IMG/VR virus record: IMGVR_UViG_3300016457_000036
Span: 71,253-120,543 of that record
Reading direction: 5' to 3' (one strand)
DNA length: 49,291 nt
DNA from: a virus
Lineage: Duplodnaviria > Heunggongvirae > Uroviricota > Caudoviricetes
The translations under genes were made by a program, and so were the position numbers. Positions 1-49,291 of this stretch are shown piece by piece. The notes under the pieces are model-generated. The model was not told the DNA's origin. It did not search any database and worked only from the letters and a program-made list of their open reading frames with translations. The first letter of the stretch is position 1; the number at the start of each line of letters is the position of its first letter.

Positions 1-3000
1 TATTCATAGGATCATCACCGTGTATCTTATTCATAATAGAATCAACAGGACTGAAATATCCTTTTAGAGGTGTATCTAGCCAATCAATGCCAAGTGCTTC
101 TCTAGTTGCTAAAAATAGACCTACACCTAGTGGATTTTTCTTAACGAATGTACCCATAGCAGACAGAGATCTTTCTAAGTATTTCGTAAACATAAGGAAG
201 CCGTTATCATTCGCCCACTTGATCCATTTATTATCGAGGTATGAATAGTTAACAAACATCTTATCTGTCTCACGAAGATCTACACCACCTTCTAGTAGCA
301 TCACACGGTTAGCAATATCGTTCAACTGTGTAAGCTTAACAAGCTTCTGATATGCCCATGACTTATTAGTAAGGAATAAGACATCTGTTACATTTTTAGT
401 GCCTTTAGGGAGCTTAGTAAATAGCTTATCTAACTGTGACGTAATAAGACCATCATCCTTATAAATATCAAAGTCAATATCCTCTAGGATAGAACTGTAC
501 TGCCCATCTTTAAATAGTGAATATGCTCTATTATCTTCTAACTCTCTTTTTAATGAGTCGATGCGATCTTGTGTCACATCTTCCCCCGCTTTTTGAGCTA
601 TTTCTAAACGAATAATCTCACGATTAGTCGCTTGGAAATCGTTTAATGCTTCCCATATACCTGTAAATTCTTTCATATATTTAAGTGGATTAGGCTGTCG
701 TAAACGGATCATAGTTACAATCATGTTCGATACTGTATTATTTTTAATCGTACTGAACATCTTAGTAACAATACTCTTTTTAGCTAGTCCTACAAGCTCT
801 GCCCACCCTTTACCAAGTATCTGTACAGTACGCTTAATACGAGGGCTGCTTTCAAAGATACCGAAATCAGTAACACTTGCATCTTTATATCCTGTAAAAT
901 CTACGAGTAAACTATTTGGAATAGCTATCGAAGCTTTACCTGTCATACGTTCTATTTCTTTACGCGCATAGTCAGGTATGATATTCCACTTATCAGCATA
1001 CTCGTACTCTTTACCTTTTAGACGCTCATTAGGATTAGTTGCACGTAATATCGTAAATTTATCCTCGTTACCGGCATAATTATTTTCAGCATACGCGATC
1101 ATATTATGTACAGAATTGATATTACTACGTATCGCTTCTTCTTTATGTGACAGGTTAGCTGATGTATTTGCAATAACGTGAGCAAGGTTATCATTAAGCC
1201 CTAAGTGTGCTTCTTGATCAGCATAACTAACCTTGATACGATAATCCTTTATCTCACCCGTTATACTTCGCTCAGGAGTCATAAAATTCTCTTCTGCGAC
1301 TATTGCATCGTACTTAGGCTTTTCTTTTGCCATACGTGTCATAACATCAACTATCTCTATCTGATCAAGACCTGCTTCAAAAAGTACGCGTCTAAATGAC
1401 ATACCCTCTGCACGGATCTGTACAGTATTGATAAGACCTTGAGTATATGCTGTTTCTAAATCTGTACCGGCCACTAGAACGTATTCTTCTCCGGTAGCTT
1501 CTTCAAGCGCTGTCAGTAAGCCTGATTTTTTATCCGCATTAATGACCTTCATACCACTTTTTTCTAACTGTACTAACTCTGACTTCTTAACGATATGCTG
1601 TACTTGAGCGGTATCTTTATGTTTAACATGAAAACCTTTTTCCTCTAAAATAGCTTGTGGTCCGACAAATACTTGATCACGCATAGTCTTACGGTCTGCA
1701 TAATACACATTCATACTATTTTGAATAACTCCTACATTTTTAGCGATGGCAGCTATAGTGTTCGTCCTATCTTCTAAACCTGTCTGAGTAAGAGCATATA
1801 AACTAGCTATTTTATCAATATCTGCTACAGCATCTTGTGTTTTGTAGTGCCGCTGAATTTCAGTAGCATTAATGAAACCATTTTTATCGGTATCTACTCC
1901 TGTAACAAGCTTCATGCCTAAACGCTTAGCCGCTAATACAACTTCTTTATCCATGCCTTTCGACAGCTTTTTAATCTCATTAAACGCTAAACTAGTATCC
2001 TCTAACATAGGTACTAAATCTTTAACATTTTTAGTAATAGAAGCATAGTCAATATTCAACAGAGCTTTTTTAAGTGACTGTACAATACTTTCATCGAGTT
2101 TATTTGTCTTAGGATCTTTTGCCATAAAAATACTAAGGCCTTCGTGATTATGCATATCACCTAATAACTTAACAACAGCCTCATGCTTTAATGTTTGAGT
2201 AGCTGAATCCACCTCATACTTAGACTGTCTGAACATGTCATAGAACCATGCTATCTCAGGATCGGCTGTATCACGTAATACTGCTGTAAAAATGTTATTT
2301 CTAATCAGCGTTTGCTTAATACCCATAGTAAGTTTTGAATCTGTAACTCTATCTACCCATGCTGAAAGAGAGTCTGTTTTTTCATTTACAAGAGAGACTT
2401 TACCACTATTTCTAACTTTCTTCTTTTTGCCTTCGGTCATTAGTTTCATAGCATTTACAGTCATCTCATCAGCTTTGTCATAGATCTTCTTAAACTTCCC
2501 ACTAGGCTCAGCAGGGAGTGAACTATTCTTTGAAGCTTGCGCAGATACTTGAAAGAGTTGCATTACAATATCATTCACAGCTTCTTTACCACTTTTATTG
2601 TCTGTCACAGCCGTTGTTACAATTTTATTGAATACTTCGATCATACGATTAACAAAATCTTTTAGTGAATAGCCTAAAGTCTTTTTAGTTCTTCCACGTG
2701 CATTTGTTGTTTTTTCGTTTTCAAATAATCCAAATGTATCATCCTTCTGCTTAACATTTTCAAGCATCTCTTGCATGTACATATTAGTAGATGCATACGC
2801 TAAGAACTCACTCTCAGGGTATGTAGGATTATGGAATACATACTCATAAAGCTTTTTAGCATATTCAACTTCATGACTTGTTGGAGTAGCTTTATCTGTT
2901 AAGAACATCTCATAAGGACGTTTACCGGCCTCTTTAGCTTCTTTACGAGCTTGTCTCTCTAACTTAGTAAGCTCTGCTTTCGTAAGTGGTCTACCCACCT

Positions 3001-5563
3001 TAGCTACTTCTGCTGTCTGCAATTCCGCATAGATAGTGTTAAGCTTAGCTTTCTCAATATATGCAGGAATTTGAGCCGCTGCTGTCTTACGTAATTTACG
3101 TATTTTAGTCTTCATCTTAGGATCAGCCGCAAGTGCTTTTTCGATCATAATGTGCTGTACTTCGTGTAAGAATAATTCTAATGGAGTAGAGAACGTCTGA
3201 TTACCTGTAAGATCGATACGAATATGTCTTGAGTTAAGCTCTGAATCTGCCTTAATAAAGGTATCTTCCCGCTTATTACTAGCATCTAAATAATCTTGCA
3301 TAGTCATCTGATCGGCTGTAATACCTAAATCTTTATACATTTTTATAATGTTTTTCGCCATTGTTTTAAGATGTTCACGATTAGTCTCATACGTTCCCGT
3401 TAAAGCGCCCTTCTCTTCGTGGTCTAACATCTCTTGGACAATATCAAGTAGTGAAGAGTCTAGTGAAAATGTAGCAGGATCTTCGTTGTACTTGATGTTC
3501 TCATCATAGTCACCTGTTTGAGCTTGCTGTGAACCACGTATAGAGTTATCGAACTTAGCTGTATACTTGCCATTGACTACATTTACAGTAGCTTCTGATA
3601 CTTCTCCATCTGTGACCTCTTTAACTGCATCAGGATTAGCTTTAGCATGTGCACCGGTCATAAATGGCTTAATACCATTGTCCTTATTCACATACTTAGT
3701 AATGTGGAAAGGTGTACCTGATGGTTGCTCTGTGAGTACTGTACCATCGGATAGTGTAACCTCTACTACATCGTATTCCATGTCGCTATCTTTGTATGTA
3801 CCGACCACTTTAACGCTAACTGTATCACCTTCTGTACCTGGTATCAATGGCCCATCGCTGAACTTACCTTCAGGCTTGAAGTTATAAGTGATATGTAGTC
3901 CATTATCGAGCTTGAACTCAGAGAACAATTTAATAGGGGCACCTTCTTGTAATGAACCACGTACATCAGCATTTTGAATAGCTGTTACAATATTTTTACG
4001 CTGTGTTTTATTTTTATCAGCCCATACTTCTTTACCTGATTTTTTACTATACAACACGTCATTCTCAGCATCATAGGCATACTCACCTTTGCCGTATACA
4101 ACACTTGGTAACGCATTAAGATTTACAGTAGTATCTACTTTAATAGCAGGTGAGTGTACAGGCGCAGGTCCGGCCATTTCTACAGCAGCATCAAGAGCTT
4201 CTCCGCCTTGCTCAGCAACAGGAGGGTTACTATACTGTCCATTTCCTACTACATAGTTAGTTGTATCAACAGTAGGCTCTGCAGTATCGTTTACAGTAGT
4301 TTCTTGAGGTTTCTCTACAACTGCTTCAACAATAGGAGCCTGTTCTTCATTACGATTTTTAATGAAATCACGAAGAACTTTTGCATGTGTCAGCTCTTTT
4401 TCCTCTTTGAAATAGATGATCTTCTTACCATCTAACTGACCTGCATTAATCGTTTCTAGTATCCACTCTCTACGAGCAGGTTCTACATCTTGATGTGCAG
4501 TACCTTCTAACCACTCTTTAAACATAACACTAACTTCTTCACCTGTACCCATAGCAGGTTGTGAAGCGCCTGTATTAAGCCCTGTGACACCAAACGGATT
4601 GCCATAGTGATAATCAGGGTTAAGTGTGTTATTAAACATTTCTGCGTCGAATACACGCATACCAAATACACCTGCACCAATATTATGAGCATTGGCTCTC
4701 TTCTGCTTAGCTTCTGCTGATTTACCCGGTATTACTAAGATGCCATCGCTATTACGCATTTCATCTGTGATCACATCTGTACTTCTTGCAATTTTACCGA
4801 ACTGAGCCTCGAACATATCACTAATCGCTTTTTTACCTGTATCAGTAATATTTCGAGAGCCTATACCCGCATAATTTTTAGTTAGGGTAGGTGATCCTTC
4901 TTTAATAGGCTTCCATGTGCTAGTCTTGTAGTTCCACTCATACCATTGATTAGTTTGACCATCGTCAAAAATGTAGATAGGTTTACCCGCATCTTTTCCC
5001 ATTTCAATAGCATATGCTGTTCCACCTGAGCCTGTATCTTCTGTTACTTGACTAGTATCACCAGGAGTATTAAAACGTCGAGCTGATTCACCTTTACGTG
5101 TAATAGGAGTAACTGCAAAAATTGCATCTGCATATTTTACTTGTGACCAATTACGAATGATAAGGCTATTTGTGACTGTACCTGTAGGAGTTGTGAGGCC
5201 TGAACGTCTTGCTGCTGCTGTAGCTTTAGACGCGCCTTCTCTGTAATCTGAACGAGTAATAGGTGTGTTTGCATTAGGAGGCTGTGACTCAAGATCTTGG
5301 TTAGTATCGTAATAGTGATTACTACGGAAACCAAATAAGGCTGCTATCTCTCCGAATACTGTATCGGCACCGATCGCTCCCCCACTCTGATTAACGAACT
5401 CTTTACCATCGCTACGATTATTCACCGCTGCTTGGTTTTGTTCTCTAACTATAGTAACATCTTTAAGCGCATCATCGAGCCATTGCTCATTATACACTTG
5501 ACCACTTTTTTCAATGTCCGAGAGAATACTCGCTCTTATCTTACCTAAGTCACATACAGCCAT
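1..5563 (-). CDS. vRNAP second subunit (3'-truncated by window edge, >=1854 aa): SLOG + DUF4326-like + 2H phosphoesterase + zincin + N4 vRNAP C-terminal domain
   Basis: Hand translation from ATG 5563 (AAGGA RBS; MAVCDLGKIRAS...) is open to base 2. Contains HEVQH...EFLAYASTN, IDKIASLYAL, FTGYKDASV, KLPKGTKNV and FVNYSYLDNKWIKWANDNGFLMFTKY, which resemble the C-terminal third of N4 gp50. Not in the ORF track because no stop lies inside the window. Confidence 0.9.
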   Translation of the reverse strand, partial: MAVCDLGKIRASILSDIEKSGQVYNEQWLDDALKDVTIVREQNQAAVNNRSDGKEFVNQSGGAIGADTVFGEIAALFGFRSNHYYDTNQDLESQPPNANTPITRSDYREGASKATAAARRSGLTTPTGTVTNSLIIRNWSQVKYADAIFAVTPITRKGESARRFNTPGDTSQVTEDTGSGGTAYAIEMGKDAGKPIYIFDDGQTNQWYEWNYKTSTWKPIKEGSPTLTKNYAGIGSRNITDTGKKAISDMFEAQFGKIARSTDVITDEMRNSDGILVIPGKSAEAKQKRANAHNIGAGVFGMRVFDAEMFNNTLNPDYHYGNPFGVTGLNTGASQPAMGTGEEVSVMFKEWLEGTAHQDVEPARREWILETINAGQLDGKKIIYFKEEKELTHAKVLRDFIKNRNEEQAPIVEAVVEKPQETTVNDTAEPTVDTTNYVVGNGQYSNPPVAEQGGEALDAAVEMAGPAPVHSPAIKVDTTVNLNALPSVVYGKGEYAYDAENDVLYSKKSGKEVWADKNKTQRKNIVTAIQNADVRGSLQEGAPIKLFSEFKLDNGLHITYNFKPEGKFSDGPLIPGTEGDTVSVKVVGTYKDSDMEYDVVEVTLSDGTVLTEQPSGTPFHITKYVNKDNGIKPFMTGAHAKANPDAVKEVTDGEVSEATVNVVNGKYTAKFDNSIRGSQQAQTGDYDENIKYNEDPATFSLDSSLLDIVQEMLDHEEKGALTGTYETNREHLKTMAKNIIKMYKDLGITADQMTMQDYLDASNKREDTFIKADSELNSRHIRIDLTGNQTFSTPLELFLHEVQHIMIEKALAADPKMKTKIRKLRKTAAAQIPAYIEKAKLNTIYAELQTAEVAKVGRPLTKAELTKLERQARKEAKEAGKRPYEMFLTDKATPTSHEVEYAKKLYEYVFHNPTYPESEFLAYASTNMYMQEMLENVKQKDDTFGLFENEKTTNARGRTKKTLGYSLKDFVNRMIEVFNKIVTTAVTDNKSGKEAVNDIVMQLFQVSAQASKNSSLPAEPSGKFKKIYDKADEMTVNAMKLMTEGKKKKVRNSGKVSLVNEKTDSLSAWVDRVTDSKLTMGIKQTLIRNNIFTAVLRDTADPEIAWFYDMFRQSKYEVDSATQTLKHEAVVKLLGDMHNHEGLSIFMAKDPKTNKLDESIVQSLKKALLNIDYASITKNVKDLVPMLEDTSLAFNEIKKLSKGMDKEVVLAAKRLGMKLVTGVDTDKNGFINATEIQRHYKTQDAVADIDKIASLYALTQTGLEDRTNTIAAIAKNVGVIQNSMNVYYADRKTMRDQVFVGPQAILEEKGFHVKHKDTAQVQHIVKKSELVQLEKSGMKVINADKKSGLLTALEEATGEEYVLVAGTDLETAYTQGLINTVQIRAEGMSFRRVLFEAGLDQIEIVDVMTRMAKEKPKYDAIVAEENFMTPERSITGEIKDYRIKVSYADQEAHLGLNDNLAHVIANTSANLSHKEEAIRSNINSVHNMIAYAENNYAGNEDKFTILRATNPNERLKGKEYEYADKWNIIPDYARKEIERMTGKASIAIPNSLLVDFTGYKDASVTDFGIFESSPRIKRTVQILGKGWAELVGLAKKSIVTKMFSTIKNNTVSNMIVTMIRLRQPNPLKYMKEFTGIWEALNDFQATNREIIRLEIAQKAGEDVTQDRIDSLKRELEDNRAYSLFKDGQYSSILEDIDFDIYKDDGLITSQLDKLFTKLPKGTKNVTDVLFLTNKSWAYQKLVKLTQLNDIANRVMLLEGGVDLRETDKMFVNYSYLDNKWIKWANDNGFLMFTKYLERSLSAMGTFVKKNPLGVGLFLATREALGIDWLDTPLKGYFSPVDSIMNKIHGDDPMN

Positions 5564-5572
5564 TACAGTCCT

Positions 5573-8500
5573 TTAACACGCATCATTCATGTAGTCTACT
5601 AATTGATCTTGGTAAGCAGTTACCTGTTCTTTAGAGAGATATTTATCTAAAGCTTTATTAATATGCACCACAGCATCATCTTCGGTTATTATATTGTACT
5701 CTATGTTAGCATCTGCTAAGTTCTTAGTGTTTTCAATAATCGTTGTAAGCACTTCTTTAATCTTGCTGTATACATACTTAGTATTCTTTTTAGTATCTTT
5801 TCCTACCCGGACACTAGGTACTGTATCGATCCCTTGTAAGTGGTTTACATCATACTCTTTATTCAAGTTTTCGCTACGCTGTTCATCCATTTCAGTAAGT
5901 ATGCTAAATACTTCATTTATGTCGAAATCTTTATTGATCCGTGATAGACCATCTGATAATTGCTGTGTAAGATTTTGCTCCGCTAAAAACTTTTTAAAGT
6001 CTTTTAATTCTCCATTAGCAATAAGCTCAGAAAGGCTATTCTCTGTTTTAGCTACAGCATTTCCCATAATATCATGAGTACGAGCTGTGTGCAGCACTCC
6101 TCCGTTATATTCACCGTGTGTTTTTACGATTTTATCCATATTAACACCCATGATGTATGCATCATAAATATTCTGAAAAGAGGCACTATCTGAGATACTC
6201 ATAAGGAACGCATCGATCTCGTGAATGTCAATAACACCATTAGCACCAATATTCATGCCTGGTACTTTGTTGTATGATGCCCCACTCTTACCTACACGAT
6301 TTTTAAATGGAATGGCACCGTCACGAAGAGCACCATCTACACCTACATAGTCTCCGGCTTCGTTGTCATACTTCATGTAGTCTTGATTAGCACCTTCATT
6401 AATACTCTGTGAAGTGTACCCATAACCTTGCTCACTTAGCTTTACAAGGATCTTGTTGAAGTCTTCTTTACTAATCTGTACAGTATCCGTACCGGCTTCT
6501 GCTTTGTACTTTTCTAATTCTTGTTTAAGCTTGTACTTAAAAACTGTAAAGTTTACTATCTCAACACTTTTTAGAGCCTCTCTAAATCTATTCAAGAAAG
6601 GGAAAGCCTTATTAAAAGCTTTTTCAATAATATCCCCATATGCATTAGATGTCTGCTTAGCGATACTCGCTTGCATCTCTTGAGATAGTACGAGATTATT
6701 TACAGTATGCATTATACGACCGTCTTCAGGCATCTCATCTTTAGTGCTATAGAAGTCAGTACCGCTCTTGTATGCTTTATACTCAATACCTTGTGCTAGT
6801 TGAGCATATAGATCCTCTAGTGATGGCGTAGTAGTGTTTGCAAACAAGTTTGTATACAGTCTATTGAACTCCTGCCCTTCAGTAGCTTCAGCATATTGTG
6901 AGTTATATGAACGAAGAATAGTAGTGAGCAAAATCTTTGCTTTTTCTCTTTCTACTTTCTGCTCTGCTGTCTCTCCTTGAGGCGCAGAACGCTCTTTCCC
7001 TTGTCCTCTAAAGTTAGGATAGGCTACCATGAATAAATCATGCATAGCCATACCTTTATACTGTCCTAAAGCATTACTGACTGTTTCTACACCGATAGTA
7101 ATACCGGCATTTTTCTTAATTGTGTTGATACTCGCACCATAGATGTAGTACATAACTAAGTACTTCATCAGATTACGCCAATTTTTATCTTTACCTTTAA
7201 TAACAAAAGCTTCTACTAGCTTCTCAATATTAGTTTTACCGTCATAACCATCTCCCGCTTTTTTAGCGTTTCTAATTGCAAGCTCTTCTGCAACGATTTC
7301 AGCAGGAGTACGATAAATATCAATTCCACCTTCATCTAAAAATTGTTGATGAGTTTTAAACTCACTATTTCCTTCACTATCCACAACATAGATACCACCT
7401 TTTTTAAGGTAGTCCATCGCTTCATTTGTACCAATTTGTAATAGTGTTAAGATCATACCTGATGTAACTGCATCCATCTCAATAACAAGACTGTGATCAA
7501 AAGCTTTACCTTCTGCACTCTCGAACTGTGCTAGAGCCGCTACGAGCTGATAAGCATGGAAACGCTCATTTGTCGGCAGGAAGCTGAGATCGATCTCTGT
7601 GCCTTCTTTATAAGCTTCTACGACAGGTTTAATAGGACTGTTCTCAGGATAAGTCACAGTACCATCATTCTCAAGCTTAAAGTATTTTTCTTCTAGCTCT
7701 TTAAATACACTTTCTGAAGTCTCTTTATCGATACCTAGACCTAGTGACTGAGAAGCTGCACCTTTAAACATAGTGATGTGATCAGCATCGTAGCCTTTAC
7801 CATCTTTAGCGACAGGCATTGTACTTTTCATATCTTCCATCTCAACAATAAAACGAGTGATCTTACTATTCTGTGGGTTCATCATCTGATTTTCTATCAT
7901 ATAACGACCTGACACAGTAACGTCCCACGCTAAGTAGAACGGAAGTGTGTCGCCATTCGGCTGATTTACTAACTGATACGTAGTGATCATGTTGTCAATA
8001 ATAAGCTTATTGGCTGCATTATTTTTTACGTCCGTTGCCTGCTTTAAATATGGCTTATTAAGTATCTGCTCTTCACTAACAAGGAGCATGTCATAAAACA
8101 CATCATTGATAGTGATATGATCCTTAGCCTCTGTATTCTTGTTGTTATACTCTACTCGCTCTTTTACTTCTGCAAAAAGTTTCTCGAACTCTGCTGTAAA
8201 TTTACGTGGTAGTTTTTGTTGGGCATTGATATAATCAACTTGGTTTTCTCCGGCAACTTCTATAGACTGTCCACGATAAGTCTTCTTACCATACTCTAAG
8301 TCAGCAGGAGGATCTAACTGTACTTGTGTTCTATCACCATCAATACCTAAATATTCATACGCAGAAGACACTTCAGTAATCAGTTGCACAGTCTTGTCGT
8401 TAAGGTTAGTATTCATTATTCTGAAATGTTTCCCATTTGCAGGCGCATCATCACGTACAGTTTGTACAATTTTACCATCGGCACTAGAATCAGAAATAGT

Positions 8501-11500
8501 TATTGTGTCTCCACTATTAAACGTAGTAGACTCTCTGCCTTCTTGGTGCGTACTATTTTTAACAGCTTCTATAACCATTAATCCTAGTGCTGTAGTAATA
8601 CTATCGGCTAATTTAGCATCCACATTACCTAGAATACTTAATCTCAAAGAACGAAGCACATTTTTACCGGCACTTTGTACGAAAGCTGACTCAGGTACTT
8701 TACCTTCAGTAAGCATATTAGAAAGCTCTGTATATGCAGCATCACTTGGATCTACTCCAAATACATCTGAGATATATCTTTCTCTCTCATCACCTTTTTT
8801 AACACTTACTTCTGCCATACTCCGCATAGTCTGTAGCATTTCTAATTTAATAGCATCTTGAATTTCAGTAGCTATGCCATCAGTAACACGCACACCACCC
8901 TTATTCATCAACTTACTAAGAAGTGCTATTGGATTAGGGAAATATTTCTGTGTCTTATTGCCATCCTTATCTGTCTCATACAGGTCAAATTCAGTCTCTT
9001 TACCATCTGCATCACGTTCTACATACTTAACAGTTACTACGCCTGTAGCCGCATTAGTTTCTACAATAGGGTATACGTTACCGATAACATCTGTATGGTC
9101 TGCAGTAACTCCCACAAGCATACGCTGATCTGTTTTAATCTCAGTATTTTGCATGATAGCATTACCTTTTTGTAAGGCTGCCATGAACGCTAATTTTTCT
9201 TCAGTTGTTCCATTTATAAAGATACGCTCTTTAATACCTTTAGGTAGTAGTGCAAGTATCTGATCTTGATTTACAAGATTACCATTTGCATCTGCTTCTG
9301 TCATCAAATCATTAATAGTCACATCGAGATCGAGAATACTTAATTTACTAGTGTCTTTATTCACTTTCAATAGGTCTGTTATATGGTTCTTTACCATCTT
9401 AACGAACGCAGCTATTTTAGAAGGATCTTTAAAGAGAGGCTTACCATCTGCTTTTTTACCTGCTTGAGCATTATCTTCGATAGCTTTGGCCATCAACTGA
9501 CTACCTGCAAGATCTTTATCCAATTCAGCCTCTAGTTGACGTTTAGTAGTCTTTAACTGCTGTGCACGTTCTAAAACAGCGAGTTCTGTAGTACGTACTA
9601 AAATACGCTTAATAACTTTTTCGATAATCGCATCTTGTTCCGCAATAGCCTTTAGTAATCTCTCATTCACTTTATCTATACGCTTCTGACGCTCTTCTCT
9701 ATTATAAGCATCTTGAGGCAGATCAATATTTGTATCGCGTATCTGCTGAAGTTCGTTAAGTTTATCTGCAGTAGTTTGAAGTACACGCTGATCATTAATC
9801 ATATTAGCAGTATGTTGTTTTATCTGCTTACTAATACCCTCAAAACTTGTTACTCTTTTACGTAATCCGATCAGCTCAGTAACTAGTTGTCTCCACTCTT
9901 TACTGTGCATGAACTTATTGACAAAAGGTTTTAAGCGATTTTCGCTTCCTCTTTGCTGATTATCCGTTCCATCTGTGTCTTGTTCTTGACCAACATCTTC
10001 TGTGCTCTCTGTAGTTTCTTTTGTGTCTGATCGAGTTTCTTCTGTACTTGTGACATCTTCTTGCTCCTGTGCTTTCTGCTCTTCATCATAAAGACGTTCT
10101 AACTCAAGTATATCTTCTACTGAGTACGACTCTTCAACTGCTTTGTCTGTCTTAAATACCTCATCTGTACCGGTAGTATCATCTTCACTGACTTCATTGT
10201 TAGCACGACTTGCTGCCTGTGCCGCCTCTGCCTGTGGATTAGGTTTACGACGATACTTATACTCTGTAGAAGGACGATTATCTGTCATCTCAGCGTACAT
10301 CTCATCGATACGAGTAATTACTTTTTGACTTGCTTTAGTTCCGGCTTTAAGTAGAGCATTTTCTAAAGTTACGCCGTCTGACCATTTACGAATAAACTCA
10401 GCAGGACCTTTCTTAAATGCGCCAATACGTGCTACTAAAGCTTGTACTTTTTCTTTGGTGGTAGTTACTTGTACTGTAGGAGTATCTGAAGCTGTAGGCT
10501 CTACATTAGCAGTAGTTTCAATAGTTCCTACATCTTCTGTAAGAGTAGTTTCTACCGGGATCTCAGTAGTTTCTACTGTCTCTTCATTTACAGGCTCGGT
10601 TTCTTCTACTATCTCTTCCTCAATATCTTCAGCTACTTCGGGCTCAGCTTCAGGAATAGGATGATTAGCATAGCCTTTAGCATAGCCTGCTTCATAGGCA
10701 TCTACAAGCTTAGTAGAGTTTGCCCCATCCATAACTTTCAGATCTTCTAACATTGCATCAGAGGTGGCTTCTGCTTCCGCTAAATCTGTATTTAATTGAT
10801 CCATATCAGGATTAGAAGTATCACGCATCTCAGCTATTATGCCTGATACACTATTACCATGATCAAAACCTCTAGTATTCGCTTCGTCTTCTGTCATGGT
10901 CGCAGGTGTTTCAGTATCTACGACAGGTGCTTCAGTAGACTCTTCTGTAATCAACTCATTATCATCAAAAGGATTAGCAGGTCTTTCAACTCCGCTTTTA
11001 CCCATATCAACACCATTCATAAAGTTTACATCACTACCTATCGCTGTGCTAGAGAAACGAGACAACATACTATCAATCTCTTGTTGTACGCCATCGAGTT
11101 CTATAAGAGCTTCTTGCCGTGCTTCAGGACTAGTATTAGGATCATTTATCTCATCACTCAAAGCTTTGTGTTCTTTACCTAAAGAGTATCCTATATCGTT
11201 AATTTCTTCAGGGATCATATTTAAGTCGCCTGACGTATTTTCATTTGCTCTGTGGGCTTTTTGCTTATCTTTAATCTCTTGAGTATTTTCATCGAGATTA
11301 AGTAGCATAGCTTGTAACTCTGTAGTAGTATCTTGTGCCGCTTTAGAACCACGCTTACTAATAGGCGCTAACATTTCAGTCTTAATAATATCTGCAATAC
11401 GCTCATTATTTTCAATGATAGTACTCATGTGTCTATCTAGCTGATAGTAACTCAATGGTACGGATTTGCCTTGTGCTTCATCCCATACTTCAGTCTTAGC

Positions 11501-14137
11501 TGTTTTTCCAATATTACGTGTCTGAAGAAACGAGTCTAGCTCTGTAAGAGGTTGTTTAGTGCTTTTACCTGTAAGCGCGGCATCAACAATACCTTGTGTA
11601 TGTTCCTTCATAGATAAGCGTCTTCTACCTAAAAACGAGAAACCTGTTTCAAAAATCTCTTTTTCTACTTGGTGAGAATTTTTATTCTTACCTACATCGT
11701 CAAGTCTTACTTCTAACTCTTGAGCTCTTTGTTGGAAATAAGCAAGATCTTCAGGAGTGTACACATCAGTATTATTACCTACAGAGCCCATACGTTGTAT
11801 TACAGCTAGTGCTTTTGCTTTAGCCGAAGTGGATAGACCTTGAATGGCATTACTATCGTCTTCATTTCTAGCCATTTGAGCAAGCTCAGGTCCTAGTGTA
11901 TCTGACAATCTACGTTCATGTAGAGTAATGAGCATATCAAGAACTTTTTGACGATTAATACCTTCTAATCCATCTAAAGCTCTTTCATATGTCTCTTCTA
12001 CTACATCCATAGTTGGAGCTGCATCTTCACCATTTCTAATACGCTCTATAGCTCTGTCATTCAACTTACTAAGTACACCGGCAGTAATCACTCCCATTGC
12101 TTCTTCATCATTAGGGTCAATTTTATTGATACGTGCAATTTTTTGTACGTTCATCTGAAGGTAGTCACGAACAGTATTCTGACCTTGTTCGTATACACCT
12201 GACTCAAGGAAACGCTTAGGATCTGCAAGCTTATTAGTAGTCTCTTCTATAATAGCATTTGTAGCAGCCCCTTGTGCCTCAACAGTATCGAATGTGTCGA
12301 AGATGCCCTCTTCTTCATCAAGAGTCATATCGGCTATTTCTATCACAGCAGAAGGACTGTACTTAGTACGATCACCCTTAACTCTTGTATCTTCTGAATT
12401 AAAAGTATCTTTTCCTAGTCCATACACTTGACCAGGTGCGCCCATGTGAACACCACCTGCGGCACCGGCTAACGTAGCACCTAGCACTTCATCAATGTTC
12501 TCTTGATTTGTAAGAATAGCGGCTAATCCGCCCGGATGTTTTTCAGTACCTAACTGCTCTGAAAGGATCTGTCCCCAATTCTGAGTAAATTCCTGAGCGG
12601 CTTCTGTCGCACCGGCAGCACTAAGACCTGCAGCTGTTTCACCTATCTTAGCTAAGAAGCGTTTCTTACCTATAAGTGTAGATGAACTGAACGCATCTTG
12701 AAGCATACGTTTACCACCATCTAAGCCGGTGATTTTTCCGAACGCAATACGATCAAGACCTAACTCTAAAACCTTCTCAGCAGTAACAGCCATGATCTCT
12801 ACCATTGTAGGTTCTTTGCCGTTATTGTTGATCTTACGTTCTTCTAATGAGTTGTTAGCTTGCTCACCTACGACTGTAAGGAAACCTGCATTACTTAGAA
12901 CCTTATGACGTAAGTTATCAGCAATACCCATACCACTAGCAATCTTTTTATCAATTTTCTCAGCACGTACTATGTTACCCGCTGCTCTTGCTTCAGTTGC
13001 ACGTGAAGCTAGTTTTCCTATTTTAGTAAACTTACCAAAACCTACAAGCATCTCAGCCATCATACCTAGTGACTCAGCAGTGATCTCAGGGTTCTTTAAT
13101 ACCTCTGTGATAGCAGATACATAGTTACCTTGTTTCCAATAGCCTGTAGCCTCTCCTAGCGTCTTGGTGGCATTAACACGATTATACCCCACCCACTTAT
13201 CGATGTTCTCTTGCTTTTTAGCATTATCTAGCCAATCGTTATTACCACCTGGTGTTAGAACATCAAGAACGAAGTCAGCAGAACTTACTCCTGCTTTAGC
13301 AAAACCTGACTGAGCTGCATCAATAACATTGTACTGACCACCATTATAGTTAGCATCGTTTGCATCACTGAGCATTTGAGAAAATGCTTGATTATTTGCT
13401 ATCTGCTCAGGTGTTGCATTTTTATTAAAGAATTGAGTATTGTATATCTCTGTGTAGCCCTTATCTAACTGTGCAGTATCTCTGATACTTTCACCGGCAG
13501 TATTAAAACCTGAGTCGTAAGTACGATCAGCTAAGTTGGCCTTATTACCATGCCACTTATTTTCCCAATCCTCCGCACCTGCGAAACCTTTTTCAGAAAG
13601 GATCTCATAGCCATCTCTAATATATTGATCTTTGTAGCGAGCTGCAGCACTTACAGGAGAGATACCTGTCTTGTAAGTATAAAGAGGATTACCTGCTTCA
13701 TCATAGCCATCATTGAGTCTGAGTTGGTACACTTTAAAACGTGCGTTAGGATCATCTTCAGCAGCATTGTATTGATTAATAAGTTCCTGTCGATGAACAA
13801 GACTTTGTTCCATAGTAGTATCAGAGTCTTCAAAGATCTTATTAGTCATACCGACTTCTTGACCTTCTACATTAGCTGTAAAATCTTTACCGCCCCATAA
13901 GTTATTTACAGTATTCCATGTAGATTTAGCTGCAAGTGTAAGATCTGAGTCACTACCGGCTTGATCGTGCTTAGCAGATAGACGTGCTTTTTTACGTTCT
14001 GCTATTTCATCAAGTGTAAGGTTTTCTTGTAGCATTGGTGCTGTCTTAGCTTCTGTAGCTGCTATAAAAGCATCAATATTATTTTCATTGCTAAAATCTG
14101 TAGGAGTAAATGAGTATGGATCGTATTTTTCAGCCAT
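5573..14137 (-). CDS. Virion-encapsidated RNA polymerase (N4 gp50-like), N-terminal and polymerase domains, 2854 aa
   Basis: T7/N4-type motifs: SGRYMIENQMMNPQNSKITR, motif A IEMDAVTSG (~7460-7483), motif B RNLMKYLVMYYIYG (Rx3Kx7YG, ~7136-7177), motif C QNIYDAY (~6155-6172); size and position match N4 vRNAP. Confidence 0.92.
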   Translation of the reverse strand: MAEKYDPYSFTPTDFSNENNIDAFIAATEAKTAPMLQENLTLDEIAERKKARLSAKHDQAGSDSDLTLAAKSTWNTVNNLWGGKDFTANVEGQEVGMTNKIFEDSDTTMEQSLVHRQELINQYNAAEDDPNARFKVYQLRLNDGYDEAGNPLYTYKTGISPVSAAARYKDQYIRDGYEILSEKGFAGAEDWENKWHGNKANLADRTYDSGFNTAGESIRDTAQLDKGYTEIYNTQFFNKNATPEQIANNQAFSQMLSDANDANYNGGQYNVIDAAQSGFAKAGVSSADFVLDVLTPGGNNDWLDNAKKQENIDKWVGYNRVNATKTLGEATGYWKQGNYVSAITEVLKNPEITAESLGMMAEMLVGFGKFTKIGKLASRATEARAAGNIVRAEKIDKKIASGMGIADNLRHKVLSNAGFLTVVGEQANNSLEERKINNNGKEPTMVEIMAVTAEKVLELGLDRIAFGKITGLDGGKRMLQDAFSSSTLIGKKRFLAKIGETAAGLSAAGATEAAQEFTQNWGQILSEQLGTEKHPGGLAAILTNQENIDEVLGATLAGAAGGVHMGAPGQVYGLGKDTFNSEDTRVKGDRTKYSPSAVIEIADMTLDEEEGIFDTFDTVEAQGAATNAIIEETTNKLADPKRFLESGVYEQGQNTVRDYLQMNVQKIARINKIDPNDEEAMGVITAGVLSKLNDRAIERIRNGEDAAPTMDVVEETYERALDGLEGINRQKVLDMLITLHERRLSDTLGPELAQMARNEDDSNAIQGLSTSAKAKALAVIQRMGSVGNNTDVYTPEDLAYFQQRAQELEVRLDDVGKNKNSHQVEKEIFETGFSFLGRRRLSMKEHTQGIVDAALTGKSTKQPLTELDSFLQTRNIGKTAKTEVWDEAQGKSVPLSYYQLDRHMSTIIENNERIADIIKTEMLAPISKRGSKAAQDTTTELQAMLLNLDENTQEIKDKQKAHRANENTSGDLNMIPEEINDIGYSLGKEHKALSDEINDPNTSPEARQEALIELDGVQQEIDSMLSRFSSTAIGSDVNFMNGVDMGKSGVERPANPFDDNELITEESTEAPVVDTETPATMTEDEANTRGFDHGNSVSGIIAEMRDTSNPDMDQLNTDLAEAEATSDAMLEDLKVMDGANSTKLVDAYEAGYAKGYANHPIPEAEPEVAEDIEEEIVEETEPVNEETVETTEIPVETTLTEDVGTIETTANVEPTASDTPTVQVTTTKEKVQALVARIGAFKKGPAEFIRKWSDGVTLENALLKAGTKASQKVITRIDEMYAEMTDNRPSTEYKYRRKPNPQAEAAQAASRANNEVSEDDTTGTDEVFKTDKAVEESYSVEDILELERLYDEEQKAQEQEDVTSTEETRSDTKETTESTEDVGQEQDTDGTDNQQRGSENRLKPFVNKFMHSKEWRQLVTELIGLRKRVTSFEGISKQIKQHTANMINDQRVLQTTADKLNELQQIRDTNIDLPQDAYNREERQKRIDKVNERLLKAIAEQDAIIEKVIKRILVRTTELAVLERAQQLKTTKRQLEAELDKDLAGSQLMAKAIEDNAQAGKKADGKPLFKDPSKIAAFVKMVKNHITDLLKVNKDTSKLSILDLDVTINDLMTEADANGNLVNQDQILALLPKGIKERIFINGTTEEKLAFMAALQKGNAIMQNTEIKTDQRMLVGVTADHTDVIGNVYPIVETNAATGVVTVKYVERDADGKETEFDLYETDKDGNKTQKYFPNPIALLSKLMNKGGVRVTDGIATEIQDAIKLEMLQTMRSMAEVSVKKGDERERYISDVFGVDPSDAAYTELSNMLTEGKVPESAFVQSAGKNVLRSLRLSILGNVDAKLADSITTALGLMVIEAVKNSTHQEGRESTTFNSGDTITISDSSADGKIVQTVRDDAPANGKHFRIMNTNLNDKTVQLITEVSSAYEYLGIDGDRTQVQLDPPADLEYGKKTYRGQSIEVAGENQVDYINAQQKLPRKFTAEFEKLFAEVKERVEYNNKNTEAKDHITINDVFYDMLLVSEEQILNKPYLKQATDVKNNAANKLIIDNMITTYQLVNQPNGDTLPFYLAWDVTVSGRYMIENQMMNPQNSKITRFIVEMEDMKSTMPVAKDGKGYDADHITMFKGAASQSLGLGIDKETSESVFKELEEKYFKLENDGTVTYPENSPIKPVVEAYKEGTEIDLSFLPTNERFHAYQLVAALAQFESAEGKAFDHSLVIEMDAVTSGMILTLLQIGTNEAMDYLKKGGIYVVDSEGNSEFKTHQQFLDEGGIDIYRTPAEIVAEELAIRNAKKAGDGYDGKTNIEKLVEAFVIKGKDKNWRNLMKYLVMYYIYGASINTIKKNAGITIGVETVSNALGQYKGMAMHDLFMVAYPNFRGQGKERSAPQGETAEQKVEREKAKILLTTILRSYNSQYAEATEGQEFNRLYTNLFANTTTPSLEDLYAQLAQGIEYKAYKSGTDFYSTKDEMPEDGRIMHTVNNLVLSQEMQASIAKQTSNAYGDIIEKAFNKAFPFLNRFREALKSVEIVNFTVFKYKLKQELEKYKAEAGTDTVQISKEDFNKILVKLSEQGYGYTSQSINEGANQDYMKYDNEAGDYVGVDGALRDGAIPFKNRVGKSGASYNKVPGMNIGANGVIDIHEIDAFLMSISDSASFQNIYDAYIMGVNMDKIVKTHGEYNGGVLHTARTHDIMGNAVAKTENSLSELIANGELKDFKKFLAEQNLTQQLSDGLSRINKDFDINEVFSILTEMDEQRSENLNKEYDVNHLQGIDTVPSVRVGKDTKKNTKYVYSKIKEVLTTIIENTKNLADANIEYNIITEDDAVVHINKALDKYLSKEQVTAYQDQLVDYMNDAC

Positions 14138-14164
14138 GTGTAAACCCTCTTTGTTATTGGGTTT

Positions 14165-14172
14165 ATTATAGC
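14165..14172 (-). promoter_or_regulatory. Candidate sigma70 -10 box (GCTATAAT) upstream of vRNAP gene
   Basis: TATAAT in the 53-nt intergenic gap, about 28 nt before ATG 14137; no TTGACA at -35. Confidence 0.5.
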
Positions 14173-14190
14173 TGAAGCAGGCTTAGAAAA

Positions 14191-16035
14191 TTAGTCCCAT
14201 TGTCCTGCATTTTTTCTAGCCTGTATTTCAGCTTTAATTTGTTTTATTTTAAGACTGTTCTCTTCTATATTTTCTTTTTTCTTCAAAGAACTTTTAAGAA
14301 CTGCAAGTTCTTTTTCTAATTGTCCTTTTTGCATTACTTTAACTTGATCTGCTGTCGCTTTTAAACGAGCATTAGTTGTTGCTTCTGCCTTAGCCTGAAG
14401 CACATTATTTGCTATCACATTAGCTGCTTGTGCTGCTTTAACTTGTTCTGTAGTAGATGTAGGATCTGACATTACATTAGAAACATAAGTGTTGTTACGT
14501 GCTATCAACTCTTGATTTGTCATAGGACGTTCTTCACCTGCTACTAAGTAGTTATCGGTATATTCAGGATTATTCTCTACTGTACTATAAAGAGCATCTT
14601 GTTCATCTGTCTGCTGCTTAGTGAAAGCTTTTTCTTTATTTCTATAGTCTTTAATATGGGCTTTTACTGCAGTATCGGTAGTTGCTTGTTTAGTAGCTTC
14701 TGCTTTAACTCTATCCATCTCTTTCTGAGCTTTTTCTAGTTTAACTTTATCTGAGTCTCCCGGAGAAAAAAGGTAATCAAGCACTTTTCCAACTAAACTA
14801 AGTTGTTTAGTGCGTTCTTCTATAGGAGTGTTACGTCTTTTAAGACCTTCATCATATCCCGTAACAGCAGAGAGAGCTTTAATAAAACCGCTTGATGCTG
14901 CTTTATCATCGGCATTATTTATTTTGTACTGCAAAGCTAACTCTTCATCAGTTTTAGGTGTGTCATAACCGGCTGCTGTTTTCTCTCTTTTCTGCTTAGC
15001 TTGTAAAGAAGTAAACTTTCCTACTATCGCTGTTTGCTGTGCAGGATTAAGTTCACGAAAACGTTTTTCCTGTGTATCCGCACCTTTAGTAGTACTCTTT
15101 TGCTGAGTAAGACTAAACTGAGCGTCAGCAAGTTCGGAAGCTGCTTTCTCTTTAGTCTGTATACGTTTCTCTTGAATATTCCATCTACGAGTAAGCTCTT
15201 TCTGCTGTTCGATAGTTTTATTCAGCATTGTCTGACGATATGTAGCAGTACGCGCTTCTCTTGCAACATCGTTTTTATCTTTTAGTTCATCACGTGTACG
15301 TTTATACTCACGTGCTTCTTTAGTCTCTTGCTTATCTTCTATACGATTAGCAGCAGTTAGTTTTATACCTGCTTTATAGCGATCATCGAGTAATTGATTA
15401 CGAGTATCTTCACGTGCATATTGAGAGATCTTCTCTTGTGTTTTAGCATCTCCACCGGAAATCGCTTTAGCACGTAAAGCAGTTGCTTCTGCGTCACGCT
15501 GTGCAATAAGAGGAGTAGCCTCTGCTGCAGCTTGACCTGCTCGTTTTTGTATCCATTGAGATTGCTCTAAAACTACACGTTCATCTTCAGTAGGCTTTAC
15601 ATTAAACTCTCTATTAAGTTTAGTAGTTTCCGCTATGAAGTTATCACGTTCTGCTCCGGGCTTCATACCTGTAGCCGACTCTGTAGCACTTTTTAAAGCA
15701 GTAGCATCTAAACGCTTTTCAATATTAAAAGCATCATCTATGATTTCAGAAGCTTTTGGTGTTAGACCTACTGTACCGGTCTTATCAATAGTGGATGTAC
15801 CATCTTTATACTCAGTAGAAATATCTTCTTTACCATAATCAGGATCTAATGAAGCACGTAAAGCTTCGGCATTAGCCTTATCTTGATCTTTTTTCTCTAC
15901 GTTTTGAATACCTGATTGTACTATAGAAGCAAGATCTCTTCCACCTCTAGCAATAATTTCAGCTACACCACTTTTAATAGGCCGAGGAGCCGGTGCTAGA
16001 TTTATTTGTTGGTATGGATTTCCGTACTTAGCCAT
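14191..16035 (-). CDS. Internal virion/ejection protein (N4 gp51 position), 614 aa
   Basis: Directly upstream of vRNAP; Ala/Lys/Gln-rich coiled-coil; no Cys. Assignment mainly by synteny. Confidence 0.65.
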   Translation of the reverse strand: MAKYGNPYQQINLAPAPRPIKSGVAEIIARGGRDLASIVQSGIQNVEKKDQDKANAEALRASLDPDYGKEDISTEYKDGTSTIDKTGTVGLTPKASEIIDDAFNIEKRLDATALKSATESATGMKPGAERDNFIAETTKLNREFNVKPTEDERVVLEQSQWIQKRAGQAAAEATPLIAQRDAEATALRAKAISGGDAKTQEKISQYAREDTRNQLLDDRYKAGIKLTAANRIEDKQETKEAREYKRTRDELKDKNDVAREARTATYRQTMLNKTIEQQKELTRRWNIQEKRIQTKEKAASELADAQFSLTQQKSTTKGADTQEKRFRELNPAQQTAIVGKFTSLQAKQKREKTAAGYDTPKTDEELALQYKINNADDKAASSGFIKALSAVTGYDEGLKRRNTPIEERTKQLSLVGKVLDYLFSPGDSDKVKLEKAQKEMDRVKAEATKQATTDTAVKAHIKDYRNKEKAFTKQQTDEQDALYSTVENNPEYTDNYLVAGEERPMTNQELIARNNTYVSNVMSDPTSTTEQVKAAQAANVIANNVLQAKAEATTNARLKATADQVKVMQKGQLEKELAVLKSSLKKKENIEENSLKIKQIKAEIQARKNAGQWD

Positions 16036-16048
16036 GACTTATCCTTTA

Positions 16049-16333
16049 TTACCCGAAGGCTTGTCCGTTTTGCCCTGTTGAGGCCCAACTTTTTTGATCT
16101 GCTACTTGTCGATTATCTACAGCAATATTTGTAGTGCCTGTATTTGTAGTGCCTGTATTTTTAGCGTTTAATCCTGCAAGAATAGCCTGTGCAGAAGCAC
16201 CTAAACCTTTAAATGCTTTTGTTGTTCTATTGAATGAAGTAGCATATGTGTTATCTTTTTTAGTTGTTGCAGCAGAACGTGCAAAGTCAAAATTATAAGG
16301 CGATACTATTTGTGGCTCATTCTGAGAAGTCAT
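16049..16333 (-). CDS. Small Cys-free hypothetical protein, possible ejection protein, 94 aa
   Basis: TAATG stop/start overlap with the upstream gene; contains a 15-nt tandem duplication (16126-16155) encoding NTGTT twice. Confidence 0.6.
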   Translation of the reverse strand: MTSQNEPQIVSPYNFDFARSAATTKKDNTYATSFNRTTKAFKGLGASAQAILAGLNAKNTGTTNTGTTNIAVDNRQVADQKSWASTGQNGQAFG

Positions 16334-17103
16334 TACTGTTCCTGTGTAGCAGTATTGTTTTGCTTAGCTGCACGTGCACGTTGAGATGCTAGTAATGCAG
16401 CTTTTTTACGTGCATCTGAGGTTGCTGTCATTTCAGCATTGTCAGCTGAAGCACTAGGAGTATTAATTGGACCACCTAAGCCTCCGCCTGATGTTAGCGT
16501 AGTTTCTGTAAGTCCTGTACGAGAGCCTGCGTCTCTTCCTGTAGACTCTTTCATAAGATAGTCAGTAAAATTAGAACCTACTGCATCTCTAGCAATTCCG
16601 ATAGTATTTACACTACCTGGTAGATCGTTTTCAGCGGCATATACAGATGGAGCACGTGAAGTACCTCCTCCACTAAAGTCATTTGCAGCGAGGACTGCCG
16701 GAGTTTCAATTCCTGTCATAGGATTAGTATACGCAGGACTAGCACTACCTCCACCTATCTGATAATCAGACGCAGTGAGAGTACTGTAATCACCTGTACC
16801 TTGTGTTTCTGTACGAGCACGTTCTCTAGCTGCGTCAAGTGCATCATAGTACTCTTGACTATCACGATCTAAAGTAGGATCTATCTGTCCTCTATACCGA
16901 GCTGTTTTACCACCTGTGATAGCGGCTAATCCGGCAAGACGGTTTTGATTCATGTTAAATTGAGCTATTTTAAGACCTGTGTCTTTATTCCACATTTCTT
17001 TTTGCTGTTTTCTAGCTGCTTCAGCTTCTTTTTGTGCCGTATACGCAGCATATGCTGTCGAAATACCGCTAATAGCTCCACCTACTCCTGCTCCAATACC
17101 CAT
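16333..17103 (-). CDS. Ejection/pilot protein (N4 gp52-like), 256 aa
   Basis: Gly/Ala-rich amphipathic N-terminus MGIGAGVGGAISGISTAYAAY followed by a helical QKEAEAARKQQKEMW segment, typical of podovirus ejection proteins; no Cys; lies between gp53-like and gp51-like genes. Confidence 0.6.
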   Translation of the reverse strand: MGIGAGVGGAISGISTAYAAYTAQKEAEAARKQQKEMWNKDTGLKIAQFNMNQNRLAGLAAITGGKTARYRGQIDPTLDRDSQEYYDALDAARERARTETQGTGDYSTLTASDYQIGGGSASPAYTNPMTGIETPAVLAANDFSGGGTSRAPSVYAAENDLPGSVNTIGIARDAVGSNFTDYLMKESTGRDAGSRTGLTETTLTSGGGLGGPINTPSASADNAEMTATSDARKKAALLASQRARAAKQNNTATQEQ

Positions 17104-17113
17104 CTCAGATCCT

Positions 17114-19564
17114 TTATTCTTGCTTGCTTACAGGCGTTTTAAACCGTATTCTACTCTGTGTTTCACAGTATAGGCTGTACTTATCTTTGTAGAGCATATC
17201 ATTTTTATACTGAACATCTCCTAATGCTATTGAAAATATTTGATTGTAGTCCATTCCAATATTAGTATCTAAATCTTGTAAGATAATTCCTACAATATCT
17301 GTTAGGGTGAGTACAAGATTATTCATATCATCAGTAGCAGATCCTTTGAAAGCATCTTTAAACTTAGCAGCTAGTCTAGCAAGTTCTTCTTCAAGACGTT
17401 TATTTTCTTCCTCCATCTTTTTCTGCACATGGTCAGCATAGAGGTATCCACCTCCGGCTAAGAAAGCACCGATTAGTGGTCCAATCCACCATCCTGCTCC
17501 CCATGTTACAATCGTAATAATTATAGTTACTATCACTAACACAATTTTTATAAAATCTGCAAAATCTTCTGTTTCATAGTATTCTAAATACGTTGCTTGT
17601 GAAGCGTATATTTGTAAGTAAGCGCCACTAAAAAATAATTCTAGTTTATCATTAGCAGACAGCTCTCTTGAAAAATCTATAGAAAGAGGAAATAATAAAA
17701 TTGACTCACTATCAGTTTTTAAAGTAGCGGAGACTGTATCTACAGCATCTACAAGAGGACCTGAGCCATCTTCGTTCTCAGGTACTTTACGTCTAATTAC
17801 AGTGACACCTACAATATCTAATATCACGAGTTTTCTACGTACATGACTACTAAGTTGTTTTATTACTGTAAGAGAATTTTCTGTTCTGTTTACAGACATT
17901 GATACATGATTAATAGGAAAATCATCAGTTGTAGCTTCTGCGTAAATTGTATCTGCAATATGTCTTATATTAACAGAAGAGTTAAAAGTACCTACAGTAA
18001 ATCCATAATAGTAAACATTTGACATGAGTTCAAAACTCACAGGCGGCACAGCCGGAAACTCTTCTGAGTCTGCCATTGTTTTAAAAAACTCAAACGTAGC
18101 GTGAGCTGTACCATTTATGTATTGCTTTTGAGCTGCAGTTGCGTCATCAATTTTAAGTACTGTTCCTCCTGGACCTACTACACCTGGCTTTACTTTCTGA
18201 GCAAGAGGATTAATTGCAAAACGTATGTATCCTCCGGAGATCTTATCTAAATCTTCTTGTCCCCCACATACCATATTAGTAGCTAGATCAAGCGTCATTC
18301 CTAATCCACGTAATACTGCATTAGTACTTACGTATCTGCCATAATTGCTACTTGTTTCTGCAGGTACGGTACTTTCGGGAACACTACATGAGGGTGCTTC
18401 TTCTGCTGTATTATCAATACAATAACTTCCATTAGCGTGTGCTGCTGTATAGGCTTCATATCGTGCATCGCTAATTCCATTTACATTTGCTGTTCCTTCT
18501 CGTAGTCTAATAAGCGGCATCATCTCTAATTCATCAATAGCAATACGTGTAGCAGCACTATCCGGTAAATCATCAAAACCAAGTAACTCTACAAATTCTC
18601 TTCCATTGTATGTAAAATGTGTTGTCACATAGGACTTAGCTTCCATTAAATTATACACCGGAAAAGTAATCAAAGTTGTATCATTTACAGTTGTTTCTGA
18701 GTCACTTATAGTTACAGTTCCTGCTACATCTCCTGCTTCTGTTGGTCTACTAATAGAAGTAGATGAGTCTGATATAGTAGAGTATCCTGTCTTGCTCTGA
18801 CCATGAGCCTGTGTAGCTCTAGTTACTAATGTTCTTGTTACTATGGTAGTTGTATAAGTAACAGTAATAGGAGGTATTTCTCCGTTACTTGTAATTGTTG
18901 TTGTTTCAGTTACAACTGTTCTTGTAAATGTAGTATAGCTATTCCTACCATTTGCCTTCACTTTATTAATAGGCGTATTTCTGATATTTTCAATATAAAA
19001 ATATCTCCCGTCAGAATGTCTTACTAGATCATCTCCTAAATAGTTTTGAGAGGCATCGTGCAGTAACCGATACCAATATACTTCTTCTTTATGAGGATAT
19101 TTTTTCTTAGAGGTAATAATTGTAATCGGAGATAATCCTGTAGTGGACTCTACAATAGGTTTTATCTCAGCAGTATCTACTATCAAGCCTACAAGATTAC
19201 TATGTACATCAAATCCGTCCCATGTCTGATTTTCAGCTAAGTAGTACGGCTTATTCATCTTAGCATTTGCTTCTGCATTACGCTGCTTCATAGGCCCTAG
19301 TAAGTTCTTTTTCTGATTACACGAGTCTGCCATAGATGCATTTAATAGTCCAATAATTGCTTCTTTACGAACTGTTGATATAGGAAATAACTGCTTTGAA
19401 ATTACTGATGCGGTAAGAACTATTTCATCTTCAATACCGAACCATGACATAATTTCTTCTGCTGCAGACTCTTCCCATTCTTGAATTTCATCTAAAATAT
19501 CCCCAATAAATCCGAGATCTATATTACCACCAAGTGAGAGTATGTCTTGTGTAGGTTTAGCCAT
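17114..19564 (-). CDS. Virion structural protein (N4 gp53-like), 816 aa
   Basis: Size and position; PLIRLRE motif; C-terminal hydrophobic segment IVLVIVTIIITIVTWGAGWWIG. Confidence 0.7.
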   Translation of the reverse strand: MAKPTQDILSLGGNIDLGFIGDILDEIQEWEESAAEEIMSWFGIEDEIVLTASVISKQLFPISTVRKEAIIGLLNASMADSCNQKKNLLGPMKQRNAEANAKMNKPYYLAENQTWDGFDVHSNLVGLIVDTAEIKPIVESTTGLSPITIITSKKKYPHKEEVYWYRLLHDASQNYLGDDLVRHSDGRYFYIENIRNTPINKVKANGRNSYTTFTRTVVTETTTITSNGEIPPITVTYTTTIVTRTLVTRATQAHGQSKTGYSTISDSSTSISRPTEAGDVAGTVTISDSETTVNDTTLITFPVYNLMEAKSYVTTHFTYNGREFVELLGFDDLPDSAATRIAIDELEMMPLIRLREGTANVNGISDARYEAYTAAHANGSYCIDNTAEEAPSCSVPESTVPAETSSNYGRYVSTNAVLRGLGMTLDLATNMVCGGQEDLDKISGGYIRFAINPLAQKVKPGVVGPGGTVLKIDDATAAQKQYINGTAHATFEFFKTMADSEEFPAVPPVSFELMSNVYYYGFTVGTFNSSVNIRHIADTIYAEATTDDFPINHVSMSVNRTENSLTVIKQLSSHVRRKLVILDIVGVTVIRRKVPENEDGSGPLVDAVDTVSATLKTDSESILLFPLSIDFSRELSANDKLELFFSGAYLQIYASQATYLEYYETEDFADFIKIVLVIVTIIITIVTWGAGWWIGPLIGAFLAGGGYLYADHVQKKMEEENKRLEEELARLAAKFKDAFKGSATDDMNNLVLTLTDIVGIILQDLDTNIGMDYNQIFSIALGDVQYKNDMLYKDKYSLYCETQSRIRFKTPVSKQE

Positions 19565-20048
19565 TTTTACATTCCTTAAAACCTAGCAGTTCACTAGGGT
19601 TGCCTCTTAATAAATATCTTTTTGCGATGTACGCAGAACTAATTGTGATCACTCCTGTACTTTCAAACTTTAATTTTTGTCCAGGAGACATTAGACTTTT
19701 AAAGCTACTATGTTCGTTTCCATGTGGCACGAAATTTATTTTTGTATGCCTGTAGATAACGAATGTTAGAAAAAGTAGCTTTTCAACTGCGCTGAGATTA
19801 AGTAGATCCCACGTAGTAGCTATCTTACTATTTTCAAAACTAACACTTCCCTGAGTCCTACCATTAATCTTTATATGGTAAAAAATAGTACTATTCCGAA
19901 CACTATCAGCGTAGGCTTTATCTGCTTTTATACCTAGATTTTTTTCTAGTTTTTGTATGAGTTCTTCTATTATAGCAGTAGAAGGTTCATATGACTCTAT
20001 GATGTACTTCTTACTGCCTGCTTTATTTGTGTAGCACACAGCTTCCAT
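19557..20048 (-). CDS. Hypothetical protein coupled to the ketosynthase gene, possible acyltransferase, 163 aa
   Basis: Overlaps both the KS gene (26 nt) and the gp53-like gene (8 nt); GGAGG RBS; alternating helix/strand pattern and FVPH motif. The CDS is well supported; the function is inference. Confidence 0.6.
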   Translation of the reverse strand: MEAVCYTNKAGSKKYIIESYEPSTAIIEELIQKLEKNLGIKADKAYADSVRNSTIFYHIKINGRTQGSVSFENSKIATTWDLLNLSAVEKLLFLTFVIYRHTKINFVPHGNEHSSFKSLMSPGQKLKFESTGVITISSAYIAKRYLLRGNPSELLGFKECKNG

Positions 20049-20886
20049 AGAAGCCTCCTAAGCCACTAGCAGTACATAGTGTAGAACCTTTAAAGTTTGT
20101 ATCATCTAGTACCATACACAGCTCTATAAGAGCACTTGCTCCTTGTGTATGACCTATTTTACTCTTAAACTCTTTTACATCATCACTTAATACTTTTTCA
20201 GCTTCCGTATTTTGATCTGTACCGGTTCCGTGCCCTTTTACATTATCAGCTATAGACGCTACTTTTTCGTAGCCTTCCGCACTCACATAGAAAGGATTAC
20301 GATTATAGGTATACTCCCATTTAGTATCTGTAATTGTTGCTCCTACACCGTCTTCATTACTTAGGATCACACATGCAAAACCTTCGCCCGGAGTAACATC
20401 TATCTGATGTTCTTTAAATATACGTATCGTATTAAAGCTTGTACGTTCTTCGGAGATGATGATCACATGATCTACTACCCCTGTCTCTAAAAGAGTTTCT
20501 GCTTCATATATGGAGTGCATACTACTTGCACATGTATTACTATTGATATTTGCATATGTAATATTATTTTTATCTATCAGCGCAGTAATATATTTGTGCA
20601 TCATATACGCTGTAAGCTCTTTAATAATCATAGCACTTGGCTCTATCTCAAGACTGTTCTTCATAGAACCTTTATAGTTTCTGCTTTCACCTTGATGGAG
20701 ACTAGCTCCTGAAGCGTACAAAAAAGCTACCTTACCAGGTAACTGTAACTCTTGTAATTCTGCTTTGAACATTTTGAGATATTGCTGTGTGAAATATTTT
20801 GTACGATCTTCGAGAAGTTCTATTCTGTCCTCTTTAGGAACAGCTCCTGCAACATAGAAATAATTATTTATTTTCATTGATTGCAT
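20023..20886 (-). CDS. Beta-ketoacyl-ACP synthase (FabB/FabF-like, thiolase fold), compact 284-287 aa
   Basis: Catalytic Cys in NTCASS (C119), GEGFACVIL, KGHGTGTDQNTEAE (H219), KSKIGHTQGASALIE (H246), terminal ASGLGGFYGS. Probable start is ATG 20877 (GAGGA RBS). Confidence 0.9.
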   Translation of the reverse strand: MQSMKINNYFYVAGAVPKEDRIELLEDRTKYFTQQYLKMFKAELQELQLPGKVAFLYASGASLHQGESRNYKGSMKNSLEIEPSAMIIKELTAYMMHKYITALIDKNNITYANINSNTCASSMHSIYEAETLLETGVVDHVIIISEERTSFNTIRIFKEHQIDVTPGEGFACVILSNEDGVGATITDTKWEYTYNRNPFYVSAEGYEKVASIADNVKGHGTGTDQNTEAEKVLSDDVKEFKSKIGHTQGASALIELCMVLDDTNFKGSTLCTASGLGGFYGSCVLHK

Positions 20887-21085
20887 CCTCTATGTTTTGC
20901 CATGTCATATTTTCTATATTGGCTTCACCGAGACTGCCATTAGGAAGGAAAGGATGTTCTGCATCTATATTTAGCAGTACCATTGTAATACCGAAACTAT
21001 CGAGTCCAACTTCGGTAACTTTTTCATTAAGAGATATTAACTCGCCATTTTCTTCTTCGACTAGCGATTGGAAGTATTCTAGCAT
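20864..21085 (-). CDS. Acyl carrier protein, 73 aa
   Basis: Small acidic protein with the phosphopantetheine motif VGLDSF (S30); AAGGA RBS; overlaps the KS start. Confidence 0.85.
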   Translation of the reverse strand: MLEYFQSLVEEENGELISLNEKVTEVGLDSFGITMVLLNIDAEHPFLPNGSLGEANIENMTWQNIEDAINENK

Positions 21086-21112
21086 TGTAGATCCTTGATA
21101 AGATATACTTGT

Positions 21113-21120
21113 ATTATACC
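21113..21120 (-). promoter_or_regulatory. Candidate -10 box (GGTATAAT) heading the ACP-KS-ORF163-gp53-ejection operon
   Basis: TATAAT in the 45-nt gap between the gp54-like gene and the ACP gene. Confidence 0.5.
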
Positions 21121-21130
21121 TTATTTTCCG

Positions 21131-21718
21131 TTACGGACATGCTGCCCCAATAGGAGGAATACCGAGATCACAGAATATACTATCAAACACTTTTTCCATG
21201 TTATCTTTATTCATATTATCAGGAAGATTATTCGCTGTAGGAAGTGAACTATATGTAATTCCCCATGTCTCTAGCAGCTTATCATAAGCTTGTTGTTTCT
21301 CATGTTCATCAAAACCTAGTATCTGTCTACGATAGAGATCTGTTTGTGCTTCTTCTTTAGCTACTTGTGCAGGGATAAGATTATCTAGGATGTATTGTTC
21401 TTGTTCTGCTTTTATAACAGCTAACGCAAGTTCTGCTTCTTTAATTTCAAGTTCTTTTAGTGCTATTAAAATTTGAGCGTTACCTAGCTCAATTTCATTT
21501 TCTTTAACTTCTTTATCTAGCTCAAAAGTAACTGCTTCTTTAACCATAGCAGGAAGAGTTTGTACATAAATAGCACCTGCTTCTGCTTGAGTAATACGGT
21601 TCTTAACAATAGACTCGTCAACATGGGCTCCTATAAGCTCAATTAACTGACCTGCATATCCTCCGTCGGCTACTGTACTATCACCTACTATATTGTCAAA
21701 GTCAATTAAATCTGCCAT
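21131..21718 (-). CDS. Virion structural protein (N4 gp54-like), 195 aa
   Basis: AHVDESIVKNRITQAEAGAIY...EAVTFEL and C-terminal QILGFDEHEKQQAYDKLLETW resemble N4 gp54; synteny. Confidence 0.75.
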   Translation of the reverse strand: MADLIDFDNIVGDSTVADGGYAGQLIELIGAHVDESIVKNRITQAEAGAIYVQTLPAMVKEAVTFELDKEVKENEIELGNAQILIALKELEIKEAELALAVIKAEQEQYILDNLIPAQVAKEEAQTDLYRRQILGFDEHEKQQAYDKLLETWGITYSSLPTANNLPDNMNKDNMEKVFDSIFCDLGIPPIGAACP

Positions 21719-21739
21719 GTCTACTCCCTAAATAAATAT

Positions 21740-21763
21740 AAAAGAAGACTCCGAAGAGTCTTC
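21740..21763 (-). terminator. Rho-independent terminator, C(UUCG)G tetraloop
   Basis: Minus strand GAAGACTC-TTCG-GAGTCTTC followed by TTTTATATTT, just after the gp55-like stop. Confidence 0.85.
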
Positions 21764-21770
21764 AATATAT

Positions 21771-22394
21771 TTAGTTTCTAGCATCACGCATACGTTGTTT
21801 AACACCAAGTGCAGTAAGCTCTTTCTGAGTCATACCTTTTACACGTGTGATAACATAGCGATTAGTTTCAATCATCTTGTCACGACCTGTGTCATCTGCT
21901 TCATGAATTGTAAGACTACAGCCTTCGAGGTTCTGAATAGCTCCACGACGTACATACTGTGGTTTACCATCAAGAGCAACAACATCTGTCTTATTACCAA
22001 GAGTACGATTACCCCAATTTACATAAATCGTAGGTTCACGTGTTTGACTTTCACGAAGATCAGTTACGATGATACGTTCTTTACGAAGTAAATCTGCTCT
22101 CATCAAGTCTAATCCTGATGATGCATTAACGTATTCAACTTTACCATCTACGATTACGTGGGGCTCTTCAGTAACTTCTTCAGGATCAGGAGTTTCTGAA
22201 AGTGTTTCTACTTCATCTTCGAGTTCAAGACCATTAATTTCTGCTTGCTTACGCTTGAAAGCATTTAAAGCTGTTACGTATTCAGTTTTGTTAGGCTTTG
22301 CAGGGTTTTTCGCATCTACTGTTAGTCCGAAATCTTCTACTAGCTCAGCAAGCTCTTTATTGGTCATGTCTTCAAATTGTTTTACATCACTCAT
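21771..22394 (-). CDS. N4 gp55-like protein, 207 aa
   Basis: Immediately downstream of capsid; RIIVTDLRES...IYVNWGNRTLG...PQYVRRG resembles gp55. Confidence 0.7.
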   Translation of the reverse strand: MSDVKQFEDMTNKELAELVEDFGLTVDAKNPAKPNKTEYVTALNAFKRKQAEINGLELEDEVETLSETPDPEEVTEEPHVIVDGKVEYVNASSGLDLMRADLLRKERIIVTDLRESQTREPTIYVNWGNRTLGNKTDVVALDGKPQYVRRGAIQNLEGCSLTIHEADDTGRDKMIETNRYVITRVKGMTQKELTALGVKQRMRDARN

Positions 22395-22417
22395 TGTGTT
22401 TTCCTTATTATATGATA

Positions 22418-22434
22418 GAGGCTATTATAGCCTC
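22418..22434 (-). promoter_or_regulatory. Inverted repeat GAGGCTA-TAA-TAGCCTC containing a TATAAT box
   Basis: Perfect 7-bp stem with 3-nt loop; TATAAT (22424-22429) spans stem and loop; 30 nt upstream of the gp55-like ATG. Confidence 0.6.
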
Positions 22435-22443
22435 CATTGCATT

Positions 22444-22459
22444 AAAAAGCCCGAAGGCT
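22444..22459 (-). terminator. Rho-independent terminator after major capsid gene
   Basis: Minus strand AGCC-TTCG-GGCT then TTTT; short stem, so probably leaky. Confidence 0.65.
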
Positions 22460-22473
22460 ACAGTTAGCTCAGA

Positions 22474-23895
22474 TTATACAATCTTCGCAGTACAAACGAT
22501 CTGACGGATACGCTCTGCACGATAGATAAGAGTTCCGAAGTACCATGCGATACTCATAGAACCTTTCTTACCGAATGGATCGTTGTTCGCGTCAGGCTTA
22601 GGCATTGCTGTCTTGATACGAGCTGAGTCACCTGCGAAACCAACAGTTGCGAATGAGTCTGTACCTACAAATAGGATAGGGAATACATCGTAACCTGCGG
22701 CTGCGGCTGTACCTGGCTTCTGATCTTCTTCACGTCCACTATCAGGAGTATACACAGGACCATCAGTAACATCAGTTACAGAAACTGCACCTGCTGCATC
22801 ACCCATAAGATCTTTGTTAGAAGAATACATAACGCCTGCTGTTGCATCTGCACCGGCACCTGCGTAGTGTTGCATGTTATCAACTTCGATGAAACGGAAA
22901 GCACCAACACGACCAATCTCACCATCAGCTACGTTTCCACGTGCGCCATCATAGTAAGACTCGATAGGCTCCCATACATTAACACCATTATGTTGCATGT
23001 CTTGAAGCGTTGGGTATAGTTGCTGACCTACGTAAACATAGTAAGCTTTACCAACAACAACTGTATCAATGTTCTTAGAACCTGAGATCAGCTTAGTGTC
23101 TTTTGGTACTAGAGCTTGTTTAAGAGCTTGTTCCATAAGACGAAGATCTGCAAATGCAAGGTAGTTTTTATCTGTAAGTGTCTTCAAAGAAGTCGCTACA
23201 TTAGTACCATCACCACCTGCAAAAGTACGGTTAGCTTCAGATGCGTTTAGAAGGTCAGATTGAACCTGTGCTTCAAATACGTCACCTTTAGCTTCACCAA
23301 GATCTTTAGACTTCTGTGCAAGAACACCTACACGTGAGTCCATATCGATTGAGCGTTGAGTAAACTTCATGTGAAGACCGAACTCAGCTACTTGACCTTT
23401 AAGAACGATTGAACGAGCATTAACTGCATTAACGTTTCCGCCCTCTTCCGGTAGTGTAGGATAAGCACCGTCTAGTACTGCAAATTCAGAGTCACCGTTA
23501 AACAAGTTACCTGCACCTGACATAGAAGGACCGGCTGTACCTAGAGAAGCTGCTACTGCATCAGCGATTGCTTCTGAACGATAACCTTGAGCGGAACCAA
23601 CCATTACACCTGCATCACTATACGCATACCATACAGACTTAACAAGTTGTGCAGCATTTGCATTAATACCATTATCGATCTGATTCATTGGGTGGAATAC
23701 CGGGAAGTGGCGTTCTTTAACAATGATGTCACCATAATGTTTAGGTTGTGTTAGCTTGTCGCCTAGCTGTGTAAATACACGCTTACGCATAGCTTCTTTG
23801 ATTGCACCTTTAGACCAAAATTGATCGTTAATCTGCTCAGTAATGTCTGTTGAAGTCAACTTACCTTCGTTAAATCTTGAAATTAAATCACTCAT
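22474..23895 (-). CDS. Major capsid protein (N4 gp56-like), 473 aa
   Basis: FTQLGDKLTQPKHYG, LPEEGGNVN, FGLHMKFTQRSIDMDS, GEIGRVGAFRFIEV, YDVFPILFVGTDSFATVG, DPFGKKGSMSIAWYFG: N4-type capsid motifs. Confidence 0.95.
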   Translation of the reverse strand: MSDLISRFNEGKLTSTDITEQINDQFWSKGAIKEAMRKRVFTQLGDKLTQPKHYGDIIVKERHFPVFHPMNQIDNGINANAAQLVKSVWYAYSDAGVMVGSAQGYRSEAIADAVAASLGTAGPSMSGAGNLFNGDSEFAVLDGAYPTLPEEGGNVNAVNARSIVLKGQVAEFGLHMKFTQRSIDMDSRVGVLAQKSKDLGEAKGDVFEAQVQSDLLNASEANRTFAGGDGTNVATSLKTLTDKNYLAFADLRLMEQALKQALVPKDTKLISGSKNIDTVVVGKAYYVYVGQQLYPTLQDMQHNGVNVWEPIESYYDGARGNVADGEIGRVGAFRFIEVDNMQHYAGAGADATAGVMYSSNKDLMGDAAGAVSVTDVTDGPVYTPDSGREEDQKPGTAAAAGYDVFPILFVGTDSFATVGFAGDSARIKTAMPKPDANNDPFGKKGSMSIAWYFGTLIYRAERIRQIVCTAKIV

Positions 23896-23923
23896 AATGA
23901 GTTCCTTTAAACGTAGGAGACAC

Positions 23924-25279
23924 CTACTTGATGTCTCCGTTAATCATAGCGTTCATCAACTCATCAAACTCTTCACCTTCAAGCTTCATGGGATCAAATT
24001 TAGCAGCCTTTACAGGTGCCTTTGATTTCCGTTTACTTACAGATGCCGCGTTCTTACGTCGTTCCGCAACTTTAGCGTTCTGTTTATCGGCCTTAGCCTT
24101 AAACTCTGTCTCTTTACGAGACTTAGCAATACGTGCCTTCTCTGTCGCTACATTGTCAGCTTTAGCCTGTTGAGCATTATTCTGACGAGCTTCAGATGAG
24201 ATACGACTAGCTTCTTTAAGAGATAACTCTTGCTGAATGTCTTTCGCCGCTGTACGATACTGCTCTAAAGTGTTCATACTTGAAAAAGTTCCGTTAACGT
24301 CTAGGCGTTTAAATTCCTGAATACGTTCTTGAACATAACCATAAGCACCACTTTGAATATGATCAAGCAAATCTGCTCTAATCTGTCCATCATGTAAATA
24401 CTCATTGAAACTGTCCTGGTCCCAATCTTTTCCGATCACTTGTCGAACTTCGTCCTCAAACCCTGCAGCCTTTGCTGTCTCTAGGCTATCTTCCAAAACT
24501 AACTGCTCTTGTGAAGCGAGTGTATTTTGGTTTACATAGTTGATTTCGTCCATCTCTATATCAAGAGGATCGATCTCTAGGTTTTTCAAGTGCTGCTTAA
24601 TAGCTTCAGGATCACCATCAATAAGCTTCATAGCTAGATTAAACTTGTCAGTATCTTCTAACATTCCACGTTCTTGTAACGGTGCCATATATGGACGATA
24701 CTTTTTAAAGCCCGCCATTTTGTCACTGAAACCACCCGCCATTTGCTGTGCCTGGATAATCTTCTTAGGATCCTTGAATCCATGAGTTTTCTTACCATTA
24801 ACAGTAAATTCCGTAGCTGTTACAGCATCGTAGAAAGCCTTATAGTCGATACCATCAGCTTGCTCAGGAGTCAGATCGACATCTTCTTCCGAGGTTTCTG
24901 TTGTATCTTGGTCTTCATCGTCGAGATCTTCCGTTTCCGAGTCATCTGCTGCGTCAGCATCTTCCTCTTCCTCTTCATCGTCCTCGTCGTTAGACTCATC
25001 GCTATCAGTTTCTACTAGAGTGTCTTCTTCCTCATCGTCCTCTGCGGCTTCGTCCGTATCCTCTAGCTCCCCGTCGGTATCTAGGTTCGTCTCTGACTCT
25101 TCCTCAGACTCTTCTTCTTGGTCTGTGTCCTCATTGTGTGTAACTTCTTCGTCCCCTATTGTAGCATCTTCCGCTTCTGTAGTCAACTGTGAGTCTAATG
25201 TGCCATTTATCATAGCATCCATTAACTCATCGTGTTCATCATCAGAAAGTGTTTCCGGGTTAAATTCTGTCTCAGCCAT
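23924..25279 (-). CDS. N4 gp57-like protein (annotated tape measure/scaffold-like), 451 aa
   Basis: Very acidic N-terminus; IDYKAFYD...FTVNGK...QQMAGGFSDKM...IDPLDIE; synteny. Confidence 0.85.
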   Translation of the reverse strand: MAETEFNPETLSDDEHDELMDAMINGTLDSQLTTEAEDATIGDEEVTHNEDTDQEEESEEESETNLDTDGELEDTDEAAEDDEEEDTLVETDSDESNDEDDEEEEEDADAADDSETEDLDDEDQDTTETSEEDVDLTPEQADGIDYKAFYDAVTATEFTVNGKKTHGFKDPKKIIQAQQMAGGFSDKMAGFKKYRPYMAPLQERGMLEDTDKFNLAMKLIDGDPEAIKQHLKNLEIDPLDIEMDEINYVNQNTLASQEQLVLEDSLETAKAAGFEDEVRQVIGKDWDQDSFNEYLHDGQIRADLLDHIQSGAYGYVQERIQEFKRLDVNGTFSSMNTLEQYRTAAKDIQQELSLKEASRISSEARQNNAQQAKADNVATEKARIAKSRKETEFKAKADKQNAKVAERRKNAASVSKRKSKAPVKAAKFDPMKLEGEEFDELMNAMINGDIK

Positions 25280-25282
25280 AAC

Positions 25283-25663
25283 TTACTCCTCTTCTTCTGT
25301 AGTCGGTCTTGCTAGTACTTCAGTACGATACACACGGTCTGCTTCGAGTTGATCAGGAGCGTTTTCAGCTTCTCTCATTACGATACCGGGATATTTAGGT
25401 GTACCTACATACTCTTTCAAGTGACGTACAGCTTCAAGTTTAGCCATATTATTTTCCATGCCTTCTCTACGAATAGCGGGAACAGCAGTAAGTGTCTCAA
25501 ATAAACGCTCAGCTTCAGCTTCTAAATAACCTTCTGTGAAAACGAGAATATATCTAGGATCTGTTTTAAGTGATTCGAGTGCTTCACCGCGTTTAATAGC
25601 AGCTTCATTACGGGAGATTGATTTGTCTATATCTTGGAGTTCTTTTAAGTTAGCATTAGCCAT
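25283..25663 (-). CDS. N4 gp58-like protein, 126 aa
   Basis: IKRGEALESLKTDPRYILVFTEGYLEAEAERL resembles gp58; synteny. Confidence 0.8.
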   Translation of the reverse strand: MANANLKELQDIDKSISRNEAAIKRGEALESLKTDPRYILVFTEGYLEAEAERLFETLTAVPAIRREGMENNMAKLEAVRHLKEYVGTPKYPGIVMREAENAPDQLEADRVYRTEVLARPTTEEEE

Positions 25664-25725
25664 TGCTTAATCCTTGTGAAAAAATGATCAGCTTTTTACG
25701 ACATCATGATTGGTCGAAGGGAAGA

Positions 25726-26265
25726 CTACTGTCCTTGCCCTTGTAGCATTTGTACAGCGGCCTGAACCATTTGTGGATCGAGTTGTTGTAGTTCTTGGTC
25801 ACTAATAGCACCTGTTTGAATAGCCTGAGCTAGTCCCATTACTTGTTGTTCTGCTTGAGCGCCCTGTTGAGCGCCTTCTGCATAAGCTTCTTGCTCTACA
25901 AATTCTAAGCCTGGATCTGCAATACCTTGACCAGCAGGGTTATTCTGAATCTGAGCAGATTGTACCATCTCTACTGCACGTTGTACAAGCTCAGGAGGTA
26001 ATTGTTGTAGCTCTTGCTCACCTATCTGACCTGTAGCGATAGCTGTAGCTAATTCACCTACCTGTTGCTCTTTCTGAGCTTCTTGCTCTGCATAAGCACC
26101 TTCAATACGATTTTGACGACCTGCCGCTTCATCTACAGAGGCTTGATTACTCATAGCTAATTTAGGGTTAGGTGAAAAGCCACCTTGTTGTTGTGGTTGT
26201 TGTTGTGGTTGTGGTTGCTGTGCTTGAGCTTGCTGTTGCGCTGCTCTTCCTGGATGTACTGCCAT
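25726..26265 (-). CDS. Gln-rich hypothetical protein with a two-fold internal repeat, 179 aa
   Basis: GGAG RBS; QP-rich N-terminus; repeats ATAIATGQIGEQELQQLPPELVQRAVEMVQ / AQAIQTGAISDQELQQLDPQMVQAAVQMLQ. Confidence 0.75.
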   Translation of the reverse strand: MAVHPGRAAQQQAQAQQPQPQQQPQQQGGFSPNPKLAMSNQASVDEAAGRQNRIEGAYAEQEAQKEQQVGELATAIATGQIGEQELQQLPPELVQRAVEMVQSAQIQNNPAGQGIADPGLEFVEQEAYAEGAQQGAQAEQQVMGLAQAIQTGAISDQELQQLDPQMVQAAVQMLQGQGQ

Positions 26266-26267
26266 GA

Positions 26268-28580
26268 TTATTGTTCTCCTCTGTTTTTAGTAAATTCTGA
26301 ATACTGAGCTTTTCGTAGATCTGCTCTCTCTTTATCCGCTCTTGCCTCTGCATCGTTAGTAGCTTTAAACTCTTCCGACTCCATCTGATTAGATGCTGCA
26401 AATTCCTGGTCTTCTATCTGACGTTTACGGCGTACACCGCTTCTGTCATCTACAAAATTTTGGTCAAGCTGATCTCTTTCAGATACTGTTTTCTGAGCAT
26501 TTGCTGAAGCTAAATTCGCGTTAGCTGCAGCAAGTGCAGTATTAGCTCTTGCTAATTCTGCTTGTGCTATTGATAAATCAGCTTTAGCAGCTTTCATACT
26601 CATATCAATCTCATTCTCTTCAGAACGGCTAATACGCTCGATGATACGACTATCAGCTTCTTCAAGATCTTTCATAAGTTTATCATTCTCTAGCTTAGCG
26701 TTCTGTAACTGTAAATTTAATAACTCATCTTGACGTGGATCTACTTGTGGTTCGTAACTTTCGACCGCTTCTGCAAGACCTGGCATTTTCCATAACTCTG
26801 CAATTTTCACGTAGTGCATCTTAGCTATAGCAGGATCCATATTGGCCGCGTTAGTCTGCATGAGTGTCATAAGCTTATCTGCTGTTTCGTTGTCCTTCTC
26901 AGGAGTAGATACATCAATAATAAGATCAAAATCACCCGCTAGATCATCACGACGTACAGTTACAAATTCTTTATTAGTAACACGTACAACTTCTTCCTCA
27001 CTTAGGAACTCCTGGTTCATAGCAATAGTCATACGCCCCATATCAACAAATAGCTCACTCAATCTACGTAGTACACTTAGTTCACGTTTAGCTGTTGCAT
27101 CCATCGCTGAACGTACACCTGTTGCTGTTGAGTTGAGTGCTGAGCCACCTGCGCCTGTATTAAATGGACGAGTACCTGTAAGTGCTTCTGCATCTGCTGT
27201 TTGCATAGCAATCATATCACCTACACTATTAGGAATATCATCTACAGCTTGTTTAAAGATAGCAGTCTTTGCACTCATACCGCCACGATGGTATACAGTA
27301 TTACCCTTCTCGTAGTTGTTCTTCTGAGTAGGGCTTGGAAAGAAGTTTTCATCAATGAATGTCTGACCGACCGCTACAGATGCAGTAATATCTTGTGCTG
27401 CTCTTGTCATACGTCCGATAGTTTCTTGATTTTCTAAAAGGATCTCTGCATCAGGCTCACCGTGTATCTCCTGTTTGACAGGCATGTATACAGCAAGGCT
27501 AAATGGAATACGATTATGTGGAAAAGGATTTTCACTCATACGTACCATGATATTGTTAATGTAAGTAGCTACGATACTAACTAGCTCACCGGTGCCATGA
27601 ATGTCCCAATAACCCCAATACTCATAAGCACGTAATTTCTTACGGGCTTTATCTTGGTAGTTAAAGTCATTAGCTCCATCTGACATAAATTCATCGTCGA
27701 TAGACTCAGGGCTTCCACCCTCTTTAAGTCTGTTAAGATTATGGTAGAAACCACTTTCTTCGATAACTTCGTCTCCTGTTTCAGGATCTTGTGTTACTGT
27801 TTTAGTGTATTCATCTTTTTTAAGTGTTGCCCAATCCATATCATATTCGTGTACTAAGAAGTTAGCATTAGCCATAATACCTTCACAGGTAGGATCAATA
27901 GTAACATTCGCAGAGATACATACTTCATACGAAGGCTGATTTACAACAAGCGTCTCACGCTCTACATAAACCTTCTCTGTGCCTTTTTGCATAGGCTCAC
28001 CCATCTCCATACGAGCTTGAGCTTCTTCTTCTGTCATCTGACCGGCTTGAACAGCTTCTTGCATCATTTGTAGAGACTCTTCAGGAGTAGCAAAAACAGG
28101 CTGCTCTTCTTCTACTACTTTGATACCGTATTCAGATTCCCATCCTGTCTTAACAATAACAGTACCTTCATCTACATCACACCGAACAATATCGCCTACT
28201 AGTTTAACTTTAGGTACTTTTGTAGCCCATTGATAGTTAAGTAATAGGCTGTTTTGTTTAGCTGCTTCTATATCCTCGAATGTACGTGGTTGTACATCAT
28301 ACATGTCTGCAGTATTTAAGAAAGGTTCTTCTAGTGCGGGATATTTCCACTCGTTCTGCTTACGAACTACAAGTGGTCGAGAGGTACTCTTACCGGGCTT
28401 GGAAGCAGTGATTTTTTTACCGCCCTCTCTAGTGAGTTTCCACCCTCTAAGATTATCGCGGAAATCTTCCTGAGCAGACTCAGCTTCTTTTCTATCGTAA
28501 TCAAGATCACTTACACTTGGTTCGTTTTTCCACTCAGTAATTTGACTACTTGTAACCGATGCATCAGCTGACTCATTCAT
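26268..28580 (-). CDS. Portal protein (N4 gp59-like), 770 aa
   Basis: WKNEPSVSDL, VRKQNEWKYPALEEPFL, QNSLLLNYQW, DEGTVIVKTGW, YEYWGYWDIHGTG, ENPFP, RELSVLRRL. Confidence 0.95.
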   Translation of the reverse strand: MNESADASVTSSQITEWKNEPSVSDLDYDRKEAESAQEDFRDNLRGWKLTREGGKKITASKPGKSTSRPLVVRKQNEWKYPALEEPFLNTADMYDVQPRTFEDIEAAKQNSLLLNYQWATKVPKVKLVGDIVRCDVDEGTVIVKTGWESEYGIKVVEEEQPVFATPEESLQMMQEAVQAGQMTEEEAQARMEMGEPMQKGTEKVYVERETLVVNQPSYEVCISANVTIDPTCEGIMANANFLVHEYDMDWATLKKDEYTKTVTQDPETGDEVIEESGFYHNLNRLKEGGSPESIDDEFMSDGANDFNYQDKARKKLRAYEYWGYWDIHGTGELVSIVATYINNIMVRMSENPFPHNRIPFSLAVYMPVKQEIHGEPDAEILLENQETIGRMTRAAQDITASVAVGQTFIDENFFPSPTQKNNYEKGNTVYHRGGMSAKTAIFKQAVDDIPNSVGDMIAMQTADAEALTGTRPFNTGAGGSALNSTATGVRSAMDATAKRELSVLRRLSELFVDMGRMTIAMNQEFLSEEEVVRVTNKEFVTVRRDDLAGDFDLIIDVSTPEKDNETADKLMTLMQTNAANMDPAIAKMHYVKIAELWKMPGLAEAVESYEPQVDPRQDELLNLQLQNAKLENDKLMKDLEEADSRIIERISRSEENEIDMSMKAAKADLSIAQAELARANTALAAANANLASANAQKTVSERDQLDQNFVDDRSGVRRKRQIEDQEFAASNQMESEEFKATNDAEARADKERADLRKAQYSEFTKNRGEQ

Positions 28581-28606
28581 GCTGCCTCCTCTTAAAATTT
28601 TGTTGT

Positions 28607-28873
28607 TTAGCAGAGGTGGAATATGCCACCGACAATTTGGACATCCCCATAATACCCATAGTCTTCTCCTGCTATAGCATCAATAAGTGAAGGAACACCA
28701 CCACTCGCCCATAACAAATTAAAGCTTCCATCTTCTACACAATGAATTACACCGTTAGTATGATATGCACCCGCTCCTAGATTGACTTTACCTTCAACTA
28801 AAGGCACAGCCTGTATATCTTTACCGGCTACATCTGACTCTAGTCCTATCTGCGGTATTCTTGGTAATGGCAT
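28607..28873 (-). CDS. Hypothetical protein, 88 aa
   Basis: AAAGGA RBS; fills the gap between endolysin and portal; beta-rich; possibly a minor virion protein. Confidence 0.7.
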   Translation of the reverse strand: MPLPRIPQIGLESDVAGKDIQAVPLVEGKVNLGAGAYHTNGVIHCVEDGSFNLLWASGGVPSLIDAIAGEDYGYYGDVQIVGGIFHLC

Positions 28874-28907
28874 AGTATTTCCTTTTAAAATATATTATAT
28901 TTACTCG

Positions 28908-28916
28908 ATTATAGCA
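28908..28916 (-). promoter_or_regulatory. Extended -10 promoter candidate TGCTATAAT upstream of the portal operon
   Basis: TGnTATAAT consensus in an AT-rich intergenic gap. Confidence 0.6.
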
Positions 28917-28925
28917 TACTCTAGT

Positions 28926-29336
28926 TTAAGCTGTAAAAGTTACTAAAGTTTCTTCATTTCGTATATCTATATGTACCCAACTTGTTCCGAGTTCTAATCC
29001 TTTAATAGTAGGATACAACCCAGGATTTTCTAATATGTCTGAGCGTACTTTATTAGAGCTATACTCACTAAACTTCATGTCTACTGCTCTCATAAAACTG
29101 TGCATACTTGTAGGGGAGTAATAAGAACTATCCGGTGTACGCAGTCCTGACCACTGTCTACTCCCACCCCATACATAGTTATTGATCGTAATTGTTCCTT
29201 TAGGAAATCGCTCTTTAATAGTATCAATAGCCTTTATAAGATCTGCAGGAATATACCGCCAAGCACTTTCACCTTTTTTCTCATATATAGCTTTTGATAC
29301 TAACTCATGGATTTTAAAATATTTACTTACTTGCAT
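28926..29336 (-). CDS. Endolysin, peptidase M15 (Zn peptidase) family, 136 aa
   Basis: ITINNY, GLRTP, SMHSFMRAVD (H, D ligands) and WVHIDIRN (H ligand). Confidence 0.88.
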   Translation of the reverse strand: MQVSKYFKIHELVSKAIYEKKGESAWRYIPADLIKAIDTIKERFPKGTITINNYVWGGSRQWSGLRTPDSSYYSPTSMHSFMRAVDMKFSEYSSNKVRSDILENPGLYPTIKGLELGTSWVHIDIRNEETLVTFTA

Positions 29337-29653
29337 TTTATTCCTTTAGGATGTGTTTTATTTGTTTTATAGTACTCTTCTTTAGTGAGATAGTGAGAAT
29401 TTATTCTAATCACTTTCTCATCAAGACGAATAAAATTATGCCTATTTTCTACTATCCATTTTACCTGTTCTTTGTTCTGTTCTTTATTTTGTGTTCTGAA
29501 TTGCTGTGTAGCATCTCTGTACTCTTCAGATTTAGCCCTATCTGCAGTAGTTGTCACATACAGCGTAAATAAGCCCATCACAGTAATAAGAACAATAGTA
29601 GGCAATACTTTGTTTACAAACCAATCAGTAGCATCATTTAATCCATTACTCAT
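29327..29653 (-). CDS. Single-TM membrane protein, holin/antiholin candidate, 108 aa
   Basis: N-terminal TM VLPTIVLITVMGLFTLYV plus soluble helical tail; adjacent to endolysin. Confidence 0.55.
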   Translation of the reverse strand: MSNGLNDATDWFVNKVLPTIVLITVMGLFTLYVTTTADRAKSEEYRDATQQFRTQNKEQNKEQVKWIVENRHNFIRLDEKVIRINSHYLTKEEYYKTNKTHPKGIKCK

Positions 29654-29880
29654 CTACATACCTTTATTTTCTCTTCATACTCACCTATACATCTTACTAA
29701 TTCAATAATAAGATCTTGATCAGTCATATCCTGTAATTCAACAGGAGTTCGTTTACAGTGTACTTCCGGTACGATACATGGAACAGTGACTACAACTTCT
29801 TTAGGAACAATGATTTCTCTAGTCGCACATCCACTAAAAACCATGAGTACGAATACTGTCAATAATAGATGCAGTTTCAT
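29650..29880 (-). CDS. o-spanin (Rz1-like lipoprotein), 76 aa
   Basis: Signal peptide with lipobox VFSG-C; Pro/Cys-rich VPCIVPEVHC; overlaps the i-spanin 3' end by 47 nt. Confidence 0.82.
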   Translation of the reverse strand: MKLHLLLTVFVLMVFSGCATREIIVPKEVVVTVPCIVPEVHCKRTPVELQDMTDQDLIIELVRCIGEYEEKIKVCR

Positions 29881-30184
29881 TACATTGCTCCTTAGTAAGA
29901 TTATGCTCTCTATAGACCACCTTTAAACGCTCGACCACTTCGATCTTGGTGATTATCTTCACTTCTGCTTTACGTGTCTCATAATCGATCTGAAGTGCTC
30001 TATACTTAACGTTTTGTTGCTCTAATGATAGCAGACATGTCTCTACATTAACAGTCGAAGCTAAATAATCTCTTGTTAATTCTTTAATCTCTGCTCGGTA
30101 GAACCATATAGCGATACCGGAAACAACTAAAAGTGTTCCAAGTACTGCTGATAGGTACATAAATAATTTACCGAGCATAGTCAT
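29834..30184 (-). CDS. i-spanin (Rz-like), 116 aa
   Basis: N-terminal TM, periplasmic coiled coil, C-terminal Cys; paired with the lipoprotein gene. Confidence 0.8.
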   Translation of the reverse strand: MTMLGKLFMYLSAVLGTLLVVSGIAIWFYRAEIKELTRDYLASTVNVETCLLSLEQQNVKYRALQIDYETRKAEVKIITKIEVVERLKVVYREHNLTKEQCNETASIIDSIRTHGF

Positions 30185-30185
30185 T

Positions 30186-30392
30186 TTAAGTATCCTGTGG
30201 AGTAGTGAAGTAGTTAGCTACTCCTAAAGATCCTAAGTATCCGATCACACCTGAAAAGATAGGCCAAAATGATACTACCTCAAATCCTCCTACATGAAAC
30301 CCAAACATAACTACAGAAAATATAATTACATATACATAAGAACTTATAAATACTGCTTTTCTTAGTCTGCTTTTACTTGCTGCTGTTATCAT
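30186..30392 (-). CDS. Holin candidate (two TM helices), 68 aa
   Basis: Basic N-terminus and two hydrophobic segments; heads the lysis cassette. Confidence 0.6.
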   Translation of the reverse strand: MITAASKSRLRKAVFISSYVYVIIFSVVMFGFHVGGFEVVSFWPIFSGVIGYLGSLGVANYFTTPQDT

Positions 30393-30395
30393 TTA

Positions 30396-30677
30396 CTAAG
30401 CCTCACTAAAATTAAGTACTGTGTAGACGGGATAATTTCCATCACTAGGTATATCTGCTAATTCTAGCACATCCCATTCTGCATCTGTAAATATTTCTAC
30501 AAGGTCTGTAATCATACCTGTGTCAAGTTTCGTACTTAGCACTATATCAATACTGTTATCAAGTTTAATAGGCTCTGACGCAAGCTTATTGTTAATAACT
30601 GCTACCCAATTCCATAGCAAGTTTTTAGCTTGCTGTCTCTGTGCGATAATACTCGGCTTTAATACTTTGTTACTCAT
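30396..30677 (-). CDS. Hypothetical protein, 93 aa
   Basis: AAGGA RBS; tiles the gap between the tail fibre and holin genes. Confidence 0.7.
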   Translation of the reverse strand: MSNKVLKPSIIAQRQQAKNLLWNWVAVINNKLASEPIKLDNSIDIVLSTKLDTGMITDLVEIFTDAEWDVLELADIPSDGNYPVYTVLNFSEA

Positions 30678-30686
30678 CTTTTATCC

Positions 30687-33600
30687 TTATGGAAATATAG
30701 TGTTTTCTACAATCATCACTACTTGATGTGGTGTGATCGCCTGATACTTATAAGGCCCTAAGAAGAACACGTCTCCCGGTGCATAAGTAATCGAGTGATT
30801 GATGATAGGAAGACCTAGTAAGATCTCTACTGTCTCTCCTGCCACTACCGCTGTTTTAGCATTTCCAATATAGTTGTCAGTACGAGTAGCAGAGCTATCT
30901 ATGAACGTAATATCGTTCTTATTTACTGTGTCACCATTCATCATTAGCGCATAAGTAGCTCCAAAAATAACTGCTACTAACTGTGTTACTGCTGTATTAC
31001 TTGGTATAGTAGCAGTACTTGTATATAGCTTATTATAGTCAGAGGAAGGCGATGTTCCTTGTTCCCATATCTCATATTTATCTACTGTATTACGTACCAC
31101 ACTATAACGTAGCCCTGAAGCCGATTGCATAGTAGTCGCAGCTTCACCTAATAACGTACCCGGTGTACTGTTGTATTGGCTAATACTTCCACCTGGTGAA
31201 TAAGTAGCTGAGAATGTTTTAAATACACCCGGAGAAATTTCTACTTGGCTTATTAAAGTTCTGTTAATAACACTGAATCCTGCTAATCGTTCAGCTGCAA
31301 TAACAAACGAAAGAGAATTAGTCAGGTCATCATAACGTCCTGTACCAAAAGTAGGTTTATACCATGAGGCTTCTCTCCAATAGCAGGAGTAAGTTTCAGT
31401 AATCATAGCAATAACTATATTGTCACCTTCACTTCGTACTTCTATTTTAGATGGAACTGAAGCAGGTGTCATGTTAATAGCATTATAATCGTTAGTATCT
31501 AATTGATTACCGTTAGAGATCTTTCCATAGTTATTGTAAACATTTCCGTCTGTTTCAATCCATGCCCATACAATGTGATGTTCTCCTGAAGCATATGCAA
31601 TACCACCGGATATAACATTGTTAGAATCTCTTGGTAAGTACTGAGAACCACTTGATACAGTAATACCATCACTATTAAGAATATGCGTATGGAAATAACC
31701 ACTAGCTGTTACCCATGCAACAGCTACATATGTACTATCAATCTGACAAGTTGAAATACTTATTACATTTCCGGCAGTCGGTATAACTGCTTCAGTACCC
31801 CATACTATGCTACCATTGGACTGAGCAGCGCCTGGCTTATAAAAGATAGTATCTGCAGTTGCATCCGTATAAATAACAATACCTACGTTTCCTGCAATAA
31901 ATACCATCTCATGTAACTCTACGTTTCTAGTAGTGAACTCACTCGCGCCTTCGCCACCTGTCGCCGGATATGCTTGAGCTTGTCCATTAATATCTAAAGA
32001 TACCTCAGCAAACTCTGCAAGTGACGTACTAGCAATAGTACTTAATTTATATTGTGGAACAAGTCTAAAATCTACATCTTCATAAGGTTTTAACTCTACA
32101 ACTACATTTTCTTTGCCGGCTATTTCTACATTTTCCATGTTAAAACGTAATTGTGTATTGTCATCATTATGCACATTAAAGTTATCTTGATGGAAAGTTC
32201 CACTTGCTGTCAATGATCCAACAATTCCTGTCTTACTTTCTCTGCTATCTGAATAGTCTTCATCTGCAGTAGGTTTAACAATTACTGCTTTTCCACTATT
32301 GGTATAGCTATCTAATGTATGGAAAATTACTGAACCGATAGGAGTAAAATATTCATAACTTGGAGTACGGCGAAGCATGAAAGCAACTTCAGCTAATGCT
32401 CCGTTTCTAGCGTCTTCTGCTGTAGGATAGTAAGTATCTCCTGCTACTCCTACAATAGGATAATCAAGACCAACAGACGCAAAGTAATGATAACTTACGT
32501 ATGTATCATTAGGTGCCTCTACTAGGTCCCCTATAGTACCTGTAACAGGATTATACGCTATACGCTCTCCTGCATAATCAGTACCTACTGAACCATTTGT
32601 AATGATAGGAAGAGAAGTAGCCGCTGAAATTTTACCTGCCGTGTTAAGCCTATACAGAATAGGTATCTCAGCTATTGGTGATAACACTTGTGAAGTATTT
32701 GCTGTGGCATGTGAATGATTAGCTAGAGCTATTATTCCATCTTCTACACTGAACTGTAAGTGAGTATCAGATGTACCGTCTTGATCTGCTAAGATATTTT
32801 CTAGGGCTAATCCATTTATATATGATGCACCATTAATATTAATGAATGACTCTCTTGTAGAAGCTGCCATATCATATGGGTATCGTAAGTCTGATACATG
32901 CACAATATTTCCGGTAGCCGGATCCTTAAGTATTCTTGCTACAACAGCAGTGTTAAACTTAATCGCTTGATCCAAGTCAAATATCGCTTCTTCAATCTCT
33001 ACTAAATTACTTGCTGAGTCTAGTACGATTAAAACACTTTCAGTAGTTAGTGTACAAGTTATCGTTTTACTTGCAGTAACAACTTTTTTAACGCTATATG
33101 TGAATACAGTATATTCTGCGCCTACCGGTGCAAGCGTAAGTTCTTTAGTACCGTAGTTAAAACTAATAGCAGCATCTGCCGAATTTTCAAAGCCTGAAAT
33201 AATTTCATTCTTACCATCGAGAGATCCTATAAGGTCAGCTTGATTTTCAAGTGATCCTCCTACATTACCCCAATCAACAGTTGGTACTTTAAAGACAAGA
33301 CCAAGTTCATCCGCACTTACAGTAGGTACTTGCTCTGCATGGCCTGTATAGTCAGTTGGTGTGTCAGTGAGCTCTAAGAACGTACTTGCTGATGCAGTTG
33401 CTCCTGAGCCTCCTGTAGCTTCTATGACACTAATGAAACGTGCTCTGCCTTCTGCCCACTCACTACGAGTTTTTTCTGCCACTATATAACCAAGTAAGAT
33501 AGAGTTTCCTAAGAGCATCGGTACATCAGTATTTGCATGGTCAATACCAATACTTGCTATAGCTGTATCAAAGTTATCAAGCAAGTTCTGCCCGTACATA

Positions 33601-36600
33601 ATCCAAAAATTATCGCGTTGATCAATATATAAACGCTGAATAGTAGTAGCTACTGAATTACCTGGTACTGCTACAACTCCTGTGCCGTCATCATACATAG
33701 ACGGATCCATAAGAGTAGTCTCAGCAGATACAACAGTGAAGTCTCTGTTTGTATATCTAAATGGTAATGCAAGAACTTCAGCAAAAGATTCTCTGTGAGG
33801 ATCTTTCTTATTTACATGCCAATTACGGTTCATTTCCCATACAACACCTGCTTCTCTATCAAGTTCAAATACTCCGCTTTCTGTGACTTTACCACCACCT
33901 TGTGTGAATGATGGCCCTATAACCATCTTAATGAACTCAGTAAGAGACGCTGCGGCATTATTTACAACAACCGGTGCAGAGATTTCTCCCCATGTTGTAC
34001 CATTAAAAATAGCGTATCCTAAGTATACTTCATCTCTTGCTACTGAGGGAGACGGAGTAACCGCATACTGTTTAAGAAGCGCAAGATTAGTATTAACTAT
34101 AGGTCCTACTGAGCCACTATCTGCGAGTGTAAAGTGAACTGTTTCTCCTGCAGTAGGAGCAACTGTAACGATAGGTGCTTGCAACGTATTCCATGAAAGA
34201 CTTATTGAAGTTGGTACAGCACTTGGGACAGTAAAAGAATCAATAATAACACCTTGTCCTGCTATGACCTCAATATCAAGTCCTCCGTTTACTATGTTAA
34301 GTTCGCCACCATCACTTAATCCTGTAGGCTTAGCCTCCGTTACCTTTGATGATTTAGGAGTAAACTCAATAGCATCGCCGGCTTGATTTATACTCAGCAT
34401 TTTATCTGCTGCATCTGTGTAATCTACCGGAGTATCTTGTAAACTTGTAAATGTGGCGTAGGTAGTAGCTATAATTTTTTCATCTAGCACTCTACCTTGA
34501 TTAGCAGACAACGCTGCAAATGGATCAGTAGAAACTAGGTTATCAATTACATCTAATGTAGGTGATGATGAGCTTCCACCGGAACCTGACTCAGAAGTAG
34601 CTACTAAGTCCCAATCACCACTAACTTCTGCATGTTGAAACTGTAGATCAAAACCATATGCGTTAGTCTCTTTACCTGCTTCAGATACTCCATCAAATTC
34701 TAGGAAACCAACAACAGTTGCAAATGAAGGAGAGATAGCCCATGTGTTAGTTTCTTCTACATATTGAGTAGCTTGTGCAACCGGTACAGTTATTTCAGTA
34801 TTTGTAGCTTCAGAGACTAGAGGAATACCTATAGCACCTGAACTAATTCTAGTGACAACATACTGTGTAAAACCTGGAGCGGATAAATCAGGTGCTCCCA
34901 CTACACGAAAGGTAATTGAACGATCAGGATTATTTGTCTGTACAAATTGGAATGTACTTTCAGGAATGACACCCGCTAACTCTGTTGTTCTATCCACACT
35001 ATCAAGATCTGTGTTATGAATACGTAGTAATGTTTCTTGAGAATTTGTATTCCACCCATTGAAAAGAGGTAAGTTATTATTATCTTTACCTTCGTATATC
35101 CATCCACCTGTTGCTGTAGTCTCTGAACCTGTATTTATAGCTTCGATAGTGAGTTTTAAAATAGTACCGGCTAAAATAAGGTTCATTCCCATTGCAATAT
35201 CTACCCATCCATCAGCAAATATACTAGTAGTCTCATCTGTTCTGACAAGAGGATTAGCAGGATCTGTAATGTCAGCCACAATAAATCTATAGTCAGTAGT
35301 AGCAGTTACTTCCGGTAGCCACACACGTAGTGATTTAACCCATCCTGCTTGTGTAAACGTGTAAGTCTGCCCTGAGTGTACAGAAGAAACATTTTGAAGA
35401 GTATTCCATAATGGAATATCTTTTAAAGAGAAAACAGGATCACCATTAGGCTGTGGAGCAGGTCTAGTAGTAGTTGTTTTATTAGCTATTGTAGTCCATG
35501 CTCCGTCACGTACTAAATCATTCTTGTTATACTCTGCAGATACCCATATACCGCGCCAAATAATTCTTGTTTCTATCTCGGTCTGTGCGGCAGTGCTGAC
35601 AGGCTTATTCACGTCTGTTGTATTATCCACTTCACTAAGCCCAACTTGAGTCTTAGTAACGACGTGAGGGTTTGTAGTACTTCCTGTGTGAGCAGTAAGT
35701 GCTGTAACATCCGCTTTTAGATCAAGAGCAGTTTGCCCTGCAAAACTTACAGGTTTGTTTATATCACTTGTATTATTTACATTACTAAGCCCTACCTGTG
35801 TTTTTGTCACGACATGAGGATTAGCGTTATCGTTGAGATGAGCAGTAAATTCTGTATCATCTACTTTAAGATCGAGTGCAGTCTGTGTTTCTGTAGAAAC
35901 AGGCTTATCTGTATCACTCGTATTATCTACTTGATCTAATCCTACCTGCGTTTTTGTCACTACATGGGGATTAAGTGTAGATGTTTCGTGTGCTGTAAAA
36001 ACAGAATCATCTGTTTTAAGATCTAGTGCTGTTTGAGTAGCAGTACTTACCGGTTTATCTGCGTCAGCTGTATTGTTCGCTACAGACAAGCCTACTTGAG
36101 CTTTTGTGACTGCGTGAGGATTACCTGTATTGTTTTCATGTGCTGTAAGATCAGTACCATCAGCTTTTAGATCTAACGCAGTTTGCGTAGCTGTCGATAC
36201 AGGTTTATCAGCATCACTTGTATTATCTACTGAATCAAGTCCTACCATGTCTTTATTTACAGCATGGGGATTACCTGTAGTATCGGCCATGTGTACGTCT
36301 ACATCAGAACTATCGTAAATTGTATCTGTACTACTGATAATAGGATTAGCTGCATCTGTCTTATCTATTGATACATTAGTACCTGCTACCACATCATCAA
36401 GCTTACTATCTAGTGCTGCTTGTAAATCCGTTTGATCGGAAAGAGTTCCATTAATAACACCCCATATACTAGGTCCTTCAGGACCGATTGGCCCTTGTAT
36501 TCCATCTGAGCCTTGTGGTCCAATAGGACCTATAGGACCTGCTATTCCTTGTATACCTTGTGGACCAATAGGACCAACACTTCCTTGAGCACCTGTCTGA

Positions 36601-37523
36601 CCTGGTACACCTTGTGGTCCGGCAACAGTAGAGTCTGCTCCTGTGTCACCTTGTGGGCCGATAGGACCGGGTACAGTAGAGTCTGAGCCATCTGCTCCAT
36701 CAACACCTTTAGCACCTTGTTGTCCTATTTGTCCTTGCGCACCTTGAATACCATCGTTACCTTGTGGTCCTTGAATTCCTGCAGGACCTGATGGACCGGT
36801 ATTTCCTGTTTCGCCTTTAGGTCCAACAATAGGTCCTATGTTAGTCCAATTAGCAGGACCTGCTCCTAGTCCATTCGAGACGAAAGCATCGTTCTCTTTA
36901 TAATCATCAGGAATTGTTCCGCCTGTCTCATTAACAAGCCAAATATCTCCTGCTACACCTTCAGTAGTCATGATGTCATAGTAAGTATCTATCCCGACAA
37001 TAATAATACCTGCTCCTGCGTCACCGTCTTGACCATCTTCACCGTCAGGTCCTTGTGGTCCAGGGTATCCTTGAATACCTGCAACACCTTGTGATCCTTG
37101 CTGTCCTTGGTCTCCTGCAACACCTTGTACGCCATTAGAACCATCCGCTCCGTCAGTACCTGTATTACCTGTATCACCTTTAACACCACGAATACCACGC
37201 TGACCTTGTGGTCCTTCTGAGCCTACCACACCTTGAGGTCCTTGTACACCCTGTGGACCTTCAGGACCTATTGGACCGACTATACCGTCATTAGGAGTAA
37301 TATCTTGCCACATACCTGCAGTCTTTTTCCAAATACGTTCTTCTGTTCCGTATTGACTATAAAGATCACCATCTTGACCATAAGTATTATTAGGGGTTGT
37401 AGTCCCTTTGAACGCTACTTTATCTTCAACTATTGTTACTTCATCGTCAGTAGTAACACCGCCTAAGTTAATGTTAGTAGCCTCGCCACTATTTAAGTAT
37501 TCTTGTATATCTCTTGAAGCCAT
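30687..37523 (-). CDS. Long tail fibre/adhesin with collagen and phage-tail repeats, 2278 aa
   Basis: G-X-Y collagen tracts, five 50-aa NPH-VTK-QVGL repeats, multiple beta-rich modules. Confidence 0.88.
35575..36293 (-). repeat. Five tandem 150-nt (50-aa) phage tail repeats
   Basis: Unit [42 protein letters not shown]; one more copy in the 1847-aa fibre near 44770-44880. Confidence 0.9.
36475..37285 (-). repeat. Collagen-like G-X-Y repeats in two blocks separated by a globular spacer
   Basis: [10 protein letters not shown]... at ~37020-37285 and ~36475-36830. Confidence 0.92.
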
Positions 37524-38542
37524 TATGCTGTCCTTTCAGGTAGTAGTTGTGTCGAGAGTGGTACTCCGTTGCCGTCTACTAATGTATATCCTAATCCGTC
37601 CTGAAGTGGCTGTGTTAGCGTTCTTTGAAGATAATCATATGAGTTTTGTACTTGTACTGCTGTCAGTAAAATTGTATGTATTTTAAAGTATCCGTAATAA
37701 GTATCTACTGCATCAAGATGCCCTATAAGTGAAGTAGAATCTAAAATAGCTTCAACTCCTAATGGAACAACACTTGGATAACTTTGTAGCACACCGTTAA
37801 CATAGTATTCTTCTGTACTTCCAATATCTACTACTAGTACTCTATGCTCAGCTCTTTCTGTAAATGTGCCAAGGCCTACTCCGAGTGCGTCAAGATCTTC
37901 AAAAGCTCCTTCAATAACACATTCTAGTGTGTATGCATAGTCAGGAAATTCCCAATCAGTATTCAGACTTGCTCCATTTTTAACATAGAGTTGACCGGAA
38001 ACTAGAGGACCTACAAAACTAGAAATCACTCCATCGTGTAAAGGGGAAACTTTAGCGACATTATTTTTTATAATATCACCTGGCAATACTTCTCTGAAGT
38101 CATAGCGAATTAGGTTTCTAGGGGCTGCTGTAAGTTCTAAACAAAATGTAGCGGCTAAAGAAGCGGCTAATGCAATATCATTAAAGATGTAGCATAATGC
38201 TGTACTATTCCATACAGCTGAGTATTTAACATCATCTATTGTAAGAATATAATTATTTACAGCTACTCCACTTCTGTTAGTTAGTTGTAAATCTCCTGTA
38301 GCACCAAAGCCTATTTCAAAATTGCCTGTAGGTTTTTCCCATACAAATTTGTATATAAATATACCCTGCTCAGTAGTATCCGGATCTAGTGTACCAAATG
38401 TACCAGGTTGTGTTCCTGTTCCATCATTTTGATACCCTTCCCATGCTCCGATGCCTTCGCCCACAGCAGTCACACAGAACTTACCTAAATACCCGGCATC
38501 TTTTCCACCTTGTAATAAGCCAAAATTAAATCCAAATCGCAT
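37523..38542 (-). CDS. Virion accessory protein with C-terminal LamG/ConA-like segment, 339 aa
   Basis: MRFGFNFGL start typical of phage fibre/decoration proteins; YYVNGVLQS...[10 protein letters not shown] is LamG-like. Confidence 0.6.
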
Positions 38543-38569
38543 CGCATTACCCTCTTATTAATTCTGTTA

Positions 38570-38578
38570 AGTATACCA
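38570..38578 (-). promoter_or_regulatory. Extended -10 promoter candidate TGGTATACT
   Basis: In the 39-nt gap upstream of the 339-aa gene. Confidence 0.5.
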
Positions 38579-38581
38579 CAT

Positions 38582-38959
38582 CTAAGCTATTAAATCAGCT
38601 TCAGTACGTTGCTCTTTAGCGTAGTAAAAAGCTTTAGCGCCTCCGAGTCTTACTGCTTCGTAATATGTTTTAGCCCATGTTTTATACCACATACGCTTAA
38701 CAAACCAATAGTTACGAGATGCTATATCGATCTTCATCATGTCATAAAACTCTTTATCAGCTTTTTCTCTATACTTTTCAGTAGCTCCTCGCCAATAGTA
38801 AAAATCATGCTGATTGCAAGAAGCTTTAAAGAGAAAATTAGGCACTTTTATCCAAGAGCCTTTAGCTCCGCATCCGTTTGTGATCTCTTGTTTTTGAGTA
38901 GGAGTTAGCTCAGAATAGTGTAACATACTAAGGAAGTACTTGCCATAAATCAAGAGCAT
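38582..38959 (-). CDS. Small protein with phospholipase A2-like CxxHDxxY motif (start possibly 38926)
   Basis: TNGCG...SCNQHDFYYWRG...REKADKEFYDMM. Confidence 0.65.
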   Translation of the reverse strand: MLLIYGKYFLSMLHYSELTPTQKQEITNGCGAKGSWIKVPNFLFKASCNQHDFYYWRGATEKYREKADKEFYDMMKIDIASRNYWFVKRMWYKTWAKTYYEAVRLGGAKAFYYAKEQRTEADLIA

Positions 38960-40292
38960 TTACATTAATAGTAGTACCTGTAGAGTACCCTCCACTATAG
39001 AGTTTGACATACAAGTAGCCGTTTATAATTTCTGCTTGGTATATTTCCATTTCTGCTGCTCCACTTCTTACTCCTAATGGAGTAGTAGTCCCTTTTCCAC
39101 TATGAAATTCAAAGACACCTTGAACTGCTACTGTATTAACAGTATCAAAAGCTTCTACATAGTATTTTCCTGTGGGAGCCGACTGTAAGTTTACAGCAGT
39201 ACCGCTATAAAGGCCGTACTCTACCCATCCATAAGCCTGAGAAGGATGCGTGACTTCCACCCATGCTCTATCTTTACGTACATATATTTTCCCGTCTAAA
39301 TCAGTGTCTAAGACTACGGGTTCATCTCCCATAGGATATGCCTTGTCCCATGCAATAATATCACCTGCTAGTGTTCCGTTAAACATGAAAGGCATAGGAG
39401 TAATACTACCTCCCACTCCTAAGAAAGTCGTAGAGTCATAGTGGAAACCGCTACCTGGATAATTTAAACCATCTACAAGAACAATGTCTGTAACTGCTTC
39501 TAAGTGGGCAGGATATAAATACACTTGAGACTTACTTATAATATTTACCATAGTATCAAAACCATTTATATTTAAAGTGCCCATCATTTTTTCAGTATCT
39601 AGTACTGACTCGTAACTTGAATTGTGCAACTCAAACATTATTTTTGTTGTAGGAGTAGTCCCCGCATTTATCCATATATAATCTTGACTACCGCCTGATA
39701 AAATTTTACAGTTATCGTTTGCTTCAACAATAGTGTCTGCTCCTGATGTAACATCAAAGCCTTTGCCATCAAGAAATAAAACACAAGAGTTATACATCTC
39801 TATGGTTTTATTTACTGTAATACTTCTGTCCACATGCCAAAATGAATTTCTATACATTCTCATTCTGCCTGTAGTAGCTATGATAAATTCTACTGAAGTC
39901 TGCAGGTAGACATTAAGCATATCAAAACCGGTAGTTAAAGTCACTGTAGTAGCAGGATCTACATACTCTATTAAAATTGTTTTGTTACGTATCCAATAAG
40001 AGTCAAAAAAACCGCTTTCAGTTTCACCGCTCAGTATGTGATCTCCCGCATGCAATAAAATATAGAAAGAAGTTGCGCCACTATTCATAATATCTGTCAT
40101 AGCTAAGCCAAGATTATCCCACTCAGTTGTGCCATTCATATCTACTTCATACATCACAGAAGATGCAAAATTATCCACATACCCTTTAGAAGCAATATCA
40201 AGAGGAACTACAGGAATATACCCGTTTTCTAATTGTGTATTGTCCTTCGTGAGGACTCTATCTAATGTTGTCGTGATACTTTTGTTACTCAT
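38928..40292 (-). CDS. Tail-associated protein, possible beta-helix, 454 aa
   Basis: ASKGYVD tail-fibre motif, YILLHAGDH, beta-rich body, DGKIYVRKDRAW motif. Confidence 0.65.
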   Translation of the reverse strand: MSNKSITTTLDRVLTKDNTQLENGYIPVVPLDIASKGYVDNFASSVMYEVDMNGTTEWDNLGLAMTDIMNSGATSFYILLHAGDHILSGETESGFFDSYWIRNKTILIEYVDPATTVTLTTGFDMLNVYLQTSVEFIIATTGRMRMYRNSFWHVDRSITVNKTIEMYNSCVLFLDGKGFDVTSGADTIVEANDNCKILSGGSQDYIWINAGTTPTTKIMFELHNSSYESVLDTEKMMGTLNINGFDTMVNIISKSQVYLYPAHLEAVTDIVLVDGLNYPGSGFHYDSTTFLGVGGSITPMPFMFNGTLAGDIIAWDKAYPMGDEPVVLDTDLDGKIYVRKDRAWVEVTHPSQAYGWVEYGLYSGTAVNLQSAPTGKYYVEAFDTVNTVAVQGVFEFHSGKGTTTPLGVRSGAAEMEIYQAEIINGYLYVKLYSGGYSTGTTINVNALDLWQVLP

Positions 40293-40302
40293 AACTTATC
40301 TC

Positions 40303-43300
40303 CTATGAAATTGAATATTGGTGTACTACATTATCTACACCGGTAATAATGTAAAATTCGTGACCTTGATTAGCAAAGTTTAAACTCTCAATAGCCGATG
40401 CTGCTGCTTGAAATTGGAACGTATCTTTCAATGTAAGTGTGTCTACTTTATAAGGAGTACCAAATTCGTACTCATATACAAGATTAGTATTACCGTTAGC
40501 CATCATCATACGTTTGCCATCTTCTGTAATGTATACGTCACGAGTACTTCCTACCATCAGGAATGATCTACCTGTATAAGTACTTGTAGAAATATCTCCC
40601 GAAGTAGTCATCTCATACTCAAATAACTCTCCTGAGTTACTGTAATCAGGTAAGTACATCTTAGAGCCATCAAGACTTACTGTCATACCTTGTGCACCTA
40701 TTGTAAGTTCTGAGTCATACGCCATAGATCTACCTGTATAAGCAAGAGTAGAAATATCATATGGAATAGTAAGGATGTACTCAAATACACTCTTAACTGT
40801 GTACCCTGCTACCAACATACCTAGACCGTCGTTTGTCCATGCTATAGCGTTCATACTTGTTGCTTCTGCCATTGTCTTAGTGATACCTGTGAAAGTGGCT
40901 GTAGACACTAAGTACGGTGTACTGAGTGAATACTCTGCAAGACGATCTTGATTACCGTCAATAGTAATCATTTTAGTTCCATCAGGAGTAAGTAATGCAT
41001 CAAACGGAGCCGGACCTTGAGGACTTAAATCATATGAAACAAGAGGATCAGTAGCATTTGCTAATGTGTACCCTGCAAGAGCTTCTACGAAGTCTGCTAC
41101 AAATTCAAGTACCGTACTCTTATCGCTTACACATGTATACTTAAACACATTATAAGCATTGAACTCGTCATTAAGCTCAGGCTGATTACCTGCCGGTGGA
41201 ATGAATGTACCTTCAAACAGCATTGTATTACCTACAGAAGCCTGTTTTACAACAATCGTACCTGTGCGTCCTTTATTACTATTAAGTGTGTCTATGGTGC
41301 TGTTAGCGTTAAGTGTAATTTCAAAATAGTTGCCTGTAGATAAATCAACTGTATACGCAGTTTTACCTGAGTCTTCAATAACATCAGGAAGAGTTTCCTC
41401 GGTAGGATCATATGAAACTATCCATGTACCATCTATACGTGAATATTGTTTATGGTCTTCAGGAGCCTCTTCTACAAATGGTTTTCCTATTTGACGATTA
41501 TCTACATAGAGACTTCCTTTTGATGATACTTTATTGAATACAGTTTCTTCTGTCTCTTCGACTGTAATAGGAATTGTTACAGTATCAAAATCAATTTCAT
41601 CTCCATTGTACGTCGTAGTTCCATTGAGTAGAACAATACCATAGTTACAATATCCTATGACTAAATTACGAACAATTAGGTCTACGTACTCTAAAAGGAT
41701 AGCAGGCACATCATCATCAAACCATGTAAGATTACCTCCTATTCTAACGTCCGACAATACTAGTGTTCCTAGTCCCATTTCTATAGATGTGTTATAAAGA
41801 TCAGCTGCCATAATATTTAAGTTAGAGCCATACATTGCTTCTATTGCACAGTCAGGCTCACCTGTTATAAGTAAGTCATTAGGAAGAACATCTGTACCTA
41901 TTAAATAAACATCTGTACCAAATCCAAATCCGAGAGCTACATTTTTAAGTGTGCCTGTAATCTGTATAAAGCCTAGCATAAATTGAATTGGCACTATCAG
42001 CTGAGAAGTAATATTTATACCTATATTCTCTAGTGAAAAATCACCATAAAAACGAACAGTCTCGCCTCTACCTGAAAATTTTTCCGGCACTACGAAATCA
42101 ATAAAACAATCGCCTGCGCCGCTGTGATAAAAGTAATAATCATTTTGATACATAGTCGTATGATCTGTTACTGTATGTGTGTGAGTAATAGCTGCTAAAA
42201 ATGTTACTTTAAATGCAGCTCCTACAAATCCTTGAGAGTATGTCATGAATTCATCGAATGTCATCTCTCCAGGCTCAGTACCTATAGTAACATTCGTAAC
42301 ATTTTGCTTAGCATCTACATACTCTTTAGTAACAAGTGCTCGTGCTGCTAAAATTTCTTCCTTAACAGCTGATGGCGCAAGTATCTGTCCATTCTCTTTA
42401 ATAGCAAATGCATTACTACGTAAAAGATTTGTACCATTTCCGGCTTCAAATAGTGAATCTGTTTCACCTAAGTTAAACTCACCAATAGCACCTGAATGAG
42501 GTCTTGTTGTCTTTACACTATATCCGACTAGAAGGGAATATTCAGCTGCTATCTCAGATGTCTCAGCAACAATTAATGCGCCTTCTTCAGCAGTATTACT
42601 TGCTGTATGATTATCATTCTGTGCTGCAATTACAGAGTATTTACTAAACTGAGGAATTAGATCGTACTCAACGTATTCCGGATCATTCCAATTACTCTGA
42701 AATACTACGTTATCTGCTACGATAATAGCTGAGCGACTATCCACATTTTTGGCATCGACTACATACTCATCACCAACAGCAATAAGTTCTGTTTCATCGG
42801 CAGGATTCTGTACTACTTCAATAACACGATCAGCTGTATACATAAACATTTTAGAGTTTGCATAATCACCTTGCCATTTAAGACCACCAAAACCGATAAG
42901 CTTAGGATCTGCGCCTTTAGCTACTGTGTATGTAGTACCGTCTGTTCTATACACTTTTCCTGAATACTTAGAACGCATGCCTTTACCATCAGGCATTTCA
43001 ACAAACATAGATGTCTGTGAGTGTTCTCCGGTTACTGTATGAGTACGTTTTAGAGTGAGTGAGTCCCAATCATATATACGTAATTCAGTACTTGTTTGCA
43101 TGTAGTAGAACTCTTTATTTAGCCCATCTACACCACAACCTGCCTGACTTTTACGTCCTGTAAAATCACGCGCTTGATCAAGAACTGCATCGTATAGCTG
43201 ACATGAAATACCTTGTCCATAAGAACTGTTTACTGTAGTAGCCCAATATCTACCATCAGCAGAGACTACAGCTTGATTAGCTGAGCGATTATATCCATCA

Positions 43301-45846
43301 ACATCATGGAAAACATGAACTGTAGTTGTAGTACGGTTAGGATTAAGACGAATAATCTCTGTATGCGGTGTTCCTTGTGCTTGACGTGTCCAATATTTAA
43401 CAAAGTATTTTCCATCAGCAAGTCGTGCACAGTGTTCCATACCACCTACATAGATATTACCTGTAACAACAAAACGCAAGTCAGAAGTGTAGTACTGTGC
43501 AGAGTCAAGAGCTTTACCTCTTTTAACAAATGTACCCGCTATTCCGCCGGTGATCACCATACCATCATCAAAATGTTTTTTAGTAATGATTGCTTGATCG
43601 CCCGCTGCTTCGATAGCTGCGCTGTCCCATGTAGAATCCATAAGTACTGAACCGTCTGACTCAAGATTACCTGTACCACCTGATACTGTAGTAACTACTG
43701 ACCATGCACCATCTTTACGTGCATACTGATTACCGTTAACAGGAGCTTCCGGAAAAGGTTCTTTAGGTTCATAACTTGCTACTAGGTCCCAATCAGGAGA
43801 TACAGTAGCTTCTTGTAACGTCAAGTCAGCACCATAAGCATTTGTAATTAAACCTGGTGTACCTGTTCCTGACGCAAAGTAGAGGATAGCTTCTACTGTA
43901 GCAAAAGAACATGGATTAGTTGTCCAATAATTATCTGCTTCATCGTACTCAACTGCAACAAGATCAAATACCTTAGCATCCATTGTAGTCATAGAATAGT
44001 CAATAGGGTGATGAGCAATACCATGAGCGACATGAAGCACATCAATATCAATGTAATCTCCACCATCAGTAGGTGCTCCAAGAACAGTAAATTCTACGTT
44101 TTTATCGGACTCTGTGTTCTGTGTAAATTTTATAGATGAGCCAACTTTAAGTGTAAGCAAATCTGCTGTTCTATCTACGTGTGCATCATCAAACTTATTA
44201 ATACGAAGTCGTGTATCGTGTAGGTTAGCTACTACTTGACCGATAACAGGTTCTGTTGTATTGCTGTCAGGAAGCATTGTCCATTCACCGGTTACATCTG
44301 TATGAGTATTATATGCCTGTGCTTCAATATAGACTTCAAAAATAGTACCTACGCGAGCTACTTTTTCTCCAAGTTGTACAATAGTAAACTCACCCGGAAC
44401 TAAGTTAGGATTAGTAACTACTTTAATAATAGGATTGAGAGGATCTGTATGATCCACAGTAATAATGCGATAATGTGTTTCAGCGTCTACTTGAGGAACA
44501 CGAATACGTACACTTGTCAGCCATCCGTTTTTAGTCATTGTAAATTTAGTACCTGAATAGACAACAGCAGTAGCGCTCTGAGTTATAAACGCAGGTGTTG
44601 CCATACCATCTACAGGGTTTCCTACTAAGATAGGTGCAGCACGTTCTGAGGTCTGTTTATTAGCGATTGCTAAGTATCCCTCGTCTAGGACTTGATCATT
44701 TTGATCGTAGGTTCCTATCGCCCACTCACCTTTCCACTCTACTTTAGTGGCTAAATCAATAACCGCTACATCACTAATAGGCTTATCAGCATCTGAAGTA
44801 TTATCTACTACACTTAATCCTACTTGAGCCTTAGAGACAGCGTGAGGGTTATTAAAGTCCCCAATGTGAGTAGTAACATCCCCACCAATATCTTTTACTG
44901 CGAACTTATAATGTAGTGCTGAGTATGTACCGAGTTCATTATAACTAAACGTGCCATCGCCATTTGAGTAGTAATCACGTACAAATTCTTCGTATGGCTG
45001 ACTTGCTTGACTTTCTGCTGTAAGTGCTTCGGCTTGTGCCGCCCACATATTAAGTTCAGAGGTATCCGCAAAACCTTCGCTTACTAATGCTCTTTCAGCA
45101 CTTGCTTCAGCTTTTATAGCATGATGTTTAGATGAGTATTTACCTGGCTCAATTTCCATATCTTCTTGATACTCTGCCCATTGTTGTGCCGAGTCTCTAT
45201 ATGTCTTAGCTTCACCGGCTTTAGCAAATGCTAAGTCGGCATTATTCTTAGCGTTGAGAATATGACTATAAGTGGCTGTCATGTCATCATAGATAGTATC
45301 AAGAATAGCATTTTCTGCCATTCCATTTTTGATAGTGTTAAGAGTTCCTGTAGGATCTCTAAGTTCATTACTAATCTCGATGATTGTACTGTTAGGATCA
45401 AGAAGATCATTACCAACTTCTTCAATAATAGGCATAGAAGCAATTACCATTTCAAGAGCAGTCCAATCGATCTGATTAAACATAGCTGCAAATTCAGTAT
45501 AGTCAGCTTGAAAGGTAGCGTATTTTGTAAGGAAGTCATTGTACTTAATGAGAAAGTCACCATACACACCGGGATTACCGTTATGATCGTCTACTGTAAG
45601 ATCTTCATAAATTGCAATGAGTTCGTCATATAGACCTGTTGAATTAGTATCAGCAGGTTCCCCAAACAACTCTGTATACATGCTTAATACAGCACCATAC
45701 ATGCCACTTTGTCCTGTAGGAATAAGATGTTCTATGTATGTAGGATTAAGGGCTATTTGGTAATAGTACCCTTCTGACGGGAGTTGTCCGGGAACACCCC
45801 GACCTCTTACTTCTTGTAGTATGTTTAATAAGTCGCTAGATGCCAT
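40303..45846 (-). CDS. Tail fibre/adhesin with two beta-propeller-like regions, 1847 aa
   Basis: Tail repeat NPHAVSKAQVGL; LVTKEYVD; C-terminal repeats of DGTKMITIDG...EYSLSTPY / DGSKMYLPD...EYEMTTSGDIST type. Confidence 0.85.
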   Translation of the reverse strand: MASSDLLNILQEVRGRGVPGQLPSEGYYYQIALNPTYIEHLIPTGQSGMYGAVLSMYTELFGEPADTNSTGLYDELIAIYEDLTVDDHNGNPGVYGDFLIKYNDFLTKYATFQADYTEFAAMFNQIDWTALEMVIASMPIIEEVGNDLLDPNSTIIEISNELRDPTGTLNTIKNGMAENAILDTIYDDMTATYSHILNAKNNADLAFAKAGEAKTYRDSAQQWAEYQEDMEIEPGKYSSKHHAIKAEASAERALVSEGFADTSELNMWAAQAEALTAESQASQPYEEFVRDYYSNGDGTFSYNELGTYSALHYKFAVKDIGGDVTTHIGDFNNPHAVSKAQVGLSVVDNTSDADKPISDVAVIDLATKVEWKGEWAIGTYDQNDQVLDEGYLAIANKQTSERAAPILVGNPVDGMATPAFITQSATAVVYSGTKFTMTKNGWLTSVRIRVPQVDAETHYRIITVDHTDPLNPIIKVVTNPNLVPGEFTIVQLGEKVARVGTIFEVYIEAQAYNTHTDVTGEWTMLPDSNTTEPVIGQVVANLHDTRLRINKFDDAHVDRTADLLTLKVGSSIKFTQNTESDKNVEFTVLGAPTDGGDYIDIDVLHVAHGIAHHPIDYSMTTMDAKVFDLVAVEYDEADNYWTTNPCSFATVEAILYFASGTGTPGLITNAYGADLTLQEATVSPDWDLVASYEPKEPFPEAPVNGNQYARKDGAWSVVTTVSGGTGNLESDGSVLMDSTWDSAAIEAAGDQAIITKKHFDDGMVITGGIAGTFVKRGKALDSAQYYTSDLRFVVTGNIYVGGMEHCARLADGKYFVKYWTRQAQGTPHTEIIRLNPNRTTTTVHVFHDVDGYNRSANQAVVSADGRYWATTVNSSYGQGISCQLYDAVLDQARDFTGRKSQAGCGVDGLNKEFYYMQTSTELRIYDWDSLTLKRTHTVTGEHSQTSMFVEMPDGKGMRSKYSGKVYRTDGTTYTVAKGADPKLIGFGGLKWQGDYANSKMFMYTADRVIEVVQNPADETELIAVGDEYVVDAKNVDSRSAIIVADNVVFQSNWNDPEYVEYDLIPQFSKYSVIAAQNDNHTASNTAEEGALIVAETSEIAAEYSLLVGYSVKTTRPHSGAIGEFNLGETDSLFEAGNGTNLLRSNAFAIKENGQILAPSAVKEEILAARALVTKEYVDAKQNVTNVTIGTEPGEMTFDEFMTYSQGFVGAAFKVTFLAAITHTHTVTDHTTMYQNDYYFYHSGAGDCFIDFVVPEKFSGRGETVRFYGDFSLENIGINITSQLIVPIQFMLGFIQITGTLKNVALGFGFGTDVYLIGTDVLPNDLLITGEPDCAIEAMYGSNLNIMAADLYNTSIEMGLGTLVLSDVRIGGNLTWFDDDVPAILLEYVDLIVRNLVIGYCNYGIVLLNGTTTYNGDEIDFDTVTIPITVEETEETVFNKVSSKGSLYVDNRQIGKPFVEEAPEDHKQYSRIDGTWIVSYDPTEETLPDVIEDSGKTAYTVDLSTGNYFEITLNANSTIDTLNSNKGRTGTIVVKQASVGNTMLFEGTFIPPAGNQPELNDEFNAYNVFKYTCVSDKSTVLEFVADFVEALAGYTLANATDPLVSYDLSPQGPAPFDALLTPDGTKMITIDGNQDRLAEYSLSTPYLVSTATFTGITKTMAEATSMNAIAWTNDGLGMLVAGYTVKSVFEYILTIPYDISTLAYTGRSMAYDSELTIGAQGMTVSLDGSKMYLPDYSNSGELFEYEMTTSGDISTSTYTGRSFLMVGSTRDVYITEDGKRMMMANGNTNLVYEYEFGTPYKVDTLTLKDTFQFQAAASAIESLNFANQGHEFYIITGVDNVVHQYSIS

Positions 45847-45875
45847 CTCAACCCCTTCCTTTTATATCTCTCTTG

Positions 45876-45909
45876 ATTTTACCATATATTTTTATATAGT
45901 AGTATTATA
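45876..45909 (-). promoter_or_regulatory. Two -10 candidates (TATAAT 45904-45909; TGGTAAAAT 45876-45884)
   Basis: AT-rich 87-nt intergenic gap upstream of the 1847-aa fibre gene. Confidence 0.5.
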
Positions 45910-45933
45910 TCTTAGTAAAGCTGTGGTAGCTAA

Positions 45934-48258
45934 TTAGGTAGAAGGAGCTACTGCTACTCTGCCAATACTGTAGTAGTCTATAGTACTCCCGCCTGGAGGT
46001 CCAAATGATGTTCTTCTGAGTTTACCTATTGTATACTCATAACCATCACCCGGTGATACTGTAGTACCGTATGTGCCACTATCAGATATAGCTACTTGTA
46101 CACCATCCCAATAAAAGAAAGTGTTATCTGTCCATCCTACATTATCATCTCTAAGTACATAAAATTTAGGATCTGTAAACCAAAAATATTGGTTATTCCA
46201 TACAGTACCAGGATCACCTATTAGTATATATGCAGTACCGTTATTTCCTGAATAGTTAGATTGGATGTCTACTATTTGAATAGATATTTTTCGTACTGTA
46301 GAGAGTGCATGTGAAACAGTAGTAACAATATCGTTACGATTAAAGTGAGTACTATATGCAGTTGTCTGAGGACTCCATAACGATATTTTAGAAGTATTTG
46401 TAAGATCGATAATACGTTCAATACCACCATTACCATAATTAGATCCTGCAAAATGGGATCCATTATACTCTTGAATTAACGTGCCTGCAGCATTATAAAA
46501 ACGCATAAACGATGCAGTTGTTGAAGTATTACTCCAAGTATCTACTACTTTACTATTTTCAATTCTACCTAGATAGTTGTTAGCACTATCAAATAATCTT
46601 AGGATAACAGAAGCTCTGTCAGGGTTCCAATTAAAATGATGTGTTTTGTAATCAATTACACCTGCTCTAGCGAGTGTAATTTTTGCTGTTTCAGGCTCAG
46701 GAATATTATTAGGCCCTTGTGTATATCTATACCATGTTGCAAGTTTGCTTTCAGCACCGTAACTAGGAACTTGTTTAGGATCATCATAAGCTTCTACATA
46801 GGTATAGTTATGAAAAGCAAAGAACATATTAACGCCTACTTTTTCTACTACTTTTATTTTATGGCGAACAAGTGTCGTGTTTCGAGAAATGTAGAACTCA
46901 TCATTAAATCCTACTTTCACAAATAGTGTTGTGTAAATACCTTGTCCTGTTAGTAATACAGTGCCACTATCTCCTGAAGTGAGATCAAAAGGAACTGCTA
47001 AATTATACATCTTCACATCGCCATCAGATAATGTAAAGAACCGTTTTCCATCGCTACTCATGTCAGCAGATCCAGGTGTATTCACACTTCCTGAGATAGG
47101 GAACGGACTTGACACAGCATTAATGATAAAAGGGTAATTTGTTATATCGTGTGTATCTCCTATATATGTCCAATATTTGTATTTATAGAGAATACTCGCT
47201 ACATCTCCTGCGGAGTTATTAAGGAGTGCTGTAGTCGAAGGATAGTACCCTGTAGTAGTTGCCATTCCTTGACTATCAGAAGCTATAATACTCCCTAATT
47301 TATCGTTTACAAAATCCACTCTTTGTATTGCTTTATTCCAACCATAAGAAATCTTTTCAGCATCGTGTGAGATAGAAGCAGATGCTCTATTTGAGTACAC
47401 GACCTGTGTTGACGTAGTAGCTGTGTATGAGTTAGATACAGCAGCCGCTGACGTTATCTGAAAAGGAATAGTTAAAGGGTGTCGTTTAAATACAGCCGTA
47501 GAACCTGCTGTAACAATATAAGCAGCGCTTCCATCTTCTTTTATACGAAAGATAGGACTACCAAGTGTATGAGTATCGTCATCTATAATATTAACAAGTT
47601 GATCATTTATCTTACGAGCATTGACAGCTTCTACATAAATTGCATCTATATCAGCAAGAGAAAGATTACCTACATTTGATACTACAGGTTTATTTATAGA
47701 GCCTGAAGCAAATTCCCATGTATTACTACTTGAAGAACCGAATACCGCATTATAAGTTGAAGAATCGCTCATATTTATACTACCCGCAGATCTACCATTG
47801 ATATACAATATCTTAGCACCGAAATCAAATATCACGTGATAGTACGTATCTGCTACTACAGGAGTAGAGTAAATATTTCCCCCGTTGGAGACTTGCGCTC
47901 TAAAATTACCGTCTCTCACTTCTACTGTATACTGCTTATTTACATCAGGTAAGCTACCAAATGCAATGTATTCTAAAGTGTTTGTAGTAATTTCTCGCAC
48001 ATATACATCAAGATGAACTAGTCCTATATTCTCTGTTGTACTGTAATTATCAGGAACAAGAGAATAGAAATTATCGCTAAATGGTCCTATCCCCATATCA
48101 AAGTGCTCGGTATCACACACATAGTTACCGACCCATGAAAAGTCTTCTATCTGCACACATGGTGTCTGACTCCATATAAGTTCAGTACCTTTCATGATAC
48201 GTTGAACTTGGGCTGAACCGGCTTTAAAGTTGAGTATATCTAAAGTACCTTTTTTCAC
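45934..48258 (-). CDS. Tail/receptor-binding protein (LamG-like plus propeller modules), 774 aa
   Basis: Starts with KAGSAQVQRIMKGTELIW, a motif usually paired with an upstream fibre ending in YNLLGTYDSETFYII; YHVIFDFGAKILYING is LamG-like. Confidence 0.7.
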   Translation of the reverse strand: MKKGTLDILNFKAGSAQVQRIMKGTELIWSQTPCVQIEDFSWVGNYVCDTEHFDMGIGPFSDNFYSLVPDNYSTTENIGLVHLDVYVREITTNTLEYIAFGSLPDVNKQYTVEVRDGNFRAQVSNGGNIYSTPVVADTYYHVIFDFGAKILYINGRSAGSINMSDSSTYNAVFGSSSSNTWEFASGSINKPVVSNVGNLSLADIDAIYVEAVNARKINDQLVNIIDDDTHTLGSPIFRIKEDGSAAYIVTAGSTAVFKRHPLTIPFQITSAAAVSNSYTATTSTQVVYSNRASASISHDAEKISYGWNKAIQRVDFVNDKLGSIIASDSQGMATTTGYYPSTTALLNNSAGDVASILYKYKYWTYIGDTHDITNYPFIINAVSSPFPISGSVNTPGSADMSSDGKRFFTLSDGDVKMYNLAVPFDLTSGDSGTVLLTGQGIYTTLFVKVGFNDEFYISRNTTLVRHKIKVVEKVGVNMFFAFHNYTYVEAYDDPKQVPSYGAESKLATWYRYTQGPNNIPEPETAKITLARAGVIDYKTHHFNWNPDRASVILRLFDSANNYLGRIENSKVVDTWSNTSTTASFMRFYNAAGTLIQEYNGSHFAGSNYGNGGIERIIDLTNTSKISLWSPQTTAYSTHFNRNDIVTTVSHALSTVRKISIQIVDIQSNYSGNNGTAYILIGDPGTVWNNQYFWFTDPKFYVLRDDNVGWTDNTFFYWDGVQVAISDSGTYGTTVSPGDGYEYTIGKLRRTSFGPPGGSTIDYYSIGRVAVAPST

Positions 48259-48267
48259 TTACTGTCC

Positions 48268-49291
48268 TTACGATGTAATAATATAGAAAGTTTCTGAGTC
48301 GTATGTTCCTAGAAGGTTGTAGTCAGTTGAAGAAATAAATACCTGATTACCAACCGGAGTAGCCCCTGCAATACCTGTAGCATCTGTAGTTGCCTTAGTC
48401 TCATTTAGGATCTTACCTTGACCTGCACTCAAAGCACGGTGAGGCGCTGTACTATTAAGATTGTCTATTGTGTACAGTTCCCATAGTGCAGGGTTTAGCG
48501 ACGGTCGCTTATCTACATTACCTATCTCACTCATAGAAATGTAAAAAGAGTTATTCTCAGTAACAAGACTTCCTACCATATATTCTGTGCCGGTATTCCA
48601 TGCTTCTCGTCCACCTGCTCTGTAGTACAGCCATGCTGCGGCATCTGTGTACGGATCAGCATTAATACTAGGAATTTTAGCCATAAAAGTATCTTTACCT
48701 TTTGTAACTAAAGCACCTGCTAAATAGCTAAATGAATCGTTCCATATCTGACCACCAATATCAGATGCAGCAGGTCCTGTAGCACCTCGAAGATCACCTG
48801 TAGCGAAGCCTAGTCCGTCATCTGAAAGGAATGTAACAACACCTGAAGCAGGATCGTACTCACCGGCAGGATTTACTTTCCAACCTAGTCCGTCAGCACC
48901 TCGAAGATCGTCTGTACTAAATGTGAGGCCATCGTTTGAATTAAATGTAACAATACCTGTAGCCGCATTGTATGTACCGTTAGTCCAACTCGCACCTTTA
49001 GGAATAGTGAAGTCGAAAGTAGCTGTTACATTATCACCTGTATTTGTGACAGTAGGGGTAGTTCCAAAAGGAACTGACGTAGCCACACCTGCAGAAATCG
49101 TAGCAGCTTGACCACGCAGATCGGCAGTGTTAAATCCTAGTCCGTCACTAGAGTCGAAGATAACAACACCTGATGCAGGATCGTAGTAACCGTTAGTCCA
49201 ACCAATACCATCTACTCCACTTGCACCTGTATCACCTTTATACCCTGTAACACCAACCGGACCGATATTAACGAAGTGAGCACCTACACCT
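48268..49291 (-). CDS. Tail fibre C-terminal part (5'-truncated): collagen remnant, three GWxNGxYDPASG...DLRG repeats, two CBM5/12-like modules
   Basis: The frame is open from base 49290 (GVGAHFVNIGPVGVTGYKGDTG...), so the ORF-track start at GTG 49086 is internal. CBM-like WNDSFSYLAGALVT...W and WNTGTEYMVGSLVT...W at ~48478-48748. Confidence 0.85.
   Translation of the reverse strand, partial: GVGAHFVNIGPVGVTGYKGDTGASGVDGIGWTNGYYDPASGVVIFDSSDGLGFNTADLRGQAATISAGVATSVPFGTTPTVTNTGDNVTATFDFTIPKGASWTNGTYNAATGIVTFNSNDGLTFSTDDLRGADGLGWKVNPAGEYDPASGVVTFLSDDGLGFATGDLRGATGPAASDIGGQIWNDSFSYLAGALVTKGKDTFMAKIPSINADPYTDAAAWLYYRAGGREAWNTGTEYMVGSLVTENNSFYISMSEIGNVDKRPSLNPALWELYTIDNLNSTAPHRALSAGQGKILNETKATTDATGIAGATPVGNQVFISSTDYNLLGTYDSETFYIITS
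48785..49215 (-). repeat. Three imperfect ~35-aa repeats (W-x-N-G-x-Y-D-P-A-S-G-V-V-x-F-x-S-x-D-G-L-G-F-x-T-x-D-L-R-G)
   Basis: DNA similarity visible, e.g. cctagtccgtca recurring near 48810, 48883 and 49137. Confidence 0.85.

Follow-up and report, generated by a model that had tools for sequence, protein, structure and literature searches.

A two-gene N4-type virion RNA polymerase in an uncultured marine phage, with the sole cysteine of each product at the cut end

The C-terminal domain of the N4 virion RNA polymerase (vRNAP) is needed for encapsidation. The N4 enzyme gp50 (3500 aa; 3c2p, 11gp/9pnq) and its counterpart gp71 of the Pseudomonas phage DEV are single chains with flexible linkers, in which an N-terminal region, a T7-like polymerase and a C-terminal domain follow one another, and cysteine is absent or almost absent. 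The linker between the polymerase and the C-terminal domain of N4 gp50 comprises residues 2102-2123, and packaging into the virion and ejection were shown for N4 (PMC13434306). In the case of N4-like phages, it is open how an enzyme of 3,500 residues is packed, threads a tail of ~35 Å and becomes active (PMC13434306). The Alteromonas phages vB_AmaP_AD45 (AltAD45-P1 to P4) have a vRNAP of two polypeptides, ORF127 and ORF126 (Garcia-Heredia et al. 2013, PMC3821669). PCR resequencing bore out the stop codon, and SDS-PAGE of the virions gave two bands, at 270 and 175 kDa (PMC3821669). The cysteines were taken by the authors as a sign of non-injection, and the cysteine positions were not noted there (PMC3821669). 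As the split vRNAPs of AltAD45-P1 to P4 were published in 2013, the two-gene layout itself is not new. A first-pass annotation of the DNA described here had contrasted the locus with the single chain of the N4 enzyme; this holds for N4 itself, but a vRNAP of two polypeptides was already shown for the AltAD45 phages.

The DNA analysed here, called the window, is a stretch of 49,291 nt corresponding to positions 71,253 to 120,543 of the virus record IMGVR_UViG_3300016457_000036. The full record has 120,543 bp, and the phage is uncultured, marine and N4-like. Two adjacent genes are located on the minus strand. Gene A (5573..14137, stop included) encodes a product of 2854 aa and 316.7 kDa. Gene B (1..5563) is open at the window start, and its last 14 codons and stop lie 43 nt beyond it; according to the whole record, the product has 1868 aa and 208.8 kDa. 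Read directly on the minus strand, the junction runs GAT GCG TGT TAA, then the 9-nt spacer AGGACTGTA (5564..5572), then ATG GCT GTA TGT. The TAA (5573..5575) ends gene A and the ATG (5561-5563) starts gene B. A Shine-Dalgarno sequence AAGGA (5569-5573), made up of the last AA of the stop and the spacer, is located 5 nt before the ATG. The stop-to-start distance is 12 nt, and thus both reading frames are the same. Direct reading therefore agrees with the first-pass annotation, which had described a polymerase reading frame ending at TAA and an in-frame one with its own AAGGA starting 9 nt later. The two genes together encode 4722 residues, so that the single polypeptide of ~3,500 aa typical of N4 gp50 is replaced by products of 2854 and 1868 aa. 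As the Shine-Dalgarno sequence overlaps the stop and the ATG follows after 9 nt, translational coupling probably governs the synthesis of B, which would then be about as abundant as A.

Gene A consists of an N-terminal (ejection) region fused to a polymerase domain, according to the list of open reading frames and tblastn to N4-like vRNAPs. The polymerase domain (aa ~1760-2854, 5576..8860) was delimited by invariant columns and by the profile match to the N4 mini-vRNAP 3c2p. It contains a TVSGR motif and the invariant columns D, R...K...YG and D (40 sequences), and the residues of the motif-A, -B and -C type in gene A are Asp2222, Arg2321/Lys2325/Tyr2333/Gly2334 and Asp2659, respectively. Positions 189-924 of the 1006 profile positions match residues 326-1080 of the 1117-residue chain (E 1.4e-28). 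The profile also matches 2po4, another entry of the N4 mini-vRNAP, and weakly T7 RNA polymerase, at motif B. N4 was reached by profiles only: single-sequence phmmer searches of A or B against the PDB gave no match, and in a Pfam search of both genes no family matched. Judged from these sequence comparisons, gene A encodes the T7-like single-subunit polymerase domain of the N4-type vRNAP family (Schitoviridae gp50), as the first-pass annotation had assigned it. The match reaches residue 1080 of the mini-vRNAP with ~80 profile positions remaining. Gene A thus ends roughly at the mini-vRNAP end, which bears out the earlier placing of the cut at the boundary between the polymerase and the C-terminal domain. 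Between the N-terminal region and the polymerase, an acidic, poorly conserved linker region (aa ~1120-1630, 9248..10780) was recognized by alignment to the pieces of relatives. The N piece of the related locus L003 is aligned to gene A 26-1119, and the polymerase piece P0039 is aligned from gene A 1630. The second gene split of L003 and of L005 falls in this linker region.

Gene B carries the core of the N4-type C-terminal domain at aa ~856-1868 (1..2998), in agreement with the first-pass annotation. Gene B matches phrog_2206 at positions 2363-3382 of 3406 (E 5e-62), and a profile of the split-clade C-domain pieces matches N4 gp50 (11gp/9pnq) at residues 2469-3453 (E 1.5e-83). This profile was made from split-clade sequences alone; an earlier one including classical N4-like sequences was dropped as circular. 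The first ~345 residues of the N4 C-terminal domain had no detectable match in the split-clade profile.

The split was compared among related genomes. A second, independent assembly (L010) is 99.8% identical, with 20 differences in 8563 nt, and has the identical junction including the TAA. Relatives at 82, 53, 47 and 25% identity have separate genes at the same place, and two of them have three pieces. The nearest fused vRNAP is 30% identical. In the polymerase tree, the clade with splits comprises at least 65 sequence clusters, mostly uncultured, with the vRNAP as two to four separate proteins; the split between the polymerase and the C-domain changes state only ~4 times. No close relative was found by blastn against the phage collection, by gene B peptide patterns in viral_contigs, or by tblastn with P0059. 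In AltAD45, as here, adjacent genes encode the N-region with the polymerase (~2480 aa in AltAD45) and then the C-domain (~1400 aa), both phages are large (100-120 kb) marine N4-related podoviruses, and the cut is just after the polymerase. Unlike here, however, the AltAD45 genes are out of frame, with a spacer of 7 nt, gene B of the present phage is 460 aa longer with a SLOG module, and the similarity is too low for tblastn. These results indicate that the N4-type virion RNA polymerase is encoded here in a two-gene form of the AltAD45 kind, which is evolutionarily old.

Two other explanations of the stop codon were considered. Metagenomic assemblies can carry errors, and the NCBI record of AltAD45-P1 flags its locus as 'potential frameshift'; the TAA might accordingly have arisen in assembly or sequencing, or be a recent mutation that inactivates a single frame of 4,725 codons. 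We give this a negligible probability. A second assembly, differing at 20 other sites, has exactly this junction, the split is present in all the compared relatives from 82 to 25% identity with differing spacers, gene B has its own Shine-Dalgarno sequence and start, the Cys...M-x-C signature is located exactly at the ends, and the AltAD45 stop was confirmed by resequencing (PMC3821669). An assembly error or fused relatives, which would have spoken against the split, are thus excluded by the second assembly and the split relatives. The first-pass annotation had also noted that read-through would give a fusion of >4,700 aa; programmed read-through of the TAA could yield this fusion as the sole product or together with the two separate ones. 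Both genes are indeed in frame here with no further stop in the 9-nt spacer, and four junctions of L003 and L005 are likewise in frame, the first junction of L005 having the same spacer. However, with a spacer of 10 nt the closest relative (82% identical) has its two genes in different frames, and the frames also differ in AltAD45-P1, L006, L008 and at both junctions of L009. The first junction of L003, in frame as it is, has a second in-frame TAA inside the spacer. By chance, one junction in three would be in frame; homologous junctions are in frame in 5 of 11 cases (binomial p = 0.29), and the shared frame is not conserved. Of the 94 reading frames of this genome, 65 end in TAA, the commonest stop codon, no suppressor tRNA was found encoded in the genome, and the AltAD45 virions show two bands at separate sizes (PMC3821669). 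As relatives have the two genes out of frame, read-through is not how the locus works, and we consider it very improbable. The split is almost certainly genuine, conserved and not read through.

The cysteine content of the two products was then analysed. The near absence of cysteine, a trait of the N4 vRNAP, holds for A and B: they contain 2 cysteines against 42 expected (0.89% cysteine in the reading frames of the genome; Poisson 5e-16). Both cysteines among the 4722 residues are located at the junction. Cys2854 (TGT, 5576..5578) is the sole cysteine and the last residue of A, and Cys4 (TGT, 5552..5554) is the sole cysteine of B. Where N4 gp50 has its linker between polymerase and C-terminal domain, a stop, a restart and a cysteine on each side are present here. 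In KF005317 (AltAD45-P1), there is also a single cysteine in each product: 3 residues from the C-terminal end in the first, residue 4 in the second. All 11 junctions read, which belong to 8 loci, have a cysteine among the last 6 residues of the upstream piece and another at residues 3-7 of the downstream piece, position 7 being used only in the 191-aa protein of L008. In the junctions read, middle pieces have cysteines at both ends, and the outer chain ends have none. The same rule was observed in larger sets. Of 108 polymerase pieces ending after the polymerase domain, 95 have a cysteine in the last 6 residues; most of the remaining 13 look like fragments, as judged without inspection of each one. 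These 108 pieces contain only 8 internal cysteines in 200,641 residues. In the fused class of vRNAPs, no terminal cysteine is present in 19 of 20. Among 30 retrieved C-domain proteins, 28 have a cysteine at residues 3-6, which is the sole cysteine in 25, and the other two are cysteine-free fragments without a Met start. The association was also examined on the polymerase tree. The splitting-off of the N-domain differs in 17 independent pairs, and the N-terminal cysteine agrees with it in 9 and opposes it in none (p ~0.004). At the junction between the polymerase and the C-domain, only 3-4 pairs were usable and significance was out of reach; as the split state changes so few times, the link between split and cysteine there rests on few independent events. 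A report of a cysteine or disulfide link in split vRNAPs was not found in the literature outside subscription journals, and the junction-cysteine rule looks unpublished.

The residues flanking both junction cysteines show a helix-like hydrophobic periodicity, and a complex model of the two ends was calculated. The ipSAE values were 0.64, 0.64 and 0.70, versus 0.00 for the best of three controls; 58 of 80 solved complexes and 2 of 110 mismatched pairs score at least as high as A-B. At least 49% of the contacts are common to the runs, and the partner has a pLDDT of at least 84, whereas chain 1 of the complex has a low pLDDT of its own, 42-46. The predicted interface is formed by A 2804-2854 (segment residues 1045-1095), the last residue included, and B 3-44. 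On the side of A it corresponds to the last 51 residues (5576..5728), the predicted docking helices. On the side of B it lies in a predicted N-terminal helical hairpin (aa 1-50, 5414..5563; helices 6-20 and 26-48). The contacts follow an antiparallel register leading towards both cysteines. The last helices of A are thus predicted, by the model only, to dock on the first helices of B. The C-terminal tail alignment of the polymerase pieces is too gappy to show what fused relatives have at the position of the proposed clasp.

We propose the following mechanism. Gene A provides the N-terminal ejection region and the polymerase, and gene B variable extra modules and the C-terminal domain, with the cut placed at about the flexible linker of N4 gp50. 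The two products would be re-joined after translation: the last two helices of A would pack against the first two of B, which would bring Cys2854 next to Cys4. Since the only cysteine of each protein is at the cut end, the pieces are probably clipped together end to end. The most likely link would be an inter-chain disulfide formed in the virion. Such a bond would make the two chains a single thread again during packaging and tail passage, and the reducing host cytoplasm would cut it, freeing the polymerase from the C-domain piece. Taken as a whole, an old and genuine split without read-through, whose ends are re-joined head to tail, most likely by a disulfide, is the reading we favour with some reserve. 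Phage assembly occurs in the reducing cytoplasm, which counts against a disulfide. Thioredoxin and glutaredoxin were not found in this genome, and a search for an Erv-type oxidase gave no match, although no control matched either, which makes that search uninformative. Without such an enzyme, oxidation would have to be spontaneous, inside or outside the released particle.

Other roles of the cysteines were weighed against this mechanism. The pieces might dock by their ends while the terminal cysteines share a metal ion, are S-acylated or are linked to another virion component. Taken alone, the cysteine rule implies no more than a need for a thiol at either cut end, the amino acid following the N-terminal cysteine is often D, N or E, a possible metal ligand, and the lack of an oxidase match in the genome fits as well. 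But the rule is strictly pairwise, since the first piece has no N-terminal cysteine, the last piece has no C-terminal cysteine and the middle ones have both, a pattern more readily explained by linkage of neighbours than by modification of each piece. A usual zinc site would need more than one cysteine from each side, the model puts both cysteine-bearing ends in the docking interface, and the rule holds in over 100 lineages. Ketosynthase and acyl carrier protein families gave no match in this genome or AltAD45-P1, a search which is uninformative for acylation as divergent genes are missed. Overall, such a role is rather unlikely, though it deserves more weight than the published proposal that a polymerase piece with cysteine is not injected and that the proteins function solely within infected cells or remain in the capsid. 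That proposal starts from the idea that a cysteine-free sequence is required for passage through the periplasm (PMC3821669). Outside the terminal residue, however, cysteine is as scarce in the pieces as in injected vRNAPs, such depletion would not persist in a protein never leaving the capsid, and both AltAD45 polypeptides are virion proteins (PMC3821669). Non-injection is therefore highly unlikely, and the published reading of the cysteines is corrected.

A more general form of the disulfide mechanism is put forward tentatively, at somewhat less than even chances. The terminal cysteines may be a redox-switched coupler which ties separately encoded ejection pieces head to tail by disulfides. 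The pieces would be the N-region, the polymerase, plug-in modules (such as SLOG, NADAR or helicase pieces) and the C-domain; the coupled thread would be packaged via the C-domain and drawn through the tail piece after piece, and the reducing host cytoplasm would sever it into free enzymes. Disulfide-linked two-chain proteins which are opened by reduction after membrane translocation are known from AB-type toxins. By analogy, an inter-chain disulfide would hold the delivery and enzymatic parts together outside the cell, and cytoplasmic reduction would free the enzyme. Unlike here, the toxin chains arise by proteolytic nicking rather than from separate genes; there is no relation in sequence or fold, and in the phage the arrangement is end to end and the bond is a proposed one. 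As the clade has its vRNAP as two to four proteins, synthesis and folding do not require an unbroken chain at the domain linkers, and the strict cysteine rule seen at each cut suggests that a chemical link makes the chain continuous again for delivery. If this is true, simple redox chemistry would serve the ordered co-delivery and later release of phage proteins, and the vRNAP locus would be a modular delivery string, into which new cargo is insertable as Cys-capped genes. For annotation, split vRNAP loci should not be flagged as frameshifts, unlike in the NCBI record of AltAD45-P1. The neighbouring genes of the vRNAP locus are Cys-free and ejection-operon-like.

The N-terminal part of gene B differs most from N4. 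No counterpart of its ~800 residues (the helical hairpin, a SLOG fold and unassigned parts), which precede the part of the C-domain that can be aligned, was detected in N4 gp50; they take the place of N4 residues 2124-2468, to which no similarity was detected. This stretch varies among relatives, some of which have a NADAR domain that is absent here. The earlier suggestion that the second protein gained N-terminal cargo is thus supported as far as the extra, variable residues are concerned. A guess of a NADAR/DUF4326-like domain at gene B 260-440 was dropped, as the model there is of low confidence, and Foldseek with the model of gene B 1-440 gave no match at E <= 0.001. An HExxH motif is located at aa 800-804 (3152..3166), recognized by comparison of split-clade pieces. 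An alignment of the motif between split-clade and classical vRNAPs was discarded, because all sequences had been cut 40 aa before the motif and the match was trivial; the claim is therefore limited to its constant position inside the split clade, 980-1075 aa from the C-terminus in nearly all C-domain pieces. According to structure comparison of the model, gene B 51-256 (4796..5413) has a Rossmann-like SLOG fold with a glycine-rich loop. With VIA-align, the modelled region is fitted to 3imk_A with Z 12.3 and an r.m.s. difference of 4.2 for 139 aligned residues, followed by LOG, DprA, MCP and YpsA, and the invariant motifs SGGAxGxD and GGT are present.

The junction between gene A and gene B, the adjacent genes of the divided virion RNA polymerase (vRNAP), reads GAT GCG TGT TAA AGG ACT GTA ATG GCT GTA TGT on the minus strand of the window. 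ORF A (5573..14137, minus strand, 2854 aa) ends at this TAA, and ORF B starts at 5563 on the same strand and extends beyond the window (1868 aa in the complete record). Since the stop and the start are offset by 12 nt, the two ORFs are in frame. An AAGGA sequence is located 5 nt ahead of the ORF B ATG and overlaps the stop of ORF A. The source record, an IMG/VR virus record, is 120,543 bp long (38.8% GC, CheckV completeness 95%), and the window is its final 49 kb. The single-sequence Pfam search and the PDB phmmer search gave no match for A or B. B 856-1852 corresponds to positions 2363-3382 of the 3406 positions of the PHROGs vRNAP family (E 5e-62), and tblastn gives 20-30% identity of A 1786-2368 and B 857-1854 to annotated vRNAPs of N4-like phages, including those of Vibrio, Pseudomonas and Salmonella. 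HMMER over 1.84 billion representatives detected 129 relatives of A 1760-2854, and the alignment of 40 of them contains TVSGR and the invariant residues of motifs A, B and C. The RNAP profile made from these 40 sequences matches N4 mini-vRNAP (3c2p; E 1.4e-28; profile 189-924 of 1006 on chain 326-1080 of 1117); therefore, the end of gene A lies near the end of mini-vRNAP (residues 998-2103 of gp50, the single-chain vRNAP of N4). The gp50 linker 2102-2123 is described as flexible and invisible in the structure (PMC13434306), and by this alignment gene A would end at about the position of the linker. A profile built solely from C-domain pieces of the split clade, the relatives with a divided vRNAP, matches residues 2469-3453 of full-length gp50 (11gp/9pnq; E 1.5e-83). 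These matches indicated that A consists of the N-region and the polymerase, and B of extra sequence and the C-domain. Thus, the first-pass annotation was correct on the TAA, the in-frame restart and its ribosome-binding site, as read from the minus strand and the ORF listing, and on a polymerase upstream and an N4 C-terminal domain downstream.

The possibility that the stop is an assembly error, raised at that stage for checking against related genomes, does not agree with the following observations. In a second assembly (JGI contig, 118,914 bp), 20 of 8563 positions differ from the window, and the junction is identical. Proteins with 82, 53, 47 and 25% identity to B each have a gene of their own that starts at the same place, and the nearest fused protein, P0049, is only 30% identical. 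The loci L003 and L005 have a further cut in the upstream part, which separates an N piece (1372 or 1272 aa) from an RNAP piece (1772 or 1793 aa). This second cut maps to about 500 acidic, poorly conserved residues of A (aa ~1120-1630, window 9248-10780, minus strand), and its stop and restart carry their own cysteine pair. TAA is the usual stop of the genome (65 TAA, 18 TAG and 11 TGA among 94 ORFs), and no suppressor tRNA is present among the six tRNAs of the phage. The split of the vRNAP is real, and both the genetics and the conservation are directly observed. The layout itself is already known from the Alteromonas phages AltAD45-P1 to P4 (100-104 kb), for which, in the part of the paper concerned with the vRNAP, ORF127 (2481 aa), which contains the N part and mini-vRNAP, adjoins ORF126 (1404 aa, C part), the stop was confirmed by PCR resequencing, and the virion gel shows bands of 270 and 175 kDa, that is, separate proteins (Garcia-Heredia et al., 2013; PMC3821669). 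Reducing conditions for the gel are unstated in that part of the text. In the GenBank record of AltAD45-P1, both vRNAP genes are unannotated and the region (L007 30624-42306, KF005317 90623-102305) is flagged 'potential frameshift', against the proof of a real stop in the vRNAP part of the paper (PMC3821669).

Read-through of the TAA into one fused chain had also been proposed, and we rejected it as the mechanism. The junction of the 82% relative (L001/L002; spacer 10 nt) is out of frame, as are those of L006 (49 nt), L008 (55 nt) and L009 (j1 46 nt, j2 8 nt), and that of AltAD45-P1, with a spacer of 7 nt, is out of frame whereas the window junction, with 9 nt, is in frame. The first junction of L003 (9 nt) is in frame, yet a further in-frame TAA is present inside the spacer. 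In-frame junctions (5 of 11) are at the level of chance (p 0.29). Most junctions share a short spacer and a Shine-Dalgarno sequence located at the stop or overlapping it. This placement points to translational coupling of adjacent pieces. The 9-nt spacer AGGACTGTA (window 5564-5572), located at the RNAP/C-domain junction, is identical to that at the N/RNAP junction of L005 (4607-4615), a 47%-identical relative.

Gene A encodes one cysteine, the final residue, and gene B encodes one, residue 4, whereas 42 are expected in the 4722 residues of A and B because the other ORFs of the genome contain 0.89% cysteine. Absence of cysteine from vRNAPs and other ejection proteins has been published (in the vRNAP part of PMC3821669, and in the DEV paper, PMC11445570). 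Our literature search found no description of the rule that pieces have cysteine only at the ends facing a neighbouring piece. By our own reading, A of AltAD45-P1 ends in HCKQ and B starts with MTIC, each with the sole cysteine of its protein. Of the 128 representatives with an RNAP domain, 108 stop shortly behind it; 95 of these 108 have cysteine in the final six residues, and all 108 together have 8 internal cysteines in 200,641 residues. In the fused class, 19 of 20 proteins lack a terminal cysteine. The C-domain proteins have cysteine at residues 3-6 in 28 of 30 retrieved (the sole cysteine in 25), and the other two are cysteine-free fragments without a Met start. The chain of L003 consists of an N piece (C1372), an RNAP piece (C3 and C1772) and a C-domain piece (C4), and L005 is arranged likewise. 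L009 (1-18528) encodes an N+RNAP piece (>3300 aa, cysteine final), a 1271-aa SLOG-helicase piece (C3, C1270) and a 1567-aa C-domain piece (C3). In L008, a 191-aa protein with cysteine near both ends (C7, C187; 14570-15145) follows a 2214-aa cargo piece with cysteine at both ends, and small proteins may extend the chain. Seventeen independent pairs differ in whether the RNAP piece has lost the N-domain; an N-terminal cysteine accompanies the loss in 9 and the opposite is seen in 0 (p ~0.004), and the eight pairs showing no difference are mostly truncated-looking ORFs. At the RNAP/C-domain junction, the split or fused state changed about four times (FastTree, 86 RNAP domains), too few for a test. 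The two genes next upstream of A (614 and 256 aa; 14191-16035 and 16333-17103, minus strand) encode no cysteine, and resemble Schitoviridae gp51/gp52-type ejection proteins in this respect. Two other giant ORFs on the minus strand (30687-37523, 2278 aa; 40303-45846, 1847 aa) are outside the rule because their 3 and 8 cysteines are internal and none is terminal.

The flanks aligned on the cysteines show helix-like hydrophobic periodicity on both sides; N, D or E follows the N-terminal cysteine, and E, K, N or G precedes the C-terminal one. In our interpretation, these features are consistent with cysteines at helix ends. In the AF2 model of B 1-440, the SLOG domain is preceded by two helices, 6-20 and 26-48. 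Complex prediction paired A 2559-2854 with B 1-280, both supplied with an alignment, and included three controls. The ipSAE values were 0.64, 0.64 and 0.70, versus 0.00 for the best of the controls; of solved complexes, 58 of 80 attain the ipSAE mark, and of mismatched pairs, 2 of 110, counts that are only rough because our own alignments were used. The runs have at least 49% of contacts in common, with pLDDT at least 84 for the partner and only 42-46 for chain 1. In the predicted interface, A 2804-2854, including the final residue, faces B 3-44 and 105-129. The best contact pairs (A 2834 with B 16, A 2842 with B 13 and 9, A 2846 and 2849 with B 9) have an antiparallel register heading to both cysteines. 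The prediction supports docking of the C-terminal end of A on the N-terminal end of B.

We propose that the coupled genes would yield A and B in matched amounts, and that the last two helices of A and the first two of B would form a four-helix bundle by which A docks to B. The two cysteines would then clasp the docked proteins, most simply by a disulfide formed once the particle leaves the reducing cytoplasm. We infer both this bond and its opening. The clasp would regain the single thread that N4 owes to covalent peptide linkage; entry of the polymerase piece into the capsid could then be led by the C-domain piece, and the two would traverse the tail one after another. In the next host, the polymerase would be released once the clasp is reduced. 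Against the clasp, the compartment in which phages assemble is reducing, and an Erv-type search, which was without match in the controls as well, found no oxidase in the genome.

The extra sequence of B contains a SLOG fold at B 51-256 (window 4796-5413, minus strand), with 3imk_A as the best match (Z 12.3, rmsd 4.2, 139 of 158 residues aligned) and LOG, DprA, molybdenum-cofactor carrier protein and YpsA next at Z 5-6. SGGAxGxD and GGT are invariant motifs of this domain, for which Pfam gave no match. A NADAR domain (PF08719) is found in the B proteins of L003 (10001-16558, E 1e-20) and L005 (10001-15658, E 6e-22), and weakly in that of L001 (3385-8958). B of the window lacks this domain through a clean indel (near aa 417, window ~4310, minus strand), also when compared with the 82%-identical relative. 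An HExxH motif, at B 800-804 in the window (3152-3166, minus strand), has a constant distance of 980-1075 aa to the C-terminus in almost every C-domain piece of the split clade, and about 190 to 1330 residues precede it; it may be the 'putative zinc-binding motif' reported for gp71, the counterpart in Pseudomonas phage DEV. The position of the SLOG module varies in the ejected pieces of other phages. P0043 and P0090 have it behind the RNAP domain; elsewhere it is in separate cysteine-capped pieces, where SF1 helicase and NADAR domains often accompany it. The variable modules belong to the linker region between RNAP and C-domain and can be on either side of the cut. The new N-terminal cargo claimed for B was therefore right in substance, as a SLOG fold and variable modules, with placement on either side of the cut across phages. 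Fused vRNAPs can also have cargo, GGDEF in P0193 and a helicase in P0195, and both proteins are cysteine-free.

Follow-up and report, generated by a model that had tools for sequence, protein, structure and literature searches.

The pieces of a split virion RNA polymerase (vRNAP) from a marine N4-like phage of the class Caudoviricetes are probably tied to each other end to end; the bond itself has not been shown. The polymerase is encoded in a stretch of DNA of 49,291 nucleotides (IMG/VR record IMGVR_UViG_3300016457_000036, positions 71,253 to 120,543), referred to here as the window, and it is divided between two adjacent open reading frames, ORF1 and ORF2. There are no internal cysteines in the polymerase, and the only two in its 4722 amino acids (aa) are found at the tips that face each other across the junction. 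The same cysteine rule is followed at every break in distant relatives, and the cysteines are lost where the pieces are fused, which is the basis for considering the pieces to be joined.

The preliminary description of this DNA had placed a lone cysteine at the last residue of ORF1 and another at residue 4 of ORF2, with none in three ejection proteins of 614, 256, and 94 aa. A script recount agrees on all of these points, giving two cysteines in the polymerase, which are also the only two in the 5686 aa of the whole ejection block. Further cysteines in the then unseen tail of ORF2 could have refuted the claim. When the whole genome was consulted, this 14-residue tail was found to have none, and the lone cysteine holds over the full 1868 aa. 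The cysteine background of the genome is about 0.57% (uncurated ORFs of at least 150 aa, with the giant ORFs counted in). Given one cysteine per protein, and for the window alone, the chance of such a placement ranges from 7.5e-7 (last residue; residue 4 or less) to 1.8e-5 with looser limits. The lack of cysteine in N4 vRNAP, which had been offered as background, is in line with the literature, since N4-type ejection proteins are known to suppress cysteine (PMC11445570) and no cysteines were counted in DEV gp71, gp72, and gp73. Cysteine suppression is also described in PMC3821669, citing Kazmierczak 2002.

Table 1. Positions in the window of the two polymerase reading frames, their junction, and neighboring features
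Feature	Position	Strand	Remarks
ORF2, 1868 aa in full, start 5563	1-5563	-	Extends 44 nt past the window start, to genome C1:71209
ORF2 content: accessory domains and vRNAP C-terminal domain	1-5563	-	PHROG 2206 match; tblastn
DprA/SLOG-like domain, ORF2 residues 56-255	4799-5398	-	Directly after the clasp helices; tblastn match H125, Caulobacter phage Cr30 "DprA-like" protein
ORF2 N-terminal clasp, residues 1-55	5399-5563	-	Split-specific; missing in fused P0012; predicted interface 3-44
Cys4 codon TGT of ORF2 (MAVCD)	5552-5554	-	Script recount
Spacer between ORF1 and ORF2, 9 nt, AGGACTGTA	5564-5572	-	AGGA resembling a Shine-Dalgarno site, 5 nt ahead of the ATG of ORF2
ORF1, 2854 aa	5573-14137	-	N-terminal injection region and T7-like RNA polymerase domain; single Cys is the last residue
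Cys2854 codon TGT, last of ORF1 (..NDAC)	5576-5578	-	TAA stop at 5573-5575 follows
ORF1 C-terminal clasp, residues ~2803-2854	5576-5731	-	Split-specific; missing in fused P0012; predicted interface 2813-2854
RNA polymerase catalytic motifs in ORF1	6155-7918	-	T/DxxGR, residues 2074-2078; motif A, 2221-2227; motif B, 2321-2334; motif C, 2657-2661
Three Cys-free proteins (256, 94, 614 aa)	14191-17103	-	Upstream of ORF1, in the position of the DEV gp73/gp72 ejection proteins

The identity of the polymerase is supported by several searches. The four motifs established for T7-like and N4 RNA polymerases (RNAPs) were found in order in ORF1 by a pattern search, with the break lying about 190 aa past motif C. 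In tblastn, the last 1275 aa of ORF1 match proteins annotated as virion RNAPs in N4-like phages of Vibrio, Salmonella, and Pseudomonas (E to 4e-9). Residues 856-1852 of ORF2 correspond to positions 2363-3382/3406 of PHROG 2206, "virion RNA polymerase" (E 5e-62), and the 275 phage records matched by ORF2 in tblastn are annotated as vRNAPs nearly throughout. Neither ORF had a match in Pfam, a PDB sequence search with both gave nothing meaningful, and no phage record was matched by the junction region in megablast. The DprA/SLOG-like domain is present in 77 IMG/VR loci, found with an alignment as the query; ORF2 as a single-protein query gave no match.

The window polymerase resembles coliphage N4 gp50 and Pseudomonas phage DEV gp71 of the Schitoviridae. 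These are giant proteins packaged in the virion and injected; a T7-like RNAP core lies between their N-terminal region and C-terminal domain, cysteine is suppressed throughout, and small cysteine-free ejection proteins precede them. The homologue of the C-terminal (encapsidation) domain of N4 gp50 is present in ORF2. However, N4 gp50 and DEV gp71 are single chains of about 3400-3500 aa with zero cysteines, whereas the window has its polymerase divided into two chains (2854 and 1868 aa), carries additional accessory domains, shows only about 20-30% identity, and has exactly one cysteine at each break-facing end. The gene order of the ejection block is that of DEV gp73-gp72-gp71, and the 256-aa upstream protein has a weak T7_gp14 match, below the Pfam cut-off. 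That the window polymerase is packaged in the virion and injected is inferred solely from its gene position after the cysteine-free ejection-like proteins. In the other virion-module ORFs of the window, near-terminal cysteines are weakly enriched (7 versus 2.9 expected, P ~0.03).

To judge from sequence comparison, the break between ORF1 and ORF2 is real because it is kept in relatives at 33-77% identity with differing spacers. The 9-nt spacer, with its AGGA and ATG, suggests coupled yet separate translation of the two ORFs. An AGGA or AGGG element and an ATG occur at all six close-relative junctions, with spacers of 3-10 nt, and overlap of stop and start codons is common among the other junctions in a set of 19 representative loci. 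A promoter and terminator scan at the junction of ORF1 and ORF2 found no excess over shuffles.

The absence of the cysteines from split relatives would have refuted the proposed link, but the terminal pair is kept. Among the close relatives, locus L001 has one junction and loci L003 and L005 have two each, and the only cysteines present are those flanking the junctions. The arrangement follows a strict grammar: first pieces have a cysteine at the C-terminal end only, middle pieces at both ends, and last pieces at the N-terminal end only, and the outer ends of the split sets never have one. In the 19 loci, all 27 junctions are flanked by cysteines, which lie 0-11 residues before the end of the upstream piece and at residue 3-8 of the downstream piece. 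There are 54 terminal and 15 internal cysteines in 99,448 aa, with a joint chance of about 1e-115. When the last 600 aa of ORF1 were used as the query of an exhaustive HMMER search, 74 cluster representatives (50% identity) were recovered. A cysteine lies within four residues of the C-terminus in 71 of them (71 of the 72 that are full-size), with just 7 internal cysteines in 142,957 aa. In 28 of the 71, one to four residues follow the terminal cysteine. The sole full-size representative without a C-terminal cysteine, P0028, is on a 3.8-kb contig and ends 19 nt from the contig edge in a GC-rich tail that is atypical; truncation or a chimera is the probable cause, and it is not taken as a counter-example to the rule. 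On the other side of the break, the ORF2 homologues P0002, P0003, and P0004 have a single cysteine at residue 3-4, and the N-terminal motif M-x-(x)-C-[DN]-[IL]-x-x-[IVL] is retained in relatives.

Two cultured phages, AD45-P2 and crAss001, extend the rule. The Alteromonas phages vB_AmaP_AD45-P1 to P4 are N4 relatives of 100-104 kb in which the vRNAP is split between ORF127 and ORF126, and both polypeptides have been detected in virion gels (PMC3821669, Garcia-Heredia et al. 2013). As in the window, the parts of gp50 toward the N- and C-terminus are covered by adjacent genes that start separately, but the sequences are only distantly similar to those of the window (about 22% identity over the C-terminal domain in tblastn). 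In AD45-P2, the first piece ends in ..HCKQ and the second begins MTIC.., which places one cysteine two residues from the first end and one at residue 4. The authors read cysteine as a sign of a protein that is not injected and did not remark on the cysteine positions (PMC3821669). The AD45 chains ran apart in the gels, and since the reducing conditions are unchecked, this speaks neither for nor against a disulfide.

The second example is the Bacteroides phage crAss001, which belongs to a different phage order. Its polymerase is a crAss-type two-barrel RNAP according to the literature, of a different fold family from that of the window. Its gp47 ends in ..RCNS, gp50 and gp49 both have Cys5, and gp50 has another cysteine eight residues before its C-terminus, so the grammar of the window is repeated (gp47 at the C-terminal end, gp50 at both ends, gp49 at the N-terminal end). 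One additional internal cysteine in gp50 is a departure from the window. The gp47 gene is on the strand opposite gp50 and gp49, which means that the rule acts at the protein level. These three proteins are described as virion "RNA polymerase subunits," a giant capsid cargo believed to cross the tail in a partly unfolded state (PMC10172136, Bayfield et al. 2023). The crAss001 virion contains intersubunit disulfides elsewhere in the particle, and cysteine goes unmentioned in that paper (PMC10172136).

These comparisons bear on explanations that do without two joined chains. Because a single in-frame TAA parts ORF1 from ORF2, one could propose chance, an assembly error, or a pseudogene, with one stop mutation and two incidental cysteines. 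Practically nothing is left of this proposal given the joint probability cited above, the persistence of the break and both cysteines down to 33% identity and over 71 clusters, and the verification of the AD45 stop by PCR and resequencing (PMC3821669). A translation-level origin, in which the ribosome either hops, by the mechanism of T4 gene 60, from the TGT ahead of the stop to the codon-4 TGT or continues past the in-frame TAA by readthrough, would yield one fused chain. The window does have TGT-TAA and then a TGT 18 nt on, with the ORFs in frame, and TGT immediately precedes the stop in four of the six close-relative junctions. However, L005 reads TGT-AAA-TAA and TGC-CAA-GGA-TAG at its junctions, the L001 spacer of 10 nt puts the ORFs out of frame, a further in-frame stop is present at one junction of L003, and the residues past the cysteine in 28 of 71 representatives do not fit either. 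Every junction has its own Shine-Dalgarno element and ATG, the junction RNA structure is not above shuffles (z +1.28), bypass between opposite strands is impossible for gp47 and gp50 of crAss001, and AD45 virions contain two separate polypeptides of 270 and 175 kDa (PMC3821669). An origin in translation is therefore hardly tenable, and bypass of the T4 gene 60 type was rejected: the TGT codons are matched in the window, but the arrangement is not conserved and there is no stimulatory RNA structure.

The split intein was also considered and rejected. The likeness is one of analogy only: the halves are made apart, short complementary segments dock at the break, and a cysteine at the break is essential. 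In split inteins, however, the N-intein begins with a cysteine, another directly follows the C-intein, and the segments are cut out, whereas the cysteines of the window are at the extreme outer tips of the break segments, the opposite and wrong topology. There was no Hint-family match in Pfam.

Fused and split forms of the same region serve as natural controls. ORF1 corresponds to the first two pieces (A and B) of L003 and L005 in fused form and has no cysteine at their split site; where L003 and L005 split this counterpart, an extra cysteine pair appears at that break. Conversely, in one relative (P0012, locus L086) the window junction is fused via a cysteine-free linker of 20 aa, and the protein has its own break about 700 aa downstream, where ..KKEC and a stop are followed by MDC... 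Unsplit giants have no terminal cysteine, as seen in L018 (0 Cys, 5718 aa), L063, and DEV gp71 (0 Cys, 3398 aa). On the evidence of these sequences, the cysteine pair travels with the break and is missing where the chain is continuous. No remnants of clasp segments were detected in the fused A-B region of the window, where local alignments were not above shuffles (z 0-1.5). In an hhalign comparison of the N-terminal clasp helices at the A/B junction with those at the B/C junction, the probability of homology was 46% over 20 columns.

The grammar also bears on what the cysteines could be bound to. They could form disulfides with another molecule of the same piece, or with a different internal virion protein, instead of the neighboring piece, as several vRNAP copies may be co-packaged and near-terminal cysteines are weakly enriched in other virion-module ORFs. 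This is improbable, since the strict order of first, middle, and last pieces and the cysteine-free outer ends are what a head-to-tail link predicts, and the predicted interface (see below) joins two heterologous ends. There is a slender chance that the cysteines are modified in some other way, for example S-acylated by the phage's ACP/ketosynthase/acyltransferase cassette (window 19557-21085) for membrane anchoring at entry. Thiols are the usual acyl acceptors, but lipidation leaves the restriction of cysteines to junction-facing ends unexplained. In addition, a six-frame search found no ketosynthase-like protein in the complete genomes of AD45-P2 and crAss001, both of which follow the rule, although this is weak evidence.

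Structure prediction provides a way for the two ends to meet. The complex prediction for the ORF1 and ORF2 clasps scored 0.69, compared to 0.00 for the best of three controls. Among 80 solved complexes, 58 reached this mark, as did 2 out of 110 mismatched pairs; these counts are only a rough guide because custom alignments were used. The prediction runs share at least 65% of contacts, with a partner pLDDT of 86. Both cysteines are inside the predicted interface, which has an antiparallel register, and ORF2 residues 105-112, in the DprA/SLOG-like domain, also contact ORF1 in the model. The weak points are the overall pLDDT of the ORF1 fragment (49-59) and the shallow alignments (6 and 4 rows). 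No complex of the junction region is known to have been solved, and none came up in the PDB sequence search. Cys2854 and Cys4 are predicted to face each other; this is extrapolated from the register of neighboring contacts, and no Cys-Cys distance is given by the model.

Since docking is predicted without any bond, the two cysteines could instead be ligands of a shared metal ion, such as zinc, or mere stabilizers of a non-covalent clasp, with no disulfide at all. Such a clasp could form before packaging, in the reducing cytoplasm, and an Asp beside each cysteine in the window lineage (..NDAC/MAVCD, ..KDC/MTCD, ..NDCK/MACD) offers a potential four-ligand site. The Asp is not retained in other lineages, though (..KCK/MSCT, ..TNC/MACKY, ..RCNS/MSKRC), and two thiols on their own make a weak site. 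Neither metal binding nor docking gives a reason for cysteines 0-4 residues from the chain ends, whereas a thread that is linear when unfolded does. A metal site would also be lost on the partial unfolding thought to be needed for tail passage (PMC10172136). This alternative is considered unlikely without being negligible.

On balance, a docking clasp and a head-to-tail disulfide that together give a single linear ejection thread is the favored reading, with its chemistry untested. According to this scheme, the giant injected vRNAP would be made as two separately translated chains, each bearing, on its side of the break, a helical segment of about 50 aa that is specific to split forms and has the lone cysteine of the protein at its tip. 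The segments are predicted to dock as an antiparallel helical bundle, which would place Cys2854 of ORF1 beside Cys4 of ORF2. Oxidation in the released virion or during periplasmic passage is inferred to form one interchain disulfide. Being linked tip to tip, the unfolded pair would be topologically one linear thread, with stubs of merely 0-3 residues. The thread would be packaged via the C-terminal domain of the last piece and, as with the one-piece enzyme of N4, drawn through the tail in order. All other cysteines would have been purged, as in all N4-type ejection proteins, making wrong links impossible, and the disulfide may reopen in the reducing cytoplasm, again an inference.

What was computed here is the positional cysteine rule, how it is conserved and moves with the break, its absence in fused forms and at outer ends, and the predicted docking; the interchain bond, its timing, and its release are not shown by the present data. 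The earlier suggestion that the two cysteines rejoin the subunits is thus supported by the comparative controls and the predicted interface, with the choice between disulfide, metal, and other chemistry undecided and no bond seen. Virions are assembled in the reducing cytoplasm, a point that counts against a disulfide. A search of the 95%-complete phage genome found no thioredoxin or glutaredoxin. Because hosts such as Bacteroides live anaerobically, oxidation of the cysteines would hinge on the environment. No paper describing a terminal-cysteine rule at split polymerase junctions was found in the literature.

The avoidance of cysteine in injected phage proteins is a known and purely negative rule, and the terminal cysteines are its positive counterpart: the only ones tolerated sit exactly at the sites where covalent joining of head to tail would make the chain a single thread again. 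Should such a link exist, it would have a bearing on the fixed-stoichiometry co-packaging and ordered ejection of virion polymerases made in several pieces, among them those of the abundant gut crassviruses, and it would predict a redox switch upon reaching the cytoplasm. It would also correct the published AltAD45 inference that a cysteine marks a protein that is not injected, and it would give annotators a rule for recognizing true chain breaks and the order of pieces, even across strands. The cultured AltAD45 and crAss001 phages make the link directly testable. A broader idea, which could as easily prove wrong as right, is that this is a general and portable device for cutting giant injected phage proteins while keeping all the pieces, with a pair of docking helices at each break, each with a lone cysteine at its tip, giving a disulfide-joined, redox-releasable linear thread that is packaged by way of its last piece and drawn out through the tail. 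Such a device would recur at varied break positions and in two unrelated polymerase lineages, the N4-like and the crAss-like. If so, accessory enzyme cargo could be swapped at the new chain ends.

The virion RNA polymerase (vRNAP) of this phage is N4-like and is encoded in two pieces, ORF1 and ORF2. A script recount bears out the preliminary description, which had reported one cysteine in each piece and none in the 614-, 94- and 256-aa proteins immediately upstream of ORF1. The sole cysteine of ORF1 is its final residue (..NDAC, codon 5576-5578), and that of ORF2 is residue 4 (MAVCD, codon 5552-5554). Further cysteines might have lain in the part of ORF2 beyond the window, but the whole genome (one 120.5-kb virus record, 95% complete according to CheckV) gives a complete ORF2 of 1868 aa, and its remaining 14 residues contain none. 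In total there are two cysteines in the 4722 aa of ORF1 and ORF2, both at the break. The genome-wide cysteine content is about 0.57% (uncurated ORFs of at least 150 aa), and the probability of such a placement by chance, from the window alone, is 7.5e-7 to 1.8e-5.

Coordinates of the split polymerase and of the regions compared with it
Feature	Position	Strand	Remarks
ORF1	5573-14137	minus	2854 aa; ends in TAA
ORF2	start 5563; continues past window edge	minus	begins 9 nt beyond ORF1 TAA
DprA/SLOG-like domain	window 4799-5398		ORF2 residues 56-255, directly behind the clasp
Regions compared for the ~700-aa accessory cassette	L086 5075-19548; L089 7001-19707; window 1-14137		
crAss001 (L085, MH675552) gp47, gp50 and gp49	16120-34724	gp47 opposite to gp50 and gp49	

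The polymerase identity rests on distant matches, with only 20-30% identity to known vRNAPs; neither Pfam nor a PDB sequence search returned a match for ORF1 or ORF2. ORF2 residues 856-1852 resemble PHROG 2206 “virion RNA polymerase” over its C-terminal portion (E 5e-62), and ORF2 matched 275 phage records by tblastn, nearly all annotated as N4-like vRNAPs. The final 1275 aa of ORF1 match the polymerase part of annotated vRNAPs. All four T7-like motifs follow one another in ORF1, with T/DxxGR at 2074-2078, A at 2221-2227, B at 2321-2334 and C at 2657-2661. The break lies about 190 aa past motif C and therefore separates the polymerase core from the remainder. In ORF2, the DprA/SLOG-like domain starts after the first 55 residues. 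The three small cysteine-free proteins occupy the position of gp73 and gp72 in the Pseudomonas phage DEV. N4 gp50 is known to lack cysteine, which is suppressed across the whole Schitoviridae ejection operon (PMC11445570); by our count, DEV gp71, gp72 and gp73 have none.

Elsewhere in the window, the structural module includes giant ORFs at 30687-37523 (2278 aa) and 40303-45846 (1847 aa) with three and eight cysteines, none terminal. Near-end cysteines are weakly enriched among the other virion-module ORFs at 19557-29653 (7 versus 2.9 expected, P ~0.03). There, cysteines lie at residues 5 and 160 of a 163-aa ORF, an 88-aa ORF ends in cysteine, and the 108-, 195-, 287- and 473-aa ORFs each have one 1-5 residues from the C-terminus.

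The terminal pair proves to be conserved in split relatives, both close and more distant. A protein search found ORF2 homologues at 72%, 39% and 46% identity, each with a lone cysteine at residue 3-4, and their contigs (L001, L003 and L005) were retrieved. The upstream piece in L001 ends ..NDEC. The polymerase of L003 and L005 is divided into three pieces, and the only cysteines present flank both junctions: a C-terminal one alone in the first piece, one at each end in the middle piece and an N-terminal one alone in the last. ORF1 corresponds to the first two of these pieces in fused form, with no cysteine at the site where L003 and L005 are split. The last piece in these two contigs also carries a NADAR domain (PF08719), absent from the window.

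A fused relative shows what the break adds. P0012, a 3564-aa protein encoded in locus L086, aligns to ORF1 through residue 2802, continues with a cysteine-free linker of about 20 residues and then aligns to ORF2 from residue 56 on; it is therefore fused at the window’s split site. The final ~52 residues of ORF1 and the initial ~55 of ORF2 have no counterpart in it, so both segments are specific to the split. The break of P0012 itself is about 700 aa further on, where its last residues are ..KKEC; the ORF that follows starts MDC and aligns to ORF2 740-1862, and the window has no cysteine at the matching site. Locus L089 is split after the polymerase as in the window (..KENC / MVCKF), with the accessory domains absent. 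Comparison of L086 and L089 thus indicates that the cysteine pair moves with the break. About 700 aa of accessory domains, SLOG among them, form a cassette that is downstream of the break in the window, upstream in L086 and missing in L089; cargo domains seem to be gained, lost or moved at the break. L086 also encodes a ribonucleotide reductase large subunit (21034-23769) whose intein bears a LAGLIDADG endonuclease, with a PF26760 “Lockin” protein nearby.

The pattern extends well beyond these loci. In an IMG/VR scan, the SLOG-bearing N-terminus as query found 77 loci; where the SLOG domain is in a giant ORF adjoining other giant ORFs, the junctions always have the cysteine pair, though the distance from break to domain differs. 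Across 19 representative loci, all 27 junctions have a cysteine 0-11 residues before the upstream piece ends and another at residue 3-8 downstream, while the two neighbouring boundaries at which the chain is not broken lack such a cysteine. These loci have 54 terminal versus 15 internal cysteines in 99,448 aa (joint chance ~1e-115, given the cysteine counts). The unsplit giants in L018 (5718 aa, no cysteine) and L063 lack terminal cysteines. Stop and start codons overlap at many junctions, an arrangement consistent with coupled and equimolar translation. When the C-terminal 600 aa of ORF1 served as query in an exhaustive HMMER search, 74 representatives of 50%-identity clusters were found, and 71 have a cysteine at most 4 residues from the C-terminus; 22 of the 71 (middle pieces) have another at residue 2-6. 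Only seven internal cysteines occur in their 142,957 aa, and the sole full-size exception has an atypical tail and lies against one end of a 3.8-kb contig.

The DprA/SLOG-like domain (loci L006-L082) is found across many IMG/VR phages, both within giant ejected proteins and as a stand-alone protein of about 205 aa (start MIDIF..). L025 (9894-17888) has a 473-aa mini-piece whose residue 4 and penultimate residue are cysteines, followed by a 241-aa ORF (MNQGIYKITN) like a GIY-YIG homing endonuclease and then the next piece (MACKY..). L026 and L047 have gaps of 450-500 nt at junctions. Endonuclease insertion may be a route by which these genes are split.

Cultured phages follow the same pattern. 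Split vRNAPs are known in Alteromonas phages AltAD45-P1 to P4, where PCR confirmed the stop and gels showed the two polypeptides; the authors interpreted the cysteines as an argument against injection and did not remark on their positions (PMC3821669). In AD45-P2, each piece has a single cysteine: in the first it lies two residues short of the end (..HCKQ), in the second it is residue 4 (MTIC). In crAss001, gp47 (2341 aa) has a single cysteine at residue 2339, gp50 (2412 aa) has Cys 5 and 2404 plus an extra internal one at 1334, and gp49 (1349 aa) has only Cys 5. This end pattern suggests, from sequence alone, the chain order gp47-gp50-gp49. Since gp47 is encoded on the opposite strand, the rule belongs to the proteins rather than to translation across the junction. 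The idea that ribosomes hop from one TGT codon to the other is contradicted by this arrangement, by the separate AD45 polypeptides, by an out-of-frame spacer and a second in-frame stop in relatives, by variation in the residues after the cysteine and by the absence of RNA structure at the junction. S-acylation of the terminal cysteines by a nearby acyl cassette is another possibility, but six-frame searches with its ketosynthase-like protein found no counterpart in AD45-P2 or crAss001, an empty result that counts only weakly. Full-text literature searches found no description of the cysteine rule.

The two split-specific segments are predicted to dock as a clasp. Folded together, the C-terminal 200 aa of ORF1 (6-row alignment) and the N-terminal 270 aa of ORF2 (4-row alignment) gave a complex score of 0.69, against 0.00 for the best of three controls. 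Among solved complexes, 58 of 80 attained this mark, and among mismatched pairs 2 of 110; these counts are only a rough guide with user-made alignments. Runs share at least 65% of contacts, with a partner pLDDT of 86. The confident interface joins ORF1 2813-2854, one split-specific segment, to ORF2 3-44, the other, plus 105-112, and includes both cysteines. Predicted contacts of 2842 with 12-13 and of 2846 with 9 give an antiparallel register, which, if extrapolated, would aim residue 2854 at residues 2-4. The model supports binding of the end segments without demonstrating it, and no structure of a complex covering this region is known to us. The N-termini of downstream pieces at the A/B and B/C junctions share the pattern M-x-C-[DN]-[IL]-x-x-[IV]-x-x-x-[LI], and their clasp helices align by hhalign (probability 46%, E 2e-4, just 20 columns); this hints at a clasp module copied between breaks but does not establish it.

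The evidence is best explained by a docking clasp that a tip-to-tip disulfide between ORF1 and ORF2 holds shut, although the bond itself has not been shown. The two cysteines could instead form a metal clasp, as an Asp stands beside both in the window’s lineage, but the flanking Asp is limited to that lineage; they could also be linked to other partners. The strongest argument for a covalent link over mere docking is cysteine position, restricted to the last 0-4 and first 3-8 residues of the pieces. Neither a folded interface nor a metal site calls for such placement, whereas a covalent link would require it if the joined chains have to pass unfolded through the tail channel as one linear thread. 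Intersubunit disulfides occur elsewhere in the crAss001 virion, and its cargo proteins are argued to need partial unfolding for tail passage; the structure paper makes no mention of cysteine (PMC10172136). No thioredoxin or glutaredoxin was found in the 95%-complete genome, and the timing of the proposed oxidation is unknown. A disulfide at the chain tips would keep the linked pieces one linear thread in the tail channel, and removal of all other cysteines would prevent wrong links.
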